Shown: in pieces, positions 1-64,000 of the stretch
Position numbering within the stretch: the stretch's first letter is position 1
How the letters are laid out: every line of letters starts with the position of its first letter
Assembly (NCBI GenBank): GCA_963663235.2
Contig: CAXXNO010000012.1
Coordinates: 1 to 64,000, forward strand
Direction of reading: 5' to 3'
Length of the DNA: 64,000 nt
From: Dehalococcoidia bacterium
GTDB lineage: Bacteria; Chloroflexota; Dehalococcoidia; Bin125
Notes under the pieces: model-generated
Seen by the model: only the letters and a program-made list of their open reading frames with translations
Databases searched by the model: none
What the model was told of the DNA's origin: nothing
Position numbers and translations under genes: made by a program

Positions 1-338
1 GTCGTCACGTTCGCGGTACTGAACCGACCGAGGGTGGTGGAGAAGATGACGGCGATGTTCGGCAGTGGGTTTCCGGCGACGCTCGTCACCGTGACGGTGA
101 TCGTGGCTGAACCGGCGCAGCAGGGGACGGTGCTCGCACTGGCGTCCAGGGTGACCGCCCCGACCTGCGGAGCCTGAGCGGGGACAGTTCGCGTCGGTGG
201 GAGGGCCAGCGCGAGGACGGCGGCGGCAAGGAGGAGGACGATCAGTGTCGCTCGAGAGTGCGCTGACGTCCGGCGTTGCGGCTCAGACGCATCGCTGGGG
301 GCGCCCCTACGGGAACGCCATTTGCGGAACGGAAACAT
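1..338 (-). CDS. Secreted/surface protein with Ig-like (Big_1/invasin-type) domain, 5' part; runs off the window edge
   Basis: Manual translation from ATG at 338: MFPFRKW...TLIVLLLAAAVLALALP (hydrophobic signal), then VTLDASASTVP..SATITVTVTSVAGNPLPNIAVIFSTTLG (Big_1 pattern). Not in the ORF track because it is open at the edge. Confidence 0.7.
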   Translation of the reverse strand, partial: MFPFRKWRSRRGAPSDASEPQRRTSAHSRATLIVLLLAAAVLALALPPTRTVPAQAPQVGAVTLDASASTVPCCAGSATITVTVTSVAGNPLPNIAVIFSTTLGRFSTANVT

Positions 339-492
339 GGGCCCTCACTAATCGCCGCGCCGCCGACCAGATGAGAGTAGCAGGCGACCGAGATCGGAAG
401 GCTCGTCCGTTTGACCTGCCTGTATTGGCCCACTATTCCTTACATCCGTTTGCCGGGCGCGAATCGCGGTTGGTCTAGTGAGCAGGCCCGTT

Positions 493-567
493 GAGATCAG
501 AACGGATGTGGTTTTGCACCCCCACGACCCGAATTGAGAACCGATGTGGTTTTGGCGTCCCACAGGT
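493..567. repeat. Two stacked copies of the transposon-end-like motif GATGTGGTTTTG(G)CRYCCCAC
   Basis: cagaacggatgtggttttgcacccccac and gagaaccgatgtggttttggcgtcccacagg. GAGATCAGAACGGATG at 493-508 is also present, inverted, at about 63472-63487. Confidence 0.6.
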
Positions 568-603
568 CGCTTTCTGACCGCCAGAAGCCGCGAGCCACCG
601 AGG

Positions 604-1386
604 CTAGCGGGCATTGTCGTGGAGGTGTTGGTAGAGGACTTCGTGATACATCTGCTCCCAATTGCGGATGCACGGTTCCCATTCGCCATCCCAGGGGACC
701 ATGCCACGTCGGGCGGCGGGGAGATCATCAATCCGGTCGCTCTCGTACACGGCCCAGTACTTCTGGCTCACGACGCCGAGCTGGCTGTCATGGGGGACGG
801 ACTCGAGGCGCCAAGCGCGCCGAAACCCGGGATTGCTCGTCACCTCCGGTACGTGGACATCGTTGTACCAAGCGTTGAACGCCGGCTCACGGCGGTCGGC
901 GTGCGGGACGAAGTCAACCTTCACGGCAGCCCAGTACCGCCCAGTGGCATCCGCAACGTGGGGTGCATCATGCCAGGCTGCGATCACGCGGTGGTAGCTG
1001 CGCTGCCAGTCGGTGAGGTGTCGTTCCCACCTCTCCCACCCATGTCCGCTTTCTGCCTCCGTCTTGCGGAGAGCTGCGACGAACGCCTCGATCGATTCGA
1101 CTTCGTAGATTGCCAGGAACTCCTGGCCTGGGGTCCCACGCTGTTCGGGATGCTCAATCCGCCGAATCCGCCAGCCACGCGTAAAGCCGTCCATACGCAC
1201 GAAGGCCGGCATGTGCACGGTATTGTACCAATCGTTGAATTCCCCGACCAACCTTCGCTCACGCAGGTTGGCCTTGACGACCGTCCAGTACATCCGCCCT
1301 CCAAGATCGCCGCTGGGTCGCTGATCGTCCGTGGTCGCGAGGCTCCTACAAGCCATCAGCTCGAGTTCCCGTAATCCTTCCGCCAC
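604..1386 (-). CDS. Tandem EthD/DUF4286-like dimeric alpha-beta barrel protein
   Basis: Two internal repeats FNxWYNxVHxP...GFxRxWR...YxxYE/S. Confidence 0.75.
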   Translation of the reverse strand: MAEGLRELELMACRSLATTDDQRPSGDLGGRMYWTVVKANLRERRLVGEFNDWYNTVHMPAFVRMDGFTRGWRIRRIEHPEQRGTPGQEFLAIYEVESIEAFVAALRKTEAESGHGWERWERHLTDWQRSYHRVIAAWHDAPHVADATGRYWAAVKVDFVPHADRREPAFNAWYNDVHVPEVTSNPGFRRAWRLESVPHDSQLGVVSQKYWAVYESDRIDDLPAARRGMVPWDGEWEPCIRNWEQMYHEVLYQHLHDNAR

Positions 1387-1396
1387 GAACCTACAT

Positions 1397-1484
1397 CCGC
1401 GGGGCCAAAAACTCTCATACGACGGCCTCGTCGCCTTCAGATCGGCCGGGAATCGTCAGCGATCCGAGTTTTGTGGTCCCACAC
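1397..1484. mobile_element. About 90-bp MITE-like palindromic element, copy A
   Basis: Ends in gatccgagttttgtggtcccaca; homologous to 7928-8017 (inverted) and 62056-62145. Confidence 0.7.
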
Positions 1485-1536
1485 GGTCACCCCAAGCGCG
1501 GGGATGTACGACGTCCAACTACACCGCATCCGGACG

Positions 1537-2355
1537 CTACGAGCCGGCGAGGAAGGGTTCGATGAGAGCGGCAACGCGCTCAGGCTGTTCCGCCACGACC
1601 ATATGCGCCGCCTCCGGCACGATCTCCAAGCGCGCGCCGGCGATCGCGGCCTGGAAGGCGTCGCCGTAGGCCGGGGGGCAAATGGTGTCGTGCCGGCCCC
1701 ACACGAGCAGGGTCGGCTGCGTCAGCCGGTGTAAGCGCTTACTCAAGCCGCGATTCGGGATCGGGAATAGGTAGCGGGCAACCGTCGCGAGCGACTGTGC
1801 TCGATCAAGGTGGTAGTCGATAGTTCTCTGGCCGGCGGGGGAGTCGGCATCGATTTCGGTGAGGGCTTCCGGCTCGTTGGCGGTCATGACTTTGGCCGCC
1901 GGTGACTCAAGGTCGTAGAACATAGCGCGCGTGAAATCCTGGGGGAGCGCTGAGAAGATGTCCAGGGCCGGAACGTCCGAACGCCACAGCCCGAAGGCCG
2001 CGATCAGCACAACCGCCGAGAACCGCTCCGGCTGTACCGCCGCCAGCTCCGCCGCGATCATCCCGCCGAAGGAATGGCCGACGATCGGCAGGCGGTGCAG
2101 GCCCAGCTCGTCGAGCAGATCAAGGTAGAAGTAGATGAGATCGTGCACGTCCTGCAGTCGCTCGCCACCGGTCGAGCCGGGGAACCCGGGCGTACACGGC
2201 GCGATCACGCGGTGCTCAAGGGAGAGACGTTCGAGGAAGCCGTTCCATTGCAGGCCACGAATCCCGTGGAGGAAAAGCAGCGGCGACCCGTCGCCACCCT
2301 CAAACACATCGACGGCGAAATCGCCGCCGCGGACGGGGATGTGCGTCTCTCGCAC
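1537..2355 (-). CDS. Alpha/beta fold hydrolase
   Basis: LLFLHG, GHSFGG nucleophile elbow, WGRHD, AHM catalytic His. Confidence 0.9.
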   Translation of the reverse strand: MRETHIPVRGGDFAVDVFEGGDGSPLLFLHGIRGLQWNGFLERLSLEHRVIAPCTPGFPGSTGGERLQDVHDLIYFYLDLLDELGLHRLPIVGHSFGGMIAAELAAVQPERFSAVVLIAAFGLWRSDVPALDIFSALPQDFTRAMFYDLESPAAKVMTANEPEALTEIDADSPAGQRTIDYHLDRAQSLATVARYLFPIPNRGLSKRLHRLTQPTLLVWGRHDTICPPAYGDAFQAAIAGARLEIVPEAAHMVVAEQPERVAALIEPFLAGS

Positions 2356-2376
2356 GATCGCCTCGGCCTCGCCCGC

Positions 2377-3606
2377 CTAGTCGCCCGCTACCGCTGCTCC
2401 GGCCGGCTGCCGGACAACCGCGCCCTGTGGCCACCAGTGGTCCTCGTACTCCGACCAGAGGTGACGCAGGTTCGGCACGACCTCCGTCGCGGTCATGCGG
2501 ATGTTCTCCATCGCCAGGGCATGGGGCATGGAGCCGAACTGGTTCAGCACCATGAGATGGCCGATGCGCAGATCCTTGATGACTTGCTCCAACTGTTCGG
2601 TCACCTGCGACGGCGTTCCGGCGATGATATTGCCCTGCTCGCACAAATCATTCCAGGTCAACTCGACCGGGTCTCCGCCGGCGAAGGCCGTGGTCTGCGC
2701 CAGCAGGCCAGCTTTGATCGTGTCCAGCGTCCTGTAGCCGGGTGCGTCGGAGAAGCCTTCGTAGATGTGGAGCATCTTGTTATAGAAATATTCGCCGTGC
2801 GCACCGAACTTGTCCGCGACTTCCTGCTCGCTCTTCCCCACGGCAACGAGCTGCAGGAAGCCGGCGTGGTAGGGGTTGTCGACACCGTGGCTGTTGGCGA
2901 CCTTCCAGAAGCCGTCCATGACTCTCTTGCCACGCGCCGTTCCGCTATATGACAGGTAGGCGTAGTTGTAGCCCTTCTGCACCGTCCATTCCCAGGTCTC
3001 GATCGATCCGCCGCCGGGGATCCAGACTGGAGGATGCGGGTCCTGGAGCGGCCGCGGCCAGAGGTTCACGTAGCGCAACTGGGTGTACTCGCCATCGAAG
3101 GAGAAGACTTCGTCGCAGGTCCACGCCTTGATAATGAGCTCCTCCGCTTCTCGATAGCGGTCGCGGAGGGTTGCCGGATTCATGCCGTAGCAGAAGTTGG
3201 TGTCCATGGTGCTGCCGACCGGGAAGCCCGCGACGAGGCGTCCTCCGCTGATGCAGTCGAGCATGGCGAACTCCTCCGCAACGCGGAGCGGTGGATTGTA
3301 CAAGGCGATGGAGTTGCCGAGCACGATAATCGCCGTGTCTTTCGTTTGGCGCGCCAGAGCCGCGGCCATGATGTTTGGCGACGGCATCAGACCATACGCG
3401 TTTTGGTGATGCTCATTGATGCAGACGCCGTCGTAGCCGACCTCGCTAGCGTAGACAAGTTCGTCCAGAGTCTCGTTGTAGAGCCGGTGCGCCGTCTGGG
3501 CGTCGAACAGGTGGCTAGGGACATCGACCCATACGCTGCGATTGCGCTCGCGGAAATCCGGCGGCAGATCGCGATACGGACAGAGGTGGAACATCTCGAT
3601 CTTCAC
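2377..3606 (-). CDS. LLM-class flavin-dependent oxidoreductase (luciferase-like)
   Basis: NEHHQ, PLRVAEEFAMLDCISGGRLVAG, PRPLQDPHPPVW. Confidence 0.92.
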   Translation of the reverse strand: MKIEMFHLCPYRDLPPDFRERNRSVWVDVPSHLFDAQTAHRLYNETLDELVYASEVGYDGVCINEHHQNAYGLMPSPNIMAAALARQTKDTAIIVLGNSIALYNPPLRVAEEFAMLDCISGGRLVAGFPVGSTMDTNFCYGMNPATLRDRYREAEELIIKAWTCDEVFSFDGEYTQLRYVNLWPRPLQDPHPPVWIPGGGSIETWEWTVQKGYNYAYLSYSGTARGKRVMDGFWKVANSHGVDNPYHAGFLQLVAVGKSEQEVADKFGAHGEYFYNKMLHIYEGFSDAPGYRTLDTIKAGLLAQTTAFAGGDPVELTWNDLCEQGNIIAGTPSQVTEQLEQVIKDLRIGHLMVLNQFGSMPHALAMENIRMTATEVVPNLRHLWSEYEDHWWPQGAVVRQPAGAAVAGD

Positions 3607-3739
3607 GCCAGCCTCCTCCTGCGGTCCAAGTGCCGGGCTACGAGCGGCCTACTGCTTACCGCCGTCTCCACGCGGAGAGCCTACCACGCGGGGGCGACGG
3701 CCTGGCAGCGCTCACCGCCGCGCGGGAGTCGACTGTTTC

Positions 3740-3905
3740 TGGCACGCCCGCGATCGGCGCGGCGAGTACGTCCCGCTCGCAGAGCAGCGACGGCTCGTTG
3801 CCATCCGTTGGCATGCGCCGCTCGCGGAGATGGCCGCACTCTAGGAGGAGCGGGGCGGGGCAGCACGCCGGCACCGCGTCTGCGCCCCGAGATCTGACAG
3901 AACCG
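3740..3905 (+). mobile_element. IS6-family 3' remnant with right terminal inverted repeat
   Basis: RRGEYVPLAEQRRLVAIRWHAPLAEMAAL* resembles the C-terminus of the 9400..10218 transposase; ends in AGATCTGACAGAACC. Confidence 0.7.
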
Positions 3906-4179
3906 AGAGCGAGTAGTTGAGAATGATCGCGACCCGGCCGGCCAGTGCCAGCGCGACGTTCGTCACGAAACCCCCCGCAGAAGGTGGGAGCGGCAGGCCC
4001 GCGTTTCGTTCGTCGGGGTCCAGGTAGGCACGCGTCAGCAGCCGTCGCAGGACCATCGTGCGGGCCGGAAGCATCCCACCCGAGAGCCTGGCGCCCGTCG
4101 AATCCGCCACCTTGAGGCCGAACAGGCGACGCCGGCATTGACGGACGAAGACCCGCAGCAACTCCGAGCGGCCTGCCAT
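3906..4179 (-). pseudogene. Fragment of Aas-like acyl-ACP synthetase (AMP-binding), cut by the IS6 end
   Basis: KVADSTG...DERNAGLPLPPSAGGFVTNVALALAGRVAIILNYSL matches the Aas motif VGvLLP.S.....N.AL...G.V...LNY. Confidence 0.6.
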
Positions 4180-4202
4180 GCGCCCTCGCTGGATCCGCTA
4201 CG

Positions 4203-4490
4203 TCACCGCCATCCGCTGCCGGTACTCCCCCGGTTCCATTCTCCCGTTTGCATGGTCTCCGCCAACACGCAGACGGCATCCCATACGTTCACATAGCGGA
4301 CGTACGGCGGCGCGAAGCCGAAACGGAGCAGGTCGGGCGCGCGGAAGTCGCCAATCACGCCCCGCGCGATCATCGCCTGCATAATCGGATACCCCTCGAC
4401 ATGCCGGTACGAGACCTGACTGCCGCGCGACGCCGCATCACGCGGAGAAGCGAGCGTAAAGCCGTACGAAGTACACTGCTCCTCCATCAA
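4203..4490 (-). pseudogene. kynU: Kynureninase C-terminal fragment
   Basis: RGSQVS..H.EGYPIMQAMIARGVIGDFRAPDLLRFGFAP.YVRY..VWDAV; the N-terminal ~300 aa are absent. Confidence 0.8.
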
Positions 4491-4596
4491 CCCGTCGCCA
4501 ATCGCGACCGTCAGCGTCGCAATGTCGACGACTCAACTCGACGGCGCTTCACGGATGGAGTCTCGAACCGTCATAGGTACAAAGATCCGCGCCCGA

Positions 4597-5977
4597 TCAT
4601 GCCGACGCTGCCGGTGTGAGGGCGAGCAGTTTCGCCGACTCGTACACAGCGCCGCCTTTGACGACATGCGTGATGCTGCTGATATCGGTGATGTCGAGCG
4701 TGGGATCCTTGCTCATGACGACCAAGTCTGCCCTGGCCTTCGGTGCAATGCGTCCGAGGTCATCTCGCCAGAGGTGGCGGGCAGCGACCGATGTGGCAGC
4801 GTACAAGATGTCGATCGGCTTCATCCCTCGCCGCTGCAGCGCTGCCAACTCGGCGTGGTAGCTCCAGCCCGGCAGCGCGCCGGCGAGGAGGTCCGTTCCG
4901 ACGACGAGATCGCCGCCGTGCTCATAGATGAGCTGGATCAGGCCGCGCTGGTTCGCGCGTGCCCGGCTGGTCACGGCTTCGCCCGCCCCAGACGCGAACG
5001 TCTCCCCGATCCGCGGAGGCTGGTCGCGGGACGGCCGATGAGCCGAAGACCGTCGGGAAGAGCGTGCAGCGAGGATCGCCCGGCTTCGGCCGCGCCGCAT
5101 CGACCGTGATGGTGGGGTCGAGGAACGCCCCGGAGTCCAGGAGCGTTCGCAGCCAGCGCTCCACCTCCGGGCCGTTCAGGTCCACATCGGCCCAGGCACG
5201 CAGCACGGTCAGGACGTAGCCGGGCACGCCAAGCCAGTCGTCGGGGTCTATCCGGCGGTGCGCCGGCGCTAAGTCGCGGATGGGACTCTGGGAGACATGC
5301 TCAAGTCCACCGATACCGTGCTCCATCGCGAACGTGGAGGATGTCAGCGCAAGGTGGCCCGTGACGGGCACTCGACCCGCGGCCGCTTCCAGGATCGCCG
5401 CGGTGACGGGATTGCGGACGCTCTCGTAGATCTTGATGGTGCCCACGCCCTGGGCCTCGATGAGGTACGTGACCGCGGCGCGAGCCTCCTCTGCCGTTTC
5501 GATTGGCCGCGAGCCGGGGTCGCCGGACGCGCCGGCGAGCGCCGCGCGCATCACCGCATTCGACGTGATGGCGGGGTTTGCCTGGTGCAGGACTGGGCCG
5601 GCATAGATGACGTTGGGACCCACCACCTTGCCGGCCTCCACGTCCAGCTTGATTTGCCGCACCCGGCGAGCATCGCCGCCCACACCAAAGGTGCCCCACG
5701 TCCAGTGGGAGCCCAGGTCACGGACCGTGGTGACGCCGTGCCCGACGATCGCGGGTAGCGCTTCCATGCCCAGGTTCCAGAGGTGGACGTGCATGTCGAT
5801 CAGCCCGGGCGTGATCCACTTCCCGCTGGCGTCGAACACGGTCGCATCGGCCTCGAGGCCAGGGCCCACGGCCGCGATCCGTGCCCCCTCAACGAGGATG
5901 TCCCGTTGCTGCAGCTCTTGGCTCAACCCATCAAAGACCCGGCCGCCCCGGATTAGGAGTCGGTCTGGCTGCGCCAT
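4597..5977 (-). pseudogene. Amidohydrolase family protein, frameshifted near 5010-5040
   Basis: PGLIDMHVH in 4922..5977; GTD...HAELAAL...ATSVAA...G.IAP..RADLVV in the 4597..5100 frame. Confidence 0.8.
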
Positions 5978-6082
5978 TGCCCAGTCCTCCCTAGCGCTCC
6001 TTCATCGAAGGAGGCGATCTCCCCACGGCGCCAACGTGCCCACCCTGGATTTTGACCCCGGTGTGCCGACGCCCGACTCTCG

Positions 6083-6135
6083 TGTGAGGCGCCAATATCC
6101 TATCCGCCCTGTGGTGTCGCGATACTCCGTCCGCC
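6083..6135. repeat. Two tandem degenerate copies of the transposon-end-like motif
   Basis: tgtgaggcgccaatatcctatccg and tgtggtgtcgcgatactccgtccg resemble the reverse complement of 63530-63560 (ctgtggggcgccaaaactccatc). Confidence 0.5.
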
Positions 6136-6166
6136 AGCCCAGACAACACTCAACGCGGCCCCGACT

Positions 6167-6347
6167 GGTTCTGTCAGAACTCAGGGTCCACCGGAGGGCG
6201 TCGCCTCGTCAGTGCAACGACGAGGAGTCGCGAGGATGCGCCGCGAGGGGATCCGCGGAGCACGGTCACGGCTTCGTCGCCTTCATCAATCCGGGTCGCG
6301 TCGTCGGTCAGGGGGAGAGTCGCGATAGTGAAGGCTGTCAGAACCGC
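6167..6347 (+). mobile_element. Internally deleted IS6 derivative (MITE-like)
   Basis: Begins GGTTCTGTCAGAACTCAGGG and follows the IS6 leader (gcgtcgcctcgt..caacga..ggag); ends CTGTCAGAACC. Confidence 0.65.
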
Positions 6348-6391
6348 TGGTCAACGGTGCTTGCGTTCGCCGGCCGGTTCAGGCCCTTCGC

Positions 6392-7645
6392 CTACGGCAG
6401 GGCAGGTGGCGCGGCGCCTGGGTCCAGCGATCCCGGCGCAGCGGTCACGCTCACTGGTCGATGCAGCCGCATCGCCGTATAGAACAAGAGCAGCGATAAA
6501 CCGAAGGCGCTGAGGAACATCACGAGTGCGCCGGTGTACGAGCCGGACGCGTCGAAGATTGCGCCGGCGACGGCGGGTGAGATCAGCATAATCACCGTTC
6601 GCAGCAGCACGACCGTGCCGAGGATGGTGGCGAAGGACGCCGCCCCGAAGGCGGCCGCCAGGGGCAGCGGTTCGACCACGGCCGGGCCAGTGTCGGCCAG
6701 CGCCCAAAGTACGACGAACAGCGCGAGGCTCCACGCACTGGTGTCCAACAAGAACACCGTGACGGTGAGGATGCCGCACGCGGCGAGCAGCATCGCGATC
6801 CACTCAAACCGTGGCACGTGATCCGTGGCCGCGGCCACGAGCAGGCGCGCCAGAATGCTTGTCCCTGCCATCGCCGAGACCAGCCCGGCGGCCCAGCCGG
6901 GGCTGATCCCGTTCGCCTCGAAGAGCGGCACGGCATGGACGACCAAGCCGACAGTCGCGTAGAAATACAGGGAGATCGCCAGCGCCAGCACCCAGAAGAT
7001 GGGCGTGCGGATCGCTACCCCCCACGACGCGCCCGTCGGAGTCCAATCGCGACGCGGTTCGGAGGCGGCCCCGCGCCGGCCGTCGGGAGCGGGGTGCCCG
7101 TCACCGGGGCGATCGCGCACGACCAGCACGGCCAGCGGCAAGTAATAGGCCAGCATGAGGGCAGCGGAGACGAGCAGCGCCCCCTCCCAATCGATGGTAT
7201 CGATGAGCACGCGCACCACGGGAACGACTACTACACCGCCCAAGGACGCGCCAACGCCAAGCAGGCCCAGCGCGGCGCCCCGGCGGCGATCGAACCAGCG
7301 CGAGGCCAGCACCTGGAAGGGGAGGAAGAACGCGAACGAGACGCCAACGCCGAGCACGCACAGATAGAGGTACCACTGCCAGAGCGCACTGGTTGTCGAC
7401 AGCAGGACGAATCCGACGGCGCAGATGAGCGCCCCGCCCACGAGGGCGACCCGCGGGCCATAGCGGTCCATCCACCGGCCCGCCAAGGGCGACGCGAGCC
7501 CACTCGCCAGGAAGGCGCCCGAGACGCCGAGCGACACCTCGGTGCGCGACCAGCCGAACTGCGCCTCGATCGGGCCGATATAGAGGCCGAAGGACCAAAA
7601 CAGGAGGCCGCCGAGGAGCCCGGTGGCGAGGGCACCGGCGACCAT
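6392..7645 (-). CDS. MFS transporter (OFA/MCT-like); true start probably slightly upstream (in-frame RRIYYGWW)
   Basis: About 12 TM segments, GRWMDRYGPR motif A, WFDRRRGAALG. Confidence 0.88.
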   Translation of the reverse strand: MVAGALATGLLGGLLFWSFGLYIGPIEAQFGWSRTEVSLGVSGAFLASGLASPLAGRWMDRYGPRVALVGGALICAVGFVLLSTTSALWQWYLYLCVLGVGVSFAFFLPFQVLASRWFDRRRGAALGLLGVGASLGGVVVVPVVRVLIDTIDWEGALLVSAALMLAYYLPLAVLVVRDRPGDGHPAPDGRRGAASEPRRDWTPTGASWGVAIRTPIFWVLALAISLYFYATVGLVVHAVPLFEANGISPGWAAGLVSAMAGTSILARLLVAAATDHVPRFEWIAMLLAACGILTVTVFLLDTSAWSLALFVVLWALADTGPAVVEPLPLAAAFGAASFATILGTVVLLRTVIMLISPAVAGAIFDASGSYTGALVMFLSAFGLSLLLFYTAMRLHRPVSVTAAPGSLDPGAAPPALP

Positions 7646-7927
7646 GAGCCACCACCCGTAGTAGATCCGGCGCCGGCCACTGGCGATCAGAACGGCGTTA
7701 CGGACATGTGCTGCGGGCAGTCAGGAGGCCTTCCTGCGAGGGCACTACAAGTCGGACGCCGAGCATAGGATACGGGCCGCTCTTCGAGTGCGCTCGACGC
7801 GAAGGTACAACCGCCGATCTCCCGGAGAGCAGCGCACAATGGCGGGGCGAAGGTGCCGAGCCCGAGGAGCGTTCATGTCGAGTGCGATGAGGGAGACGGG
7901 GGCGCGTAGGACTCGCGCCCCGGGTTG

Positions 7928-8017
7928 CCTGTGGGACCACAAACCTCGGATCGCCGACGTCTCCCAGCGGAATTGATGGCCACGAAGCCGTCGGATTACA
8001 TTTTGCGGTCCCACAGG
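7928..8017. mobile_element. 90-bp MITE-like element, copy B, TIR CCTGTGGGACC(A/G)CAAA
   Basis: cctgtgggaccacaaa ... tttgcggtcccacagg, a 16-bp near-perfect inverted repeat. Confidence 0.75.
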
Positions 8018-8157
8018 GTTTGAGCCGCCACAGGGCAGTCCCTGAGAGAACGGCCACGTGGAGTCCTTCTCCCGTCGGGGGTTCGGTAAGCCGCGGGCCG
8101 CCGCGCGACCGGATGAGCCGCCCGACCCCGGCGCGACACGCGGCGCTGTCCATGGCC

Positions 8158-8210
8158 AGCGATGAGGTTTTGGCGCCCTAAAACGGATAGGATTTTGGGC
8201 CGGGACAGGG
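8158..8210. repeat. Two further stacked end-like motifs
   Basis: gatgaggttttggcgccctaaa and ggataggattttgggccgggacagg. Confidence 0.5.
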
Positions 8211-8240
8211 CAAGTCAGAAGCAAGGCCAGCCTGCCCGTC

Positions 8241-9155
8241 TCAGCGGACAGCGGGGATGACCGTCTCAGCGATCCGCCGGGTGTTCTCGGGGACGTACTC
8301 GGGCGGACAGCCTTGGGCGAACACGATGGTCCGCGCGCCGGCCTCGACGTACTCCTGCGTCCGCGCGATGCAGTCCTGAGGCGTGCCGACGATCGTGTAC
8401 TTCTCCACAATCTTCGAGAAGTCCTGGTTGTACTGACGACTGAGCTGCCGGTTCGCCAGGTCAAGCGCCGTGTCGCGGTCTTCGTGCACGCAGGTGAAGA
8501 CGAAGAGACCGCCTCGCACCGTGCCCGCGGGCCGGCCGGCCTCGGCGGTGAAGCGGGCGAGTTTGTCCAGGCTCTCGGCCAGCATCTGTGGCGTGTACAT
8601 GTAGGGCAGCCAGCCCTCGGCGTAGCGTGCCGCGCGCTGCATCGCCGCGTCGCGGCGTCCGGCCACCCAGAACGGCATCCGCGGCTTTTGGACCGGCCGG
8701 GGCGCAAGCGTGACGCCGTCGAGCTGCGTGAAGCGGCCGTGGAAGGACACGTCTTCCTCGGTCAGGAGCTTGTCGATCACTTCTAGCGCTTCGTTCGTGC
8801 GGGCGCCGCGCTCGCCGACGGGCACGCCGACGGCGTCGAACTCCTTGGGAAACTCGCCGCCGACGCCGACGCCGAGATGGAAGCGTCCGCCGGAGACCAC
8901 GTCCAGCACGGCGGCTTGCTTGGCTAGGAGGACGGCAGGATAGAGCGGGACCAGGGTGATGCTGCTCATCAGTTTGATGCGCTGCGTCGCGCCGGCCGCC
9001 GTTGCGAGCGCGATCAGGGTGTTCGTTGTGGGGCCGTGGAACATGATGTGCTCGCCGGTGAGCAGGTAATCGTAGCCCAGCGCCTCGGCGTTGCGCGCGT
9101 CGTCCTTGGCCCCATGCAACAGGCTCAGGTGAATCCCGAACTCGATCTCGCTCAT
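8241..9155 (-). CDS. LLM-class (probably F420-dependent) oxidoreductase
   Basis: GEHIMF, LAKQAAVLDVVSGGRFHLGVGVG, PRPVQKP. Confidence 0.9.
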   Translation of the reverse strand: MSEIEFGIHLSLLHGAKDDARNAEALGYDYLLTGEHIMFHGPTTNTLIALATAAGATQRIKLMSSITLVPLYPAVLLAKQAAVLDVVSGGRFHLGVGVGGEFPKEFDAVGVPVGERGARTNEALEVIDKLLTEEDVSFHGRFTQLDGVTLAPRPVQKPRMPFWVAGRRDAAMQRAARYAEGWLPYMYTPQMLAESLDKLARFTAEAGRPAGTVRGGLFVFTCVHEDRDTALDLANRQLSRQYNQDFSKIVEKYTIVGTPQDCIARTQEYVEAGARTIVFAQGCPPEYVPENTRRIAETVIPAVR

Positions 9156-9331
9156 TGGTGCCGCCTCTCAAGCGCCGAGAGTCTAAGGCGCTGCGCAGGT
9201 CCGCGCGACCGAGATCGCCGAGGGGACGTTCGATCCGCGTCCGGATCCCGTTCCCTCCAATCACTCCTACAGCCACGGTACCGACCTGGCACGCTACTTG
9301 GCCTAGGCGCTGCGGCGGCTCTTTGGGATCC

Positions 9332-10285
9332 GGTTCTGTCAGATCTCAGGGCTCGTCGGCGTAGCGTAGCCTCGTTCATGACGCAACGAGGAGACGCCGA
9401 TGCACTGTCCGCACTGCCGCTCGACTGCGACGACCAAGCGCAGGCATCGCACGACGCTAGGCTACCAGCGATTCAACTGTCGCGCGTGTGGACGGCGCTT
9501 CAACGAGCGGACCGGCACGCCCTTCAACGATCTCCAGTACCCGACGGACCTCGTGCTGCTCGCCGTGCTGTGGCGCCTGCGGTACAAGCTCAGCTTCCGG
9601 GACGTCGCCGAACTGCTCCTCGAGCGAGGCTACACGGTGACGCATGAGACGATCCGCGATTGGGAGTTCCGCTTCGCGCCACTCCTGGCGGACCGGCTTC
9701 GCGCCAAGCGGCGCGGTCGCGCGGGCGTCTCCTGGTACATCGATGAGACCTACGTGAAGGTCGCCGGGCGATGGTGCTACCTCTATCGCGCGATCGACCG
9801 GGAGGGCGCGCTGCTCGATTCGATGCTGAGCGCGCACCGCGACAAGCACGCCGCGCGACGCTTCCTGCGGGGTCTCATACAGATCGCCGAACGGAAGCCC
9901 TTACGCATCACGACCGACGCGCATCCCGCGTATCGCAAGGCGATCCGGTGGATCGTCGGGCGGAAGGTGCGACATCGCTGCAATCAATACCTCAACAACT
10001 GGATTGAGCAGGATCACCGCGCCATCAAGCAGCGCTACTATCCGATGCGGGGCTTCGGGAGGTTCGCTTCCGCTGCCCAGTTCTGCGCGGCCTTCGATGC
10101 GCTGCGCCAGTACTTTCGCGTTCCGCCCCGGCCCGGACTACCGATCCCGTTGGCGACGCGGCGCCCGCTGTTCGTCGCCCGCTGGCGGTCCCTGATCCAG
10201 GAGATGCAGGTCGCCTAGGACACCATCAACGCTCGCCGGATCACCACGCATCGTTGGCCCCGCTGCCCTCAGATCTGACAGAACC
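9332..10285 (+). mobile_element. IS6-family insertion sequence, copy 1 (954 bp)
   Basis: TIRs GGTTCTGTCAGATCT / AGATCTGACAGAACC; no target-site duplication seen. Confidence 0.93.
9400..10218 (+). CDS. IS6-family DDE transposase with N-terminal Zn ribbon
   Basis: CPHC...CRAC, WYIDETYVKV, YLYRAID, ITTD, NNWIEQDHRAIK. Confidence 0.95.
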   Translation: MHCPHCRSTATTKRRHRTTLGYQRFNCRACGRRFNERTGTPFNDLQYPTDLVLLAVLWRLRYKLSFRDVAELLLERGYTVTHETIRDWEFRFAPLLADRLRAKRRGRAGVSWYIDETYVKVAGRWCYLYRAIDREGALLDSMLSAHRDKHAARRFLRGLIQIAERKPLRITTDAHPAYRKAIRWIVGRKVRHRCNQYLNNWIEQDHRAIKQRYYPMRGFGRFASAAQFCAAFDALRQYFRVPPRPGLPIPLATRRPLFVARWRSLIQEMQVA

Positions 10286-10350
10286 GCCAGGGCTGGCCGA
10301 CCAAGGAGATGATCCGCAGCGCCCTCGTCGCCGCGCGCTAGCGCCCGCCC

Positions 10351-10782
10351 CTACCCCGCGTCGCCCCCCTGCCCCAACTCCGCGCCCCGCGGAATGAAGT
10401 AGTCAAAGCGCGCCTTCCGGCGCCGGAACTTCCACCCCTCGGCCGTCTTCACGATCTCGTCCTCGTACGACCCCAGCGCCTCGAAGTCGCCCCCCTTGCT
10501 CGTCGTCCCCCGCAGCTCAAAGTAGCAGCGCGCCCTCGCCTCGTGCTCGTCCAGCACCTCGATCATCGGGGTGTGAACCATGTGCCGGATGTAGCGGAAC
10601 GCCTCCCCCACCTCCTTCAGGATGAACGCCCGCAGCGTCTCCCGGCCCTTCTGCTCCCCGCCCCGCACGTCGAACACCCCGTCCTCCGTGAAACAGTCCA
10701 GCCACGCGTCCCACTGCCCCCGATCCACCGTCCAGCAGTAGCGCTCCAGCAGGTTCGCGATCTGATCCCGGTCACTGAGCAT
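10351..10782 (-). CDS. SnoaL/NTF2-like protein
   Basis: DRDQIANLLERYCWTVD...CFTEDG...GSYEDEIVKTAEGWKF. Confidence 0.88.
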   Translation of the reverse strand: MLSDRDQIANLLERYCWTVDRGQWDAWLDCFTEDGVFDVRGGEQKGRETLRAFILKEVGEAFRYIRHMVHTPMIEVLDEHEARARCYFELRGTTSKGGDFEALGSYEDEIVKTAEGWKFRRRKARFDYFIPRGAELGQGGDAG

Positions 10783-10791
10783 TTCCTGCTC

Positions 10792-11580
10792 CTACTCCCT
10801 ACCGCCGAATTTCGGCTTGCGCTTTTCCAAAAACGCGCTCAACCCCTCCACCCGGTCCGGCGACGAAAGATTCGCCAGCCACGCCTCCGCCTCGATCACG
10901 AGCCCCTGGTCCAGCGACGCCCGCAGCCCCTCTTTGATCGCCCGCTTGGACCGCATCACCGCCATCGGCGCGTTGGCCAGGATCGACTTCGCCAGCTCCA
11001 GGCACTCTTCATCCAGCTGCTCGGGCGCGCACACCCGGTTCACCAACCCCATGCTCAGCGCCTCCTCGGCGTTGAGCCGGCGCCCCGTCAGGATCAGGTC
11101 CAGCGCCTGCGACTCCCCGATCACACGCGCCAGCCGCTGCGTCCCGCCCCAGCCGGGCAGCAGCCCCAGCGCAACCTCCGGCTGCCCGAACACCGCCGCC
11201 GTCGACGCCACCCGCAAGTCGCAGGCCAGCGCCAACTCCGTCCCCCCACCCAGCGCGAACCCGCCGATCGCCCCAATCACCACCAGCGCGCTGCGCTCCA
11301 GCGTCCGCATCAGCTCGTGCCCCGCGTAGACGAAGCGCGCGCCCTCCTCCAGCGTCAGCTCCCGCATCCCCGTGATGTCGCCGCCCGCCATCCACGACCT
11401 CGGCAGCGCCGAGCGAATGATCGCCACGCGCGCCCCGCCCGCCGCCTCGATCTCCCCCCAGACGCGCAGCATCGCCTGCACCGTGTCCATGTCGAAGGCG
11501 TTGTTTCGCTCTGGCCGGTCGATCGTCACCGTCACCACTTGCGCCATTGGACGCTCGACGTGAAACCGCGGATCGGGCAT
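10792..11580 (-). CDS. Enoyl-CoA hydratase/isomerase
   Basis: IDRPERNNA, AGGDI, GFALGGGTELALACD, FGQPEVALGLLPGWGGTQRL. Confidence 0.93.
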   Translation of the reverse strand: MPDPRFHVERPMAQVVTVTIDRPERNNAFDMDTVQAMLRVWGEIEAAGGARVAIIRSALPRSWMAGGDITGMRELTLEEGARFVYAGHELMRTLERSALVVIGAIGGFALGGGTELALACDLRVASTAAVFGQPEVALGLLPGWGGTQRLARVIGESQALDLILTGRRLNAEEALSMGLVNRVCAPEQLDEECLELAKSILANAPMAVMRSKRAIKEGLRASLDQGLVIEAEAWLANLSSPDRVEGLSAFLEKRKPKFGGRE

Positions 11581-11718
11581 AGTCGCTCTCCTCAATCTGC
11601 ATCGGGCAACAACCGCCCCGAAACCTATCGCCTCGACCGCAAATACACCAGGCCAATACCGTTAGAATCGGCCCCACGGCCGGCGCCGGTCCGCCGGCCT
11701 TATCGTCGGAGGTGCCAC

Positions 11719-12888
11719 ATGGACTTCGAATTCACCGAAGAACAACGCATGATCCAGGAAGGGGTCCGTGAGACCGTCAAGGAGTTCGGCCTGGAATACT
11801 GGCGCGACAAGGACCGCGCCCACGAGTTTCCCTCCGAACTCTGGAGCACCATCGGCAAGGGCGGCTGGCTGGGGGTCGCCATCCCGGAGGAGTATGGCGG
11901 CGCCGGCAAGGGCTCCATGGAGTTGGGCCTCGTCGTGGAAGAGGCCTGCCGCGCCGGCGGCGGATCCACCCTCTCCCAGATGTTCATGATGACCCCCGTC
12001 TTCGGCGCCGAAACCATCAAACAGCACGGCAGCGAAGCCCAGAAGCGCAAATACCTCCCCCTCATGGCGCGCGGCGAGCTCGATTTCTCCATGGCCCTCA
12101 CCGAGCCCAACGCCGGCAGCAACACCCTCGCCACCGAAACCCGCGCCGTCCGCGAGGGCGACAACTACCGCATCAACGGCCAGAAGGTCTGGACCACCGG
12201 TATCGATGTCGCCCAGCGCTGCCTCGTCGTCACCCGCACCACCTCCCTGGAGGAGGCGCCCAGAAAGAGCTTCGGCCTCTCCCTCTTCCTCGCCGACACC
12301 CAGACCGAGGGGCTCGCCTACCAGCCCATGGAGAAACTGGGCACCCACTGCATCAACTCCTGCCAGGTCTTCTTCGACGACATGCTGGTCCCCGCCGATG
12401 AATTGGTCGGCGAGGAGGGCAAGGGCTGGGGCTATATCCTCGACACCCTCAACACCGAGCGCATCGTCACCGCGGCCGGCTGCCTCGCCACCGCCGACAT
12501 CGCCCTCAACCTCGCGACCGAGTACGCCTCCACTCGCGTCGTCTTCGACCGTCCCATCGGCGCCAACCAGGGCATCCAGTTCCCCTTGGCGGACATCAAG
12601 ATCACCCTGGAGGCCGCCCGCTTGCTCAATCAGAAGGCCGCCTGGCTCTACGATCACGGCCACCCGGCCGGCCCCGAAGCCAACATGGCCAAGTACCTGG
12701 CCGCGGAGGTCGGCTTCAAGGCCTGCGACCAGGCGATCCAGACCTACGGCGGCTACGGCTTCGCCGTCGAGTCCGACCTCGAGCGCCTCTTCCGCGACGT
12801 GCGCCTCTTCCGGCTGGCGCCCGTCGCCCAGGAGATGATCCTCAACTACGTCGGCCAGCACGTCCTCGGCATGCCCCGCTCCTACTGA
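11719..12888 (+). CDS. Acyl-CoA dehydrogenase
   Basis: GGAGG RBS then MDFEFTEEQ; ALTEPNAGS, INGQKVW, FDRPIGANQGIQF, GGYGF. Confidence 0.95.
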   Translation: MDFEFTEEQRMIQEGVRETVKEFGLEYWRDKDRAHEFPSELWSTIGKGGWLGVAIPEEYGGAGKGSMELGLVVEEACRAGGGSTLSQMFMMTPVFGAETIKQHGSEAQKRKYLPLMARGELDFSMALTEPNAGSNTLATETRAVREGDNYRINGQKVWTTGIDVAQRCLVVTRTTSLEEAPRKSFGLSLFLADTQTEGLAYQPMEKLGTHCINSCQVFFDDMLVPADELVGEEGKGWGYILDTLNTERIVTAAGCLATADIALNLATEYASTRVVFDRPIGANQGIQFPLADIKITLEAARLLNQKAAWLYDHGHPAGPEANMAKYLAAEVGFKACDQAIQTYGGYGFAVESDLERLFRDVRLFRLAPVAQEMILNYVGQHVLGMPRSY

Positions 12889-13038
12889 GAGCGCCCTCCA
12901 GGTCACGCGCCGCTTCCGCTACCCCACACCAGCGGCCAAGATGAAACCAGCGGCCGCGTACCGTCGGTCGCGTTCCGTTCGTCCCCAAGCGGTCGATGGA
13001 CGAACGGCGGCGGCTAACCCGCCCCGGAACGGACGCGC

Positions 13039-14319
13039 ATGAACGCCGCCACCCTCCGGCCTTGGCTGCTCGTCATCGGCACGATGGCCCTCGGCGTTCC
13101 CGCCATCGCCATCCGGATCATCTCCCCCGACCTGCCCGTCCTGGGCGAGACGGCGATCTTCGGCCTCGGAATCCTCGCCGCCGCCTTCCTCCTCGGCGGC
13201 GCCGCCGAGGTTGCCCAGCGCGACATCCCCCCCGCGCTCAGCCTCGCCGTCCTCGCCTTCGTCGCCGTCCTGCCGGAATACGCCGTGGACCTGCTCTTCG
13301 CCTGGCGCGCCGGCACCGACCCCGAACAGGCGCAGTTCGCCATCGCCAACATGACCGGCGCCAACCGCCTGCTGATCGGCGTCGGGTGGGCTTTCGTGCT
13401 CTTCCTCTTCGCTTTCAAGACGGGCGGCCTGCGCGCCCTCTTTCGGGGACTCACGGACTGGGCCCCGCAGCGCGGCGGCGGGCGACGGCCCAGCGCCGGC
13501 ACGCTGCTCCATCTCCCACACACCATCAGCTTGGAGATCACGGTCCTGGCCGTCGCGACCCTTTACTCCTTCCTGATCCCGCTCAAGGGCAACATCAGCC
13601 TGATCGATACGGTGGTCCTCGCATCGCTCTTCGGTTTCTACCTCTTCCGGCTCTTCCGCCACCCCCGCGAGGAGCCGGAGATCGGCGGCCCCGCCGCCTT
13701 CATCGCCCGCCTGCCCAAGTGGCGGCGGCGCGCGACGGTCTGCTTCCTCTTCGCCTTCGCCGCCGGCGCCATCGTCGCCTCCGCCGAACCCTTCGCCGAC
13801 GGCCTGATCGAGACCGGCACGGAGTTCGGCGTCGACGAGTTCTTGCTCGTGCAGTGGGTTGCGCCCTTCGCCTCCGAGAGCCCGGAGTTCTTGGCGGCGC
13901 TCTATCTCGTCTGGCGCGGCATGGCCAGCGCCGGGATGGCGGTCTTGATCTCGTCCAAGGTCAATCAGTGGACGCTGCTGATCGCTTCGCTTCCCATCGC
14001 CTTCTCGATCTCCGGCAGCACGTTCAGCGGCCTGCCCATGGACGGCCGCCAGCAGCAGGAGGTCTTCCTCACCGCCGCGCAGTCGCTTTTCGCCGTGCTG
14101 CTCATCCTCGACAAGCGCCTCTCGCCCAAGGCGGCGGTCGTCCTGCTCGGCCTCTTCCTGGGCCAGTTCCTGGTGATCGACAGCACGGTGCGCTGGGGGT
14201 TCTCCTTCGCCTACCTGGCCTTGGCCGCGTTCCTCTTCGCCGGCCGCTTCCGTGACATCCCCGGCGTGGTGCGCGAGGCGTTCACGGGGCCCGCCGAGTC
14301 GGAGACGCATCGCTCCTAG
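13039..14319 (+). CDS. Sodium:calcium antiporter (CaCA family)
   Basis: Alpha repeats AVLPEYAVD/ANMTGANRLL and ASESPEF/ISSKVNQWTLL. Confidence 0.9.
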   Translation: MNAATLRPWLLVIGTMALGVPAIAIRIISPDLPVLGETAIFGLGILAAAFLLGGAAEVAQRDIPPALSLAVLAFVAVLPEYAVDLLFAWRAGTDPEQAQFAIANMTGANRLLIGVGWAFVLFLFAFKTGGLRALFRGLTDWAPQRGGGRRPSAGTLLHLPHTISLEITVLAVATLYSFLIPLKGNISLIDTVVLASLFGFYLFRLFRHPREEPEIGGPAAFIARLPKWRRRATVCFLFAFAAGAIVASAEPFADGLIETGTEFGVDEFLLVQWVAPFASESPEFLAALYLVWRGMASAGMAVLISSKVNQWTLLIASLPIAFSISGSTFSGLPMDGRQQQEVFLTAAQSLFAVLLILDKRLSPKAAVVLLGLFLGQFLVIDSTVRWGFSFAYLALAAFLFAGRFRDIPGVVREAFTGPAESETHRS

Positions 14320-14344
14320 CGCGGAGCGGTCGTACAGTGCGCGC

Positions 14345-15076
14345 GTGCCGAACACCCTCGACGATCCCCTCGGCGGCGGCGTCCTCGTTGTCGGGGGAAG
14401 GCCGGTCCCCTACCGCATCCGTCGCTCACAGCGCGCCCGCCACTCGTCGATCCAGATCCATCCGCGGCGCGGCCTGGAGGTCGTGCTCCCCCCGGCCGAA
14501 CCGCCTGCGCAGGCCGCACATCTGCTCCGCACGCAGGCCCGCTGGCTGGAGCGGCACGCCGGAGAGGTGCATCGAGCCGCGCGCGTTCCGCCGCCGCTGC
14601 AGGCGGGGATGCGCCTGCCCGTGCGCGGGGACTGGCTCACGCTCGTGCTGGCTGCGGCGCGCGCTCCCCGCGTGGAGCGCAACGGCGACGCCCTGGTGCT
14701 CTCGATCCCGGACCAGCACGACACCGACGCCCTCCGGTCCCAACTCGATCGCTGGTACCGCCGGCTGGCGAAGCGAGTCCTCGCCGCCCGCGTCGCCGCC
14801 TTACACCGCTCCGATGACGGCGCGGTGACCCGCATCACCGTGCGCGATCAGGCCACCCTCTGGGCCAGTTGCACCGGCGAGGGCGCCCTCAGCTTCAACT
14901 GGCGTCTGGTGATGGCCCCCCCGCCCGTGCTGGATGCGGTGGTGGCGCATGAGTTGGTCCACCTCCGCCTGCCGGACCATTCCTCACGGTTCTGGCGCGC
15001 CCTCGATACCCGCTTCCCCCGCCACCGCGCCTGCCGGCGCTGGCTGCACCACAACGGGCCGCGCCTCACCCTCTGA
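14345..15076 (+). CDS. YgjP/DUF45 (M48-like) metallohydrolase
   Basis: YRIRRSQRAR, WASC, LSFNWRL, VVAHELVHL, HSSRFW. Confidence 0.88.
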   Translation: MPNTLDDPLGGGVLVVGGRPVPYRIRRSQRARHSSIQIHPRRGLEVVLPPAEPPAQAAHLLRTQARWLERHAGEVHRAARVPPPLQAGMRLPVRGDWLTLVLAAARAPRVERNGDALVLSIPDQHDTDALRSQLDRWYRRLAKRVLAARVAALHRSDDGAVTRITVRDQATLWASCTGEGALSFNWRLVMAPPPVLDAVVAHELVHLRLPDHSSRFWRALDTRFPRHRACRRWLHHNGPRLTL

Positions 15077-17761
15077 CCGTGCTCGCAGCGACGCGGGCGT
15101 TTGGTCCCATACCTGCCCCGCTGCGGTGACGAAGATCCACAGCATCTGCCCCGGCTCCGTCCGCCTCAGGCTGTTCGCCTCCGGCGGCGCATCCACCGAC
15201 CACGCGCGCCACGACTGGCTCGCCGCGTCCCAGGCCCACACGGACCTCACGAACGCCACGATCGAAGCCAGCGCCTGCTCCACCGGCGTCACCTCCCCCC
15301 TCCAGGCCACGTTGTTCCACTCGCGCGCCAGCGGCGTCACACCCGCCGCCCCCGCCGCTCCCACCGGCCGCTCCCACACCACGCCCGCGCTCGTGACGAA
15401 AACCCACAGCGGCGCGCCCGGCTCCAGCTCGGCGAGCGTGTTGGCGATCGCAGGGCCCGTCGGGCTGTAGCTCCGCCACGACTGCGCGGCCGCGTCCCAA
15501 ACCCACACGGACCCGATGGAACCGGCGATCCGCTCGAACGCGGCCGCGACAGGCGTGCTTGCGCCGAGCCAGGCGATGTTGCTCCAGCCCGGCGGCAACG
15601 TCAGCGTCTCCGTCGGCGGCGCCCCGCCCACGTCGAGCGAGACGGTCGCGCTGAGCCCCGTCTCCACCTCCCGGCCCGCCACCACGTCGATGACGGTCGC
15701 CGTGATCTCTACGCGCCCGGCCTCGGCGAACCCCAGAAAGAGAATCGAGGACTCGCCCTGCTCGTCGCTGACGATGTCCAGCTCCTCGCCGCTCGAGATC
15801 TGCCGGAATCGCACCAGCGCACCGGACAACGGATTCCCGTTGATGTCCCGCACCGTCGCCGTGATCGGCATCGCGAAGTCGACCGCAGGCGTGGTGGTCG
15901 GGGCCTCGATCGAGATCTCCTGTGCGGGCGCAAGCTGGGTCGCCGCCAGGGCATCCAGCCGCCCGTACCCGAACACGTTGTCCGGGCCCGGCTCGCCCAG
16001 GTCCACCGCGCTCTCCAGCAGCAGGCTGCGCAGCAGCGCGCGCTCGTTGGCCGGGTCGCCGCCGTCGGCGGACAGCAGCGACGGTCGCGCCTCCAGCAGG
16101 AGCGCGGCCACCGCACCCGCGTGCGGGCTGCTGGCGCTGGTCCCGACGAACGGGCTCGGGAACCCGCCGTTTCCCGTGATCGACACCCCATCGACGGCCA
16201 CGAGCTCCGGCTTGAGCGCCCCGTTCTTGGTGGGGCCGTGGCTGCTGTATGCGGCGATGTCGTCCAGCCCTTCGTCCCCTTGGTCGATCGCGCCGACCGA
16301 GATCACGCCGCCGCCGGCGTCGCTCTGCGCCAGGATGCTGCTCGACGCCGTGTTGAAGTTGAACGCCGTGGCCGCGCCCGGCAGCGGCGGCGTGCCATTC
16401 ATCTGATAGAGCTCCAGTTGGCGCGGCAGCGCGGCGTCCAGGAAGTTCTGCACCACCACGCGGAACAGGCCCGCTGCGCCATCGTTCGTGTAGATCAGCA
16501 TCTCCTGAGGCGTTTGGCCCAAGACGCCGGTCTGGCTGCCGGCGCTGGACGCGACCACGCGGTCGCTGCGGTCCAGGAGGTACAGGTCGTAGTCGTTGCC
16601 GGAGCGGTCCGACGGGTCGTCCCAGAGCAGCAGCAAGTGCGCCGTGTCCCCCCGATCCAGGAACAGCTCGTTGTACGGCAGCGCCCCGCGGCCCAGTGCA
16701 TCGATCGTGCGGTCGCTCGACTCGAACCGCTGCACCGCGCCCCGGAACCGCAGCCCAAACGCCGCGCGGCCATCGGGTCCCGGTTGGTAATCCTCTTGGT
16801 AGTGCCGGTCGGCGAAGTTCCCCACCGCCACGAAGTAGGCCCGGATCGGCCAGTTCGGGTTATTCAGAGCCTCCGCCGTGTTGACCGAGATGTAGCTCTG
16901 CTGGTCGCCCGAGAGCAACCAGGTCAAGTCGTCCAACACCACGTCGTTGCTCCGGGCCAGGAAGTCGACCGCCGCCAGGAAGTCCAGATCGGTTTCCGCG
17001 TTGGCAAAGGAGATCTCCGCATCCGGGGCCAGGTCGTGCACGATCTCGATCATCGCCGTGCCCTCGGCGCCCGCCAGCAGCCCCTGCGCGCCGAAGGCGC
17101 GCTGGCGGCGCAGTTCGGGGGCGTCGCCCGAGGCCTGCGACTGATCCAGCCCGGCAATCCCGTCCGAGATCACGCCCACGCGCACGCCCGCCCCTGTCAC
17201 CCCCAGGAGGTCCCGGACGGCGTCCGCGTTGAGCGCGCCGTCCCCCTCGCTCGTCACCGTGCCGCGATTCACACGCGCGTAGATCGGTGGCCGCAAGGCG
17301 ATCACGCCTGCGAGCTGGGCCAGCGCGCCCAATCGGCGCGGCGGGACCCGGTACTGCGCCAGCCCCAGGTCGGGGCGCTGCCGCTCCACGGCCACGCCCA
17401 GGGCTTGGAGCGCGGCGGGCGCCGGTCCGTCGGCCGCGATGATCGCGGCCACCTGCACCGCCCCGGCCTCGTCGAACCGCAACTGCCGCAGCTCCACCGC
17501 CTGCGCCACCCGCAGCGACTGCGCCGCAACGACCGCCGGCCTGAGCGAGGCGCCGGAGGGCTGCTGCCGCATCGCCTCCACATAGAGATCGGCCAGTGCG
17601 CCCTGGAGCCGCTGCGACACTTCGGGCGTCAGCCCCGACGCCGACCCCTTCGCCGGCAGGGCGCCCACGGTCTCACCTTCCGCGCCGGCCACCGCCACCA
17701 GCGCCACGCCCGCCGCCAGCCCCAGCCCGAGCGCAAGACGCTGCACCCAGCGCCGCTTCAC
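14984..17761 (-). CDS. Secreted S8/S53-like serine peptidase with Big_1 domain and two C-terminal repeat modules
   Basis: Signal peptide; GVISDG, EGTAMIEIVHD, GTSASSPH, FGYGRLDA; Big_1 (ITATVRDINGNPL); two GW(S/N)N.AW.G...W.WDAA.QSW...N.L...PG..LW.FVT modules. Confidence 0.88.
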   Translation of the reverse strand: MKRRWVQRLALGLGLAAGVALVAVAGAEGETVGALPAKGSASGLTPEVSQRLQGALADLYVEAMRQQPSGASLRPAVVAAQSLRVAQAVELRQLRFDEAGAVQVAAIIAADGPAPAALQALGVAVERQRPDLGLAQYRVPPRRLGALAQLAGVIALRPPIYARVNRGTVTSEGDGALNADAVRDLLGVTGAGVRVGVISDGIAGLDQSQASGDAPELRRQRAFGAQGLLAGAEGTAMIEIVHDLAPDAEISFANAETDLDFLAAVDFLARSNDVVLDDLTWLLSGDQQSYISVNTAEALNNPNWPIRAYFVAVGNFADRHYQEDYQPGPDGRAAFGLRFRGAVQRFESSDRTIDALGRGALPYNELFLDRGDTAHLLLLWDDPSDRSGNDYDLYLLDRSDRVVASSAGSQTGVLGQTPQEMLIYTNDGAAGLFRVVVQNFLDAALPRQLELYQMNGTPPLPGAATAFNFNTASSSILAQSDAGGGVISVGAIDQGDEGLDDIAAYSSHGPTKNGALKPELVAVDGVSITGNGGFPSPFVGTSASSPHAGAVAALLLEARPSLLSADGGDPANERALLRSLLLESAVDLGEPGPDNVFGYGRLDALAATQLAPAQEISIEAPTTTPAVDFAMPITATVRDINGNPLSGALVRFRQISSGEELDIVSDEQGESSILFLGFAEAGRVEITATVIDVVAGREVETGLSATVSLDVGGAPPTETLTLPPGWSNIAWLGASTPVAAAFERIAGSIGSVWVWDAAAQSWRSYSPTGPAIANTLAELEPGAPLWVFVTSAGVVWERPVGAAGAAGVTPLAREWNNVAWRGEVTPVEQALASIVAFVRSVWAWDAASQSWRAWSVDAPPEANSLRRTEPGQMLWIFVTAAGQVWDQTPASLRARSEGEARPVVVQPAPAGAVAGEAGIEGAPEP

Positions 17762-17762
17762 G

Positions 17763-20700
17763 CTAGGGAACCTCCCACACGACCGCGCCGTCGCCCGTCA
17801 CGAACAGCCACAGCAACTGCCCGTTCTCCAGCGTCTCCAGGCTGTTCACGAACGCCGGCGCACCCGCGATGTAGCCCAGCCAGCGCTGCGCCTCGCTCTC
17901 ATACGCGAACACCCGGTCCACTCGGTCGGCCACCGACGCGATCGCCGCGCTCACCGCTTGCGGGCCGCCCGCCCACACGTGCAGGTTCCACCCGGGCTCC
18001 AGCGTGACCAACGTTCCCGCCCGATACGCGAACGCGCCCTCCAGCGACGCCGCGCGGCCGTCCCGCTTCACCACGCGCACCGTCACCAAGCCCACCGCGC
18101 CCGGCGGCGCGAGCACGACCAGCTCCGACGTCGACTCCGACAGCACGCCGGCCGCGCTGTCCCCGAAGAAGACCTGCGTGCCCGGCTGCGGCCCGAACCC
18201 CGATCCCCGGATCGTGACCGGGACGCCACCGCTCCGCACGCCCGAAACCGGGCTGACGCCTGTGATCCGCGGCGCCGGCCCGATGTCGAAGTTTGGCCCG
18301 AACTCGGACGTGTTGCCGGCGGCGTTGGTGACCAGCGCGGTGAGAACGGTCGCGCCCGCCAGGGGCGCGACCGCAAAGCTGAACCGCCCCCCCACACTCA
18401 CGGCGCTGCCCAGGTAACGCGCCGCCCCACCCGACCGGGCCGGATCGGACGACGTCGGGGATGCGGCCGCCGGATCGATCACCGCGTAGAGGTCCACGGT
18501 CGATCCACTCGGCGCCGTGCCGCCGACGCGGGCGCCGCCCGGATCTGACGTCGAGACGAATTCCACCAGCGTGATCAGGGGCGTGTTGATCAGGGTGTTC
18601 GGTCCGCTGTCCGCGTCCCCGGGATCGTTGCGCGTCAGCCCGCTCGGCGAGTCGCCCGGCCCCACCAGGTCGATCTCGAGCGCGCCGTTGCTGTGGATCA
18701 GGTTTCCGCGCAGCGTGTTGCTGATCGACGTGCCCCCCTCGATCCGCACTCCGTTGCCGCCGTTATGCGCGATGACATTGCCGCCCGGCAGCGCCGGCCC
18801 CTGCAGGACGGCGACCGCCAGGTCGCGGGGACCCGCCCCCACAACGACTCGAAACGCCCCACCCCTGATCCGCACTCCCACCCCGCCGTTCCCAGCCGCG
18901 CGGCCGTCGCGCTCCACGCCGACGTAGCTGTCCCGCAGCCACACCTCCCGCGTCCCAGGCCCGCTGATCACGACGCCATCGCCGCGGTTCTCCACCACCA
19001 CGATCCCTTCCAACGTGCCGCCGGCGATCCTCGCGCCGCCGCTGCCGGTGCTCACCCGCAGGCCCACGCCGTTGCCCTCCAGCCGCAGCGCCCCGAGGAT
19101 TGAGTTCGCCGCCCCATCGATGTGCAGCCCCGCCCCGCCGAAGTTGCGCAGCGTCAGCCCGTGCACCAGCACGTCATCTCCGCGCACCACGCCGTCCTCC
19201 GCCACGCCGTCCTCCGCCACGCCGTCCCCATCGATCACCACTCCGCGCCCCTCGATGCTCACCGCGGACGCCGTGATCGGCGGCAGCGCCGTGCGCAACC
19301 GGATGGGCGGCAGGCCGTCGGCGAACCGGATGCTCCCGCCCCCCGCCGCCGCGTTGACCGCGACGATCGCCGCGCGCAGCGATCCCGCCCCGGTGTCGGC
19401 GCTGGAGTCCACCACGGCCGTGAACAGCGCCGCCTCCACGGCCGTCAGAGCATCCATACGCCCGTGGCCGTAGACGCTGTCCGGCCCGGGCTCGCCCAGA
19501 TCGATGGCCGATCCCAGCAGCGACGCACGCAGACGTGCTCGCTCGTGCGCGGGATCGCCACCGTCGCCGGCCAGCAGCCTCGGCTGGCCCTCCAGCACCA
19601 GCGCCGCGATCGCCGCCGCATGCGACGCGGCCGCGCTCGTCCCTTCAAAGCGTGGAGTGAACCCACCGTTGCCCGTCACCGTCACGCGATCGACGGCGAC
19701 GATGTCCGGCTTCGCCGCTCCGTTGTTCGTAGGCCCGCGGCTGCTGAACCGCTCGATCGTGTCCAGGCCGGGGTCGGCTTGGTCGATCGCCCCCACGGAG
19801 ATGACCCCGCCGCCGGCGTCGCTCTGCGCCAGCACGCTCCCCGCTCTGGTATTGAAGTTCAGCACCGTGGCGTATCCGGGCAACAGCGAGTTGCTCGTGA
19901 CGTAGATCTCGATCGCCTTCGTCGGCGCGCGGCTCTCCCAGTTCTGCACCACCACGGCGAAGAACCCTTCCGGCCCGTTGTTGGTGAAGTCGATAATCTC
20001 GCGCGGGACCTGACCGCGCTCGCCTTCCTGCGAGCCGCGGCTCGAAGCGACGACACGGTTCCCGGCGGGCCGCGCCAGATCGAGGAGGTAGAGGTCATAG
20101 TCGTTCTTGGTGTCGCTCCACGGGTCGTTCCAGAACAGCGCGATGATCGCCTGCTGCCCGCTGCGGAGAAAGAATTCGTTCCACGAGAGCGGGCCGCGAT
20201 TCAGCGCGTCGGTGGTCTCCTCGCTGGCCCGGAACTGGTGCGTGGTCCCCGCCGCCGGGAGCCCCAGGCCCAGTCCCTCCTCGCCCGGCTCGAACACGCC
20301 CTCGTAGTGGCGCGTGGCGTAGTTCCCCACCGACGTGACCAATGCCCGCACCGGCCAGTCCGGGTTGTTGAGCGCCTTGGCGCTGTTCACCGACACGGCG
20401 CTCCGTTGGTCGCCCGGGTTCAGAAACGACAGATCGTCCACCACGATGTCGTTGCGCTCCGCCAGGTAGTTCACCGCCTCGATCATGTCCAGGTCGGTGA
20501 GCGCGTTGGCGAATGAGATCTGCGCGCCGGGCGCCAGGTCGTGGATCACCTCGATCATCGCCGTGCCCTCGGCGCCCGCGTTGAGCCCGCCCAGAGAGAA
20601 CGATTCCTTCGCAAACAGCACCGGCGCGTCGCCCGACGCCTGCGATGCCGCCAGCCCGCGGATCCCGTTCGAGATCACGCCGATCCGCACCCCCGCGCCC

Positions 20701-21269
20701 GTCAGCCCGTATGCACTGCGGACAAGGTTCGCGCGCAGCGCAAAGTACCCTTCGCTGCGACGCGATCCTTGATTGGGCGCGGCGTAGATCGGCGGGCGCA
20801 GCGCCTCCACCCCATCCAACAGCGCCAGCGCGCCCAGCGCCGCCGGCGGCACTCGATATTGTGCCCGTCCCAGATCCGGCCGGTATCGCTCCTCCACCAC
20901 CCCGAGTCGCGCCAGCTCCCGGTGATCCGGTCCCGCGGCGCTGATGACCGCGTCCACCTCCACGGCGCCCGTGGGGTCCAGGCGCAGCGTCCCCGCCGCC
21001 AGCGCCTCGCCCACCCGCGTCGTCCTGAGCGCTTGGACGGCCACCGGAACGCCGGCGCTGTGCAGCCGCTCCGCCTCCACGTAGAGCTCCGCCACTGACC
21101 CCACCAGGCGGTCCTGAAGCGACGACGGCAGACCGGCGACGGCAGGCTTGCTCGTTGGGGCGGATGACGAGGCGGCGTCGACCGGGACGACGGCCGCGAG
21201 CAGCGCGATCGAGACAAGCAGCAGCGGCGCCACGATCCGGCGCCTGCGTGAGCGGGCGGCTGTCGTCAT
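17763..21269 (-). CDS. Secreted S8/S53-like peptidase with parallel beta-helix, IPT/TIG domain and C-terminal module
   Basis: Paralogue of the adjacent gene; EGTAMIEVIHD, GTSAAASH; DTGAGSLRAAI then GN.I..N repeats; PRITGVSPVSG...GG..VTIRGSGF (TIG). Confidence 0.88.
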   Translation of the reverse strand: MTTAARSRRRRIVAPLLLVSIALLAAVVPVDAASSSAPTSKPAVAGLPSSLQDRLVGSVAELYVEAERLHSAGVPVAVQALRTTRVGEALAAGTLRLDPTGAVEVDAVISAAGPDHRELARLGVVEERYRPDLGRAQYRVPPAALGALALLDGVEALRPPIYAAPNQGSRRSEGYFALRANLVRSAYGLTGAGVRIGVISNGIRGLAASQASGDAPVLFAKESFSLGGLNAGAEGTAMIEVIHDLAPGAQISFANALTDLDMIEAVNYLAERNDIVVDDLSFLNPGDQRSAVSVNSAKALNNPDWPVRALVTSVGNYATRHYEGVFEPGEEGLGLGLPAAGTTHQFRASEETTDALNRGPLSWNEFFLRSGQQAIIALFWNDPWSDTKNDYDLYLLDLARPAGNRVVASSRGSQEGERGQVPREIIDFTNNGPEGFFAVVVQNWESRAPTKAIEIYVTSNSLLPGYATVLNFNTRAGSVLAQSDAGGGVISVGAIDQADPGLDTIERFSSRGPTNNGAAKPDIVAVDRVTVTGNGGFTPRFEGTSAAASHAAAIAALVLEGQPRLLAGDGGDPAHERARLRASLLGSAIDLGEPGPDSVYGHGRMDALTAVEAALFTAVVDSSADTGAGSLRAAIVAVNAAAGGGSIRFADGLPPIRLRTALPPITASAVSIEGRGVVIDGDGVAEDGVAEDGVVRGDDVLVHGLTLRNFGGAGLHIDGAANSILGALRLEGNGVGLRVSTGSGGARIAGGTLEGIVVVENRGDGVVISGPGTREVWLRDSYVGVERDGRAAGNGGVGVRIRGGAFRVVVGAGPRDLAVAVLQGPALPGGNVIAHNGGNGVRIEGGTSISNTLRGNLIHSNGALEIDLVGPGDSPSGLTRNDPGDADSGPNTLINTPLITLVEFVSTSDPGGARVGGTAPSGSTVDLYAVIDPAAASPTSSDPARSGGAARYLGSAVSVGGRFSFAVAPLAGATVLTALVTNAAGNTSEFGPNFDIGPAPRITGVSPVSGVRSGGVPVTIRGSGFGPQPGTQVFFGDSAAGVLSESTSELVVLAPPGAVGLVTVRVVKRDGRAASLEGAFAYRAGTLVTLEPGWNLHVWAGGPQAVSAAIASVADRVDRVFAYESEAQRWLGYIAGAPAFVNSLETLENGQLLWLFVTGDGAVVWEVP

Positions 21270-21388
21270 CGAAGAGCGCCTCCGCCGGCTTCGACCGGCG
21301 CCGCCCCGCCGTCGCCGCAGGTCCCGCCGATCATATCAGCGACGGCCGCCCATGCCCCTCGCGCGGCCGGTTGGTAGACTCGGCGGTG

Positions 21389-22762
21389 ATGACAGCCTCT
21401 CCGTTCTCTCCCTCTCCCGCGGACGACGTGGCGGATCGCCTGGGCACCCGCACCGGGCCGCGACGCGCCGGCCTCTTCCTTTGGTGGCTGCCGCTCCTCG
21501 CCGCCGCGGTCGCCGGAGCGGTCGTCTACGCCTGGACGGCGTCCCACGACGATGTCTACCGCGCCCGCGTGGCCCTGCTCGTGCCCGCGGAGAGCTCGTT
21601 ACCACCGGAGAGCTACGCGGGCCTTGCCGTGAGTGGACCGGTCCTGCGGGAGGTCATCCAGTCCCTCCGCCTCGACCTGAGCGTCGACGAACTCGCGGAC
21701 GACGTGCGCGTCAGCAACTCCGGCCTCCTCCTGGAGGTCGAAGTCGACGCCCCCACCCCCGGCGATGCCGAAGACCGCGCCCGGACGCTGGCCAACGTGC
21801 TGATCCGCGATGCCTCCAGCCTGCTCCAGGGCGCTCCGCCGCCAACCGTCCTCAGCCCGGCCACCGCCCAGGAGGGCCAGATCGGCCCCCACACGGCGCG
21901 CAACACAGCCCTGGCCGTGGCCGCGGGGCTGGCGGTCGGTCTCGTGATCACGGGGCTCTTCGCGCTCCGGCAGCGGCCCCTGCAAAGCGCCGGCGACGTC
22001 GAGTGGCTCGCCGATCTCCCCACGATCGGGGAGATCCCCCGCGACGACACCAACGCCCCGCTCGCCCTCCGGGAGCGCCCGCACTCGCAACAGGCGACCG
22101 CCCACTACGCCCTCGCTGCCGCCGTGGAGCGCGCCCGTGCCCTCAGCCCGTTTCGGTCGCTACTCGTCGTCGGCGCCGATCGTGGCGCCGCGGCCGCCGA
22201 CGTCGCGGCGAACCTCGCCCTCGCTTCCGCGCACGCCGGCCGTCGCGTTCTGCTGCTCGACGCCGACCTCCGTCGGCCCCAGGTCCACCGCCTGCTGCGC
22301 CTCAACAACGACTCCGGCCTCTCCGATGCGCTCCTCGGCGGCGGCTGGCCCCACCCCCAGGCTCTCCCGGGGACAACGCTCGCGGTCCTGACCAGCGGCT
22401 CTCTGCCGGCCGACCCGGCGATGCTGCTCGGCACGCATCGGCTCGCCACACTCCTCTCGACGCTCCGCGACACCCCCGACCTCGTCATCGTCACGGCGCC
22501 CCCCTCACCTGCGTTCGACGATGCTGCCCTGCTGGCCCCCCACTGCGATGCGGCGCTGCTCGTGGTGGACGCCTTCGAGACGCGGCCGGAGCCGGCGCGC
22601 ACCGCCGCCGCGGCCCTGCGCGCCGCGGGCACGACGATCCTCGGCGAGGTGATCACCAATGCGCCCGGCCCGGCCGAGGAGTGGCGCTACCCGGCCGATC
22701 CGGCTGGCCCTCCCGCCGCCCCCGCTCCGTACGCGAATCGCCCCCCAGACCGTCCGCGGTAA
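21389..22762 (+). CDS. Wzz/Wzc-like chain-length regulator fused to a degenerate BY-kinase domain
   Basis: Two TM helices, AANLA...GRRVLLLDADLRRP, GLSDAL, PADPAMLL; Walker A degenerate. Confidence 0.8.
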   Translation: MTASPFSPSPADDVADRLGTRTGPRRAGLFLWWLPLLAAAVAGAVVYAWTASHDDVYRARVALLVPAESSLPPESYAGLAVSGPVLREVIQSLRLDLSVDELADDVRVSNSGLLLEVEVDAPTPGDAEDRARTLANVLIRDASSLLQGAPPPTVLSPATAQEGQIGPHTARNTALAVAAGLAVGLVITGLFALRQRPLQSAGDVEWLADLPTIGEIPRDDTNAPLALRERPHSQQATAHYALAAAVERARALSPFRSLLVVGADRGAAAADVAANLALASAHAGRRVLLLDADLRRPQVHRLLRLNNDSGLSDALLGGGWPHPQALPGTTLAVLTSGSLPADPAMLLGTHRLATLLSTLRDTPDLVIVTAPPSPAFDDAALLAPHCDAALLVVDAFETRPEPARTAAAALRAAGTTILGEVITNAPGPAEEWRYPADPAGPPAAPAPYANRPPDRPR

Positions 22763-22763
22763 G

Positions 22764-22791
22764 TATGCGAATGTGAACGATTCGTATATAA
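22764..22791 (+). promoter_or_regulatory. Putative TA promoter/operator
   Basis: Inverted repeat TATGCGAAT-N7-ATTCGTATA overlapping TATAAT, about 20 bp upstream of brnT. Confidence 0.55.
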
Positions 22792-22811
22792 TCGCAACAC
22801 GGCGACGCTGA

Positions 22812-23093
22812 ATGCCCCGAATCGAGGCGCTTGAAGTTGACGACCACATCCTCGACAAAATCGAAGCTCAGCACGGCGTCGCCTTCCAAGAAGTGGAAGA
22901 GGCGTGCTATTCGCGGCGCCGTCAAGTCCGTCGCGAGCGCGAAGGGTTGTACAAGCTCTTTGGCCGGTCAGACGCCGGGCGCTACCTGCTGGTCGTTCTG
23001 GCCGACTTGGGTGACGGCATCTGGAAGGTGGTCACCGCTCGCCAGATGACGGCCCAAGGGCGCCGCCTCTATCGACGGGAAAGTGGGAGTTGA
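22812..23093 (+). CDS. BrnT-family toxin
   Basis: KIEAQHGVAFQEVEE...GRSDAGRYLLVV...VVTARQMT. Confidence 0.85.
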   Translation: MPRIEALEVDDHILDKIEAQHGVAFQEVEEACYSRRRQVRREREGLYKLFGRSDAGRYLLVVLADLGDGIWKVVTARQMTAQGRRLYRRESGS

Positions 23094-23094
23094 G

Positions 23095-23334
23095 ATGGCC
23101 AAGATTGAACGGGAAGTTCGGAAGATCGAAGAGGACGACGCTTGGGACGGCTCGGATGAGGTCGTCGAGGTTGAAGTGAAGCGCCCGCTGGATAAGGTCG
23201 TTCCTGTCCGCCTCTCCTCCGACAAATGGGCGGCGCTTAGGCGCGAAGCCCGCGAGATCGGCGTGGGCCCGTCCACGCTGGCACGCATGTGGATCTTGGA
23301 AAAGCTCCGCCAGCCGTCCACGCGGGCGAAATAG
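23095..23334 (+). CDS. CopG/BrnA-like RHH antitoxin
   Basis: VPVRLS....ALRREA..IGVGPSTLARMWILEKL, directly after brnT. Confidence 0.8.
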   Translation: MAKIEREVRKIEEDDAWDGSDEVVEVEVKRPLDKVVPVRLSSDKWAALRREAREIGVGPSTLARMWILEKLRQPSTRAK

Positions 23335-23352
23335 ACTCGGGGGCCGTTACCC

Positions 23353-24369
23353 GTGCGCATCGAGACCAAGCTCCCCACCGACCTCCACGCCGCCGCCGAC
23401 AACGCCCGCCGCGCGGAGGCGCTCGGCTTCGACGGACTCACCACCCAGGAGACCGCGCACGACCCCTTCTTCCCACTCCTCCTCGCCGCCGAGCACACCT
23501 CCACCCTCGATCTCGCCACCAGCGTGGCCATCGCCTTCCCCCGCAGCCCCATGATCACGGCCAACATCGCCTGGGACTTGCAGGGCTTTAGCGCTGGCCG
23601 CTTCCGGCTCGGCATCGGGCCGCAGGTCAAGGGCCACAACGAGCGACGCTTCAGCGTTCCTTGGTCACCCCCCGCCCCTCGCCTGCGCGAGTACGTCCTC
23701 GCCCTCCGCGCCATCTGGAAGTCCTGGGAGACCGGCGGCCCCCTCGACTTCCAGGGCGAGCACTACACCTTCACTTTGATGACGCCCTTCTTCCGCCCGG
23801 AGCCCATCCAGCACCCGCACATCCCCGTCTACATCTCCGCCGTGGGCCCGGTCATGTGCCGCGTCGCCGGCGAGACCTGCGACGGCCTCCGCATCCACCC
23901 CCTCTGCTCGACCAAGTACCTCAACGACGTCATCCTCCCCAACGTCGAGCTCGGCGCGAAGGCCGCCGGCCGCACCTTGGCCGAGATCGACCTCATCGCC
24001 GGCGGCTTCATCGTCCCCGGCGACACCGACGAGGAGATCCGCCACGGCAAGCGCCTCGTCGCCAACCGCATCGGCTTCTACGGCTCCACCCGCACCTACC
24101 AGCGCGTCCTCGACGTCCACGGCTGGGGCGGCCTCACCAAGGACCTCCACGAGCTCTCGGTCCAGGACCGCTGGGACGACATGCCCGATCTCATCACCGA
24201 CGAGATGCTGGAGGCCTTTGCCGTTATCGGCTCGACCGAGGACTGCGCCCGCGGCGTGCTCCAGCGCTTCGGCTCGGCCTGCTCCACCGTCTCGCTGGAC
24301 CCCTCTGACCCTTGGGCCGACGACGCCCGCGCCCGCCGCATGATCGATCTCCTCCACGCGGGCGCCTGA
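23353..24369 (+). CDS. TIGR03617-type F420-dependent LLM oxidoreductase, paralogue 1
   Basis: ETAHDPF, AIAFPRSPM, GRFRLGIGPQVKGHNERRFS. Confidence 0.92.
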   Translation: MRIETKLPTDLHAAADNARRAEALGFDGLTTQETAHDPFFPLLLAAEHTSTLDLATSVAIAFPRSPMITANIAWDLQGFSAGRFRLGIGPQVKGHNERRFSVPWSPPAPRLREYVLALRAIWKSWETGGPLDFQGEHYTFTLMTPFFRPEPIQHPHIPVYISAVGPVMCRVAGETCDGLRIHPLCSTKYLNDVILPNVELGAKAAGRTLAEIDLIAGGFIVPGDTDEEIRHGKRLVANRIGFYGSTRTYQRVLDVHGWGGLTKDLHELSVQDRWDDMPDLITDEMLEAFAVIGSTEDCARGVLQRFGSACSTVSLDPSDPWADDARARRMIDLLHAGA

Positions 24370-24379
24370 GCGATGCGAG

Positions 24380-24470
24380 CCCATGCGCGTCGAGACCCCA
24401 AGCGGCCCACCAGGCGCAGCCGCCGCTACAGCGACGGCCGACGCCGCAGAGGCTGTGGGGCGTCGATATT
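24380..24470 (+). pseudogene. Decayed 5' fragment of a third TIGR03617-type paralogue
   Basis: cccatgcgcgtcgagaccc is identical to 27748-27766 and is followed by degenerate AAA..A..AEA.G. Confidence 0.55.
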
Positions 24471-24541
24471 CAATCCGCCCGGCTTGAGATTGCTGATCGC
24501 GGCCGCACCGGCGCTGCCGGAGGCCGGCGCGGGCCGCGTCC

Positions 24542-27275
24542 TTAGCCGCCGTTTCCGTCCAGCAGCGCCCGCACTGCGACCAGTAGCGCGTCCGTATCGA
24601 ACGGTTTCTGCAGAAACGCCCAGTCGGTGCTCGACGTGAGGCCATCCAGGATCTCAAAAGTGTATCCGCTGATGAACAGCACTTTCGGCGATCGCGGCAG
24701 GTCACTGATGGCGTCGAACGTCTCTCGACCGGAGAGGCCGGGCATGGAGCAGTCCAGGATCACGAGGTCCGCGAGCCCGCCTTGGCTCTCCAGCCTTCGC
24801 ACCGCCTCGCGGCCACTGGCGACGGCGGTGACCTGGTAGCCCGCCCGCTCGAGCAGCGCGGCGCTGTCGCGGCGTAACGTCGCCATGTCATCCACAACCA
24901 TGATGCTGCGTGGCTGCGCCGGAGCGATGCTCACCGGCGGGCTCTCACTCTGCCTCGCTGAGGCCGGGGGAGGAGCCCCAGCAGGCAAGGAGACGGAAAC
25001 AATCGTCCCTCGTCCGAGTGCGCTGTCGATCGTCACGCTGCCGGCATGCTCCCGGATGATGCCATAGACCATCGTTCCACCCAGCCCGCTGCCTCGCTCT
25101 CCTTTCGTGGTAAAGAAGGGGTCGAAGACGCGCCGGCAGGTTTCCGCGTCCATGCCGGTGCCGTTGTCTTCGACGGTGAGGAGCACGTAACCGCGCCGTC
25201 GCGTCGGAAGGCCGGGCGGGGTGTCGGCGCTCATGCTGGCGCGGATTTTGAGCACTCCACCCTGCGGCATCGCGTCGCAGGCGTTGAGGGCCAGATTGAG
25301 GATGACCTGTTGGAGTTGGGCGGCGGTGCCGTCGACGAGCAAGTCGTCGGACACGCGTGACTCGAACCGGATGTTCGGATGCACGGTCCGAGCGAAGAGA
25401 GTGAGAACTTCGGACACGATCGGCGCCAGGCGGGTCGCCTCGTGCGGGCCGCTGCCGACCCGGCCGATACGGAGCAGCTGACGCGCAAGGTCGGAGGCGC
25501 TGCTCGCCGCCGCTTGGACGCGGTCGATCCGTGCCAGGGTGGCCGGGTCGGCGGCGGCGGCGGCCTCGTCGAGACTGATGCGGACGACCGTGAGGATATT
25601 GTTGAAGTCATGCGCGACGCCGGCCGCGAGCGTACCCACGGCTTCCATCCGCTGGGCGTGCTGTAGCTGTGCTTCCAGGGCGCGCTGTTCTGCGACGTCC
25701 GCCGCCACCATCTCGGAGAGCCGCACATTCTCAATGGCCATCGCTGCGTGCAGCGCGAAGATCTTGAGAATCTCCTCTTCCGCATCGTTGAAGGGACGCC
25801 GCTCTTCGTGATCCGCAACATACAGCGCACCGATCGTAGATCCCTCATAGATCAACGGCACACCGATCAGGCACTGCACCGCTGGATGGCCCGGTGGAAA
25901 GCCGTACGCACCGGCATGCTCCGAGAGAGCGTCGAGGCGCAACGATGTCGCTCCCGGCGCTAACAGTTGGCCGACGACGCCGAGGGTGCTGGAAGGAAGC
26001 CCCTGAATCTCGGCGCCCGCCGCCAGCTCTCCGGCCGGCACGAAGTGGGAGAGCTCTCCTGCATCATTGATAATGGCGAGGGCAGCGAACTGTGCGCCAA
26101 CCAGCTTCGCAGAGAGTGCGGCCACACTCTCTGTCACGGTGACCATTTTGCTCTCACCGGAAATCGCCAGCGTCGTGTCGCCAAGCATCATCCATCGCGC
26201 GCCTTCACGGCGCTGGCGTGCAGATTCGCTGCTCTCAAGTTTGGCCAGCATCATGTTGATTTCCTGGCCCAGTTGCCCGATCTCATCGCCGCGGGTGATA
26301 GGAATCCGCTGGGAGGCGTTCCCGCTCGCGCCAACGGCGCCGACTTGACCGCGCAACCGGAGGATCGGCCGGAGCACCGTCCAATTCACAACGCCGAGGA
26401 CTAACGCGATGATGAACAGCCCGATGACGAGCACAGTGATGGCCACGTACTTGAACGTGGTGCCGCCAAGCTGACGAATATCGCGCGGGAGATCGATTCG
26501 CAGAGCGCCGAATGCCTCGCCATGCAGGTCGGTGACAAGACCGAAGCCACTGATGAGATCGTCCCCCACGGTTTGGATCGCGATAGGATCGGTCGGGCCG
26601 AGCTTCCCGTCCGCCCGCAGGACGGCCGCGGAACTGTCATCGGCGTCGAAACGCGTGAGCGAGACCTGCTGCCCCACCGCCTGGGAGATTCGGCCTAACA
26701 CGCGATCATCCAGCAGCCATCCCGATACGAACGCCCCACGCACTGGTCCTTGACCGGCCGCTGTGAGGATCGGCCGCGACGCTACCAGGAGCGGACCACG
26801 GTCCAATGGCAGTAATCCGGATATCCTGCTGCGCTCGTCCGCATGATGCACAAGTCCCGGTTCGCCCAGGATTTGGGCGGACCCCATATCGGAAGGCGAG
26901 ACTTCAGCGTCGTTATTGAGATCAAACCCCTTCGCGAATATGACATCACCGTCGGTGTTCAGAATCATCACAATGTTGACGGTGAACAGCGAAAGGTTTT
27001 CATCGCTAAAAGTCGCCCCCAGACGATCGGGGTCGCGAGTTCGTGCGTATTCGTACATGAAATCCTCGGACGACAGGGATCGGACGCCGAGGTCGAGAGT
27101 AGTCAGCTCGTTCTCGAGGCGCCGAGAGCGCTTGCTGCATGCTGAATTCGACATTGGTGCGCTCGAAGTCATCGAAGGCGTCGTCGACGAGCACCCGCTG
27201 CGCCCCAAACAGCACGGCAATCATCACCGCGAGCGTAGCCGCGACGATTAGTAGGCTCTTCCTGCGAATGGACAC
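24542..27275 (-). pseudogene. Hybrid sensor kinase (CHASE4-HAMP-GAF-HisKA-HATPase-REC), frameshifted near 27120
   Basis: N-terminal TM in 27006..27275 continues as LENEL.. in the 24542 frame; AGVAHDFNN, NLALNACDA, DNGTG, FFTTK, GSGLG, receiver DLVILD. Confidence 0.85.
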
Positions 27276-27750
27276 CTGTCGTCAGACCCCCGTCGCGCCG
27301 ATGTTAGCCGCCGGCCCGAATCCTATCGAACGGCCAGCGCATGCTGTGAGGAGATCGAGCGGAATCGTGATCATATTGTGATCCCCGGCGCCGGGGGGGT
27401 TCTCGCCCCCGATCCTGATCCAGGGGCAATGCGACTTCCGGGCCTTCCCGATCGCGCTGGCGGCCTCCCTCGTCGTCAACCGTCGGCCACAGCGCCCCCG
27501 CTTGTCCTTCAAACCTTCGATCGCTTTCCGGTTCACTTGAACACGGCCTTCCCTACCCAGTTGTACGGGCTGACCGCCTTTTTCTCCGACGTCTTCCACA
27601 GCATCTTCCGCTTCATCCGTAGCGATCTCCTATCGATTACGATCATGCTCGGCAAGAAGGCTGAGCAACCATAGCGGCCGAGACACACGGCCGACGGCGC
27701 TATGGTGGCGACCCGATGCCGACAGCCGGACAGAGGAGCGAGCCAAACCC

Positions 27751-28767
27751 ATGCGCGTCGAGACCCGCCTCCGCTCAAACCTCCACGCCGCCGCCGCCGA
27801 CGCCCGCGACGCCGAGGCCCTCGGCTACGACGGCCTGGTCAGCACGGAGATCAAGCACGACCCCTTCTTCCCGCTCGTCCTCGCCGCCGAGCACACCTCC
27901 ACCATCACGCTGACCACGGGCGTGGCCATCGCCTTCCCGCGCAGCCCCATGATCACCGCCACCATCGCCTGGGACCTCCAGCGACACAGCAACGGCCGCT
28001 TCCGCCTCGGCATCGGCCCCCAGGTCAAGGGCCACAACGAGCGACGCTTCAGCGTCCCCTGGTCGCCCCCCGCCCCGCGCCTGCGCGAGTACGTCCTCGC
28101 CCTTCGCGCCATCTGGGACTGCTGGGCCGGCGGCGGCCCGCTCGACTTCGAAGGCGATCACTACCGCTTCAACCTCATGCCGCCCGTCTTCCGCCCCGAG
28201 CCCATCGACCACCCGCGCATCCCCGTCTACATCTCCGCCGTCGGCCCCGTCATGTGCCGCGTCGCCGGCGAGTTCTGCGACGGCCTCCGCACGCACTCGC
28301 TCTGCTCCGCCAAGTACCTCAGCGACGTCATCCTCCCCAACGTGGAGGAAGGCGCTCGCGCCGCCGACCGCTCCCTTGACGACATCAACATCACCGCCGG
28401 CGGCTTCACAATCCTCGGCGACAGCGACGACGAGATCCGCCGCGGCAAACAAGACGTGGCCCGCCGCTTCGCCTTCTACGCCTCCACCTGCACCTACCAG
28501 GCCGTCCTCGATGTCCACGGCTGGGGCGGCCTCACCAAGCAACTGCACGACCTCTCGGTGCAGGACCGCTGGGACGACATGCCCGCGCTCATCACAGACG
28601 ACATGCTGGAGACCTTCGCCCTCATCGGCTCCGCCGACGACATCGCCCCGCAACTCCTCGACCGCTACGCCACAACCTGCTCCACCGTCGTCCTGGAGCT
28701 CCCCCACACCACCTCCGCCGACAACGCCCGCGCCCGCCGCCTCATCGACCAACTCCACGCCGCCTGA
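27751..28767 (+). CDS. TIGR03617-type F420-dependent LLM oxidoreductase, paralogue 2
   Basis: Same length (338 aa) and motifs as 23353..24369. Confidence 0.92.
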   Translation: MRVETRLRSNLHAAAADARDAEALGYDGLVSTEIKHDPFFPLVLAAEHTSTITLTTGVAIAFPRSPMITATIAWDLQRHSNGRFRLGIGPQVKGHNERRFSVPWSPPAPRLREYVLALRAIWDCWAGGGPLDFEGDHYRFNLMPPVFRPEPIDHPRIPVYISAVGPVMCRVAGEFCDGLRTHSLCSAKYLSDVILPNVEEGARAADRSLDDINITAGGFTILGDSDDEIRRGKQDVARRFAFYASTCTYQAVLDVHGWGGLTKQLHDLSVQDRWDDMPALITDDMLETFALIGSADDIAPQLLDRYATTCSTVVLELPHTTSADNARARRLIDQLHAA

Positions 28768-28847
28768 GTCGCGCCCCCTACTCCTCCCCCACCAACTCCC
28801 GCCCGAACGCCCAAGGTGCCCGCATCCACGCTCCCACATCGCCGCGG

Positions 28848-28947
28848 CCTCGCAGCGCACGCCCTACTCCCCAACGAGTTCGCGGCCAATTAAAAGCCGC
28901 CGGATCTCGCTCGTCCCCGCCCCGATCTCCAACAGCTTCGCGTCCCG
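28848..28947. repeat. 100-bp direct repeat of the ivd-like gene 3' end (partner at 29385-29484)
   Basis: Two mismatches between the copies. Confidence 0.9.
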
Positions 28948-28972
28948 CAGCCGGCGCGACGCGTTCCAGCCA

Positions 28973-29216
28973 CTACACGGCGCTCAGAACCCGCAGCGAT
29001 TGGATCGCGGCGCAGATTTTGCCCCGCTGCTCCTCGGACAGCCCCGCAAGCTCCACACCGCGGGACGCGAACAGCACCTCAAACGCCACGAACTCATCCG
29101 CCTCATCGAAATGCATGATCCGCCGATCATCAAGCTGCTTCCCTCGTGTACGCCCCAGCCGGTCGCAGAACTGAATGAAAAGGACATCGGCTTCTGGGTC
29201 GTAGCGCACCATCATC
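28973..29216 (-). CDS. DUF2283 antitoxin-like protein
   Basis: GGAGG RBS; MMVRYDPEADVLFIQF...DDRRIMHFDEADEFVAFEVLFAS. Confidence 0.82.
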
Positions 29217-29229
29217 GCCGCCTCACCTC

Positions 29230-29390
29230 CTATCGATAGACCTCGAACACTGTAATCACCAATGCTGGCGCCGAGCCCGCCACCACCATCACGCGCAGCG
29301 GTCGCCCTGCCACGACTCCATCGTATTCGTCCGCTGTCTCGCCGTGTCGCACCGCCGCCGGGAATGTCAGGACTCGCTCCACGTCCTCGC
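29230..29390 (-). pseudogene. 5'-truncated DUF4258 (RelE-like) toxin
   Basis: Manual translation EDVERVLTFP...GRPLRVMVV....LVITVFEVYR*, immediately upstream of DUF2283. Confidence 0.6.
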
Positions 29391-29400
29391 AGCGCGCGCC

Positions 29401-30558
29401 CTACTCCCCAACGAGTTCGCGGCCAATTAAAAGCCGCCGGATCTCGCTCGTCCCCGCCCCGATCTCCAGCAGCTTCGCGTCCCGTAGGTACCGCGACACC
29501 CGCGTCTCGTTCATGTACCCGTAGCCCCCATGGATCTGCACCGCCTGGTCCGCCACCCGCGTGCACATCTCCGCCGCGAACAGGATCGCCGCCGCCGCTT
29601 CCTTGTTCACCCGCGGCCCCAGACCGTGCGCCGCGCTCTCCGCCACCGCCGCCGTCCGGTACACCAGCCACCGCGCCGCCTCGATCTCCGTGTACATGTC
29701 CGCCAGCTTCGCCTGGATCAGCTGGAAGTCGCCGATCCGCTGCCCGAACTGCCGACGCTGCCGCGCGTACTCGATGCTCGCCTCCAGCGCCGCCTCCGCG
29801 ATCCCGATCGACTCCCCCGCCAGGAACGTCCGCTCCACCGCCAGCCCCTGCATCATCACCGCCACCCCGCCGTTCTCCTCGCCCAGCAGGTTCTCCGCCG
29901 GCACCGTGCAGTCCTCCAGCACCAGCTCCGCCGTCGGCGATCCTCGATGCCCCACCTTGTCCAGCTTGCGGCTCACCGAGAACCCCGGGAACGACGTCTC
30001 CACGATGAACGCCGACATCCCGTGCGACCCCGCCTCCGGCCGCGTCTTCGCGTACAGCACCACCGTGTCCGCCACCGCGCCGTTGGTGATGAACATCTTG
30101 GTCCCGTTGAGCAGGTAGTGATCCCCCTCGCGCCGCGCCGACGTCTTGATCCCCACCGCGTCCGACCCCGCATCCGGCTCCGTCAACGCCAGAGCCCCCA
30201 CCGCTTGCCCGCTGCACAGCGCGGGCAGATAGCGACGCTTCTGCTCCTCGCTGCCGTTGCTGGCGATGTTGTTCGCGCACAGGTTGGCGTGCGCCCCGTA
30301 CGACAGCGCCACCGACGCGCTCACCTTCGCCAGCTCCTCGATCACCAGCACCCCGGAGAACAGGTCCGCCTCGGCCCCGCCGTAGCGCTCCGGCACCGTG
30401 ACCCCCAGCACCCCCAGCTCGCCCAGCATCGGCCACAGGTGCCCCGGCCACTTGTCCTCCCGGTCGATCGCGTCCGCGATCGGCCCGATCTCCCTGCGCG
30501 AAAAGTCGCGCACCGTGTCCCGCAGCAACCGCTGCGCCTCGTTCAGCTCAAAGTCCAT
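29401..30558 (-). CDS. ivd: Isovaleryl-CoA dehydrogenase-like acyl-CoA dehydrogenase
   Basis: SVALSYGAHANLC, GALALTEPDAGSD, LRDAKLLEIGAGTSEIRRLLIGREL. Confidence 0.88.
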   Translation of the reverse strand: MDFELNEAQRLLRDTVRDFSRREIGPIADAIDREDKWPGHLWPMLGELGVLGVTVPERYGGAEADLFSGVLVIEELAKVSASVALSYGAHANLCANNIASNGSEEQKRRYLPALCSGQAVGALALTEPDAGSDAVGIKTSARREGDHYLLNGTKMFITNGAVADTVVLYAKTRPEAGSHGMSAFIVETSFPGFSVSRKLDKVGHRGSPTAELVLEDCTVPAENLLGEENGGVAVMMQGLAVERTFLAGESIGIAEAALEASIEYARQRRQFGQRIGDFQLIQAKLADMYTEIEAARWLVYRTAAVAESAAHGLGPRVNKEAAAAILFAAEMCTRVADQAVQIHGGYGYMNETRVSRYLRDAKLLEIGAGTSEIRRLLIGRELVGE

Positions 30559-30653
30559 CGCGGCAACCGCCCTCCCGTGCACCCGCGGTCCCTTGCTCTG
30601 GCCCGATCCGATGCTAGCGCCCCTCGCCGACCATCCGTCGCGCACCCGCTAGC

Positions 30654-32460
30654 ATGACCCGCAACGATGCGCATCACGCCGAGCCACACCCCATGAGCGA
30701 CGACACGACCGCCGCCGGCCCCGCCACCGACGCCCCCCCTCCTCGACGCTGCCCGCCAGGGCTACGCCGTCCCGCACGACGCCCCGCCCCCTCCTCCCGA
30801 TGCCTGGGCGGGCCGCGCCCGCGTCCGCCTCTGGCAACGCGGCCGCATCGTTGCGACGGGCGTCGCGATCCCAGACAGCCCAGACGACACCCCCGTCGAC
30901 GCCGTCCGCGCCGCCGCCACCGCCGCGGCTCGCGCCCTCGCCGATCCGACGCCGCCCGACGCCGGCGCCGATACCGCCACCGATACCACCGCCGATACCG
31001 ACGACGACCCGCCCCTCCACTTCGAGATCGAGCTCGTCGACTCCATCGAGCGCATCGAGCCGGAGGGCCTCGCCGGCCTCCTGCAGAGCATCCGCCCGGC
31101 GGTCCACGGCCTCGTCCTGCACGACGACGACCGCGTGGTCGGCGGCTGGCCCAGCGACCCGATGCACGAGGGCCGGGGCGTCCCCGACTGGGTCAAGGGC
31201 CTGCTCAAGCAGGCGCGCCCGCCGGGCTACTGGCTGCCGTCCTCGCTGCGCGTCGAGCGCTTCACGACGCAGCGCCTCGCCGCCCCCGTCGCCCCACCCG
31301 ACCCCGAGCCCGACGCCGAACCCGATGCCGAACCCGACACCAAGTCGGATGTCCCCATCGCTTTCGTGGGCGACACCCGTCTGGTGCCGCTGGAGGACGT
31401 CACGAAAGAGACGCTGCGCCGGGCCGCCTCCTGGGCCGGCGCTTGGTTGGTCCGTCATCAGCGCTCCGACGGCCTCTTCGCCTATCAGTACGTCCCCCAC
31501 GTCGATGCCTGGTCGCCGACGGATTCGATCGTGCGTCAGGCGGGCTGCGCTTGGAGCCTGGTCACGCTCACCCGCGTCTCTGGGGAACGTCGCTTCGCCG
31601 CCGCCGCTCTCCGCGCCGTGAACGGCATCCTCTCCACGGGCCTCCGGCGCGACGGCCCGGGCGGCCTCTCCTACATCGCCGGCCCGGCCGGCGCTCGACG
31701 CCTGGGCGCCGTGCCCCTGCTCCTGCTCGCCCTGGACGAGATGGACGCGCCCACGCCCAGGCTCAAGCCCGTGGCCGATGAGCTCACCAAGACCATCCTG
31801 TCGATCCAGGAGCGTTCGGGCGCGTTCGGAACCAGCGCCCGCGGCTTGGAGTTTGAGGGCTCCGAGCGCTACATCGCCGGGCAATGCGCCTTGGCCCTGG
31901 CCAAACGTTACCGCGCCACCAATCGGCGGCGCCTCCGCGACGTCTGTGACAAGGCCCTGATCTACTACCGCGATTGGTGGGACGGCGGCAACGAGGACCT
32001 CTCCTTCCTCGCCTGGATGATCCAGGCCTGCGACGCCGCCGATGCTGCCGACGCCAACCCCCAGGCCGTCGACTTCGCCTTCACCATGGCCGACTGGGCG
32101 CTCCAGTCTCAGTTCGGGGAGGACCACCCCAACCCCGCCTGGGCCGGCGGCTACCGGGGCGGCCCCGGCATCGGCACGGCCGCCTACACCGAGGGCATGG
32201 TGAGCGCCCTCGCCATCGCCCGACGCCGCGGCGACGCCGACCGCGCCCGCCGCTACGAGCGCAGCGTCCGGCTCGCCATGCGCTTCCTTCTCCAGTTGCA
32301 GTTGGAGCCGCCCGACCTGATCTTCATCCCCGGTGAAGGCCATCGCGGCTCCGTGCGCCACACGCTCACCAGCCGCCTCCTCCGCTGCGACAACGCCCAG
32401 CACTTCCTCATGGCCGCCCTCCGCGCCGCCGCCCTCCTCGACGACGACGCCACCCCCTAG
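30654..32460 (+). CDS. Alpha/alpha-toroid protein (DG.F.Y.Y...RQAG..W.L family), apparent +1 frameshift in the C7 tract at 30733-30739
   Basis: The 31135..32460 frame is open back to about 30697 without a start codon; the ATG at 30654/30693 joins it if one C is removed. Confidence 0.6.
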
Positions 32461-32534
32461 CGCTGTGCACCAGCGAAGATTGCCGCCCGTTAGACTTCCT
32501 TCCCTCGAAGCATGTGGAATGGGGAGCGAGTGCC

Positions 32535-33335
32535 ATGCACAAGGAGCAGCGCCAGCGCGCGTTTGAAGCCGTCGAGAGAGCGACCGAGCTGCCGATGCTC
32601 GTGCTCGCACTGGCGATGATCCCGCTGATCGTCGTTCCGTTGGTAATGGACTTATCGAGCAGTGCGGATCAGGCGCTGTTCGCGGCCAACTGGTTCATCT
32701 GGGCGGCCTTCGCCGCCGAGCTCGTAGCGAAGACCTACTTGGCCCCTGATCGCCGCCGCTACTTGATCACCCACTGGTTTGACGTGCTGATCGTCGTGAT
32801 TCCCTTCCTGCGCCCGCTGCGCATCGTGCGCTCACTGCAGGCTCTGCGCCTCTTGCAGACCGTGAGACTCGTCGCCGTCCTATCGCGGTCGCTGGGTAGT
32901 ACCCGACGCCTCATGACGCAACACGGGCTCCAATACATGCTGCTGAGCGCGTTGGTTTTTGTAATCGGATCGGCGGGCGCAGTCGCGCTGCTCGAGCGAA
33001 GCGCCGGAGGAGAGATCGGGGGATTCGACAATGCGCTCTGGTGGGCCATCGTCACAGTGACGACGGTCGGCTACGGCGACACCGTGCCGACGACAACGGA
33101 GGCGCGAGCAATCGCCGCCATGCTGATGTTAGTCGGCGTCGGGCTCTTCGGGGTTCTCACGGCGAATATCGCCGCGTTCTTCGTGGAGTCACACGAGGAA
33201 GACGTGTCCGGTCCTGAGCTGGAATCGCTACGAGCCCAGCTGACCCGGATTGAGCACCAGCTCGCGAACTTGAACCGCACCATGCCGGCCAATACCGTCA
33301 CCGGTGGTCAGGAGGAGCAATCCGTTGACAGTTGA
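32535..33335 (+). CDS. Voltage-gated-type potassium channel
   Basis: S4 segment RPLRIVR..LRL; selectivity filter TTVGYGD. Confidence 0.92.
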   Translation: MHKEQRQRAFEAVERATELPMLVLALAMIPLIVVPLVMDLSSSADQALFAANWFIWAAFAAELVAKTYLAPDRRRYLITHWFDVLIVVIPFLRPLRIVRSLQALRLLQTVRLVAVLSRSLGSTRRLMTQHGLQYMLLSALVFVIGSAGAVALLERSAGGEIGGFDNALWWAIVTVTTVGYGDTVPTTTEARAIAAMLMLVGVGLFGVLTANIAAFFVESHEEDVSGPELESLRAQLTRIEHQLANLNRTMPANTVTGGQEEQSVDS

Positions 33336-33485
33336 GACCGCCTCGAACCATCGACGGCTTGAGCGAGCCCGCGGCCGAGACGGCCGTACTCCGCCGAGTG
33401 CCGTCGTGAGCCGCATCGACACCAGCGCCACACGGGCTCCGCAGCCGCAAGCGGCCGGTAACACGACAGCCACGCGATGCGGAAC

Positions 33486-34532
33486 ATGAAAACACGCGCC
33501 CTCACCATCACCGACGGCCAGCAACTCGCCCTCCGCGAGATGGACCTCTATCCCGAGCCTGGCGAAGTCCTCCTCAAAGTCCACGACTGCGGCATCTGCG
33601 GCTCCGACCTCCACGCCCTCAAGTTCCCGCACGTCTTCAGCTCCGGCCCCGGCTTCGTCCTCGGTCACGAGTTCAGCGGCGAGGTCGCGGAAATTACCCC
33701 CGAGGCCCGAGCCCTGACCGACTGCCGCCCCGGCGACCGCGTCGTCGCCCTCCCCTCCATCGGCTGCGGCGACTGCGCCGACTGCCTCGCCGGACTGGAG
33801 TGGCGCTGCGTCACCAAGCGTGGCGTCGGCCTCGGCTCCGTCCCCGGCGCTTTCGCCGACTACGTCCGCGCCGGACCGCGCCAGCTCTTCCGCATCCCGG
33901 ACGGACTCTCTTTCCGCCATGCCGCCCTCACGGAGCCGCTCGCCGTCGCGCTGCACGGCGTCCGTCGCGCCCGCCTGGCCCCCGGCGATCCCTGCCTGAT
34001 CATGGGCGCGGGCCTCATTGGCCTCTTCGCCCTCGTCTGGGCGCGACTGGCCGGCGCCGAGCCCATCGTCGTCTCCGACCCCGCCCCCACCCGACGCGAG
34101 CAGGCGCTCGCCCTGGGCGCGCACGACACCGTCGATCCTCAATCCAACGATCCCGGCGCCCGCATGCGCCAACTCGCCGGCGGACGCTGGCCGCGGGTGG
34201 TGCTGGAATGCGTGGGGACGCGGCCAACCTTGCAGGAGGCCATGCGCCTCGCCGCGCGCGGGGGCCGCGTTATCGTGCTCGGCATCTCCATGGAGCCCTA
34301 CGACCTCCAGCCCATGACCGCGCACGCGAAAGAGTTGGAGATACATTATGTGTTCGCTTATTCTCACGACGAATTCGCCGAGGCGCTGCAGGCCCTGGCC
34401 CGGGCCGCCATCCCCGCGGAAGACCTGATCACCGACGTCATCGCGCTCGACGCTGTCCCCGCCATGTTCGCCGCGCTCGCCCACCCGACCACGCAGGTCA
34501 AGGTGCTGGTGGAGCCCGCTCTGCGCGCTTGA
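33486..34532 (+). CDS. Zinc-dependent (MDR) alcohol dehydrogenase
   Basis: CGSDLH, GHEFSG, CGDCADC..C, GAGLIG. Confidence 0.93.
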   Translation: MKTRALTITDGQQLALREMDLYPEPGEVLLKVHDCGICGSDLHALKFPHVFSSGPGFVLGHEFSGEVAEITPEARALTDCRPGDRVVALPSIGCGDCADCLAGLEWRCVTKRGVGLGSVPGAFADYVRAGPRQLFRIPDGLSFRHAALTEPLAVALHGVRRARLAPGDPCLIMGAGLIGLFALVWARLAGAEPIVVSDPAPTRREQALALGAHDTVDPQSNDPGARMRQLAGGRWPRVVLECVGTRPTLQEAMRLAARGGRVIVLGISMEPYDLQPMTAHAKELEIHYVFAYSHDEFAEALQALARAAIPAEDLITDVIALDAVPAMFAALAHPTTQVKVLVEPALRA

Positions 34533-34572
34533 ACGCCCCTGCGATCCATTCCGGCAGCGGCTAGGATGGAAG

Positions 34573-35658
34573 GTGATGACCACCGCCGGGAAGCCAAACG
34601 CCGCGCGCAAACAGCCGCCCGTTCGCAAGCCACGCTCACCGCGCGGCAAGCAGGCGCAGCGGGCTGCGGAGATCCACCCGCAGTTCGACCTCTCCAATCA
34701 GGCGCTGGTCGATCTCTGGTACAAGATGGTGCTGGCCCGCCGCATCGCGGAGCGCTGGTTCATCTTGAACCGGCAGGGGCGCGCCCCCTTCGTGATCACC
34801 GGCCAGGGCCACGAGGCCACCCAGGTCGGGACCGCCGCCGCGCTCACCCCCGGCAAGGACTGGGCGGTGCCCTACTACCGCGACATCGGCGTCGTCCTGG
34901 TGCTGGGCATGACGCCCTACGAGCTGATGCTCAACGTCTTCGCCAAGGCGGACGACCCCAACAGCGGCGGACGCCAGATGCCCACGCACTGGAGCCACCG
35001 CGACCTGCGCATCGTCTCCGGCTCCAGCGTGGTTGCCACCCAGGTGCCCATCGCGGCGGGTGTCGCCTGGGCCGCCAAGCTGCGCGGCGAGGACAGCGTC
35101 ACGGTGGCGTACTTGGGCGAGGGCTCGACGAACCAGGGCGACTTCCATGAGGGACTGAACTTCGCCAGTGTGCAGCGCCTTCCCCTGATCGTGGTGGTGG
35201 AGAACAACGGCTACGCCATCACCGAGCAGCAGGAAAAGGAGATGGCCATCCAGGACGTCGCCGACCGCGCAGCCGCCTACGGCATTCCCGGTGTCGTGGT
35301 CGATGGCAACGACCTGCTGGAGGTCTATCGCACCATGCAGTGGGCGGTGCACCAGGCCCGCACCGGCCACGGCCCCACCTTGCTGGAGGCCAAGACCTAC
35401 CGCACGGTCCCCCACTCCTCTGACGACGACGACCGACGCTACCGCACCCGCGAGGAGCTGGAGCTCTGGCTCAAGCGCGATCCCATCGACCGCTTCCGCA
35501 AGCTCCTCATCGACGACGGCGTCCTCACCGACGAGCACGCCGAGCAACTGCTGAACGACGCCACGGAGGAGATCCGCGCCGCCCAGGCCCAGGCCGAGGA
35601 CCGGGCCGATCCCGACCCCGCCACCCTCCTCGACCATCTCTTCGGATCGCCCGCATGA
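34573..35658 (+). CDS. bkdA: Branched-chain 2-oxoacid dehydrogenase E1 alpha
   Basis: GGRQMPTH, GEGST...NN TPP motif, PHSSDDD. Confidence 0.9.
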   Translation: MMTTAGKPNAARKQPPVRKPRSPRGKQAQRAAEIHPQFDLSNQALVDLWYKMVLARRIAERWFILNRQGRAPFVITGQGHEATQVGTAAALTPGKDWAVPYYRDIGVVLVLGMTPYELMLNVFAKADDPNSGGRQMPTHWSHRDLRIVSGSSVVATQVPIAAGVAWAAKLRGEDSVTVAYLGEGSTNQGDFHEGLNFASVQRLPLIVVVENNGYAITEQQEKEMAIQDVADRAAAYGIPGVVVDGNDLLEVYRTMQWAVHQARTGHGPTLLEAKTYRTVPHSSDDDDRRYRTREELELWLKRDPIDRFRKLLIDDGVLTDEHAEQLLNDATEEIRAAQAQAEDRADPDPATLLDHLFGSPA

Positions 35659-36635
35659 CCGCCGTCTCCATCGCCGATGCCATCCGCTCCGCGCACCAGG
35701 AGATCATGCGCGCCGACGAACGGGTCATCCTGCTCGGTGAAGACGTCGAGACCGGCGGCGTCTTCCGCATCACCGAAGGCTTGCTCGATGAGTTCGGCCC
35801 CCAACGGGTCTTCGACACGCCGCTGGCGGAGTCCGGCTTCGTAGGCGCGGCTATCGGCGCCGCGCTCGCGGGGATGCGCCCAATCGTGGAGATCCAGTTC
35901 GTGGACTTCATTCTCCCGGCCATCAACCAGCTGATCTCCGAGGCCGCCAAGATGCGCTACCGCAGCATCGGCGAATGGTCGGTGCCCATGGTCGTGCGCT
36001 CCCCCTACGGCGGCGGCGTGCACGGCGGCCTCTACCACTCCCAGTGCTTCGAGGCGCTCTTCGCCCACGTCCCCGGCTTGAAAGTCGTGATGCCCGCCAC
36101 CCCCGCCGACGCCAAGGCGCTCCTGCACACCGCCGTAGCCGATCCCGACCCCGTGATCTTCCTGGAGCACAAGCGCTCCTACCGGCTCATCAAGGACGAG
36201 GTGCCGGAGCCGCTGCCGGAGGTGCCCATCGGCAAGGCGATCGTCCGCCGCGACGGTGACGACGTCGCCATCATCGCTACGGGCCTCATGGTCCACGAGA
36301 GCCTCGCCGCCGCCGAGCAACTGGCCGGCGAGGGAGTCGACTGCCTGGTGCTGGACTTGCGCTCCATCGCCCCGCTGGACCGTGATGCCATCATCGACGC
36401 GGTGCAGCGCACCGGCAAAGTGGTGATCACGCACGAGGATCACCTCACCGGCGGCATCGCCGGCGAGGTCGCGGCGATCATCGCCGCCGACGCCTTTGAG
36501 CACCTGGACGGCCCCATCAAGCGCGTGGCCGGGCCCGATGTCCCCGCCATGGGCTACCACCCCAACTTCGAGAAGGCCTTCATCCCCGACGCCGAGCGCA
36601 TCGCCGCCGCCGCGCGGGATCTCGCGGCCTACTGA
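35655..36635 (+). CDS. bkdB: 2-oxoacid dehydrogenase E1 beta
   Basis: GEDV..GGVFRIT, DTPLAE, EIQFVDF, HSQ. Confidence 0.92.
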   Translation: MTAVSIADAIRSAHQEIMRADERVILLGEDVETGGVFRITEGLLDEFGPQRVFDTPLAESGFVGAAIGAALAGMRPIVEIQFVDFILPAINQLISEAAKMRYRSIGEWSVPMVVRSPYGGGVHGGLYHSQCFEALFAHVPGLKVVMPATPADAKALLHTAVADPDPVIFLEHKRSYRLIKDEVPEPLPEVPIGKAIVRRDGDDVAIIATGLMVHESLAAAEQLAGEGVDCLVLDLRSIAPLDRDAIIDAVQRTGKVVITHEDHLTGGIAGEVAAIIAADAFEHLDGPIKRVAGPDVPAMGYHPNFEKAFIPDAERIAAAARDLAAY

Positions 36636-36643
36636 GCGCATCG

Positions 36644-37897
36644 ATGGCCACCCTCACCATGCCACAGTTGGGCGAGACCGTGACCGAAGGCACGGTGCTC
36701 CGATGGCTGAAGCAGCCCAACGACCACATCGACCTCGACGAGCCCTTGGTCGAGATCGACACCGAGAAGGTCAACGTCGAGATCCCCTCACCCTTCGCCG
36801 GCACGCTGGCCGCCATCCTCGTGCCCGAGGGCGAGACCGTGCCCGTGGGCACGCCGCTCGCCGAGATCGCCGGCGCTGAGGAAGCGGCCCCCGCGGCTCC
36901 CGCCCCCACCGCCAAACTGGCCCCCAAACCAGCCGCTCCTCCACCGCCGCAAGCGCCCCCAATCACTTCGAAAGCCGCCCCGAAAACCGCGCCAAAAACC
37001 GCTGTAAGGCCCGGCGGCGACCGGCCCCGTGTCCTCTCCCCCGTCGTCGCCCGCCTCGCCGCCGAGCACGGCATCGACCCGGCCACTCTCGCCGGCACCG
37101 GCGCAGGCGGTCGCGTGACCAAGAAAGACGTGCTGGCCGCCATCGAGACGGGTCCGGCCGCCGCGCCCGCCCCTGCTCCCGCAGCAGCGCAGAGAGCCGG
37201 CGACGTCGCGACTCCCCTCTCGCCCATGCGACGCGCCATCGCCGAGCACATGCTCCGCAGCAAGCGCAGCGCGCCCCACGCCTGGCTGGTGATCGAGACC
37301 GATGTCACCGGGCTGGTGCGCGCCCGTCAGGCGCTCAAAGATTCGTTCCGGGAGCGCGAGGGGGTGGACCTGAGCTACCTCGCCTTCGTCTCCAAGGTCG
37401 TCACCCAGGCCCTCCGCGACTTCCCTCCCATCAACTCCACCTGGGACGGCGACCAGCTCTACGAGCGCGGCGACGTCAACCTCGGCTTCGCCGTCGACGT
37501 GCCGGACGGGCTCATCGTCCCCGTGGTCAAGCAGGCCGACCGCATGAGCGTCGCCGCGCTGGCCCACGCCATCGCCGATGTCGCCGCGCGCGCCCGCGCC
37601 GGTCGCCTCAAGCTGGACGAGGTGCAAGGCGGTACGTTCACCATCGACAACACCGGCACCTTCGGCACCACGCTCTCCGCCCCCATCATCAACCAGCCCC
37701 AGGTCGCCATCCTCACCACCGAGGCGATCGTCAAACGGCCCGTGGTCGTGGACGACGACGCCATCGCCGTGCGCTCCATGCAGAACCTCTGCTGCTCCTT
37801 TGACCACCGCGCCCTGGACGGCGCCATCGCCGCCCGCTTCACCGCCCGCGTCAAGGCCCTCCTCGAAGCCATCGGCCCCGACACGGCGATCTACTAG
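36644..37897 (+). CDS. Dihydrolipoamide acyltransferase E2
   Basis: Lipoyl domain (DTEKV), E3-binding GTGAGGRVTKKD, FDHRALDG. Confidence 0.93.
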   Translation: MATLTMPQLGETVTEGTVLRWLKQPNDHIDLDEPLVEIDTEKVNVEIPSPFAGTLAAILVPEGETVPVGTPLAEIAGAEEAAPAAPAPTAKLAPKPAAPPPPQAPPITSKAAPKTAPKTAVRPGGDRPRVLSPVVARLAAEHGIDPATLAGTGAGGRVTKKDVLAAIETGPAAAPAPAPAAAQRAGDVATPLSPMRRAIAEHMLRSKRSAPHAWLVIETDVTGLVRARQALKDSFREREGVDLSYLAFVSKVVTQALRDFPPINSTWDGDQLYERGDVNLGFAVDVPDGLIVPVVKQADRMSVAALAHAIADVAARARAGRLKLDEVQGGTFTIDNTGTFGTTLSAPIINQPQVAILTTEAIVKRPVVVDDDAIAVRSMQNLCCSFDHRALDGAIAARFTARVKALLEAIGPDTAIY

Positions 37898-38400
37898 ACG
37901 GCCCGACCTAGCCCCAACTCCCCCACCCGACGACGCGCCACCGCCTCTACACTGCCCAGCTCCCGCCACGCCGCTCGCACCGCCGCGGCCGGCATCAGCA
38001 GCTCTGCGGCAAAGGCATCGCACAGCGCCTCTCGGCTCCGCGGGCCCAGCCCCTCACCGCACGCGCTCCCCGCGCCCTGGACCCCCAGCGCACATGCCCG
38101 ATCTCGTGCGCCAGCGTGAAGCGCGCCCGCGCGCGGGCGTCGCGCGCGTTGAGGAGCACCACCCATCGGCCCTCCACCAACGACACCACCCCCCGCACCC
38201 GCGCGTGCAACTCCTCCTCCAGCACCACTGCCTCGCGATGGTCCAGCCGGCGCAGGCACTCGATCAACGGGACGGGGGCCCGGCCGCCCGCGGCGGCGGC
38301 CAGCCGCCGCGCCAGGCGCTGCATGGAGAACCGCAGCTCCAGCCGTTCGGTTCGCTCAGCTCTCCGGGGGCGGCTCGCTCTGCCCCTCGGAGGGCTCACG
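37894..38400 (-). pseudogene. ImmA/IrrE-family metallopeptidase, frameshifted
   Basis: RFTLAHEIGH in one frame and EALCDAFAAELLMP in another. Confidence 0.75.
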
Positions 38401-38880
38401 CATAAGTCGGCGCGCCCGCTCGAACGCTTCGTCCAGGGAGGCGTGCGCCACGGCCCGCTCCGCCTCGCCCTCATATAAGAGTTTCCAGTCCTCCCGTGTG
38501 GCCGGGCGCAGGAGTCGACGCCGACGCTCCTCTTCATACGCGGGGTTGGTGAACCACTCAATGCTGCGCCCCAGGACGTCGGCGATCTGCTGCAGCGTGT
38601 GCGGATCGATCCCGCGCCGCCCCCGCTCGATATCCGACAGCCAGTTCTTCTGCCGCCCCACCCTCGCCGATAGCTGCTCCTGCGTCAGTCCCGCATGCAG
38701 GCGGCCCGCCCGCAGCCGTTTCCCCAACGCGGCGCGCTGCCGGGCAGCCTCGCCGCCCTCGGCTCCCCGTTCCGCCGCTCTCGATTCGCCCCGTGGGGGT
38801 TGGTCCACCACGCTGCCGTGACTCCAGTCGATCCTGCGCGCTTGTCGCACAGTCGTACATTCGCTATCATATACCCGCAC
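38356..38880 (-). CDS. XRE-family HTH regulator (start uncertain)
   Basis: LGKRLRAGR..AGLTQEQLS...WLSDIERGRR. Confidence 0.85.
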   Translation of the reverse strand: MRVYDSECTTVRQARRIDWSHGSVVDQPPRGESRAAERGAEGGEAARQRAALGKRLRAGRLHAGLTQEQLSARVGRQKNWLSDIERGRRGIDPHTLQQIADVLGRSIEWFTNPAYEEERRRRLLRPATREDWKLLYEGEAERAVAHASLDEAFERARRLMREPSEGQSEPPPES

Positions 38881-38982
38881 ATCGCGAACCGCAACCCCAC
38901 CGACTCACGGTGGCCCCGATCGAGAGGTCTCCGTGAGTCGTATCCCAGATCCAACAACCTTCCTCACCCACTCGGCGCCACC

Positions 38983-39936
38983 GGTTCTATCAGATCTCAG
39001 GGCTCGTCGGCGTAGCGTCGCCTCGTTCATGACGCAACGAGGAGACGCCGATGCACTGTCCGCACTGCCGCTCGACTGCGACGACCAAGCGCAGGCATCG
39101 CACGACGCTAGGCTACCAGCGATTCAACTGTCGCGCGTGTGGACGGCGCTTCAACGAGCGGACCGGCACGCCCTTCAACGATCTCCAGTACCCGACGGAC
39201 CTCGTGCTGCTCGCCGTGCTGTGGCGCCTGCGGTACAAGCTCAGCTTCCGGGACGTCGCCGAACTGCTCCTCGAGCGAGGCTACACGGTGACGCATGAGA
39301 CGATCCGCGATTGGGAGTTCCGCTTCGCGCCACTCCTGGCGGACCGGCTTCGCGCCAAGCGGCGCGGTCGCGCGGGCGTCTCCTGGTACATCGATGAGAC
39401 CTACGTGAAGGTCGCCGGGCGATGGTGCTACCTCTATCGCGCGATCGACCGGGAGGGCGCGCTGCTCGATTCGATGCTGAGCGCGCACCGCGACAAGCAC
39501 GCCGCGCGACGCTTCCTGCGGGGTCTCATACAGATCGCCGAACGGAAGCCCTTACGCATCACGACCGACGCGCATCCCGCGTATCGCAAGGCGATCCGGT
39601 GGATCGTCGGGCGGAAGGTGCGACATCGCTGCAATCAATACCTCAACAACTGGATTGAGCAGGATCACCGCGCCATCAAGCAGCGCTACTATCCGATGCG
39701 GGGCTTCGGGCGGTTCGCTTCCGCTGCCCAGTTCTGCGCGGCCTTCGATGCGCTGCGCCAGTACTTTCGCGTTCCGCCCCGGCCCGGACTACCGATCCCG
39801 TTGGCGACGCGGCGCCCGCTGTTCGTCGCCCGCTGGCGGTCCCTGATCCAGGAGATGCAGGTCGCCTAGGACACCATCAACGCTCGCCGGATCACCACGC
39901 ATCGTTGGCCCCGCTGCCCTCAGATCTGACAGAACC
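38983..39936 (+). mobile_element. IS6-family insertion sequence, copy 2 (954 bp)
   Basis: Near-identical to 9332-10285; three differences seen. Confidence 0.93.
39051..39869 (+). CDS. IS6-family transposase
   Basis: Protein identical to 9400..10218. Confidence 0.95.
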   Translation: MHCPHCRSTATTKRRHRTTLGYQRFNCRACGRRFNERTGTPFNDLQYPTDLVLLAVLWRLRYKLSFRDVAELLLERGYTVTHETIRDWEFRFAPLLADRLRAKRRGRAGVSWYIDETYVKVAGRWCYLYRAIDREGALLDSMLSAHRDKHAARRFLRGLIQIAERKPLRITTDAHPAYRKAIRWIVGRKVRHRCNQYLNNWIEQDHRAIKQRYYPMRGFGRFASAAQFCAAFDALRQYFRVPPRPGLPIPLATRRPLFVARWRSLIQEMQVA

Positions 39937-40610
39937 CGGTGAGGGTGTTCAGGTATCGATTGCATCGGTGCCGCACCGTTCTCCCCAGGATCCCGCGGAT
40001 CGCTCGGCGGTACGGCGGATGCGGGTCCGTCGTGACACGCTCGGGCTTGCGCTCGGCCACGTCCACCAGGCGGCGCAGGAAGCGCCGGGCGGCATGCGTG
40101 TCGCGCTGCGCCCTCCGCCTCGAATCGAGGAGTGCCCCCTCGCGATCGATGGCCCGCTACAGGTAGCACCAGCGGGCCGCGCCCTTCACGGAGGTCTCAT
40201 CGATGGACCAGGCGACCCCGGCGCGGCCGCGGCGCTTGGCCCGGAGCGGGTCCGCCAGGAGCAGCGCGAGGCGGAACTCCCAACTCCGGATCGTCTCGTG
40301 CGTGACTGCGTGGCCCCGCTGGAGGAGCAGCGCGGCCACGTCCCGGAAGCGGAGCGTGTACCGCAGGCGCCACAGCACGGCGAGGAGCACGAGGTCCGTC
40401 GGGTCCTGGAGATCGTTGAACGGCGTGCCGGTCCGCTCGTTGAAGCGCCGTCCGCATGCCCGGCAGCGCAACCTGGGGTAGCCGAGCGTGGTGCGGGGCT
40501 TGCGCTTGATCGTCGCGGTCGAGCGGCAGTGCGGACAGGGCATGGCGTCTCCTCGTCGCGTCATGGGCAAGGCTACGCCACGCCTACGAGTCCTGAGATC
40601 TGACAGAACC
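39937..40610 (-). pseudogene. Degenerate related IS6 (left end at 40610, ATG at 40543), premature TAG, 3' end cut by IS6 copy 2
   Basis: Collinear with the intact transposase, no indels; many radical substitutions. Confidence 0.9.
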
Positions 40611-40945
40611 AGCAGATGCTGTGCTGCCCGTGCGTGTGCCACCGGCCGACGTCGTTTCGCCGGGCTCAGAAGTTTCCCGAGGCCACCTCACGCAGGATCG
40701 AGTTGTCCAGCGCCTGCTCCGCGACCAGCTGCTTCAGCCGCGCGTACTCGCGCTCCAGCTCCTTCAGCCGCTTCGCCTGGTCGACCCGCATCCCGCCGTA
40801 CTCGCGACGCCAGCGGTAGTAGGTCTGCTCACTCACCCCGAGCTTGCGCACCGCCTGGCCCACCGTATCGCCCTGGGCGAGGTGGACCTCTGCCTCCCGC
40901 AGCTTGGCGATGATCTCCTCAGCTGCGTACCGCTTCCGCTTACTC
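40611..40945 (-). pseudogene. IS3-family (IS407-like) orfA and start of orfB, truncated
   Basis: KRYAAEEIIAKLREAEV...EQTYYRWRREYGG...SGNF; ends GGGAAACTTCTGA. Confidence 0.85.
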
Positions 40946-40987
40946 GCCCAGACGAGCTGTGGGGAACCGACGCCACACGCGCGTTCA

Positions 40988-41050
40988 TTCACAAGAGGTA
41001 TACGAGCTGAGAAAGCAACTGGTCGAACCTGTCTTCGGAATCATCAAGGT
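40988..41050 (+). pseudogene. Tiny IS1182/IS5-like transposase fragment
   Basis: QEVYELRKQLVEPVFGIIK (Y..R...VEPVFG.IK motif). Confidence 0.55.
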
Positions 41051-41200
41051 ATCGATTGTCGTCCTCCGCCGTCTCGGGCTCGATGGTGGAGGCGCCCTCC
41101 TTGACGAAGACGCTCTCTCCGGGAGAGCTGCCAATCCCAAACAAACCGGCGGGTGCGTCGGTTGCCAGGTCTACGGAAACTGTGTACGTCGCGTCCGCCG

Positions 41201-42514
41201 CTACTCATACCAGCCCGATCCAAATAGCAGCCCGTCATGCCGCACAATCCAAGTGTGTTTCTGACGGTCCTCGCCCGATTCCGGGTTGAGCAACACATAG
41301 TCGACCCAATGACCCGCCTCAGTGGCGCTCAGTAAGTCGTCGCCATAGAAATACCCCGTGGCGTCCACACGGAGGCTGGGATCACGCCCTCGAAACTGCG
41401 GGTTATGGTGGGCTATCGTGTAGCCGTCTTGGTCGATGATGAAGACATACCACTGGCCGTCAACACTCTCCTGGGCGTTGTAGTAGGCGACCGTCTCCTC
41501 CAGGCCGAGGGCGACGTAGAGGTTTATGGCCTGCCGCACGAAGGCCTTGGTGTAGGCGGGGGCGTCGGACTTGCTGGGGCCGCGTTCGTACCAGCCGGAG
41601 CCGAAGGTAATGCCGTCGTGGATCACCACCCAGGAGTGCTTGGTCTCCACAACGCCAGAGGCGGGATTGGGATAGGTGTAGTCGAACCAGGCGCCGTCCT
41701 GGTCGGCGGAGGCGGCGACGGCGGACCCTGTGGGGTAGGAGTTGGGTCCGAGAGCCTGGGAGACGTGCTTGCCCACGAGGTCGGGGTTGGGGGCATGAGC
41801 GATGATGGTCTGGTTCTCATCGATGATGAAGACATACCACTGGCCGTCAACGCTCTCCTTGGCGTTGTAGTAGGCGACCGTCTCCTCCAGGCCGAGGGCG
41901 ACGTAGAGGTTCATGGCCTGCCGCACGAAGGCCTTGGTGTAGGCGGGGGCGTCGGACAGGTCCTGCTCGACCAGCGTCCCAGCTTCAAGCCGGAACTGAC
42001 GAATCACGGCAATCGTCGGGGGCTCCGCAAACGGCTCGTGCGGCGCCCGGTCGAACATGGCGACGGTAATGACGCCGTCGTGGATGGAGACGCCCTCGAC
42101 CCGGATGCGATCACCGAGGAACGCGACGGCCGCATCGGAAAGCTCGCCGTCATCGTCGACCAGTGCGTGAAGGTAGGAGAACGTGCCGCTGCCACCGGGG
42201 TCCTCGACCGTAACCGAGGCCGCATCGACCCCGTCACGCCCATCGATATGGCCGGTGGTCCACTTGCCGAGCCGAATGACGAGCTCGCTGGCCGAGCCCT
42301 CGGCGACCGGCTCACGGAACTCGCCGTCTTCGAGTGTGGCCGTGCCCTCCCTGCTGTTCTCAGTGAGATACGTGGCCTGTTCGAGAGTGGCGCCCGTTGG
42401 TGCCCCTGGACCGTCGCCGCCGCACGACACCATCAGCATAGCGCCGAGCAGCAGCGCTCCGAGGAAGAGCAAGCGAGTCCCGGTTCGGGATCTTCTATGT
42501 GGGCCTGACATCAT
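41201..42514 (-). CDS. Lipoprotein with two tandem single-Cache-type domains
   Basis: Lipobox MVSC; duplicated SDAPAYTKAFVRQA.NLY..LGLEETVAYYN..ESVDGQWYVFIID...FGSGWYE. Confidence 0.8.
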   Translation of the reverse strand: MMSGPHRRSRTGTRLLFLGALLLGAMLMVSCGGDGPGAPTGATLEQATYLTENSREGTATLEDGEFREPVAEGSASELVIRLGKWTTGHIDGRDGVDAASVTVEDPGGSGTFSYLHALVDDDGELSDAAVAFLGDRIRVEGVSIHDGVITVAMFDRAPHEPFAEPPTIAVIRQFRLEAGTLVEQDLSDAPAYTKAFVRQAMNLYVALGLEETVAYYNAKESVDGQWYVFIIDENQTIIAHAPNPDLVGKHVSQALGPNSYPTGSAVAASADQDGAWFDYTYPNPASGVVETKHSWVVIHDGITFGSGWYERGPSKSDAPAYTKAFVRQAINLYVALGLEETVAYYNAQESVDGQWYVFIIDQDGYTIAHHNPQFRGRDPSLRVDATGYFYGDDLLSATEAGHWVDYVLLNPESGEDRQKHTWIVRHDGLLFGSGWYE

Positions 42515-42557
42515 CTCTATTCCTTTCCGGCAGCGCAGGCCGAAGATTGTAGGCGCC

Positions 42558-42679
42558 CCCAGTTCCAGCGCGAGCGAGTCGCGCAGGAATGTTTCCAGTG
42601 ACTCCCTGATCTCCTTGGCTTCGGCCTTTGGCCCGATGAAGCCCAGTACGAAGTCGTCCGCGTAGCGGACGTATCGCAG
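42558..42679 (-). pseudogene. Group II intron reverse transcriptase fragment
   Basis: LRYVRYADDFVLGFIGPKAEAKEIRESLETFLRDSLALEL. Confidence 0.8.
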
Positions 42680-42722
42680 TGACCTGCCCCAGCCTTTGTA
42701 CCACTTCCTAAGTTAGAGCCAG
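42680..42722 (-). mobile_element. Orphan IS3/IS407-type terminal repeat
   Basis: TGACCTGCCCC, the same as the ends at 52953 and 54202. Confidence 0.6.
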
Positions 42723-42803
42723 GACAGGTGCGAGCCGTCCCGGCGTGACCGGTTCAGGTGCCGCTTCCGGTTATGCTACAAGGAAATGTCGTCCGCCCGA
42801 ATG

Positions 42804-43245
42804 TCACGCGGCGAGACGCTCGTACTCGTGATGCAGTCCGCCCAGGATCGGCCGACCCACGACTTGGCCCTCGCTCCGGGGCGGTGACCGTGGCCGCCGG
42901 TCGTCCGGAGCCCACAGTTCGAGCGCCTGGTGCGGTCGCACGTGGTTGTAGTGCGCGACGTACTCCCGCAGCACCAGTCGCAGGTGACGCTCATTCACGA
43001 TGATCAGATGGTCGAGACATTCGCGCCTGAGCGTTCCGACCACACGCTCCGCGATGGCGTTCGCCTTCGGTGCCCGCACCGCAGTGAGGACCGTCTTGAT
43101 CCCGATCGCTCGCGCCTTGCCAAGGAAGGCACCGCCGTACGAGCGGTCGCGGTCCCGGATCAGATAGCGGGGCTGCTGCCCCCACGGCGTCGCCTCCAGC
43201 AACTGACGCCACCCCCACAGCGCTGTCGAATGTGCCGTCACGTTG
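42804..43245 (-). pseudogene. rve integrase-core transposase (IS481/IS3-like) C-terminal fragment
   Basis: YLIRDRD..YG, APKANAIAERVVGTLRRECLD, RPHQAL, LGGLHHEY. Confidence 0.85.
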
Positions 43246-43249
43246 AAAT

Positions 43250-43500
43250 TGTACCGCTCCTGGTTTCTTGGACACTTCGCTCGCGGTAATCATGCAGCCG
43301 CTCCGGTGCTCGGCGAGAGCGCCTGGCGGACGGCGGCCGGGGTGCGGTGGCCGTGGCGCTCGACCAGCCACTTCTGGTTGTAGCGGTCCTTGAACGCGAG
43401 CAGCGCGAGGCGCAGCTGCTGGACCGTCTCGAACGGCTCCACCCAGAGCAGCTGCTCCTTGAGCGTGCGGATGAAGCGCTCGGCGCAGCCGTTGATCTCG
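43250..43500 (-). pseudogene. IS3-family transposase C-terminal fragment with right end
   Basis: NGCAERFIRTLKEQLLW...YN..WLVERHGHRTP; end gtgtccaagaaaccaggagcggtaca. Confidence 0.75.
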
Positions 43501-43576
43501 GGCGGCCACCTCCGAGCGGATGCACAGAGCTGTCCGGCATGCCGCAGTGCACGCGCGCCCGCCGTAGGCTGCAGGT

Positions 43577-44398
43577 ATGGATGCAAGCGACCGCAAAGGG
43601 CGCTTCCCCGGGCACTTACGAGCCGTCGGTGGATTGCGTGTTGCGGGCCTGGCGCTCCTGCTCGCGCGCTACGACGGCTATCAACCCTTCCTCAGTGCCG
43701 CGGCCGACGCGCACGCCAAGCAGCAACAGTTGCTCACGATCAGATCTCCGTCGGATCGGCGCAACGCACTCCGCACACTGAACCATCGCTTTGCCGCACG
43801 CTGGAATCTCCATCACATCGCCGTGTTGCGGGAGAACGATTATGCCGCGGTGGATACTGCGATCGCCCAGACCGGCACGGTATTCAAGGATAAGAAGAAG
43901 AGGTGGCGGCGGGTCGGGCGACCGTTCTACCCCTCCTCGGTCGTGCTCGCGATCGCTCCGCCGCCCGAACCCGTGATGGTGATCGCCGGCGTGCGCTACA
44001 GGTGGCGCCTGAGTGCGGGCGAGAGCCTGGGGCGCTGGCGCGCGCGGATCGCGGCAGGCCGCGGCGTGCGGCGCGGCAGCGATCTGCCCGCGCGGCTGCA
44101 GCGCGAGTTGCGCGCTGCGCCGCGGCGCGCAACTCGCGCGGCGGGCTGGCTCCTGACCGATGACCGGCACGGCCTGGACGAGCATGTGCGCTGGCTCTTC
44201 TGGCGGCTCTGTCCCCAACCCAACCACCCTTGGAGCGGGGAGCAGATCGCGGGGTGCGTGGGCCTTCCTGACAGTGGCGCAGCGGTCCGCTCCAAGCTGC
44301 GCCGGACGGCGGCGCTGCTGGACGTGCGTCTGCCCCCCGTCCGGGGTGGGCGCCCGCGTGGGGCCCGGGCTGCACACCGTGGCCCGCCGCGCCATTAG
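43577..44398 (+). CDS. Hypothetical protein, possible C-terminal HTH
   Basis: 273-aa ORF co-oriented with the phage-like genes; WSGEQIA. Confidence 0.5.
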   Translation: MDASDRKGRFPGHLRAVGGLRVAGLALLLARYDGYQPFLSAAADAHAKQQQLLTIRSPSDRRNALRTLNHRFAARWNLHHIAVLRENDYAAVDTAIAQTGTVFKDKKKRWRRVGRPFYPSSVVLAIAPPPEPVMVIAGVRYRWRLSAGESLGRWRARIAAGRGVRRGSDLPARLQRELRAAPRRATRAAGWLLTDDRHGLDEHVRWLFWRLCPQPNHPWSGEQIAGCVGLPDSGAAVRSKLRRTAALLDVRLPPVRGGRPRGARAAHRGPPRH

Positions 44399-44440
44399 AC
44401 GATCCAGGTATGTGGTGGCGGGGGCTGATATGCCGGAAGC

Positions 44441-45712
44441 ATGCAGGCGCCACACGACAACCGCCCGGGCCGTGCGCCCACGTGGCGCTCGCGCATCGTC
44501 GGCCACGGCGACGCCGATCCGCAGACCCTCGTCGCCCACCCGGAAAATTGGCGCGCGCATCCCCGCAACCAGCGTCGCGCCATGGCCGGCGTGCTTGACC
44601 GTGTGGGCTGGGTGCAGGACGTGATCGTCAACCGGCGCACGGGGCGGATCCTGGACGGCCACCTGCGAGTGGCCTTGGCGCTGGAACGCAGGGAGGCAAC
44701 GGTCCCCATCGTGGAGGTCGATCTGCGTGAGGACGAAGAGCGCGTCATCCTCGCGACCTTCGACCCGCTGGGAGCCATGGCGAACGGCGACGCCGACGCA
44801 GTGCAGGATCTGCTGGCGCGCGTGACGGCAGAGGAAGCCGCCGTCGCCGATCTGCTCGGACGGCTCGCCGCCGCGCATCCTGCCACGCCCGATCTGCGTG
44901 CCGACCCGGATGCCGTACCGGAACCGCCGCCGGAGCCGGTCTCGCGGCCGGGGGACTGTTGGACCTGTGGTCCACACCGGGTCTGGTGCGGCGACGCCCA
45001 GGATGCCGCGGCCGTTGCCGGCCTCTTCCCCGACGGCCCCGCCGGCTGGATGTGGACCGACCCGCCGTACGGGATCTCCTACACCGGCAAGACGCCCGCG
45101 GGACTCACGATCGCGGGCGATGCCGCCGACGGGCTGGAGCCGCTCCTCCACGAGAGCTTCCGCGCGGCCGACGCCGTGCTCGCCCCCGGCGCCAGCATCT
45201 TCGTCGCTCACCCGGCCGGGCCGCATAGTCTCGGCTTCGGCGCGGCGTTCCTGGCGGCCGGCTGGCACTGGCACCAGACCCTGACCTGGGTGAAGGACAC
45301 GCTGGTGCTCGGACACAGCGACTTCCACTACCGGCACGAACCCATCCTGTACGGCTGGAAGCCCGGCCGCGCGCACGGCTGGTACGGCGGCCGGGCGGAA
45401 GATTCCATCTTCGCGCTGCCGCGCCCCGCGGCCAGCCGAGCGCATCCGACCATGAAGCCGGTGGCGCTGATCGCGGCCCAACTAGCACTGACCACCCGGC
45501 CCGGCGACCTGGGCTACGACCCCTTCGCCGGGTCGGGCTCCACGCTGATCGCCGCCGAGCAACTCGGGCGGCGCTGCGTGGCCGTTGAGATCGGCCCGCG
45601 CTACGCCGATGTGATCGTGCAGCGCTGGCAAAACGCCACCGGGGGCACCGCGACGCTGGCCGATGATGGCCGCACGTTCGCGCAGATGCAGGAGGTGCGC
45701 CATCGCCGGTAG
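44441..45712 (+). CDS. Phage-type ParB/Srx-domain + N6/N4 DNA methyltransferase
   Basis: HPENWRAH...ILDGHLR (ParB); TDPPYG, HPTMKPVAL, DPFAGSGSTLIAA. Confidence 0.9.
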   Translation: MQAPHDNRPGRAPTWRSRIVGHGDADPQTLVAHPENWRAHPRNQRRAMAGVLDRVGWVQDVIVNRRTGRILDGHLRVALALERREATVPIVEVDLREDEERVILATFDPLGAMANGDADAVQDLLARVTAEEAAVADLLGRLAAAHPATPDLRADPDAVPEPPPEPVSRPGDCWTCGPHRVWCGDAQDAAAVAGLFPDGPAGWMWTDPPYGISYTGKTPAGLTIAGDAADGLEPLLHESFRAADAVLAPGASIFVAHPAGPHSLGFGAAFLAAGWHWHQTLTWVKDTLVLGHSDFHYRHEPILYGWKPGRAHGWYGGRAEDSIFALPRPAASRAHPTMKPVALIAAQLALTTRPGDLGYDPFAGSGSTLIAAEQLGRRCVAVEIGPRYADVIVQRWQNATGGTATLADDGRTFAQMQEVRHRR

Positions 45713-46121
45713 ACACACCAAGCTGACGCCCGAGGTCCACCAGCAGATCGTGGCCTTCATCCGCGCCGGCGCCTACGACTGGGTCGCCGCCGAGGCCGCG
45801 GGGATCGGCAAGTCCACGTTCTACCGCTGGCTCGAACGCGGCGAGGCGAGTGCCGCGGAACCGCATCGCATGTTCATGGTGGACGTGCGGGAGGCGCGCG
45901 CGCAGGCACGGGTGGCGGCCGAGACCGAAGTTCGGCGCGACAACCCGCTCGCCTGGCTGCGCTACGGCCCGGGACGCGATCGCGCCGGGGAGCCGGGCTG
46001 GACGGAACGGCATGAGATTGCGGGAGCCGACGGCGCGCCGGTGCGCTTCACGCTCGCCCTGGGATCCGGCAATGAGCCGGAGGGCACCGACGCATCCGAC
46101 GGAGGAGCCGACGATGCCTGA
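45663..46121 (+). CDS. Putative terminase small subunit (HTH)
   Basis: GRHTKLTPE...AAEAAGIGKSTFYRW; lies between the methylase and TerL; GGAGG is followed by ATC at 45702. Confidence 0.7.
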   Translation: MMAARSRRCRRCAIAGRHTKLTPEVHQQIVAFIRAGAYDWVAAEAAGIGKSTFYRWLERGEASAAEPHRMFMVDVREARAQARVAAETEVRRDNPLAWLRYGPGRDRAGEPGWTERHEIAGADGAPVRFTLALGSGNEPEGTDASDGGADDA

Positions 46122-47658
46122 GGCGCGCGTGATCACGTACGACCGACCGCCGCTGTACCCCAAGCAGCAGGCCGCGATCTTTGCCCCCGCGCGCTACGCG
46201 GTGATCGAGGCCTCCACCAAGAGCGGTAAGACGCACGGCTGCTTGGCCTGGCTGTTCGAACAGGCCGCGCAGGGCGGGCCCGGGCAGCATTACTGGTGGG
46301 TGGCGCCGGTGGCCGCGCAGGCCCAGATCGCCTACCGGCGGCTCAAGGCGGTGATCCCGCACGGGCTCGCGCGCGCCAATGCAACCGATGCCACCCTGAC
46401 CCTGGCCAACGCCGCCACGATCTGGTTCAAGAGCGCCGAAACCCCGGACCACCTCTACGGCGAGGATGTCCACGCCGCCGTGATCGATGAGGCGACGCGC
46501 GTCAAGGAAGCGGCCTGGCACGCGCTGCGCTCGACGCTGTCCCACACCCGCGGCCCGGTGCGGATCATCGGCAACGTCCGGGGCCGCCGCAACTGGGCCT
46601 ATCGCATGGCCCGCCGGGCGGAGGCGGGCACGCCGGACATGCACTACGCGCGCCTCACCGCCACCGACGCGGTGGCCGCCGGCATCCTGACCGCCGCCGA
46701 AGTGGACGATGCGCAACGGCAATTGCCGGCGGACACGTTCCGGGAGTTGTACTTCGCCGAGCCGGCCGACACCTACGCGTTGGTGTACGCCTCCTTCGGC
46801 GCCGACAACATCAGCCCCGCCGCCGAGTACGCCCCCGGCGCCGGGCCGCTCTACGTGGGGTACGACTGGGGGTTCACGGATCTCACGCACATTGGACTGT
46901 ACCAGCTGCGCGACGAGATGCTGTACCAGTTCGATGAGTTGGTTGGCAACCGGCAGCCCGAGCGGATCTGGGTGCGCCGCGTGGTCGAGCGCGTCCTGGC
47001 GCTGCCGGACTACCGCGGCCCCACGCTGGCGGAGTGGGAGGAGATCTGGGCGGGCCGCGCGGCCCCGGCCCCGCACTGGCCCGACGTCTGGCCGGATTGG
47101 GCGGTCGGGGATCCGTCGGCAGTGCAGCTGCGCCAGACCTTCAAGGCGCACGGGATCTCGGCGCCCGGGCCCGACAAGGTGCGCCACGCGGTCGTCAGCG
47201 GCCAAGACGTGTTGCGGGCGCTGATCTGGAGCGGGGAGGACCGCCGGCGCTTCGTGCTGCATCCGCGCTGCACGGCCACCCGGGAAGCGTTGGAAAATTA
47301 CCGGGCGCTGGACCTCGGGGAAGGCGTCTACGATGCCCGCCCAGACCCCGACCCCGCCAATCACGTCTACAGCCACGGGACCGACCAGGCCCGCCACCTC
47401 GTCTGCTGGTACCGCAACGATCGTGCGAACTGGGAGTGGGGGGAGGAAGCCCGAGACGCGCGCATCACCTGCCCGGCGCTGATGGTGACCGCGGGACGAG
47501 ATCCGGTGCTGACGCCGTCGTTGTCGGCCGGGATGGAGCGGGTGATCCCCCAGCTCCAGCGCGGGCACATCGAAGCTTGCGGCCATTGGACACAGCAGGA
47601 GTGCCCCGAGGAGCTGAATCGCCTCCTGTGCGACTGGCTCACGGAGCTGTCGGCCTGA
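46114..47658 (+). CDS. Terminase large subunit fused in frame (near 47405) to an epoxide-hydrolase-like C-terminal fragment
   Basis: STKSGKT Walker A, VIDEA Walker B, GYDWG, DPS, HGTD; then WYRN..ANWE...ITCPALMV...D.VL...CGHWTQQE. Confidence 0.8.
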   Translation: MPEARVITYDRPPLYPKQQAAIFAPARYAVIEASTKSGKTHGCLAWLFEQAAQGGPGQHYWWVAPVAAQAQIAYRRLKAVIPHGLARANATDATLTLANAATIWFKSAETPDHLYGEDVHAAVIDEATRVKEAAWHALRSTLSHTRGPVRIIGNVRGRRNWAYRMARRAEAGTPDMHYARLTATDAVAAGILTAAEVDDAQRQLPADTFRELYFAEPADTYALVYASFGADNISPAAEYAPGAGPLYVGYDWGFTDLTHIGLYQLRDEMLYQFDELVGNRQPERIWVRRVVERVLALPDYRGPTLAEWEEIWAGRAAPAPHWPDVWPDWAVGDPSAVQLRQTFKAHGISAPGPDKVRHAVVSGQDVLRALIWSGEDRRRFVLHPRCTATREALENYRALDLGEGVYDARPDPDPANHVYSHGTDQARHLVCWYRNDRANWEWGEEARDARITCPALMVTAGRDPVLTPSLSAGMERVIPQLQRGHIEACGHWTQQECPEELNRLLCDWLTELSA

Positions 47659-47760
47659 CTGCTACTCGATTTCAGGCGCGCGGCAGCGTGACACCCGCCC
47701 GCGCCAACGCCGCGGCGGCGTTCCCGCCCAGGATGGCGTCCCGTTCAGCGGAGGGCGCCG

Positions 47761-49593
47761 TCACGCTTGGGCGAACGGGGGTCGTCGTGCGGCGCGTGCC
47801 GCGGTTGTGGCCTCACCATTGATGACGAGCGTCTCGACCTTCGCCGGGTCCCCGGTGAGGACGACGCCGTAGACGGCGCGCGCGCGGCCGATTGAGATGA
47901 AACCCTCGGCAACGTCGCGCAGGACGGCCTCCGCGTCACGAGTCAGGGGATCGCCGTAGCCGCCGCCGCCGGCGGAGAGGCTCACGATCCGCTCCCCAGG
48001 CTCCAGCCGCTGTTCACCGACGAGATTCGGCAGGACGCGGGTCGAGCCGCCGGCCTCCCGCAGGTGCGCGCCGGGCCCTTGCGTGGGGCCGCCCCCGCGC
48101 ACGCCTTGCGGCGGGTTGAACATCCCGTCGAGCGAATAGTAGACGTCCATCGGGTCCGCGAGCGGGCCGTAGCTGCAGATATTGCCCGGCGCCCCCCGTT
48201 GGCGGCCGGCGCCTTCGGAATCGACGCGGACCTTCTTCTCCCAGAGCACGTAGGGGTACTTCTGCTCGATCACCTCCGCGGAATCGATGTACAGGACGCC
48301 GCCGGCTCCCGGGCCGAGGAGCGTGAGCCAGCCGTCGGATTGCGGCCCGGCGGGGCCGCCGGCGGTGCCACTGAAGACCTCCAACATGTAGGGCTCGCCG
48401 CGGCGCCGGTCGAAGCCGGACACCACGCCGTAGTAGGGCGCCAGGCCCCAGGCCGGCTCGCCCAGGCCCACGCCGTCGGCGAGCTGGGCGAAGGCAGCGA
48501 AGACCATGCCCATGGCGCGCTCCAAGACCGTGGTGGTAGCCATGGAGCAGGAGTAGGGATGGACCGGGATCCCCAGCACGCAGTTCTCGCGTAACAGCAC
48601 ATCGAAGCGACGGAAGCTGCCACCGTTGTTGGGCGCGACCTCCACTTTGGCTTCCGGGCGCGCGTTGAGGATGTGCAGGATGCCGGAGACGGCGGCGGTC
48701 GTGGCGGTGGCGCGGCTCTGATTCAAGCCGGTGGGCGTGCAGTCCGGGTTGTCGCGGAAGTCGACCGTGACGCGCGCGGCCTCTGGGTCGACCGCGATCT
48801 TGGCGTGCAGCGGGATGCCATCGGGGAGGCTGGGGAACGGATCCACCGTGCTCCACGCCTCGGCCTCGCCGGCCGGCAGTTCGCGGATCGCCGCCATGGT
48901 CATGCGCTCGGAGTAGTCCAGCCACTCGCGGACGAAGGTCTTCACCGTCTCCAGCCCGAACTTGCGGCAGAAGGCCTGGATCCCCTGCTCGCCCACCCGG
49001 GCGGCCGCGATCATGGCCAGGTAGTCGCCGTACCAGATCTCGGGGATGCGGATGCGCTTCTGGCACATGCGGATGATGTCGCCGACGTCTGCGTAGTGCT
49101 CCTGAATGCGCACGCACGGGAAGATCAACGCCCCCTCGGCATACACGTCGACGGCCTCGGGCGAGTAGGTCGTGCGGATAGCGTTTCCGGTGTCGGCTTG
49201 GTGCGCCTTCACACAGGCCGTGAAGATGTGCTCGCCGGCATAGAAGACCGGCACCAGGATCGTCCAGTCGGCCGCGTGGGTGTTGCCGAGGTAGGGATCG
49301 TTGTGGAGGAAGGCATCGCCCTCCTCGAAATCGGGGTGGAGTTCAGCCATGGCTTCACAGAGGAGGCCGGAACCGTAGACATGGACGGGGCACCCTTCCG
49401 GTGCAGCGAAGAGCTCATGCTCGGCGGTGGAGAGGGAGCAGGAGAGGTCGCGCGCGGCGAGGGTGGCGGATTGGGCGGTGCGCACGAGCGTGTTGGTCAT
49501 CTCGCGGACGATGCCGTCCACCCGGTTGGCCATGACCAGCAGCTGGATCGGCTCGATCGTGGGTTTCGCGGCGCTCGCATCGCTCGGGGCCAT
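47761..49593 (-). CDS. Hydantoinase B/5-oxoprolinase family protein
   Basis: NDPYLGNTH..D, AHQADTG, DSEGAGRQRG, GGGGYGDP. Confidence 0.9.
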   Translation of the reverse strand: MAPSDASAAKPTIEPIQLLVMANRVDGIVREMTNTLVRTAQSATLAARDLSCSLSTAEHELFAAPEGCPVHVYGSGLLCEAMAELHPDFEEGDAFLHNDPYLGNTHAADWTILVPVFYAGEHIFTACVKAHQADTGNAIRTTYSPEAVDVYAEGALIFPCVRIQEHYADVGDIIRMCQKRIRIPEIWYGDYLAMIAAARVGEQGIQAFCRKFGLETVKTFVREWLDYSERMTMAAIRELPAGEAEAWSTVDPFPSLPDGIPLHAKIAVDPEAARVTVDFRDNPDCTPTGLNQSRATATTAAVSGILHILNARPEAKVEVAPNNGGSFRRFDVLLRENCVLGIPVHPYSCSMATTTVLERAMGMVFAAFAQLADGVGLGEPAWGLAPYYGVVSGFDRRRGEPYMLEVFSGTAGGPAGPQSDGWLTLLGPGAGGVLYIDSAEVIEQKYPYVLWEKKVRVDSEGAGRQRGAPGNICSYGPLADPMDVYYSLDGMFNPPQGVRGGGPTQGPGAHLREAGGSTRVLPNLVGEQRLEPGERIVSLSAGGGGYGDPLTRDAEAVLRDVAEGFISIGRARAVYGVVLTGDPAKVETLVINGEATTAARAARRPPFAQA

Positions 49594-49803
49594 TGGGCGA
49601 TCTCCTCATCGTGCCTGCACCGAGGCCCCCGACGCACCGGGGCCGATCCACGCGAGCGATGGGTCAGAGCGCTCGATGCGGTCTCGCGTCGCCGCTGAGC
49701 GGAAAGTCTAGCAGCGCGCCATCATCGTGGCGCGTCCGCTGATGAGTCCAATGCAGACCGCGAGGGAATCTACAGACAGCCTCAGCGTCGTGGAAAGCCA
49801 AAC

Positions 49804-50472
49804 GTGACGGACGGGGCGGGGACGACGGTGACGATCGACGTCGATGACCTGCCGGCGGGCACCACGGACATCATCGCGAGCATGGGGGACGCCTCCGCCC
49901 AGGCCGTGGCGGACGCGCTGGCGGAGGCCGGGCTGCCGGCGGGCACGATGGCGTTCGGGGTGGAGATCAATATCTCGGACCAAAACGGGACCGACGTCGG
50001 CGGCACGACGCCGGTGACGGTGCAGTTTGAGCTGCCGGCGGGGTTCGACGCGGCGAGCGGCGCGGTGGTCGTGAACGGGGAGGTCATCGCGGTGACGGTG
50101 GTGTCGTTGGGCCCGCCGGTGGTGGTGGAGGCGTCGTTGCCGCACCTGACGACGGTGTTGTTCGTCGAGATCGTCGAGGAGGAAGCGGAAGAGGAGCCGG
50201 TGGACGAGGTGGAGGAGGTGGTAGAAGAGGAGCCGCCGGCCCCGGACGTCCTCACCCTCAATGCCGGTGGCCAGTTCCTCTTCTGGGCGTTCGGGGCGGC
50301 GCAGGCGGCGGATGTCTTCGGCACGGTCAAAATCGCCTGGCTCTTCGACCCGGCCGCCGTCAGCTGGACCTCGTTCATTCCCGTGCTGGGCATCACCAAC
50401 TTCGCCCTCAGCCAGGGCGCCGTGCTGTGGATCGTCTCGGAGGCGGCGCAGGAGATCGTGCTGCCCGCCTAG
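49804..50472 (+). pseudogene. 5'-truncated acidic surface protein with C-terminal module
   Basis: HLTT motif, Glu-rich linker, LTLNAGGQFLFW...AWLFDP..VSWTSF.P...NFAL..GAVLWIV; no signal peptide. Confidence 0.6.
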
Positions 50473-50746
50473 CGCCGATCGAGGAGGCGTCGGGGGGATC
50501 GGTCGGGGCCAAGGCGCGTTTCCCGGCGGGCGTGAGCTTGTAGGTGCGCCTCGGAGGGTAGGTCGAAGCGTCCCAGCGGCCGGAGAGCAGGCCCCAATCC
50601 TCTAGGCGGTGGAGCGCGTCGAAAATCGCCCGGCCGGGCCGTCCCAGCGTCTTCGTGAGTGCGAATCCATGCGACGGGGACGCTGCGAGCGCTTGGAGAA
50701 TCACCATCTCGGAGTCCAATATTGCGCCAGCCTTACGCCGTGACAT
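50408..50746 (-). CDS. PadR-like regulator, copy 1 (stop apparently lost)
   Basis: IL.AL...P.HG, L.RLE..GLL...W, PPRR.YKLT.AG. Confidence 0.75.
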   Translation of the reverse strand: MSRRKAGAILDSEMVILQALAASPSHGFALTKTLGRPGRAIFDALHRLEDWGLLSGRWDASTYPPRRTYKLTPAGKRALAPTDPPDASSIGARRAARSPAPPPRRSTARRPG

Positions 50747-50910
50747 CGCCCCGAGTCTACGCGCTCCCTGCCATAGCGCAGCAGTGCGCGATCGGGAAGA
50801 TGCGCGAGCCTGGCGCCACCATGCGCGCCGTGATCTCCACCTCGGTACGACCGTCCGATGATGCTGTGCGACCGAATCAGTCCGGCGCGTGCAGCCGCTC
50901 CGCGCGGGGC

Positions 50911-50997
50911 GCGAACTCGGTGGCCACGCTCGCCAACGGCGATGCCTTCTTCATCCGCCTGACCGGCCCTGCCACCTGGGAGCAGCCGGCGCCGTAA
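50911..50997 (+). repeat. Orphan 3' end of a surface-protein gene (partner at 52276-52362)
   Basis: ATL.NGDAFFIRLT..ATWEQPAP*. Confidence 0.75.
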
Positions 50998-51048
50998 CGC
51001 AGTTCCCGCGTTGACGCTCGCGGGCCACGCGCCGCGCCTCCGTTCCCT

Positions 51049-52257
51049 GTGAAACGGAGGCGCGGCATGTCCCCGATGCGACTGATCTCGGTCACAGTCC
51101 TCGTAGTGGTCGGGCTGAGCCTGGGGCTCGGCCTCACCCTCGCGCGCTCGGGCGCGGAGGCGGAGGGTGGGGAACCGATCTCCGTGGGGGGAATCGCCTT
51201 GGGTTTCCCGGAGTTGAACTCCGCGGAGTGGTTCGTGGCGGTCGGCCCGCTGCCGGGGAGCAACGCCACGGGGAGCGGCGACGTGACGCTCCGGTTCGGC
51301 GGTGAGGATGTCGGGGACGTCTCTCTCCGCTTCTTCGACGTGTTCGTCGAGCTCGCCTTCGACGTGCAAGGTCCGCGCGAGGCCGTCACCGCCACCGAAA
51401 TCTACGAGGGGGACCCGGAGGACGGTGGTCGGTTGGTGGTCGCACTCCCCTGCGACCCGATTGCCCCTCGGGAAGCCGAGGGCGAGTCGTGCGAAGGGCC
51501 GAACGCAATCTTCAGCGACGGCTTTGAATCGGGCGACCTCTCGCGCGCGGCGCTGGCTGCCGGCCGGGTGTTCGTCCTCGTCCGCACGACGGCCGGGGAT
51601 CTCGGCGGCTTTCTCCAGCCCGTGGCCGACGAAGTCGTGTCCGGCGACGCGCCGGTTGAGGTGCAGATTCCTGCAGGTCTCAGCCCGCTCGGCTTTTGCG
51701 GCGCGGAGATGACCACGGACCAACTGTTCGATCAGTACCCGCAGTTGCGACGGGTGTTCGTCCTGGTCCCGCTGGAGCGGCGCTTCGACGTGGCGGATCC
51801 GGGACTGCCCCGCTCCATCCGGCAGAACTTCACTCTCCGGTTCGGGACGGCGGTGTTCGTGTCCGCCAGCGAGAGCTTCACCATGGAGATCCCCGTCGGC
51901 GGAGATGGTTCCGCGGGATTCCTCCCGACCCCCGTGGTCGATGACAGTTTGAGTTTCGATTTCCTCAGCGGCCTGAATTTCGTCGCGAACTGCGGGGATA
52001 CGGTGACGAACACCGACCTGCTGGACCGATTCGCGGAGAACGTCCGGATCTTCACTTTCCTCAACCAGGCGCGACGGTGGGTCGGGATCAGCACCGATCT
52101 GCCGCCCCTCCTCCGGGAGGAGACGCTGATCCCCAATGCGTCGGCCTTCATGATCATCACCGAGGTGCCGGGGACTATCGTTCTTCCGTGTCTCACCACC
52201 GACTGCACGCGCTGGAAGGTGGAGTTGGGCGGCGAGACCACGTCGGATGGCGTCTGA
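51049..52257 (+). CDS. Secreted protein with degenerate CHRD-like domain and two diverged C-terminal modules
   Basis: Signal peptide; ATGSG...TATEIYEG..GRLVVAL...LAAGRVFVLVRT; two G(L).....G/C...VF...RF/W...LP modules. Confidence 0.65.
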   Translation: MKRRRGMSPMRLISVTVLVVVGLSLGLGLTLARSGAEAEGGEPISVGGIALGFPELNSAEWFVAVGPLPGSNATGSGDVTLRFGGEDVGDVSLRFFDVFVELAFDVQGPREAVTATEIYEGDPEDGGRLVVALPCDPIAPREAEGESCEGPNAIFSDGFESGDLSRAALAAGRVFVLVRTTAGDLGGFLQPVADEVVSGDAPVEVQIPAGLSPLGFCGAEMTTDQLFDQYPQLRRVFVLVPLERRFDVADPGLPRSIRQNFTLRFGTAVFVSASESFTMEIPVGGDGSAGFLPTPVVDDSLSFDFLSGLNFVANCGDTVTNTDLLDRFAENVRIFTFLNQARRWVGISTDLPPLLREETLIPNASAFMIITEVPGTIVLPCLTTDCTRWKVELGGETTSDGV

Positions 52258-52275
52258 AGCCGCGCCGCCCCCGTC

Positions 52276-52362
52276 GGCAATACGTTCGCCACGCTCAACA
52301 ATGGCGACGCCTTCTTCATCCGCCTGACCGCCGCCGCGACGTGGGAGCAGCCCGCGCCGTAA
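52276..52362 (+). repeat. Second orphan 3' end copy
   Basis: GNTFATLNNGDAFFIRLTAAATWEQPAP*. Confidence 0.75.
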
Positions 52363-52608
52363 GCCACGCCGTCGCGCCCCGAGGAACGTGAGCACCTGAT
52401 CAGAGCCGGCGCTTTACGGAGTGTCTAAGGAATTTCCGCCAGGGGCCCCTAGCCAATAGATAGCGTCGCGGGAACCGGGGGTGCCTCGCGCCTCAGGCCT
52501 ATTGGATCAGCCGGATCGAGGCTCTTGGGAAACTCCTGTTCTGACGTAAAAGCGGCTGAGGGGCAGCGTGGGGCCACCAGGGGCCGATCTCGGGCATCGG
52601 ATCGAGGT

Positions 52609-52875
52609 CTAGGGGGCGTCGGGGGGATCGGCCGGAGGCAAGGCGCGGCGGCCGGCGCTTGTGAGTTTGTAGACCCTGCGAGGAGGAGCCGTCGTCGTAT
52701 CCCATCGACCCGACAGGAGGCCCTTACTGTCGAGCCGTTGCAAGGCCCCGAAGATAGTACGTCTCGGCTGGCCTAGAGCCTCGGCAAGCGCCCAGCCGTG
52801 ACGGGGCGACTCCGCCAGCGCTGCGAGGATCGTCTTCTCCGAGTCCAAGAGCCTGTCTGCCTTGCGTCGTGGCAT
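52609..52875 (-). CDS. PadR-like regulator, copy 2
   Basis: MPRRKADRLLDSE..IL.AL...PRHG...PPRRVYKLTSAG; paralogue of 50408..50746. Confidence 0.8.
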   Translation of the reverse strand: MPRRKADRLLDSEKTILAALAESPRHGWALAEALGQPRRTIFGALQRLDSKGLLSGRWDTTTAPPRRVYKLTSAGRRALPPADPPDAP

Positions 52876-52897
52876 CGCCCTTAATCTAGGCGTTCGT

Positions 52898-52950
52898 GGC
52901 ACTAGCGCGATAGACTACTTGACACTATTAGCGCTAGTGCCGTATACGAT
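52898..52950. promoter_or_regulatory. Palindromic operator enclosing TTGACA
   Basis: GGCACTAGCGC...GCGCTAGTGCC around TTGACA at 52919. Confidence 0.55.
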
Positions 52951-52952
52951 AG

Positions 52953-54202
52953 TGACCTGCCCCCCCAGAACCGGTCCAGATCCTGTGCGAGGATTCGGGC
53001 CGGTGCGAAGGCCTCCCCGAGTCGGCATGGCACGCAAGCGGTACGCGGCCGAGGAGATCATCGGCCACCTGCGGGAGGCGGAGGGGGTGCTCGCGCCGGG
53101 GGAATCGGTCGCGCCGGTCGCGCGCCGCCTCGGCGTGGCCGAGCCAACGTATTACCGCTGGCGGCGGGAGGACGGGGGGCTGCGGGTCGACCCGGCCAAG
53201 CGGCTGAAAGAACGGGAGCGCGAGAACAGTCGGCTGAAGCGGGTGGTGGCCGATCAGGCGCGGGCCAACGCGATGGTGCGGGACGTCGCAGCGGGAAACT
53301 TCTGAGCCCGGCCAAGCGGCGCCGGGCGACATCCTACCGCACGGACCCGTACGCGGTGGCGGAGCGGCGGGCCGGCCCGGTCACCGGCCAGGCGCGGGCG
53401 ACCCAGCGCGACGTGCCCCGGCCGTCCCCGGATGCGCCGGCGCTGATCGCGCGCAGCGTCGCGCTGGCCCCCCGCTGCGGCCGCTACGGCTCCCGTCGCA
53501 TCCCGGCCCGGCTGCGCCAGGCGGGCTGGCGGGTGAACCCCAAGCGGGTCGAGCGGCGCTGGCGTCAGGAAGGCTGGCGGGTCCCCGGGAAGCACCCCCA
53601 ACGGGGCCGCCGCTGGCTCGCGGCCGGCTCGCTGGTGCGGCGGCGGGCCGAGCGGCCGTCCCACGTCTGGTCCTCCGCCTTCGTCTTCGACCGCACCGCC
53701 GAGGGGCGCCCGGTGCGGATCCTCGCCATCGTGGATGAGGACCACCCGCGAGGGCCTGCGTCTCGACGTCGCCCGCCGACGGCGCCGCGACGTCGGCCTG
53801 GCGCGGTTGGCCCAGCTGTTCGTCGAGCGCGGGCCGCCGACGTTTCTGCGGTCCGCCAACGGCCCGGCGTGCACCGCCACCGCGGTGCGGGACTGGCTGC
53901 ACCGGGTCGGGGGCACGACCCGCTTCATCGAACCGGGCAGGCCTTGGGCGAACGGCTCTGGGGAATCGTTCAACGGCAAGCTGCGCGACGCGTGCCTCAA
54001 TCGCGAGCGCTTCGACACCCTGCTGGAAGCCCAGATCCTCATCAAGGGCTGGCGGCGGGAGGACAACCCGATCCGCCCCCACCGTGCCCTCGGCTCCCGC
54101 CCCCCCGCCCCGGAAACGCAGCAACCCCGGGAACGTCCCATGACGCGCGTCCCGGCGATCGGACTCACCTTAACGACTGGTACAACGATCGGGGGCAGGT
54201 CA
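52953..54202 (+). mobile_element. Full-length but degenerate IS3-family (IS407-like) element
   Basis: TIRs TGACCTGCCCCC / GGGGGCAGGTCA; orfA 53027-53305; orfB heavily substituted, with a frameshift near 53742. Confidence 0.9.
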
Positions 54203-54338
54203 GCGGTGGCCGTCACTGGTGGGACAACTCGCTCAACGTCTATGAGGTCGGTGTTACAATTTTCGTGTTCGAGCACGATCATCGCGTGCTCCCTTCGCCG
54301 AGGCGCCGCCCAACACCGGGCGGCGCTCTCATATCCGA

Positions 54339-54545
54339 CTACCGTCCGGCGGCAGTAGCCAACTCGGTTTTCTCCGCGATCCACTTCTCAAGTGCCACAC
54401 GGGACACGCGCCGCTGCCCGCCAACTTTCATGCTGGGCAACGTCCCATCCATGATCAGTGGCCACGTCGCGGACTCGCTCCGATTGATCAACTTGGCAAC
54501 GTCGGAGACTCGGAGCAGGAGTGGTTCCACAACTTTTCCCTTCAT
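54339..54545 (-). CDS. Excisionase-like HTH_17 protein
   Basis: LLRVSDVAKLI...GTLPSMKVGGQRRVSR.ALEKWI. Confidence 0.8.
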   Translation of the reverse strand: MKGKVVEPLLLRVSDVAKLINRSESATWPLIMDGTLPSMKVGGQRRVSRVALEKWIAEKTELATAAGR

Positions 54546-54632
54546 CGAAACCTATCCGCCTCTCGATCAGTCTTGTATGCTTCGCCTGGGCCGTCCAACG
54601 CTCTTGTGACGTATCAGCGTTACGGAGGGGAC

Positions 54633-55625
54633 ATGGCAGTAGTATCCGACACCATCGAGGTGATCGAAACCGTCGTCCCCTCGCGACTTGTCGAGGTGCG
54701 GGATGGATACGTCTATGTGCAAGACCCAAAGATGATTCTCACGAAGGACGAACTGAAGAAGATTGAGGACGCGTCCGACTATGTCTTCCAATTTCGACGC
54801 AGCCCCGAGAACGTCATCATCGAGTTCGTCGATCTCGAAGAAGGTGACGACGATCGGCTGGCCCAATTCGTCCGCCGATTCGGCCTTCTCGGCTTGTGCC
54901 AACACGGGAAGCCCCACAATCACCTCCCAGGTTGTGGGGCAGAGCGGGTGTCCTGGATCGAAGGCGAGGAAGACACGCCATCGCTCTGGAAGGCTCCACG
55001 GAGCCGTACAGAAGTTGGTATTCGCGAGCGTGTTGAAGCGTGGTACCACTATCGCGACCGGGCTGAAGCGCTCCTCACGATTGCGGTGTTTCTCAGAGGC
55101 AAGGTAGATGCGCGTCGAGGGAGAGTTCGGGGGGCATGGCGCACATTGATCGACGATGGGGGTGCCGACCAGTACCCCACGATCCCGACGCTGATGAGAA
55201 ACCGCGTCGCAGCCATCACAATGCACTCAGAGAACCTGAACGACTGGCTTCAAACCGCGGCACTGGCACTCTCGCAGGCTTGGGATCCGAATGAGGAACG
55301 CGGAAGAACGGAGTTGACCGGAACGCTGTTGGGCAATCTGGGGTATCAAATTCTGGCCGCGACGAACGGGTCAACGCTCCTGGCGTATTGTGACAACTGC
55401 GCTCGGCTCTTCGAACCGAACCCGCGTGTCCCCGAAGACCGCGGTAAGTACTGCAAGCTATGTCGCTCGAAGAACGTGAGCGGTCGAGTCCGCCAGCAGC
55501 GATTCCGTGAGCGGCAGCAGGAGATCCGCCGGTTAAACGCGGACGGTGTACCCATCCGCGAAATCGCGACGCGCATGGACGCCAAGCCAGAGAAGATTCG
55601 TAAGTGGTTAGGAGTCAAAAGATGA
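54633..55625 (+). CDS. Hypothetical protein with CxxC..YC Zn finger and C-terminal HTH
   Basis: GGAGG RBS; CDNC.RLF...KYCKLC..RQQRFRER; GVPIREIA....KIRKWL; overlaps the integrase ATG. Confidence 0.75.
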   Translation: MAVVSDTIEVIETVVPSRLVEVRDGYVYVQDPKMILTKDELKKIEDASDYVFQFRRSPENVIIEFVDLEEGDDDRLAQFVRRFGLLGLCQHGKPHNHLPGCGAERVSWIEGEEDTPSLWKAPRSRTEVGIRERVEAWYHYRDRAEALLTIAVFLRGKVDARRGRVRGAWRTLIDDGGADQYPTIPTLMRNRVAAITMHSENLNDWLQTAALALSQAWDPNEERGRTELTGTLLGNLGYQILAATNGSTLLAYCDNCARLFEPNPRVPEDRGKYCKLCRSKNVSGRVRQQRFRERQQEIRRLNADGVPIREIATRMDAKPEKIRKWLGVKR

Positions 55626-56758
55626 GCCGACGTGCCCGCGGTGAGGGCTCCGTTTTCAAGAGGTCCGACGGGAGATGGGCCGGCTAGTTGGTGTTGGGCT
55701 GGAAGGATGGGAGACGCGTTCGTAAGTTCGTTTACGGACGCTCCCAGGCTGAGGCTCTGCGGAAGCTCAGGGCCGCACAGAGAGCACAGGACGACGGACT
55801 GCCTCAGCCGTCCGAGCGAGAGACGGTCGGGGGTTTCCTGCGCGTCTGGATCGAGGAATCGGCACAGGTCCGCCTCCGCCCTTCCACGCTTCAGTCGTAC
55901 ACATCTATCGCCTACGGGAATTTGATTCCGGCCTTTGAAAAGACGCGGCTCGCGAAACTCAGCCCCACAGACGTCGAGGCCTACGTCGCCGAGAAGTCGC
56001 GAGTGGGGCTATCGGGGTACTCCGTCCGTAATCACGTCGCCCTCCTCCGCAGAGCCTTGAACGACGCAGTCCGCTGGGGCCTCGTGCCCCGCAATGTCGC
56101 CGCCGGCGTGAGGCCACCCCGGCTGCGCGACGCGAGCAGCCGCCCCTTCGACGAGGCGGAAGCCCAGCAGTTCCTTGCCCATGTACAAGGCGACCGCCTT
56201 GAGGCTCTCTTCGCTCTCGCGCTCGGCTTGGGCCTGAGACAGTCGGAATTATTGGGGCTCACGCATGATGCCGTCGATCTGAATCGCAGGCGTCTGCAAG
56301 TTCAGGCTCAGCTCCGGCGTCATCACGGTCGCTTCTGGCTGGAGGAACCGAAGACGGCGCGCAGCCGCCGCACCATGTCGCTTGAACTCCCGCTCGTCGA
56401 AGTCGTTCGGCGCCGTCGTGTCCTTCAGAAGGAAGAACAACTCGCTGCCGGCCCAGCGTGGCAGGGGAATGAGCTTGGCCTGCTGTTCAACACGGAGCTG
56501 GGAGGTCCCATCTCAGCCGCCACACTGAGCCGGCGCTTCCACGCCCTCTGTGAGGGAGCCGGTCTTCGCCGCGTGCGGTTCCACGACCTTCGCCACACAT
56601 ACGGGAGCCTCTTGGCGGAGAAAGGTGTCCCGATGCGGACGGCGATGGATCTCATGGGCCACACGCAGATCTCGACCACCGCCCAGGTCTACCAACACGT
56701 CTCCGAGGAGTCGATGCAGGACGCTGCCGCGCGGGTGTCAAGGGCTCTTTGGCGCTGA
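55622..56758 (+). pseudogene. Tyrosine integrase (phage/ICE type) with in-frame TAG at 55685-55687
   Basis: MSRRARGEGSVFKRSDGRWAG*; GLRQSELLGL, PKT, RFHDLRHT, MGH, YQH. Confidence 0.9.
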
Positions 56759-56911
56759 CTCTGCTTCGGGTGACTACGCCATCGTTTGACAGGCATTCTG
56801 ACAGGCACAGGACTGGACGTGGGCGGAGGGAATTGGACGTGGTTGGAGTCTCACTATCGAGTGAACCTGGTGCTTGGAGGACGCCGGTCTGCCTGAGAGG
56901 GCTCGCCTTGA

Positions 56912-56956
56912 TTTCCTAAACCATGTGCGCAGGTTCGACTCCTGCCGGGGGGACCA
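56912..56956 (+). tRNA. 3' half of tRNA-Arg(CCT), probable att site; not a complete tRNA
   Basis: TTCCTAA anticodon loop, GCAGG-TTCGACT-CCTGC T-arm, GGGGGGACCA end; no matching 5' half. Confidence 0.8.
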
Positions 56957-57048
56957 TATCGCACGTGGGGTACTCCGGCCCGCTCTCCCGACTAACACCT
57001 ACCCCTCGCGACGATAGCTTCGCGGATAGGGTTTTGAGCCACCACAGG

Positions 57049-57078
57049 TTGACAGATAAGAACATGTGTTCGTATCTT
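57049..57078 (+). promoter_or_regulatory. Sigma70 promoter with LexA (SOS) box
   Basis: TTGACA (57049), GAACATGTGTTC (57060-57071, GAAC-N4-GTTC), TATCTT (57073). Confidence 0.85.
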
Positions 57079-57133
57079 GCTGATCCTGCCGGGGTATCTA
57101 GGGCCGCTCTTGGGCTGCCGGTGGGGACCGGGG

Positions 57134-58399
57134 GTGAACGCCATCGCTCCGAGCGTCGCAGCTTCCAGGCGGACCGCCGCTGTACGCATCCCGCACTTCG
57201 CCTTGGCATTGGCGCAAGCCGCCAGAGGGTGTCTCCTGCGCCACCGCGGTCCGCCGCTGGTGCTCTGCGACGCCCATAGCGCCCCGGCGCGTGTGCTCGA
57301 CGCCTGCGACCAAGCAACACGGTTCGGCGTTCGCGCCGGGATGCCCGTGCGGGACGCCCTCGCCTGCTGCCCCACGACCGAATTCCTCTCGGCCGATCCC
57401 CTCCAGGCGCCGCGGGAGCGGGAGCGCTGGCTCGACGCGCTGGAGGCTGTCAGCCCGACCGTCGAGCCCGACACGCAGGATATCGGCACCGTGCTCGTGG
57501 ATCTGGAAGGGCTCGATCAGCTGCACGGCGGAGACCTCGGCGTGGTCAAGGCCCTCGCGGCCACGACGAAACAGGCACTCGGGCTGGAGCCGTGCATCGG
57601 CGTGGCGGACGGGCCATTCGCCGCCCGCGCGGCGGCCGTCAGCGCGATTCCTTCAGCGCCGGCGTTCGTGCCGCGGGGTCAAGCGCCCCGCTATCTCACC
57701 GCGCTGGGAGTGGAGCAGTTGCCGCTCGGCAGGGATGTCACCCACCGGCTGCGCACACGGTTCGGCATCCGCACGATCGGGGAGTTCGCGGCGCTCCCGC
57801 TGGGGGCGGTGCAAGCACAGTTCGGACTAGCGGGCCGCGAGGCGTGGCACCTGGCACACGGCCGCGACCGGCGACGGCTGCGGCCGCGGGTCCACGCCGC
57901 GCACCTAGGCGAACGACTGCAGTTCCCCTCGCCCACCGCCAGCGGCGAAGCGCTCCTGACCGCCGCACGCCATCTGGTGACGCGGCTCTTGCAACGGCCC
58001 GAGCTGGAGCAGCGCGCCGTGCGGCGGGTGACTGTCTGGATCCAGGTCGCCGACGGTCCCAACTGGGAGCGGAGCGTGACGTTGCAGGAGGCGTCGCGCG
58101 ACGCGCAGCGGCTGCGGATCGTGATTCGGCGCGAGTTGGAGCGGTTGTGGGCGGCCGGGCAGACAACGCTCCCCGGTCCCGTGGCCGAGATCGGGCTGGA
58201 GTTCGCCGACCTCTGCACGGAAAGCGGCAAGCAGGCCGCGCTGTGGACCGGGAACGGCCGGCGCACCAAGCAGTTGGACGACGCGGTGCGCCAGCTCCGG
58301 GCGCGCTATAGCGAGCCCACGCTTTTCCGCGTCGTGGAGGTGGAGCCGTGGTCGCGCTTTCCCGAGCGGCAGGCGGCGCTGATCGCCTACGACCCCTGA
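57134..58399 (+). CDS. imuB: ImuB-like Y-family polymerase homologue
   Basis: GVRAGM...ALACCP, SPTVE, DLEGL, GIRTIGEFAALP, QAALW clamp-like motif; upstream of dnaE2. Confidence 0.85.
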   Translation: MNAIAPSVAASRRTAAVRIPHFALALAQAARGCLLRHRGPPLVLCDAHSAPARVLDACDQATRFGVRAGMPVRDALACCPTTEFLSADPLQAPRERERWLDALEAVSPTVEPDTQDIGTVLVDLEGLDQLHGGDLGVVKALAATTKQALGLEPCIGVADGPFAARAAAVSAIPSAPAFVPRGQAPRYLTALGVEQLPLGRDVTHRLRTRFGIRTIGEFAALPLGAVQAQFGLAGREAWHLAHGRDRRRLRPRVHAAHLGERLQFPSPTASGEALLTAARHLVTRLLQRPELEQRAVRRVTVWIQVADGPNWERSVTLQEASRDAQRLRIVIRRELERLWAAGQTTLPGPVAEIGLEFADLCTESGKQAALWTGNGRRTKQLDDAVRQLRARYSEPTLFRVVEVEPWSRFPERQAALIAYDP

Positions 58400-58647
58400 G
58401 ACGGCCGCGGCCCCTGGGGGTCGAGGTCTCCGCACAGGGGATGCCGGCGGCGGTCCGCACCGCGGCGGGCTGGGTGGAGGTCGTCGCCGTGCTCGACCAT
58501 TGGCGGCTCGACGACGAGTGGTGGCGCGAGCGGCCGGAGCAGCGCTGGTACTACCGGCTCGCGCTCGCCGGCGGGCGCACGCTGACCGTGTTCCACGACC
58601 GCGCCAGCGGCGCGTGGCTCGCCCAGGAGTACGGACGGGCGGGCTGA
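58348..58647 (+). CDS. DUF6504-like small protein (ImuB C-terminal-like; start uncertain)
   Basis: VLDHWRLDDEWW...RWYYRL...VFHD...W. Confidence 0.75.
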   Translation: MVALSRAAGGADRLRPLRRPRPLGVEVSAQGMPAAVRTAAGWVEVVAVLDHWRLDDEWWRERPEQRWYYRLALAGGRTLTVFHDRASGAWLAQEYGRAG

Positions 58648-58648
58648 G

Positions 58649-61600
58649 ATGGCCTACGTCGAGCTGCACTGCCACAGCGGCTACTCGTTCCTAGACGGCG
58701 CTTCCACGCCGAACGAGCTGGCGCACTACGCCCACGCCCTCGGCCATTCGGCGCTCGCGCTCACGGACACCGACGGGCTCTACGGCGCGATGGAGTTCGC
58801 GAAGGCGGCGAGCGCCTGGGGGGTCCGGCCGATTATTGGCGCGGAGGTCACGCTGGCAGGGCCCGACGGGTCGCGGCCACGCATGGATCGCCCGGCCGAA
58901 GGCTATCGGCTGCTTTTGCTCGTCGAGAACGCCCACGGCTACGCCAACCTCTGCCGCCTGATCACGGCCGCGCACCTCGCCCACGAGAAGGGCGAACCGG
59001 CGCTCGACCCGGCGCTGCTGGCGACACATGCGAACGGCCTGATCTGCCTGACCGGCTCGCCAGATCACGGCGAGGTGGCGCGCCTCGCGTCGGCCGGCGA
59101 CCTCGACGGTGCACGCGCCGCCCTCGCGCGACTCGTCGAGTGGTTCGGGCATTCCCGGATCTACGTCGAACTCCAGCACCACTACGCCCCCGGCGACCGC
59201 AACAGGAACGAGCGGTTGGTGGCGCTGGCCCGCGACTGCGGCCTGGCAGTGGTGGCGACGAACGACGTGCACTACCACGCGCCGGACCGGCGTCGTCTGC
59301 AGGATGTGTTGGTCGCGATCCGCACGCACCAACCGCTCGACGCCTGCCACCGCGAGCGCTTCCCCAACGGCGAGTATTACCTGAAGTCCGAGGCGGAGAT
59401 ACGGGCCGCCTTCGCCGACTGGCCCGAGGCGATCGAGCACACGGGCGAGGTAGCGGAGCGCTGCCGCTTCGACATCGAGTCCCAGCTCACCTACCGCTTC
59501 CCCGATTACCCCACGCCCCAGGGCGAGCCGCCCGACGCCTATCTCCGCGCCGTCTGCGAGGCCACGATACGCGACCGCTACAGCACCGTCACCGGCGCGG
59601 TCCCTCCGAACGTGCAAGCGCGGCTTGAGGAGGAGCTGCGACTGATCGCCCGGCATAGACTCGCGGGTTTCTTTCTCATCTACCGCGACCTGATCGAGGA
59701 GGGGAAACAAGTGCTGGCGGAGCTGCGGGCCGAGCGCGGCGACCCCACGCCCGTGACCCACCCGCCGGGACGGGGGCGCGGCTCCTCGGTCGGATCGCTG
59801 GTCTGCTACCTGATCGGGCTCTCCCACATCGACCCGATCGCCAACGACCTCTTCCTGGGACGCTTCCTCAACGAGGAGATGGCAGCCGTTCCCGACATCG
59901 ATCTGGACTTCTCACGGGAGGTGCGGGAGCGGATGATCGCGCGCGTCTACGAGCGCTGGGGGCGGGATCATGTCGCGCTGACCTGCACGTTCCCGACCTA
60001 CCGCACGCGCGGGGCGATCCGGGAAGTGGGGAAGGCGCTCGGGCTTCCCGCACCGGCCCTGGACAAGCTCGCCAAGCTCGCCGCCCGGACCGGCGTGGAG
60101 GACCTGCCGCAGGAGATGGCGCGGCTGCCCGAGTTCCGCGACCAGACCCGCACCCCGATGTGGCGGCACTTCTTCCGCCTCGTGCAGGAGATCCACGGGC
60201 TGCCGCGGCACGTCAGCCAGCACGTGGGCGGCATGATCATCTCCTCCACTCCCCTCGTGAAGTGCGTGCCGCTGGAGAACAGCCGGATGCCGGGGCGAGT
60301 GGTCTGCCAGTGGGACAAGGACAGCATCGACGACGCCCGCTTCATCAAGATCGACTTCCTGGCCCTGGGGATGCTCTCAGCGGTGGACGAGTGCCTAGAC
60401 CGGATCCGCGCGCGCACGGGCAAGAGCGTGGATTTGTCGCGCATCGACTTCGCCGACCCGCGCGTCTACTCGGCGATCCAGGCCGGCGACACGGTGGGCA
60501 CGTTCCAGGTCGAGAGCCGCGCACAGATCCAGAGCATCATCCGCACGCGGCCCGAGAACCTGGAAGACCTGACGGTCCAGGTGGCGATCATCCGGCCGGG
60601 CCCCATCGTCGGCGGCGCGGTGAACCCGTACATCAATCGGCGGATGGGGCGGGAGCTCGTGACCTACGACCACCCGCTCTTGGAGCCCGCCCTGAAAGAG
60701 ACGCTGGGGGTGGTGCTCTATCAGGAGCAGGTGATCGAGGTCGTGATGGCGATCGGCGGGTTCTCGCCCGGACAGGCGGACCAGATGCGCCGGGCGATGC
60801 GCCGCAAGCGGTCGTTCGAGGCGATGGCGGAGTTCTGGGAGGCCTTTCGGGCCGGCGCAGCCGAGCGAGGCATTGCCCGTGATTTGGCGGAGACGATCTT
60901 TCGCAAGCTGCTGGGGTTCGCCGAGTTCGGCTTCCCCAAGAGCCACGCCGCCGCCTTCGGGCTACTGGCCTATCAGTCGAACTGGCTGCGGGTCCATTAC
61001 CCGGCGGAGTACCTGGCGGCGTTGCTCAATGCGCAGCCAATGGGCTTCTATTCGCCCGAAGTCCTGGTCGGCGACGCGAAACGCCACGAGGTGCCCCTCC
61101 TCGCGCCCGATATCAACCGCAGCACGGACCGCTGCGCGCCGGAAGGCGAGGGCGTACGTCTGGGTCTCGCGATGGTCCGGTCGATCGGTGAGACGCCGGC
61201 GAAAACGATCGTCCAGGAACGGGATCGCTACGGCGCCTACGGCTCGCTGTTCGATCTCTACCGGCGCGTGCCGTTGCGGCGGGAGGGGATCGAGGCGCTG
61301 ATCGAAGCGTGCGCCTTCGACTGGACGGGGCTGGAACGGCGGGAACTCCTCTGGCAGGTGGGATTGTTCTACCAGCCTGTCGCGCAGCCGGCCGGTGAGG
61401 CGGCCCGAACGGCGCCGAGTCCCCGGCAGTTACCGTTGGCGCTCCCGACGGTGCAGGACCAGCCGCCGCTGCGGCCGATGAGCCGCTGGGAACGGCTGGT
61501 GGCCGACTACCGGGCCCTCGGCCTTTCCACCGTCGATCACCCGATGGCGGCGCTGCGAAACTGGCTGGATCAATTGCACGAAGGCGTAGTGCGGGTGGCC

Positions 61601-61906
61601 GGGCTGGAGGAGATGGCCGCGGATGGCCCGGTGACCATCGCGGGCCTCGTGGTCTGCCGCCAACAACCGGAAACGGCCAAAGGGTTCATCTTCCTGCTAC
61701 TGGAGGACGAGACGGGGCTGGCCAACATCGTCGTCAGTCCACAGGTGCACAAGCAGTTCCAGGAGCTGGTGCGGCTAGAGCCGTTCGTCGTGGTGCACGG
61801 CGACTTGGAGCGCAAAGACGGCGTGACCAATGTGATAGGCCGGTCGCTGGAGCGGCTCGAGGTGCCGCCGGAGATGGTCGCGCCGGAGGCGCACAGCTTT
61901 CACTAG
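58649..61906 (+). CDS. dnaE2: Error-prone DNA polymerase III alpha (DnaE2)
   Basis: YVELHCHSGYSFLDGAS, GRGS, PDIDLDF, FGFPKSHA, LLNAQPMGFY, C-terminal AHSFH. Confidence 0.95.
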   Translation: MAYVELHCHSGYSFLDGASTPNELAHYAHALGHSALALTDTDGLYGAMEFAKAASAWGVRPIIGAEVTLAGPDGSRPRMDRPAEGYRLLLLVENAHGYANLCRLITAAHLAHEKGEPALDPALLATHANGLICLTGSPDHGEVARLASAGDLDGARAALARLVEWFGHSRIYVELQHHYAPGDRNRNERLVALARDCGLAVVATNDVHYHAPDRRRLQDVLVAIRTHQPLDACHRERFPNGEYYLKSEAEIRAAFADWPEAIEHTGEVAERCRFDIESQLTYRFPDYPTPQGEPPDAYLRAVCEATIRDRYSTVTGAVPPNVQARLEEELRLIARHRLAGFFLIYRDLIEEGKQVLAELRAERGDPTPVTHPPGRGRGSSVGSLVCYLIGLSHIDPIANDLFLGRFLNEEMAAVPDIDLDFSREVRERMIARVYERWGRDHVALTCTFPTYRTRGAIREVGKALGLPAPALDKLAKLAARTGVEDLPQEMARLPEFRDQTRTPMWRHFFRLVQEIHGLPRHVSQHVGGMIISSTPLVKCVPLENSRMPGRVVCQWDKDSIDDARFIKIDFLALGMLSAVDECLDRIRARTGKSVDLSRIDFADPRVYSAIQAGDTVGTFQVESRAQIQSIIRTRPENLEDLTVQVAIIRPGPIVGGAVNPYINRRMGRELVTYDHPLLEPALKETLGVVLYQEQVIEVVMAIGGFSPGQADQMRRAMRRKRSFEAMAEFWEAFRAGAAERGIARDLAETIFRKLLGFAEFGFPKSHAAAFGLLAYQSNWLRVHYPAEYLAALLNAQPMGFYSPEVLVGDAKRHEVPLLAPDINRSTDRCAPEGEGVRLGLAMVRSIGETPAKTIVQERDRYGAYGSLFDLYRRVPLRREGIEALIEACAFDWTGLERRELLWQVGLFYQPVAQPAGEAARTAPSPRQLPLALPTVQDQPPLRPMSRWERLVADYRALGLSTVDHPMAALRNWLDQLHEGVVRVAGLEEMAADGPVTIAGLVVCRQQPETAKGFIFLLLEDETGLANIVVSPQVHKQFQELVRLEPFVVVHGDLERKDGVTNVIGRSLERLEVPPEMVAPEAHSFH

Positions 61907-62055
61907 GTCTGGAAGATCAGGAGGAATGCACCATCGAAGGTCGCCGATTCGCCTGGATCGGTGTAAGACGAGCGGACGATCAAGCAGTCGGTCAACCGCT
62001 CAAACCGGCTCAGCCCTTTTCCTATCTGGTAGTGCAGGCCAGATGAGGTTGGGCA

Positions 62056-62145
62056 CCCGTGGGACCACAACATGCCGTCCGACGGCCGCCGAGCGCTCAG
62101 ATCTACCGGGAATCGTCGGCGATCCGAGTTTTGTGGTCCCACAGG
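62056..62145. mobile_element. 90-bp MITE-like element, copy C
   Basis: gtgggaccacaa ... ttgtggtcccac; homologous to copies A and B. Confidence 0.75.
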
Positions 62146-62382
62146 TGCCGCTGCGCGGAGTGGAGAGCCGGTCGACGTGAGCGGCCGGCAGATCGGGCAT
62201 CGGATGCTGATCGTGCACTGAGGTGGGGTGGAAGACACGTCGTACGGCCGCGTCATGGAATCGCGCGATAGATCCCGCACGTCGCCGGATCGCGACGCCC
62301 GCGGGCCGGTAGACTGCCGCCTATCGAGCAGCGCGCGATCTGGCGCGGCCGCCGCCGGCCGTGCCGGGCGAGAAAGGATGCG

Positions 62383-63152
62383 ATGACGATGTATGAGACC
62401 GATCAGTACGAGGGCATGCTGGCCGAGACGATCACCGTGCGCGGCGCCGGCGGCGATCTGATCCACGCGTACTTCGCGCGGCCGTTGGGGGCCGGGCCAT
62501 TCCCCGGCGTCGTGCTCTTTCACATATGCCGGGCTGGGACGAGTGGTACAAAGAGACGACTCGGCGCTACGCGCATCACGGCTACGCGACGATCAGCCCC
62601 GACCTCTACTGCCGTGCAGGACATGGTGCGCCGGACGACGTGACGGCCAAGATCCGGGCCGAGGGCGGTGTGGCGGACGATCAGGTCGTGGCCGACGCGG
62701 AAGGGTGCATGGCGTATCTGCGCTCCTTGCCGATCCTGAACGGCAAGATCGGCCTGATGGGCACCTGTTCAGGCGGGCGGTATTCGTACCTGACCGGCTG
62801 CCGCTCAGACGGAGTCGACGCCGTGGTGGACTGCTGGGGAGGGGGCGTGGTGATGGCCGACGACGGCCTGACGCCGCAGCGTCCGGTCGCGCCGATCGAT
62901 CTCACCGAGTCCCTTCGCGCGCCCCTGCTGGGGTTATTCGGCGAGGACGATCAGAGCCCCACGCCCGATCAGGTAGCGCAACACGAAGAGGCGCTCAAGC
63001 AGCATGGCAAGCACTACGAGTTCCACATGTACCCCAATGCGGGGCACGGATTCTTCTACTACGACCGGCCGGCGGCCTACCGGGCCGGGCCGGCTGTGGA
63101 CGGCTGGGAGAAGATCTGGGACTTCTTCGGCCGCACCTTGCAGTCGGCCTGA
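62383..63152 (+). pseudogene. Dienelactone hydrolase family protein, frameshift near 62523
   Basis: PFPGVVLFH in one frame; MPGWDEW...GTCSGG...D...GHGF in the next. Confidence 0.85.
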
Positions 63153-63182
63153 GCGCGAGACGGGAACAAGGAGGCTAGGCCC

Positions 63183-63458
63183 ATGTGCACGATGATTGCT
63201 GAGCGCCTGACGGTGCAGGGGAGCGGGAAGGGCCGCGAGGGCTGGTTCCCCCTAACTCAGGCATACGTCTCATACGACCACCCGATCTACGCGCCTTTGG
63301 ATCACGCGCTGAACCTCGACTTCGTCAATGATGCGTCGGGGTTGGGGGCGCGTGTGGCGGTCGAGTTGGACGCGGCGTCCGCCGAGCAGTTAGCTCGGGC
63401 GATCCTGGAGGTGCTGGAGCAGGCCAAGTCCGAGCACCTGACCGATGGCGACCTGTGA
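63183..63458 (+). CDS. DUF6295-family protein
   Basis: MCT.I......GSGKG..GWF......SYDHP..APLDHALNLDF......ARVAVEL. Confidence 0.8.
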   Translation: MCTMIAERLTVQGSGKGREGWFPLTQAYVSYDHPIYAPLDHALNLDFVNDASGLGARVAVELDAASAEQLARAILEVLEQAKSEHLTDGDL

Positions 63459-63469
63459 AGGCTCGATAA

Positions 63470-63561
63470 TCCATCCGTTCTGATCTCAGCACGGTCGGCG
63501 GTCTTCGCGCTGCTCATTCACGTTCGGAATCAGAACTGATGGAGTTTTGGCGCCCCACAGG
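63470..63561. repeat. Inverted pair of transposon-end-like motifs
   Basis: tccatccgttctgat ... atcagaactgatggagttttggcgccccacagg. Confidence 0.6.
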
Positions 63562-63579
63562 CGAACGCGGCGGTTGGCG

Positions 63580-64000
63580 TTAGCGCTCGTAGATCAGGGC
63601 GGCGGCGGTGAACCCGTCAACCTGGGCCGCCGTCTTCCCCACGAAGACTTCGAGCATCAGCGTGCGCGGCGCCAGCAGCTCGAACAGCACGACCCCGTGT
63701 ATCGGGCCATCCACGCCTCTCGCCTCGATCCCGTGCACCAGACTGACGCGATCCCAGGGCGCATCCCCAACCCAGTAGTCGTAGCGCACGAGTTCGTAGG
63801 CAATCGGTCCGGAGTCGACGGAGACGTCCGTTGGATTCGGTGCGTTCCCTCGCACTGCGAACTGCGCCGACGCCCCGTCGAACGTCCCCAGTGAGATCAC
63901 GACCAGCGACGGGTCCAGGTGGTCGTAGGCGACGGCCAGATGTCCGGCCCAATAGCGCGCTGGATCCACCCCGGCGTACCCGTTGGTCCCTTCCTGGAAC
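63580..64000 (-). CDS. Hypothetical protein, 3' part (starts beyond the window)
   Basis: Open frame to the window edge, ending FT..A.IYER*. Confidence 0.6.
   Translation of the reverse strand, partial: FQEGTNGYAGVDPARYWAGHLAVAYDHLDPSLVVISLGTFDGASAQFAVRGNAPNPTDVSVDSGPIAYELVRYDYWVGDAPWDRVSLVHGIEARGVDGPIHGVVLFELLAPRTLMLEVFVGKTAAQVDGFTAAALIYER

What the first reader, a model, noticed from the sequence alone, without database searches (positions are those of the whole stretch)
39937..40610. Dead IS6 copy degraded almost only by A>C / T>G transversions (possible RIP-like, element-directed hypermutation)
Seen: aligned codon by codon with the intact transposase next to it, this copy has no indels, and its radical changes at conserved sites are nearly all A:T>C:G. 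Examples: CAC>CCC (H2P), TAC>GAC, AAG>ACG (x3), AGC>CGC, GAA>GCG, TCC>GCC, TAC>TCC (x2, incl. DETY>DETS), GTC>GGC, TAT>TAG stop, ATG>AGG, CTG>CGG, TGG>GGG, AAC>ACC. Both strands are hit and there is no obvious sequence context. Established: neutral bacterial decay is usually transition-rich and AT-biased; A:T>C:G dominance is the signature of 8-oxo-dGTP/MutT loss, and A:T transversions are elevated at methylated adenines. Inference: the few readable lesions in non-IS relics here look different (apparent L>P/V>A T>C changes in kynU and aas, a probable C>T stop in the integrase). The process may therefore target IS/repeated DNA, like a bacterial analogue of fungal RIP.
Basis: partly seen in the sequence, partly recalled or inferred. 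Interest (0 to 1): 0.9.

Follow-up and report, generated by a model that had tools for sequence, protein, structure and literature searches.

The report
Transposon relics scarred by A-to-C changes
A broken jumping gene in this Chloroflexota genome, like other dead jumping genes here and in related genomes, has been altered almost only by one rare kind of base change that stops at the element's edges, which hints at an undescribed process acting on repeated mobile DNA.

Summary
The stretch is a real IS6-family relic: minus strand, 39939-40611, 200 codons, no indel, one TAG, cut off by the intact copy next to it. The neighbour is not its ancestor (82% nt). Only 23 of 115 raw differences are A>C/T>G.

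After polarising against other copies, the core observation holds. A:T>C:G is 16 of the 24 nonsynonymous changes derived in the relic's lineage. It is 96 of 187 in four degenerate IS6 lineages, against 37 of 380 in 18 intact-looking ones.

A 15-copy dead IS3-family element shows the same pattern. 39 of 45 shared derived changes are A:T>C:G, while 23 private changes are ordinary.

Controls are ordinary: the flanks, a kynU fragment, a terminase-like gene, other duplicates and large segmental repeats.

The load is therefore element-confined and is not current genome-wide decay.

The mechanism is unresolved. My best reading (0.35) is recombination-coupled, MutY/8-oxoG-type A:T>C:G drive among IS copies. 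A host-wide MutT-like episode, jump-coupled error-prone synthesis and a RIP-like defence remain possible. Base-level read support is incomplete.

The parts
39939..40611 (-). IS6-family relic ('B'): left inverted repeat, 5' leader and the first 200 codons of the transposase frame. GC is 72% against 64-66% on both sides.
   Evidence: (PF13610, 78.6 bits, profile 3-96 of 139).
40593..40611 (-). Left terminal inverted repeat of the relic. It is identical to the variant carried by several intact copies.
   Evidence: Alignment of 14 elements.
40157..40159 (-). TAG stop at codon 129. It is specific to this copy; the G041 copy has GAT, and intact relatives have TAT or TAC.
38983..39938 (+). Intact IS6-family element ('A'), CDS 39051-39869 (272 aa). 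It is one of 6 copies with an identical protein. Its right inverted repeat truncates the relic at codon 200. No 8-bp target duplication is visible.
   Evidence: PF13610, 141 bits.
40612..41200 (-). IS3-family relic into which the IS6 relic is inserted. Its orfA (40669-40992, HTH_Tnp_1) is unscarred. It serves as the adjacent dead-DNA control: 6 substitutions against G041 (4 transitions, 1 G/T, 1 C/G).
39937..42779 (.). Block shared at 98% with G041 (record OY762959.1, 431896-434733). Elsewhere the two genomes match at about 70% or less, so this is a horizontally shared block.
41201..42514 (-). Cache-domain protein gene inside the shared block. It serves as a flank control: 5 substitutions in 1314 nt.
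52953..54202 (+). One of about 15 copies of a dead IS3-family element ('IS3x'). GC is 74-75%, the ends are conserved and the flanks are unique. It carries the same A:T>C:G load.
4206..4532 (-). C-terminal fragment of kynureninase (KYNU_C, 106 bits). It is the non-IS relic used as a control.

Best explanation
WHAT THE STRETCH IS
The stretch is the 5' two thirds of an IS6-family element. It belongs to an older lineage than its intact neighbour. It sits inside an IS3-family relic and was cut off at codon 200 by the intact copy. It lies in a 2.84-kb block that is shared at 98% with a distant Chloroflexota genome.

WHAT HAPPENED TO IT
Its radical lesions are genuine A:T>C:G substitutions, and most of them were inherited. 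The same nearly pure A:T>C:G load marks other dead IS6 lineages and a 15-copy dead IS3-family element. The load ends at the element borders.

MOST LIKELY MECHANISM
The changes are made or favoured when IS copies pair or are copied from one another. A.G (or A.8-oxoG) mispairs form in heteroduplex or repair synthesis between copies. An adenine glycosylase of the MutY type resolves them to C:G. C:G alleles therefore spread from copy to copy. This amounts to a transversion-specific biased gene conversion. It meets no resistance in copies that no longer need to encode a transposase, because they are moved in trans.

SHOWN
- The substitution class and its direction.
- Confinement to the elements.
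- Sharing of the changes among copies.
- Ordinary spectra everywhere else that was examined.

INFERRED
- The link to recombination.
- The enzyme involved.
- Mobilisation in trans.
For: 1. CLASS AND DIRECTION. Derived A:T>C:G changes: 24 of 59 in the G041 copy, 25 of 72 in L009, 23 of 84 in E and 24 of 73 in L016. In the closest intact-looking relative C they are 0-1 of 37-46. In 18 intact-looking lineages they are 74 of 915.

2. IS3x WITHIN THIS GENOME. 39 of 45 shared derived changes are A:T>C:G, against 6 of 23 private ones (Fisher 1e-6). Fixed differences to two 85% relatives are asymmetric only in this class: 33 against 3.

3. IS3x ACROSS GENOMES. A:T>C:G per copy is 5-11 in G003, 10-20 in G041 and 26-42 in G000. 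Every other class stays constant.

4. CONFINEMENT. 30 substitutions in the 675-nt relic, against 6 in the adjacent 589-nt IS3 relic and 5 in the 1314-nt Cache gene.

5. EXCHANGE BETWEEN COPIES. C4:49293-48334 is a mosaic of relic-type and intact-type sequence. 243 of 595 site pairs in IS3x fail the four-gamete test, with a weak distance effect (p=0.055). Some states that differ between the relic and the G041 copy occur in paralogues of the same genome.

6. CHEMISTRY. The signature is context-free and affects both strands. This matches the mutT/8-oxoG signature described in PMC10625568 (passages read). A 248-aa MutY-like glycosylase is present. It covers positions 3-212 of the 277-position mutY profile and so lacks the C-terminal part.

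7. NO INDELS. There are none in the 200-272 codons of B, L028 and L009. The background ratio is 14 gap openings to 77 substitutions. That ratio predicts about 7 indels for 38 changes.

8. FUNCTIONAL ENDS. The IS3x ends are conserved and lie at 12 different sites.
Against: - No tract structure was found. A GENECONV-like permutation test on IS3x gave global p=0.22. The best pair gave p=0.0035 among 66 pairs, which does not survive correction. The reticulation could equally be recurrent mutation at hot sites.
- Parallel hits also occur between lineages that sit in different genomes, for example 6 sites shared by L028 and L016 where about 3 are expected.
- Known GC-biased conversion favours transitions as well. 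Here transitions are nearly absent.
- The acceleration needed is about 20-fold over A:T>G:C. That is close to the maximum a 15-copy family can give.
- Since the split from G041 the relic gained all classes of change, not only A:T>C:G (13 transitions, 11 A-C/G-T, 5 C-G, 1 A-T).
- MutS1 is present (748 bits), so heteroduplex mismatches need not go to a glycosylase.
- The glycosylase's activity and its role were not tested.
- The large two-copy segments (99.4-99.9% identical) show no such bias.
Confidence: 0.35

Rival explanations
1. Host-wide MutT-type pressure, constant or episodic. The lineage lacks, or once lacked, efficient 8-oxo-dGTP sanitation. A:T>C:G then dominates mutation everywhere. 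It is visible only in DNA under no constraint, such as dead IS copies.
For: - No match to the mutT model reaches its cut-off. The best is 34.6 bits against 97.9.
- The signature is context-free, as described for mutT mutants.
- GC3 of intact genes is 0.82-0.94. That is compatible with strong AT>GC pressure.
- Among the 23 private IS3x changes, A:T>C:G has the highest rate per site: 6 per 319 A/T sites, against 7 G:C>A:T per 923 G/C sites.
- A:T>C:G events follow the availability of A/T sites by codon position (0.11, 0.14, 0.08), as expected without selection.
Against: - Recent changes are ordinary. Private IS3x changes include 6 A:T>C:G of 23.
- Five large repeats show 48 transitions against 19 A-C/G-T pairs.
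- A two-copy dead IS3 relative shows 9 against 4.
- The flank of the relic shows 7 transitions against 3.
- The adjacent IS3 relic gained 1 A-C/G-T difference while the IS6 relic gained 11 over the same time (p=0.007).
- The kynU fragment has 0 A:T>C:G among 7 deviating columns.
- The mutT test is weak, since only 3 of 14 control genomes pass the cut-off.
- An episodic burst would have to recur in three genera (G000, G003, G041).
Confidence: 0.25
2. Jump-coupled error-prone synthesis. Each replicative transposition (IS6 cointegrate or copy-in, IS3 copy-out) copies the element with a low-fidelity polymerase. That polymerase inserts oxidised dGTP opposite A. Scars therefore build up per jump and are inherited by daughter copies.
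For: - Confinement from end to end of the element.
- Both affected families are replicative transposers (my knowledge; IS26 copy-in appears in the abstract of PMC8477213, listing).
- Scar load is highest where the copy number is highest.
- Y-family and DnaE2 error-prone polymerases are encoded, one pair of them in this window.
Against: - Each newborn copy should carry private scars. Only 6 private A:T>C:G changes exist in 15 copies, and 9 of the 12 full-length copies have none.
- The six intact IS6 copies differ at only about 5 sites.
- G041 has 2 copies yet carries more scars than G003 has with 5.
- The mutational signature of these polymerases is unknown here.
Confidence: 0.15
3. A dedicated genome defence that senses repeated or mobile DNA and mutates it.
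For: - Point mutations without indels.
- Confinement to IS elements and a sharp stop at their ends.
- Two unrelated IS families are hit in several genomes.
- Catalytic and zinc-finger residues are destroyed while the reading frames stay open.
Against: - The changes are mostly shared rather than private to each copy.
- The six intact IS6 copies, three hydantoinase paralogues and the large two-copy segments are untouched.
- No candidate enzyme was found, and none was searched for systematically.
- A-to-C cannot arise by simple base deamination (my knowledge).
Confidence: 0.12
4. Assembly or sequencing artefact in repeated DNA.
For: - All heavily scarred records come from metagenome assemblies.
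- Repeats are the hardest part to assemble.
- Base-by-base read support was not obtained. Only contigs were laid, and 293 of 333 differences were not shown.
Against: - The same derived states occur in two independent genome records. 12 of the 16 example codons are shared by G000 and G041.
- Scarred proteins occur in records from other sources. P0111 is held by ncbi and ena. P0014 is from an ncbi 3.3-kb contig and shows three Tyr-to-Ser changes.
- Contigs of 4 runs from 4 studies cover the relic.
- Errors would be private and would include indels, whereas the scars are shared and free of indels.
Confidence: 0.05
5. Selection. The scarred reading frames are domesticated or regulatory proteins, for example transposition inhibitors. 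They would be evolving by convergent amino-acid change.
For: - Frames of 272 codons stay open in L028, L009 and several database proteins.
- The same residues change in parallel in several lineages.
- The first two catalytic Asp are kept in the relic.
Against: - A:T>C:G changes can create stops from only two rare codons, so open frames are expected without selection (my reasoning).
- The events follow A/T availability at all three codon positions.
- IS3x carries a frameshift in orfB and has lost a catalytic Asp, yet it shows the same load.
- This copy has a stop and is truncated.
Confidence: 0.04

Closest known systems
Repeat-induced point mutation (RIP) of fungi
   Same: Point mutations without indels. 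They are confined to repeated mobile DNA, stop at its borders and riddle the coding frame with radical changes.
   Different: RIP makes C:G>T:A transitions by deamination, during the sexual cycle, on every duplicated copy, and it lowers GC (recalled). Here the class is A:T>C:G and GC rises by about 5 points. The changes are mostly shared among copies. Intact multi-copy IS and other duplicates are spared. No enzyme is known.
MutT-deficiency / GO-system (8-oxoguanine) mutational signature
   Same: A context-free A:T>C:G (T>G) signature on both strands (PMC10625568, passages read).
   Different: A mutT defect acts genome-wide. Here recent changes outside the scarred elements are ordinary.
GC-biased gene conversion in bacteria (Lassalle et al. 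2015; seen only as a reference, not read)
   Same: Changes from A/T to G/C rise in frequency where sequences recombine. Derived C:G alleles are shared among copies far more often than other classes.
   Different: Only the transversion class is favoured, with 1 shared A:T>G:C against 39 A:T>C:G. The arena is dispersed dead IS copies, not homologous exchange between cells. No conversion tracts were detected.
IS6 family insertion sequences (IS26-like)
   Same: DDE_Tnp_IS240 domain, a short terminal inverted repeat, a single transposase of about 270 aa, and nesting with adjacent rearrangements.
   Different: This copy is truncated before the catalytic Glu, has a stop codon and is not a derivative of its neighbour.
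Diversity-generating retroelements
   Same: Adenine-directed mutagenesis of a defined DNA segment (recalled; a DGR paper appeared in the listing).
   Different: DGRs change A to any base, on one strand, in a variable repeat, through a reverse transcriptase. Here the change is A>C only and affects both strands over whole elements. A reverse transcriptase or template repeat was not searched for.

Membership tests
IS6 family (the relic itself) | Transposase with the DDE_Tnp_IS240 / IS6-type catalytic domain. | tested here: met
   PF13610 at 78.6 bits over profile positions 3-96 of 139. The intact neighbour scores 141 bits.
IS6 family (the relic itself) | Terminal inverted repeats at both ends. 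| tested here: inconclusive
   The left repeat is present and identical to that of intact copies. The right end is missing because the element is truncated. The full-length G041 copy has both ends.
IS6 family (the relic itself) | Complete DDE triad. | tested here: not met
   The first two Asp are present (IDETS, TTD). The Glu region lies beyond the truncation at codon 200. It is therefore a relic, not an active member.
RIP-like repeat-directed mutagenesis | Mutations are confined to duplicated DNA and stop at its border. | tested here: met
   30 substitutions in the 675-nt relic against 11 in 2168 nt of flank (p=2e-11).
RIP-like repeat-directed mutagenesis | All sufficiently similar duplicates are hit, each copy independently, giving private changes. 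| tested here: not met
   39 of 45 shared changes are A:T>C:G, against 6 of 23 private ones. Intact IS6 copies, hydantoinase paralogues and large repeats are spared.
RIP-like repeat-directed mutagenesis | C-to-T transitions made by a cytosine methyltransferase-like enzyme. | tested here: not met
   The class here is A:T>C:G. No enzyme search was made.
MutT-type general mutator | Context-free A:T>C:G on both strands. | tested here: met
   (46 A>C, 50 T>G).
MutT-type general mutator | Acts on the whole genome. | tested here: not met
   The spectra are ordinary in private IS changes, flanks, other duplicates, the kynU fragment and the terminase-like gene. This holds for recent change only. A past episode was not tested.
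MutT-type general mutator | Absence of a MutT 8-oxo-dGTPase. | tested here: inconclusive
   The best TIGR00586 match is 34.6 bits against a cut-off of 97.9. Only 3 of 14 control genomes pass the cut-off. The genome is 92% complete.
GC-biased gene conversion | Evidence of exchange between the sequences concerned. | tested here: inconclusive
   There is a mosaic copy, and 243 of 595 site pairs are incompatible. The tract test gave p=0.22.
GC-biased gene conversion | Derived G/C alleles reach higher frequency than other classes. | tested here: met
   Shared against private, A:T>C:G against the rest: 39/6 against 6/17, p=1e-6.
GC-biased gene conversion | Both transitions and transversions towards G/C are favoured. 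| tested here: not met
   1 shared A:T>G:C against 39 A:T>C:G.
Diversity-generating retroelement | A reverse transcriptase with a template/variable repeat pair. | not tested
   No search was made. The both-strand, whole-element pattern argues against it.

The most novel reading that the evidence does not exclude
These Chloroflexota possess a dedicated system that recognises repeated or mobile DNA and converts A:T to C:G pairs within it. This would be a bacterial counterpart of fungal RIP with different chemistry. It would silence transposases without cutting or deleting DNA.
Probability: 0.12. Interest if true: 0.95.

Novelty: new variant of a known kind. Interest (0 to 1): 0.75.

Why it matters
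If the pattern is real, a single rare substitution class accounts for nearly all change in dead but still mobile insertion sequences. It occurs in at least three genomes of a bacterial family and stops at the element borders.

Three readings are possible, and each would matter:
- Biased repair between repeats can be transversion-specific and strong enough to destroy genes. This bears on the long-running question of how high GC content is maintained in bacteria.
- Copying of mobile elements is locally hypermutagenic.
- Bacteria have a point-mutation defence against transposons.

Each reading is directly testable, because the elements, their graded series of scarred copies and the candidate repair genes are now identified.

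There is also a practical warning. In such genomes, long open 'transposase' frames can be dead.

The elements run against the general trend that IS neighbourhoods are AT-enriched (PMC13548323, passages read).

In six full-text searches I found no description of such a pattern.

Tried and rejected
ANALYSES THAT LED NOWHERE OR WERE REJECTED

- Neighbour as ancestor. Rejected: 82% identity, a separate lineage, and a closer orthologous copy exists in G041.
- Methylation-motif idea. Rejected for lack of a common context. TAC, TAG, CAT and AAG are high in IS6, whereas GAG, GAC, CAG and CAC are high and AAG is zero in IS3x.
- Amidohydrolase 'pseudogene' (4600-6001) as a neutral control. Useless: the copy on contig C8 is intact (P0122, 459 aa, 99% identical). 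The frameshift is therefore recent or an error.
- GC2 as a genome-wide index of scarred frames. Too noisy, because many antisense frames score high.
- GENECONV-like tract test. No support.
- Comparisons E/F, G/L009 and H/B. Too few events.
- Relatives. 7 of 41 genomes searched matched the relic's DNA, G000 included. None was closer than copies in the own genome. The close copy came from the search for related loci.
- Reads. Only contigs of public runs could be laid. They cover all three bins of the relic in 4 of 4 runs. Only 40 of 333 differences were printed, so each scarred base could not be checked.
- Habitat. Several low-share runs are labelled sponge or seawater metagenomes. I did not lay them and draw no habitat conclusion.
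- A correction. My Poisson figure used 15 gap openings. One search gives 14 (2+9+0+2+1). The expectation becomes 6.9 instead of 7.4 and P(0) is about 0.001.
- Rows left out of the tree. Of 79 external loci examined, 37 with one unbroken full-length match went into the tree. The short copies F, G and H were left out.
- How the conserved-column test for B was set up. I chose 16 intact-looking relatives by eye from the 120 listed. I left out scarred ones (P0003, P0004, P0005, P0008, P0009, P0014, P0015, P0020).
- How the control lineages were chosen. I picked the 18 'intact-looking' lineages as sister pairs from the tree.
- Non-independence. L028/L009 and E/L016 share ancestry, so summed counts include some events twice.
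- Closed sources.
Full report
WHAT IS AT THE COORDINATES

The window is contig C12:1-64000 of a 2.75-Mb, 14-contig, 68% GC genome. Records of its relatives are titled Chloroflexota/Dehalococcoidia.

At 38983-39938 (+) lies an intact IS6-family element. Its CDS is 39051-39869 (272 aa; PF13610, 141 bits). It is one of six copies that encode the identical protein.

Abutting its right inverted repeat, on the minus strand, lies the finding at 39939-40611:
- a left inverted repeat;
- a 68-nt leader;
- 200 codons that stay in register with the intact transposase;
- no indel in the coding part;
- one TAG at codon 129 (40157-40159);
- PF13610 at 78.6 bits.

The frame ends before the catalytic Glu, so the copy is dead. 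It is inserted in an IS3-family relic (40612-41200), whose orfA looks intact.

The intact copy and 130 nt of the relic recur together on contig C11, 100% identical over 1085 nt.

Against the neighbour there are 115 differences:
- 43 G<>C;
- 32 A>G/T>C;
- 23 A>C/T>G;
- 12 G>A/C>T;
- 5 others.

The two are 82% identical. They lie in separate lineages of a maximum-likelihood tree of 42 copies.

The genome holds further diverged IS6 pieces (C, D, E, F, G, H). It also holds a mosaic copy whose first ~170 nt are relic-like and whose remainder is intact-type.

A CLOSE COPY IN A DISTANT GENOME

A scan of species-representative genomes found a full-length copy, L028, in G041 (record OY762959.1). It is 93% identical in protein and has the same flank.

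Window 39937-42779 equals G041:431896-434733 at 98%. Window 20000-38900 finds only scattered matches of about 70% or less in G041. The relic therefore travelled in a 2.84-kb horizontally shared block.

L028 is an open 272-codon frame and carries most of the same lesions.
- 12 are shared with L028: codons 2, 63, 65, 111, 113, 118, 121, 142, 143, 149, 189, 200;
- 4 are specific to this copy: 47, 71, 129 (TAG), 184;
- codon 2 is variable among relatives;
- Thr189 also occurs in an intact-looking relative.

POLARISED COUNTS

I therefore only counted sites where a focal copy differs from two other copies that agree.

| Lineage | A:T>C:G | Other details |
|---|---|---|
| Stem of relic + L028 | 11 of 31 (11 of 15 nonsynonymous) | |
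| Relic alone | 5 of 13 | |
| L028 over full length | 24 of 59 (all nonsynonymous) | 3 A:T>G:C, 10 G:C>A:T, 17 G:C>C:G |
| L009 (G003) | 25 of 72 | |
| E (this genome) | 23 of 84 | |
| L016 (G003) | 24 of 73 | |
| C (closest intact-looking relative) | 0-1 of 37-46 | |
| 18 intact-looking lineages | 74 of 915 (37 of 380 nonsynonymous) | |
| Four degenerate lineages summed | 96 of 288 (96 of 187 nonsynonymous) | Fisher 8e-27 |

Some events are counted in two related lineages.

Further features of the degenerate lineages:
- Events fall on both strands (46 A>C, 50 T>G).
- They follow the availability of A/T sites at the three codon positions (0.11, 0.14, 0.08).
- There are no indels in B, L028 or L009.

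Database proteins from other records show the same kind of replacement: Tyr to Ser or Asp, Lys to Thr or Gln, Phe to Cys or Val, Leu to Arg, Trp to Gly, Gln to Pro. This includes records held by a second source (P0111, P0014).

A SECOND FAMILY SHOWS IT MORE CLEARLY

An IS3-family element of 1.25 kb ('IS3x') has one copy at window 52953-54202.
- It is present in 12 full and 3 partial copies at 96-99% identity.
- The copies sit at different sites and have conserved ends.
- GC is 74-75%, against 69% in two 85%-identical relatives.
- Its orfB is frameshifted and a catalytic Asp is replaced.

Among its copies:
- 23 private changes are ordinary: 6 A:T>C:G, 3 A:T>G:C, 7 G:C>A:T, 4 G:C>T:A, 3 G:C>C:G.
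- 45 changes shared by two or more copies, polarised by the two relatives, include 39 A:T>C:G.
- The contrast gives p=1e-6.

Fixed differences to the relatives are asymmetric only in this class. There are 33 A/T-to-C/G against 3 the other way. Transitions are 31 against 25, and C<>G is 26 against 26.

The element also occurs at 94-96% identity in G003 and G041. At 864 sites where four outgroups agree, the A:T>C:G count per copy is:
- 5-11 in G003;
- 10-20 in G041;
- 26-42 in this genome.

Every other class is constant across all copies.

Site patterns are reticulate, with 243 of 595 pairs incompatible. There is only a weak distance effect (p=0.055) and no detectable tracts (p=0.22).

CONTROLS

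- Within the shared block, the 675-nt IS6 relic differs from G041 at 30 sites: 13 transitions, 11 A-C/G-T, 5 C-G, 1 A-T.
- The adjacent 589-nt IS3 relic differs at 6 sites and the 1314-nt Cache-domain gene at 5. The tests give p=2e-11 and 3e-4.
- Five large repeats at 99.4-99.9% identity show 48 transitions, 19 A-C/G-T, 6 C-G, 4 A-T and 14 gap openings.
- All other duplicated families are transition-rich, including three hydantoinase paralogues and a two-copy dead IS3 relative.

| Sequence | Deviating / conserved columns | Unambiguous A:T>C:G |
|---|---|---|
| Relic | 20 / 159 | 12 |
| Intact neighbour | 11 / 210 | 2 |
| kynU C-terminal fragment | 7 / 57 | 0 |
| Terminase-like gene | 7 / 80 | 1 |

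The load is therefore confined to particular dead IS elements. It is not what current mutation in this genome produces.

REPAIR GENES

- No mutT-model match reaches its cut-off. This is a weak test, because only 3 of 14 control genomes pass.
- A 248-aa MutY-like glycosylase lacks the C-terminal part of the profile.
- MutS1 is present.
- No NucS was found.
- A DinB-like gene is present.
- In this window there is an ImuB-like gene (57053-58396) followed by error-prone DnaE2 (58586-61903; 1029.6 bits against a cut-off of 939).

INTERPRETATION

The class, the lack of context and the strand symmetry match the 8-oxoguanine/MutT signature (PMC10625568, passages). The confinement, the sharing among copies and the ordinary private changes argue against simple neutral decay under a general mutator.

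I rank the explanations as follows:
1. A:T>C:G drive among IS copies, coupled to recombination or copying, through MutY-type handling of A.G or A.8-oxoG mispairs (0.35).
2. A host-wide MutT-type pressure that was stronger in the past (0.25).
3. Jump-coupled error-prone synthesis (0.15).
4. A dedicated RIP-like defence (0.12).
5. Artefact (0.05).
6. Selection (0.04).

None fits everything. The lack of tracts and the transversion-only bias weigh against the first. The adjacency and private-change controls weigh against the second. The scarcity of private scars weighs against the third.

LITERATURE

Six full-text searches returned no description of an element-confined A:T>C:G load in bacterial IS. 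One paper reports that IS neighbourhoods are generally AT-enriched (PMC13548323, passages). This makes GC-enriched IS copies unusual. Supplements were closed and not seen.

VERDICT

The 'degraded copy of the neighbour' framing is wrong. Element confinement is supported. A RIP-like defence is one of several live explanations. Base-level confirmation from raw reads is still missing.

Noticed in passing
window 57053-61903: An ImuB-like Y-family polymerase gene (best NCBIfam Pol IV subfamily 121 bits, below cut-off) is followed by an error-prone DnaE2 (NF004225, 1029.6 bits against cut-off 939). This is a mutagenesis cassette 17 kb from the relic. The whole segment 54196-63477 recurs on contig C9 at 99.6%.
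   Followed up: partly
window 52953-54202 and 14 other places in G000; G003, G041: A dead IS3-family element (frameshifted orfB, lost catalytic Asp) has perfectly kept ends. It is 94-96% identical between genomes that are otherwise about 70% identical, so a non-autonomous element is spreading horizontally.
   Followed up: yes
G000 C11:47108-48192 = window 38983-40067: The intact IS6 copy plus 130 nt of the relic are duplicated, 100% identical over 1085 nt. They sit in a nest with two other IS6 fragments. This suggests IS6-mediated movement of adjacent DNA.
   Followed up: no
G000 C4:48334-49293: A mosaic IS6 copy. The first ~170 nt match the relic type and the rest matches the intact type (97%). 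It has frameshifts. This is direct evidence of recombination between IS6 lineages.
   Followed up: partly
window 1-10285 = C8:221676-231960 (99.87%); window 4600-6001: A 10.3-kb contig end is repeated inside another contig. An amidohydrolase is frameshifted only in the window's copy. The cause could be a recent mutation, strain variation or an assembly error.
   Followed up: partly
window 4206-4532: An isolated C-terminal fragment of kynureninase (KYNU_C, 106 bits). It is 84% identical to its best relative and carries no A:T>C:G lesions.
   Followed up: yes
window 44429-47655: A prophage-like remnant. It contains an N6/N4 DNA methylase and a terminase-like gene. The 3' end of the terminase-like gene runs into a C-terminal fragment of an alpha/beta hydrolase.
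   Followed up: partly
G000 C12:439751-440377 (outside the window): The only MutY-like gene is 248 aa long. It covers profile positions 3-212 of 277, so it lacks the C-terminal domain that in MutY recognises 8-oxoG (the domain's role is recalled).
   Followed up: partly
window 47767-49605: A hydantoinase B/oxoprolinase gene has two paralogues at 94-97% elsewhere in the genome. Their differences are transition-rich and C-G-rich, and so ordinary.
   Followed up: partly

Follow-up and report, generated by a model that had tools for sequence, protein, structure and literature searches.

Dense A>C/T>G change in a defective IS3-family insertion sequence of a sponge-associated Chloroflexota bacterium, with ordinary spectra in the adjacent DNA

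The window, i.e. the whole stretch of 64,000 nucleotides that was analysed, carries at 52953..54202 (+ strand) a defective IS3-family (IS407-like) insertion sequence of 1250 bp (GC 0.747), and the question raised by this locus is which mutational process has ruined its transposase. A first-pass annotation, made from the sequence alone, had described an IS3 copy filled with A>C and T>G changes, had counted it as an independent second case beside another IS family, and had argued from the two for a host process. The observation itself was confirmed, and is stronger than a single copy could reveal once the substitution spectrum and a family of 17 copies are considered; the interpretation is partly supported.

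The ends of the element are TG...CA inverted repeats of 12 nt, TGACCTGCCCCC on the left (52953..52964, + strand) and GGGGGCAGGTCA on the right (54191..54202, + strand), which are 100% complementary, and its final ~34 bp are kept across subfamilies that are merely 75-85% alike. The stretch from the left end to the first codon of orfA contains a 7-bp insertion (53018..53024, + strand) that is private to this copy (hereafter the window copy), and that may be unreal because the assembly makes indel errors. The orfA gene (53027..53305, + strand, 92 aa) matches HTH_Tnp_1 (66.9 bits). It is followed by two orfB remnants: an N-terminal part (53356..53760, + strand; HTH_21, 36.6 bits), in which WSSAF replaces WSYDF and the first catalytic Asp is thereby changed to Ala, and a C-terminal part (53735..54160, + strand; rve_3, 72.1 bits), which reads SANGPAC (second catalytic Asp to Ala), PWANGSGESF, RDACLN and RPHRALGS. 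The coordinates and anatomy proposed at first pass are thus correct. Sequence reading and alignment located a G GGA AAC heptamer, of the form X XXY YYZ, at the end of orfA (53293..53299, + strand); it lies in the orfA frame and is kept in all relatives, and in the intact relatives M070 and M066 orfB comes next in the -1 frame behind it. Heptamers of this form are used for -1 frameshifting in the IS3 family, and we take the one at 53293-53299 to be the slippery site on the strength of what is generally known of that family. The IS407 group label, together with the TGACCTGCCCC ends and the 4-bp duplication typical of that group, is likewise our presumption.

The source genome (G000, 2.75 Mb, from a sponge-associated bacterium) contains 12 full-length and 5 contig-truncated copies of the element. 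In 12/12 full-length copies Ala stands at the two DDE aspartate positions (those of WSYDF and SDNG), the Glu of GESF being retained, as the first-pass annotation had seen in one copy when it noted destroyed aspartates between perfect ends. The D, D, E triad is present in the relatives M070, M066 and M069, in the copy on contig C14 and in G003g. Since the catalytic triad is lost in all 12 copies, the element is a dead member of the IS3 family. In the DEY codon region of orfB, the window copy also shares a +1 insertion with the copies of genome G003 and the more distant 85% copies; the transposase gene of the lineage is therefore dead by both catalytic substitutions and a shared frameshift, while the ends are intact. 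In its length (~1.25 kb), its orfA with HTH_Tnp_1, its orfB with HTH_21 and an rve-type core, its heptamer and its TG...CA ends, the element resembles the IS407 group of the IS3 family; it departs from the group in that Ala has replaced the two catalytic Asp, and a frameshift is shared, in the window copy and its 16 sisters, and from the family in that 0/12 full copies have a target duplication, indel-level breaks being partly unreliable. What did not hold is the description as an independent second case, the window copy belonging to a family of at least 17 copies with 23 shared changes.

The nearest less-mutated copy (G003b, 95% identical) was found in a different genus of the same bacterial family. 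Sixty-two differences lead from it to the window copy (T>G 28, A>C 25, C>A 5, G>T 2, A>T 1, G>A 1), i.e. 53 of the A>C or T>G class, 7 of the reverse class and 2 others, so that nucleotide alignment gives an extreme directional spectrum and not an ordinary mixture, as had been claimed at first pass. For the sister copy C6:147809, 62/62 differences from G003b are A>C/T>G, with zero transitions, and among the 12 copies of the genome 71 of the 90 distinct changes are of this class. Starting from the intact relative M070, 183 differences were counted to the window copy, with 61 A>C/T>G vs 8 of the reverse class, 53 transitions, 58 C<>G and 3 A<>T; between the intact relatives M070 and M069 only 3 of 94 differences fall in the A<>C/G<>T class. 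Along the lineage, C:G has replaced about 1 in 5 A:T pairs (some 20% of A/T sites). The strands are equally affected, 35 A>C changes being intermingled with 36 T>G, and runs tests for strand-coordinated bursts gave no significant result in the family as a whole, in any single copy or in G005b. Diversity-generating retroelements replace A by any base, within a short target and on one strand. The changes described here are similar in that they start from adenines and reach a very high density, but A is replaced by C alone, T>G is just as frequent, and both are interspersed over the whole element.

At the protein level, the orfA of the window copy has the derived changes K>H, V>G, Q>P, Y>D, Q>P, L>R, L>R, D>A and L>V with respect to G003b. 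Of the eight orfA replacements listed by the first-pass annotation, six (EV>EG, LAQG>LAPG, EYGG>EDGG, VDQ>VDP, KEL>KER, ALDN>ARAN) are derived A>C/T>G changes. The other two, AEPT and AAG, also occur in the intact M070 and M066, and are therefore ordinary subfamily differences from the reference that had been used, a fragment of a different IS407-like subfamily at 40643..40938 (- strand; 77% identical over 296 bp). Most of the listed orfB replacements are derived A>C/T>G changes as well (WSYDF>WSSAF, SDNGPEF>SANGPAC, PWENGY>PWANGS, RDECLN>RDACLN and the YN..RPHSALGY block).

Changes of this kind in a high-copy repeat might be an artefact of sequencing, assembly or polishing. The rpoB and rpoC genes of the source genome carry +1 G errors in G-runs, so indels and frame breaks in this assembly are not to be trusted; such homopolymer errors in essential genes speak for an artefact, mosaics among the copies could stem from reads put on the wrong copy, and errors of the A>C/T>G kind are common in short reads. 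Against this, 23 derived changes of the class are fixed in 12/12 copies, the same substitution pattern occurs in the assemblies G003 and G005, both with intact rpoB/rpoC, and non-IS DNA of equal GC richness is clean. The change context in the copies is not GGT>GGG. Furthermore, alternative letters at 14/16 listed IS places fall in the class in contigs of four public runs from two studies, at contig-level depths of tens to hundreds. An artefactual origin is thus scarcely credible.

The process is detectable in IS DNA and not genome-wide, and the adjacent DNA is unaffected. The flanks of the window copy were compared with duplicates of 99.4-99.6% identity, and 11/42 differences fall in the A<>C/G<>T class (left flank: 17 differences, 11 transitions and 6 in class; right flank: 25 differences, 15 transitions, 5 in class, 4 A<>T and 1 G>C). 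The contrast with the IS is significant (71/90 vs 11/43 as entered, Fisher p = 8e-9; the flank recount of 42 leaves the result unaltered). The first-pass annotation was therefore right that the flanks, including the integrase block, are not equally mutated. Over the remaining repeat pairs of the genome with at least 94% identity, 156/799 differences are in class, vs 1989/2378 for this IS family; the class share in 680 further repeat pairs has a median of 0.20 and a maximum of 0.35, and whole-genome self-comparison of G000 gave no other repeat family with a skew. A 7.6-kb paralogous pair differs by 51 transitions and 55 C<>G, with just 22 in class. Further pieces of DNA also lack the pattern: the segmentally duplicated 85% IS pair differs by 8 transitions, 3 C<>G and 6 in class, a dead 263-bp fragment (C4:694200) is without the A>C/T>G skew, eight active 955-bp IS6 copies (99.6-100% identical) are at most 2 class changes apart, and not one mismatch separates five autonomous IS407-like copies in G003. 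The composite pair L051/L052 of that genome, whose flanks differ, shows 3 differences, too few to use.

Similar directional change recurs in other elements and genomes. Within the source genome, a fragment of another IS407-like subfamily (C14:1-600) has 28 A>C/T>G vs 1 reverse change; in two further genera IS407-like copies have 65 vs 12 (genome G005) and 24 vs 5 (genome G004), and the copies in G003, which belongs to the genus of the nearest relative, show a mild directional change. A truncated IS6-family fragment of the window (39937..40650, - strand, GC 0.709) has an excess of 23 vs 6 against an active IS6 copy, of 20 vs 4 against a second copy and of 23 against 1 with respect to C4:41652-42138. 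This fragment is probably the first case to which the first-pass annotation referred; its claim of the same spectrum in another IS family stands as regards the directional excess (20-23 vs 4-6), but this excess lies atop much ordinary divergence and is not the same saturation. The subfamily of the element itself is present (E <= 1e-50) in 8/65 genomes of the bacterial family, G000 included; its right-end 26-mer was found at 6 genome-contig and 10 metagenome-contig loci, and its left-end 35-mer nowhere in metagenome contigs. Because the same directional change is seen in other elements and genomes, the process is not encoded by the element, and its recurrence beyond one element argues for a host-supplied factor or for the way in which such elements are copied. 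To this extent the host process proposed at first pass is upheld, but there is no uniform genome-wide bias, since other repeats, recent duplicates and the 85% pair are unskewed.

A genome-wide mutator of MutT type, as a past episode or as a standing bias of the family, would make the dead IS copies fossils, selection having hidden the changes in genes. The near-exclusive A:T>C:G spectrum on both strands matches the purity described for mutT strains in the available part of PMC3556519, several unrelated dead IS pieces in one genome are changed, and the mixed private changes of the 12 copies look as if the process had stopped. Four-fold-site GC in rpoB/rpoC is 0.93-0.99 in five genomes, which also fits, and is not higher in G000; TIGR00586 scored above its curated cut-off in 0/5 genomes, a weak indication as just 3/14 control genomes pass. 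Several weak Nudix-like matches were returned in this search of 5 genomes. MutT-deficient mutators act genome-wide, however, whereas here flanks (11/42), other duplicates (156/799) and essential genes are free of the excess, and any mutator episode should have left its mark on paralogous pairs whose ordinary divergence exceeds that of the IS copies ten-fold. The unskewed 85% pair and fragment C4:694200, dead as they are, the spared IS ends, and the need for separate episodes in four genera, or for transfers, weigh against such a mutator as well. Replacements specific to G000 at otherwise invariant RpoB/RpoC positions show no directional excess (13 A>C/T>G vs 10 reverse), and mean GC3 over 1085 long ORFs is 0.85, so that many A/T third positions survive, although this value is without power to separate models. 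With no other repeat family of G000 skewed, a uniform genome-wide bias is rejected, and a mutator of this type, also as a past episode, is on the whole unlikely.

The distribution of changes within the element bears on a more directed process. None of the 32 A/T sites in the first 100 bp is changed in any of the 12 copies, whereas interior bins have 9-33% of sites changed. A:T pairs with G/C on both sides are preferred and neighbouring A/T is disfavoured. Independent lineages show parallel changes at the same sites (23 shared vs 10.9 expected, p = 2.4e-5). In fungal repeat-induced point mutation (RIP), C-to-T transitions are made before meiosis and all sufficiently long repeats are marked. The element shares with RIP that repeated mobile DNA is hit by one class of point change on both strands in a local context and its genes are destroyed; it differs in that the change is a transversion, in a bacterium, and young identical repeats (IS6, the G003 IS407-like copies) are untouched. 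A dedicated system that mutates repeated or transposon DNA, turning A:T into C:G for instance by base excision and biased gap filling, would account for the restriction to IS DNA, the use of both strands, the context preference, the parallel use of sites, the destruction of the transposase and the recurrence in four genera. It would hardly leave untouched the eight active IS6 copies, near-identical as they are, or the five autonomous IS407-like copies, which are identical; sparing of the ends is not required of a homology-sensing process, and the analysis yielded no candidate gene for it. We know of no bacterial enzyme that gives an A:T to C:G conversion of this kind, and a limited literature search returned no published report of IS-restricted A:T>C:G change. 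Such a system is judged quite improbable. The wider statement that a process of sponge-associated Chloroflexota recognises transposon DNA or its copying intermediates, converts A:T to C:G densely, destroys the transposase and spares the neighbouring chromosome, as a prokaryotic counterpart of RIP, is rather improbable.

The copies themselves record how they have moved and exchanged sequence. Besides the 23 derived changes common to all 12, private changes number 0-2 per copy (6 in one copy) with a mixed spectrum, and changes at intermediate frequency are in class in 39/44 cases, singletons being mixed. Recombination among the 12 copies is indicated by 425/946 incompatible site pairs and by a fall of linkage with distance (p = 0.028), although phasing of variants may be imperfect and the assembly has indel errors. 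No target-site duplication of 3-5 bp was found at any of the 12 full-length copies, which is read as the result of later recombination between copies; a 5-bp GACTC duplication flanks the 85% copy. Two inverted copies on contig C6 have AAGA in common. The 85% pair is the sole IS pair with common flanks and has therefore diverged in place. The copies on contig C10 and at the end of C12 lie 157 bp apart in an otherwise common flank; they are therefore separate insertions, and were ruled out as an allelic pair for an in-place test. The element is thus a non-autonomous member of an IS3-family (IS407-like) lineage, and since intact-transposase relatives with near-identical ends occur in the same genomes, its copies were most likely moved in trans by them.

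Recombination of this extent would allow GC-biased gene conversion, in which a MutY-type glycosylase excises A from A·G heteroduplex mismatches, so that rare A>C variants spread and others are erased. All five genomes carry a MutY-like gene (in two pieces in G003), and the contrast between intermediate-frequency changes and singletons is as expected. Conversion, however, creates no mutations; from an ordinary supply we estimate that at least 16-30 other substitutions should separate the G003 and G000 copies, where 0-2 are seen, and A>G/T>C changes, also favoured by a general GC bias, are absent. This origin is accordingly highly improbable. Alternatively, the copies may have been mutated elsewhere, in another host or in a plasmid or phage with A:T>C:G-prone replication, and have entered repeatedly. 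The sole differences between copies of two genera are A:T>C:G, with transitions absent, and the element has therefore crossed between genera recently; in contigs of four public runs the summed IS depth is ~70 times that of the flanks, so the community holds many more copies than G000. Yet at least 12 separate imports into one genome would be unparsimonious, and the G000 copies share 23 derived changes and recombine with each other, which makes an outside reservoir very unlikely.

The IS spectrum and the ordinary adjacent DNA point to a mutation process that targets such elements or is confined to them. The reading that we favour, tentatively and at less than even confidence, is that a low-fidelity polymerase misincorporates oxidised dGTP in a DNA synthesis reaction to which the IS alone is subject, as judged from the spectrum and the location of the changes. 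G, probably as 8-oxo-dGTP, would be placed opposite template A by a polymerase without proofreading, of DinB type or of another error-prone kind. The setting would be synthesis undergone by IS copies and not by the ordinary chromosome: the copy-out replication step of IS3-type transposition, repair synthesis in the frequent inter-copy recombination, or both. Copies competent at their ends would alone propagate, and the interior may thus decay while the ends stay intact. The spared first 100 bp, the few and mixed private changes and the ordinary spectrum of the 85% pair argue against an in-place process blind to the ends.

Published work consulted in part lends elements of this misincorporation reading a precedent: 8-oxo-dGTP yields A-to-C transversions (PMC3556519, PMC2817480, in the portions available); Pol IV of Pseudomonas aeruginosa with oxidised guanine nucleotides gives locus-specific A-to-C changes with Glu/Asp-to-Ala replacements and inactivating changes to Gly (PMC12318082, available part); and IEE PrimPol, a specialised polymerase, has been suggested to function when IS3-type elements are copied out (preprint 10.1101/2023.06.07.543989, available part). 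The source genome encodes a DinB-type gene (PF00817, 171 bits, G000:C6:243629-244066), as do all 5 genomes searched, in which a profile search gave no match to the Prim-Pol family. An ImuB-like and DnaE2-like gene pair lies inside the window; ImuB-like genes occur in 41/65 family genomes and do not track the phenotype, and the ImuB-like gene was rejected as co-occurring factor.

Several observations limit the misincorporation reading. The preference of Pol IV for 5'G and/or 3'C, as given in the part of PMC12318082 at hand, is not enriched (44/71 changed vs 184/288 unchanged sites), and the Pol IV targets described there are hard-to-replicate chromosomal regions, whereas here they are IS copies, at a far higher density (~20% of A/T sites). 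The 0-mismatch G003 copies and the near-identical active IS6 copies imply no visible mutagenic effect of transposition itself in these genomes, so that the load per event would be small and many rounds would be needed, or the defective lineage would be special. Immobile truncated fragments (the IS6 fragment and C14:1-600) carry changes, which would then have to predate truncation.

The general view is that bacterial mutation is A:T-biased and that genes should lose GC once they are dead; the dead mobile elements of at least four genera in one bacterial family instead gain GC, by a single transversion class. For annotation, transposases rich in Ala, Gly, Pro and Arg between perfect ends are to be read as hypermutated pseudogenes. 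If a past mutator episode were the cause, the IS copies would be a rare natural fossil record of a mutator, and if a directed system were at work, it would represent a novel type of genome defence, with a transversion chemistry new to such systems. If error-prone synthesis during transposition or inter-copy recombination is the true cause, transposition would be a self-limiting, self-mutating process, and the IS copies would record the polymerase and the nucleotide pool used, a record that is hard to obtain otherwise in uncultured symbionts.

The element at window positions 52953-54202 is 1250 bp long, carries perfect inverted repeats of 12 nt at its ends (TGACCTGCCCCC and GGGGGCAGGTCA) and has a GC content of 0.747, against 0.65 and 0.61 in the adjoining 1-kb windows. 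Its parts are those of an IS3 family layout: an orfA of 92 amino acids with the domain HTH_Tnp_1, at whose end the heptamer G GGA AAC stands, and the remnants of orfB (HTH_21 and rve_3 domains). The element presumably belongs to the IS407 group, judging from the ends typical of that group. In the genome holding the window (G000; 2.75 Mb in 14 contigs, completeness 92%, GC 0.68), 12 full-length copies with 96.6-98.7% identity to the window copy were found, as well as 5 further copies of this family interrupted by contig ends, two IS407-like copies at 85% identity, and one complete and one partial IS407-like copy at 73-74%. Both catalytic aspartates are replaced by alanine in 12 of 12 full copies (WSSAF or WSDAF; SANGPA), and thus none of these copies is able to encode an active transposase; the loss of the DDE aspartates between perfect terminal repeats is as the first-pass annotation had described it. 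Transposase could be supplied in trans by the 73% copy on contig C14, whose ends are similar and in which orfA and orfB are both intact. The copy at C10:3697-4937, which is also among the least changed, differs from all other copies, from those of G003 (a genome of the same family but of another genus) and from the 85% pair in having no +1 insertion at the DEY codons, so that its orfB frame is open; recombination, reversion or the assembly could account for this. The right-end 26-mer matches the 'Chloroflexi bacterium TK10-74A' MAG and a 'Dehalococcoidia bacterium' chromosome.

Substitutions were counted relative to the G003 copies (95% identity to the window copy, GC 0.71, DDE motifs intact), using as baseline three intact elements from public metagenome contigs (M070, M066 and M069; 1249 bp; orfA, orfB and DDE intact). 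Starting from copy G003b, the window copy differs at 62 sites (T>G 28, A>C 25, C>A 5, G>T 2, A>T 1, G>A 1), and polarisation with three outgroups placed 50 A>C/T>G changes on the window lineage and 5 on the G003 lineage. The sister copy at C6:147809 also shows 62 differences from G003b, comprising 55 A>C/T>G, 7 reverse changes, 0 transitions and 0 others. Of the 94 differences between M070 and M069, 3 belong to the A<>C/G<>T class; starting from M070, the window copy differs at 183 sites (61 A>C/T>G vs 8 reverse). The A>C/T>G excess claimed earlier was recovered in nucleotide alignments, both to G003b (53 of 62 forward) and to M070. Over the 12-copy family, the 90 distinct changes from the reference state are T>G 36, A>C 35 and others 19, and 71 of 361 A/T sites are changed by A>C/T>G. 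An ordinary mutation supply would, by our estimate, leave 16-30 other substitutions between the G003 and G000 copies, whereas 0-2 are observed; since a conversion bias cannot create mutations, the mutation supply must itself be skewed, and biased conversion is a very improbable main driver.

Within the element, A>C and T>G changes are equal on the two strands and interspersed (runs tests not significant). They are most frequent where G or C stands on both sides (CTC 13/39, CTG 16/55, GTC 13/53) and rare in contexts adjoining A or T (ATC 1/32, CTT 1/21, TTC 2/26). No A/T site is changed in the first 100 bp (0/32), the last bins hold fewer changes than the middle, and about 34 bp of the right end are kept even across subfamilies 75-85% alike. 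Of the 29 changes fixed in the 12 copies, 23 are A>C/T>G, and 59 sites vary among the copies; private changes number 0-2 per copy (6 in one copy) and their spectrum is mixed (8 in the forward class, 7 others). Shared polymorphisms are reticulate, with 425 of 946 site pairs incompatible, and linkage falls with distance (mean r2 0.27 within 50 bp and 0.14 beyond 600 bp; p = 0.028); phasing among the copies may be imperfect. Target duplications were found at 0 of the 12 full copies, while an 85% copy carries one of 5 bp. Frequent recombination between copies is our reading of both the reticulate pattern and the absent target duplications. Two copies that lie 16 kb from each other in inverted orientation (C6:130339-131580 and C6:147809-149050) have in common the tetranucleotide AAGA, at the left-end flank of one and the right-end flank of the other, which would be the expected trace of an inversion between copies after a single insertion.

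Each flank of the window copy was compared with its 99.4-99.6% duplicate elsewhere in the assembly. The 17 differences of the left flank consist of 11 transitions and 6 A<>C/G<>T changes, and the 25 of the right flank of 15 transitions, 5 A<>C/G<>T, 4 A<>T and 1 G>C; as had been claimed for the integrase block, no saturation is seen. Among repeat pairs with an identity of 94% or more, the class accounts for 1989 of 2378 mismatches in the IS family vs 156 of 799 in all else; its median share in 680 further repeat pairs (identity down to 70%) is 0.20 and never exceeds 0.35. G000-specific replacements in rpoB/rpoC, at positions invariant in four relatives, are 13 A>C/T>G vs 10 reverse. The flanks and the remaining genome have an ordinary spectrum. 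A past mutator episode is an unlikely explanation: a uniform genome-wide mutator fits poorly with the absence of excess in the flanks, in older paralogous segments and in some dead IS pieces, with the spared element ends and with the few private changes. What is left is a process that must be linked to activities peculiar to IS copies, namely copying for transposition and recombination with one another. Four-fold-site GC reaches 0.93-0.99 in rpoB/rpoC of G000, G003, G005, G007 and G011 (genome GC ~0.68); whatever the cause, synonymous composition in this bacterial family is pushed very hard towards G/C.

The same change recurs in other copies and genera. Within G003, the class makes up 12 of 13 differences between G003a and G003b, and 7 of 7 between G003b and a partial copy. 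In a third genus (G005), copy G005b is changed relative to its tandem neighbour at 55 of 308 shared-ancestral A/T columns, and relative to intact M070 shows 65 A>C/T>G vs 12 reverse; 23 of its 55 changed sites coincide with changed sites of G000 (10.9 expected, p = 2.4e-5). Compared with the G003 copy G003g, another subfamily at G000 C14:1-600 gave 28 forward vs 1 reverse and a fragment from a fourth genus (G004) 24 vs 5. The suggestion of a second IS family with the same spectrum held in part: the IS6 fragment at window 39937-40650 shows 20-23 forward vs 4-6 reverse changes against two other IS6 copies, but atop ordinary divergence. Unaffected elements are the 85% pair (8 transitions, 3 C<>G, 6 in class), which diverged in place since its flanks are common to both copies, a dead 263-bp fragment at C4:694200 (3 forward vs 2 reverse) and a G010 copy (4 forward vs 12 reverse). 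Five autonomous G003 copies have 0 mismatches, and among eight active IS6 copies no more than 2 changes fall in the class. An active-looking IS6-family element of 955 bp (intact transposase frame, GC 0.658) lies at window 9331-10285 and 38982-39937, with ~8 copies in G000 at 99.6-100% identity. Import of copies from a mutating reservoir is an improbable source of the pattern.

That the spectrum is an artefact is hardly credible, even though the G000 assembly is unclean for indels. Its rpoB and rpoC are each disrupted by extra G's in G-runs, with roughly one homopolymer indel error per 1.6 kb (frame breaks at C4:537318, 537532, 538489, 540732 and ~542390, with an extra G in a G-run at three); IS frame breaks and small indels, including the private 7-bp insertion of the window copy, are therefore untrustworthy, and indels or frameshifts elsewhere in the assembly are not readable as biology. 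Against an artefact stand the 23 changes fixed in all copies, the presence of the pattern in two assemblies with unbroken rpoB and rpoC (G003 and G005), and the cleanness of other DNA with the same GC. In four public runs from two studies (X6, X7, X8 and X10), contigs carry alternative letters in the class at 14 of 16 listed IS places, at depths of tens to hundreds; the three variants listed for DNA beyond the IS are C>G, G>A and A>G. The context seen here also differs from GGT>GGG, a known short-read error context. Over window 51800-55400, summed contig depth in these runs is 120-1700 on the IS vs 4-19 on the flanks, with 233-324 contigs per run, so that the community pool of the element is very large and diverse. 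Window 1-10285 matches the end of contig C8 (221676-231960) in reverse complement at 99.87% identity, and several other long near-identical pairs likewise reach contig ends; these may be assembly redundancy or strain variants instead of true duplications. Window 10000-39000 has a strongly negative GC skew (to -0.31 per kb) and GC up to 0.745.

G000 encodes a DinB-type gene. A mobile-looking segment (window 54339-61906) lies directly right of the IS, with a duplicate at C9:139293-148579, and the assembly contains two copies of the whole 9.3 kb right of the IS, 99.6-99.7% identical. It contains an HTH_17 excisionase-like gene (54339-54545, minus strand), a 350-aa gene of unknown function, a tyrosine integrase (55688-56758), an ImuB-like Y-family gene (57077-58399) and a DnaE2-like error-prone Pol III alpha gene (58649-61906), the last two being 3 kb right of the IS. 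The nearest ImuB-like relative in the bacterial family has only 37-40% identity, so the segment looks imported. In G003, an assembly with intact rpoB/rpoC, a MutY-like gene (C1:1561626-1562239) matches its model as two adjacent pieces in different frames, possibly a real frameshift.

Transposition of IS3-type elements includes a copy-out step requiring replication of the element. According to PMC3556519 and PMC2817480, near-pure A:T>C:G change on both strands follows from 8-oxo-dGTP misincorporated opposite A; a preprint (10.1101/2023.06.07.543989) proposes a specialised polymerase at the copy-out step, and PMC12318082 describes locus-specific A-to-C change with Glu/Asp-to-Ala outcomes by Pseudomonas aeruginosa Pol IV with oxidised guanine nucleotides. 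We tentatively prefer a reading, held at somewhat less than even confidence, in which an oxidised dGTP pool would feed low-fidelity synthesis during copy-out or recombinational repair of IS copies, in a defective lineage where selection would no longer act on the dead transposase and would still act on working ends. This reading has its weak points: the sequence context published for Pol IV does not recur here (44/71 changed vs 184/288 unchanged sites), young active IS families are clean, which requires either a small load per event or something special in the defective lineage, immobile fragments carry the change as well, and ImuB-like genes, found in 41 of 65 genomes, are too widespread to track the phenotype.

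Full-text literature searches turned up no bacterial case of A:T>C:G change restricted to IS. A directed system mutating IS DNA is a live minority possibility, though a distinctly doubtful one. The window copy is an ordinary dead IS whose decay pattern is not ordinary, and we tentatively class this pattern as mutagenesis confined to mobile DNA, by oxidised nucleotides or an error-prone polymerase.
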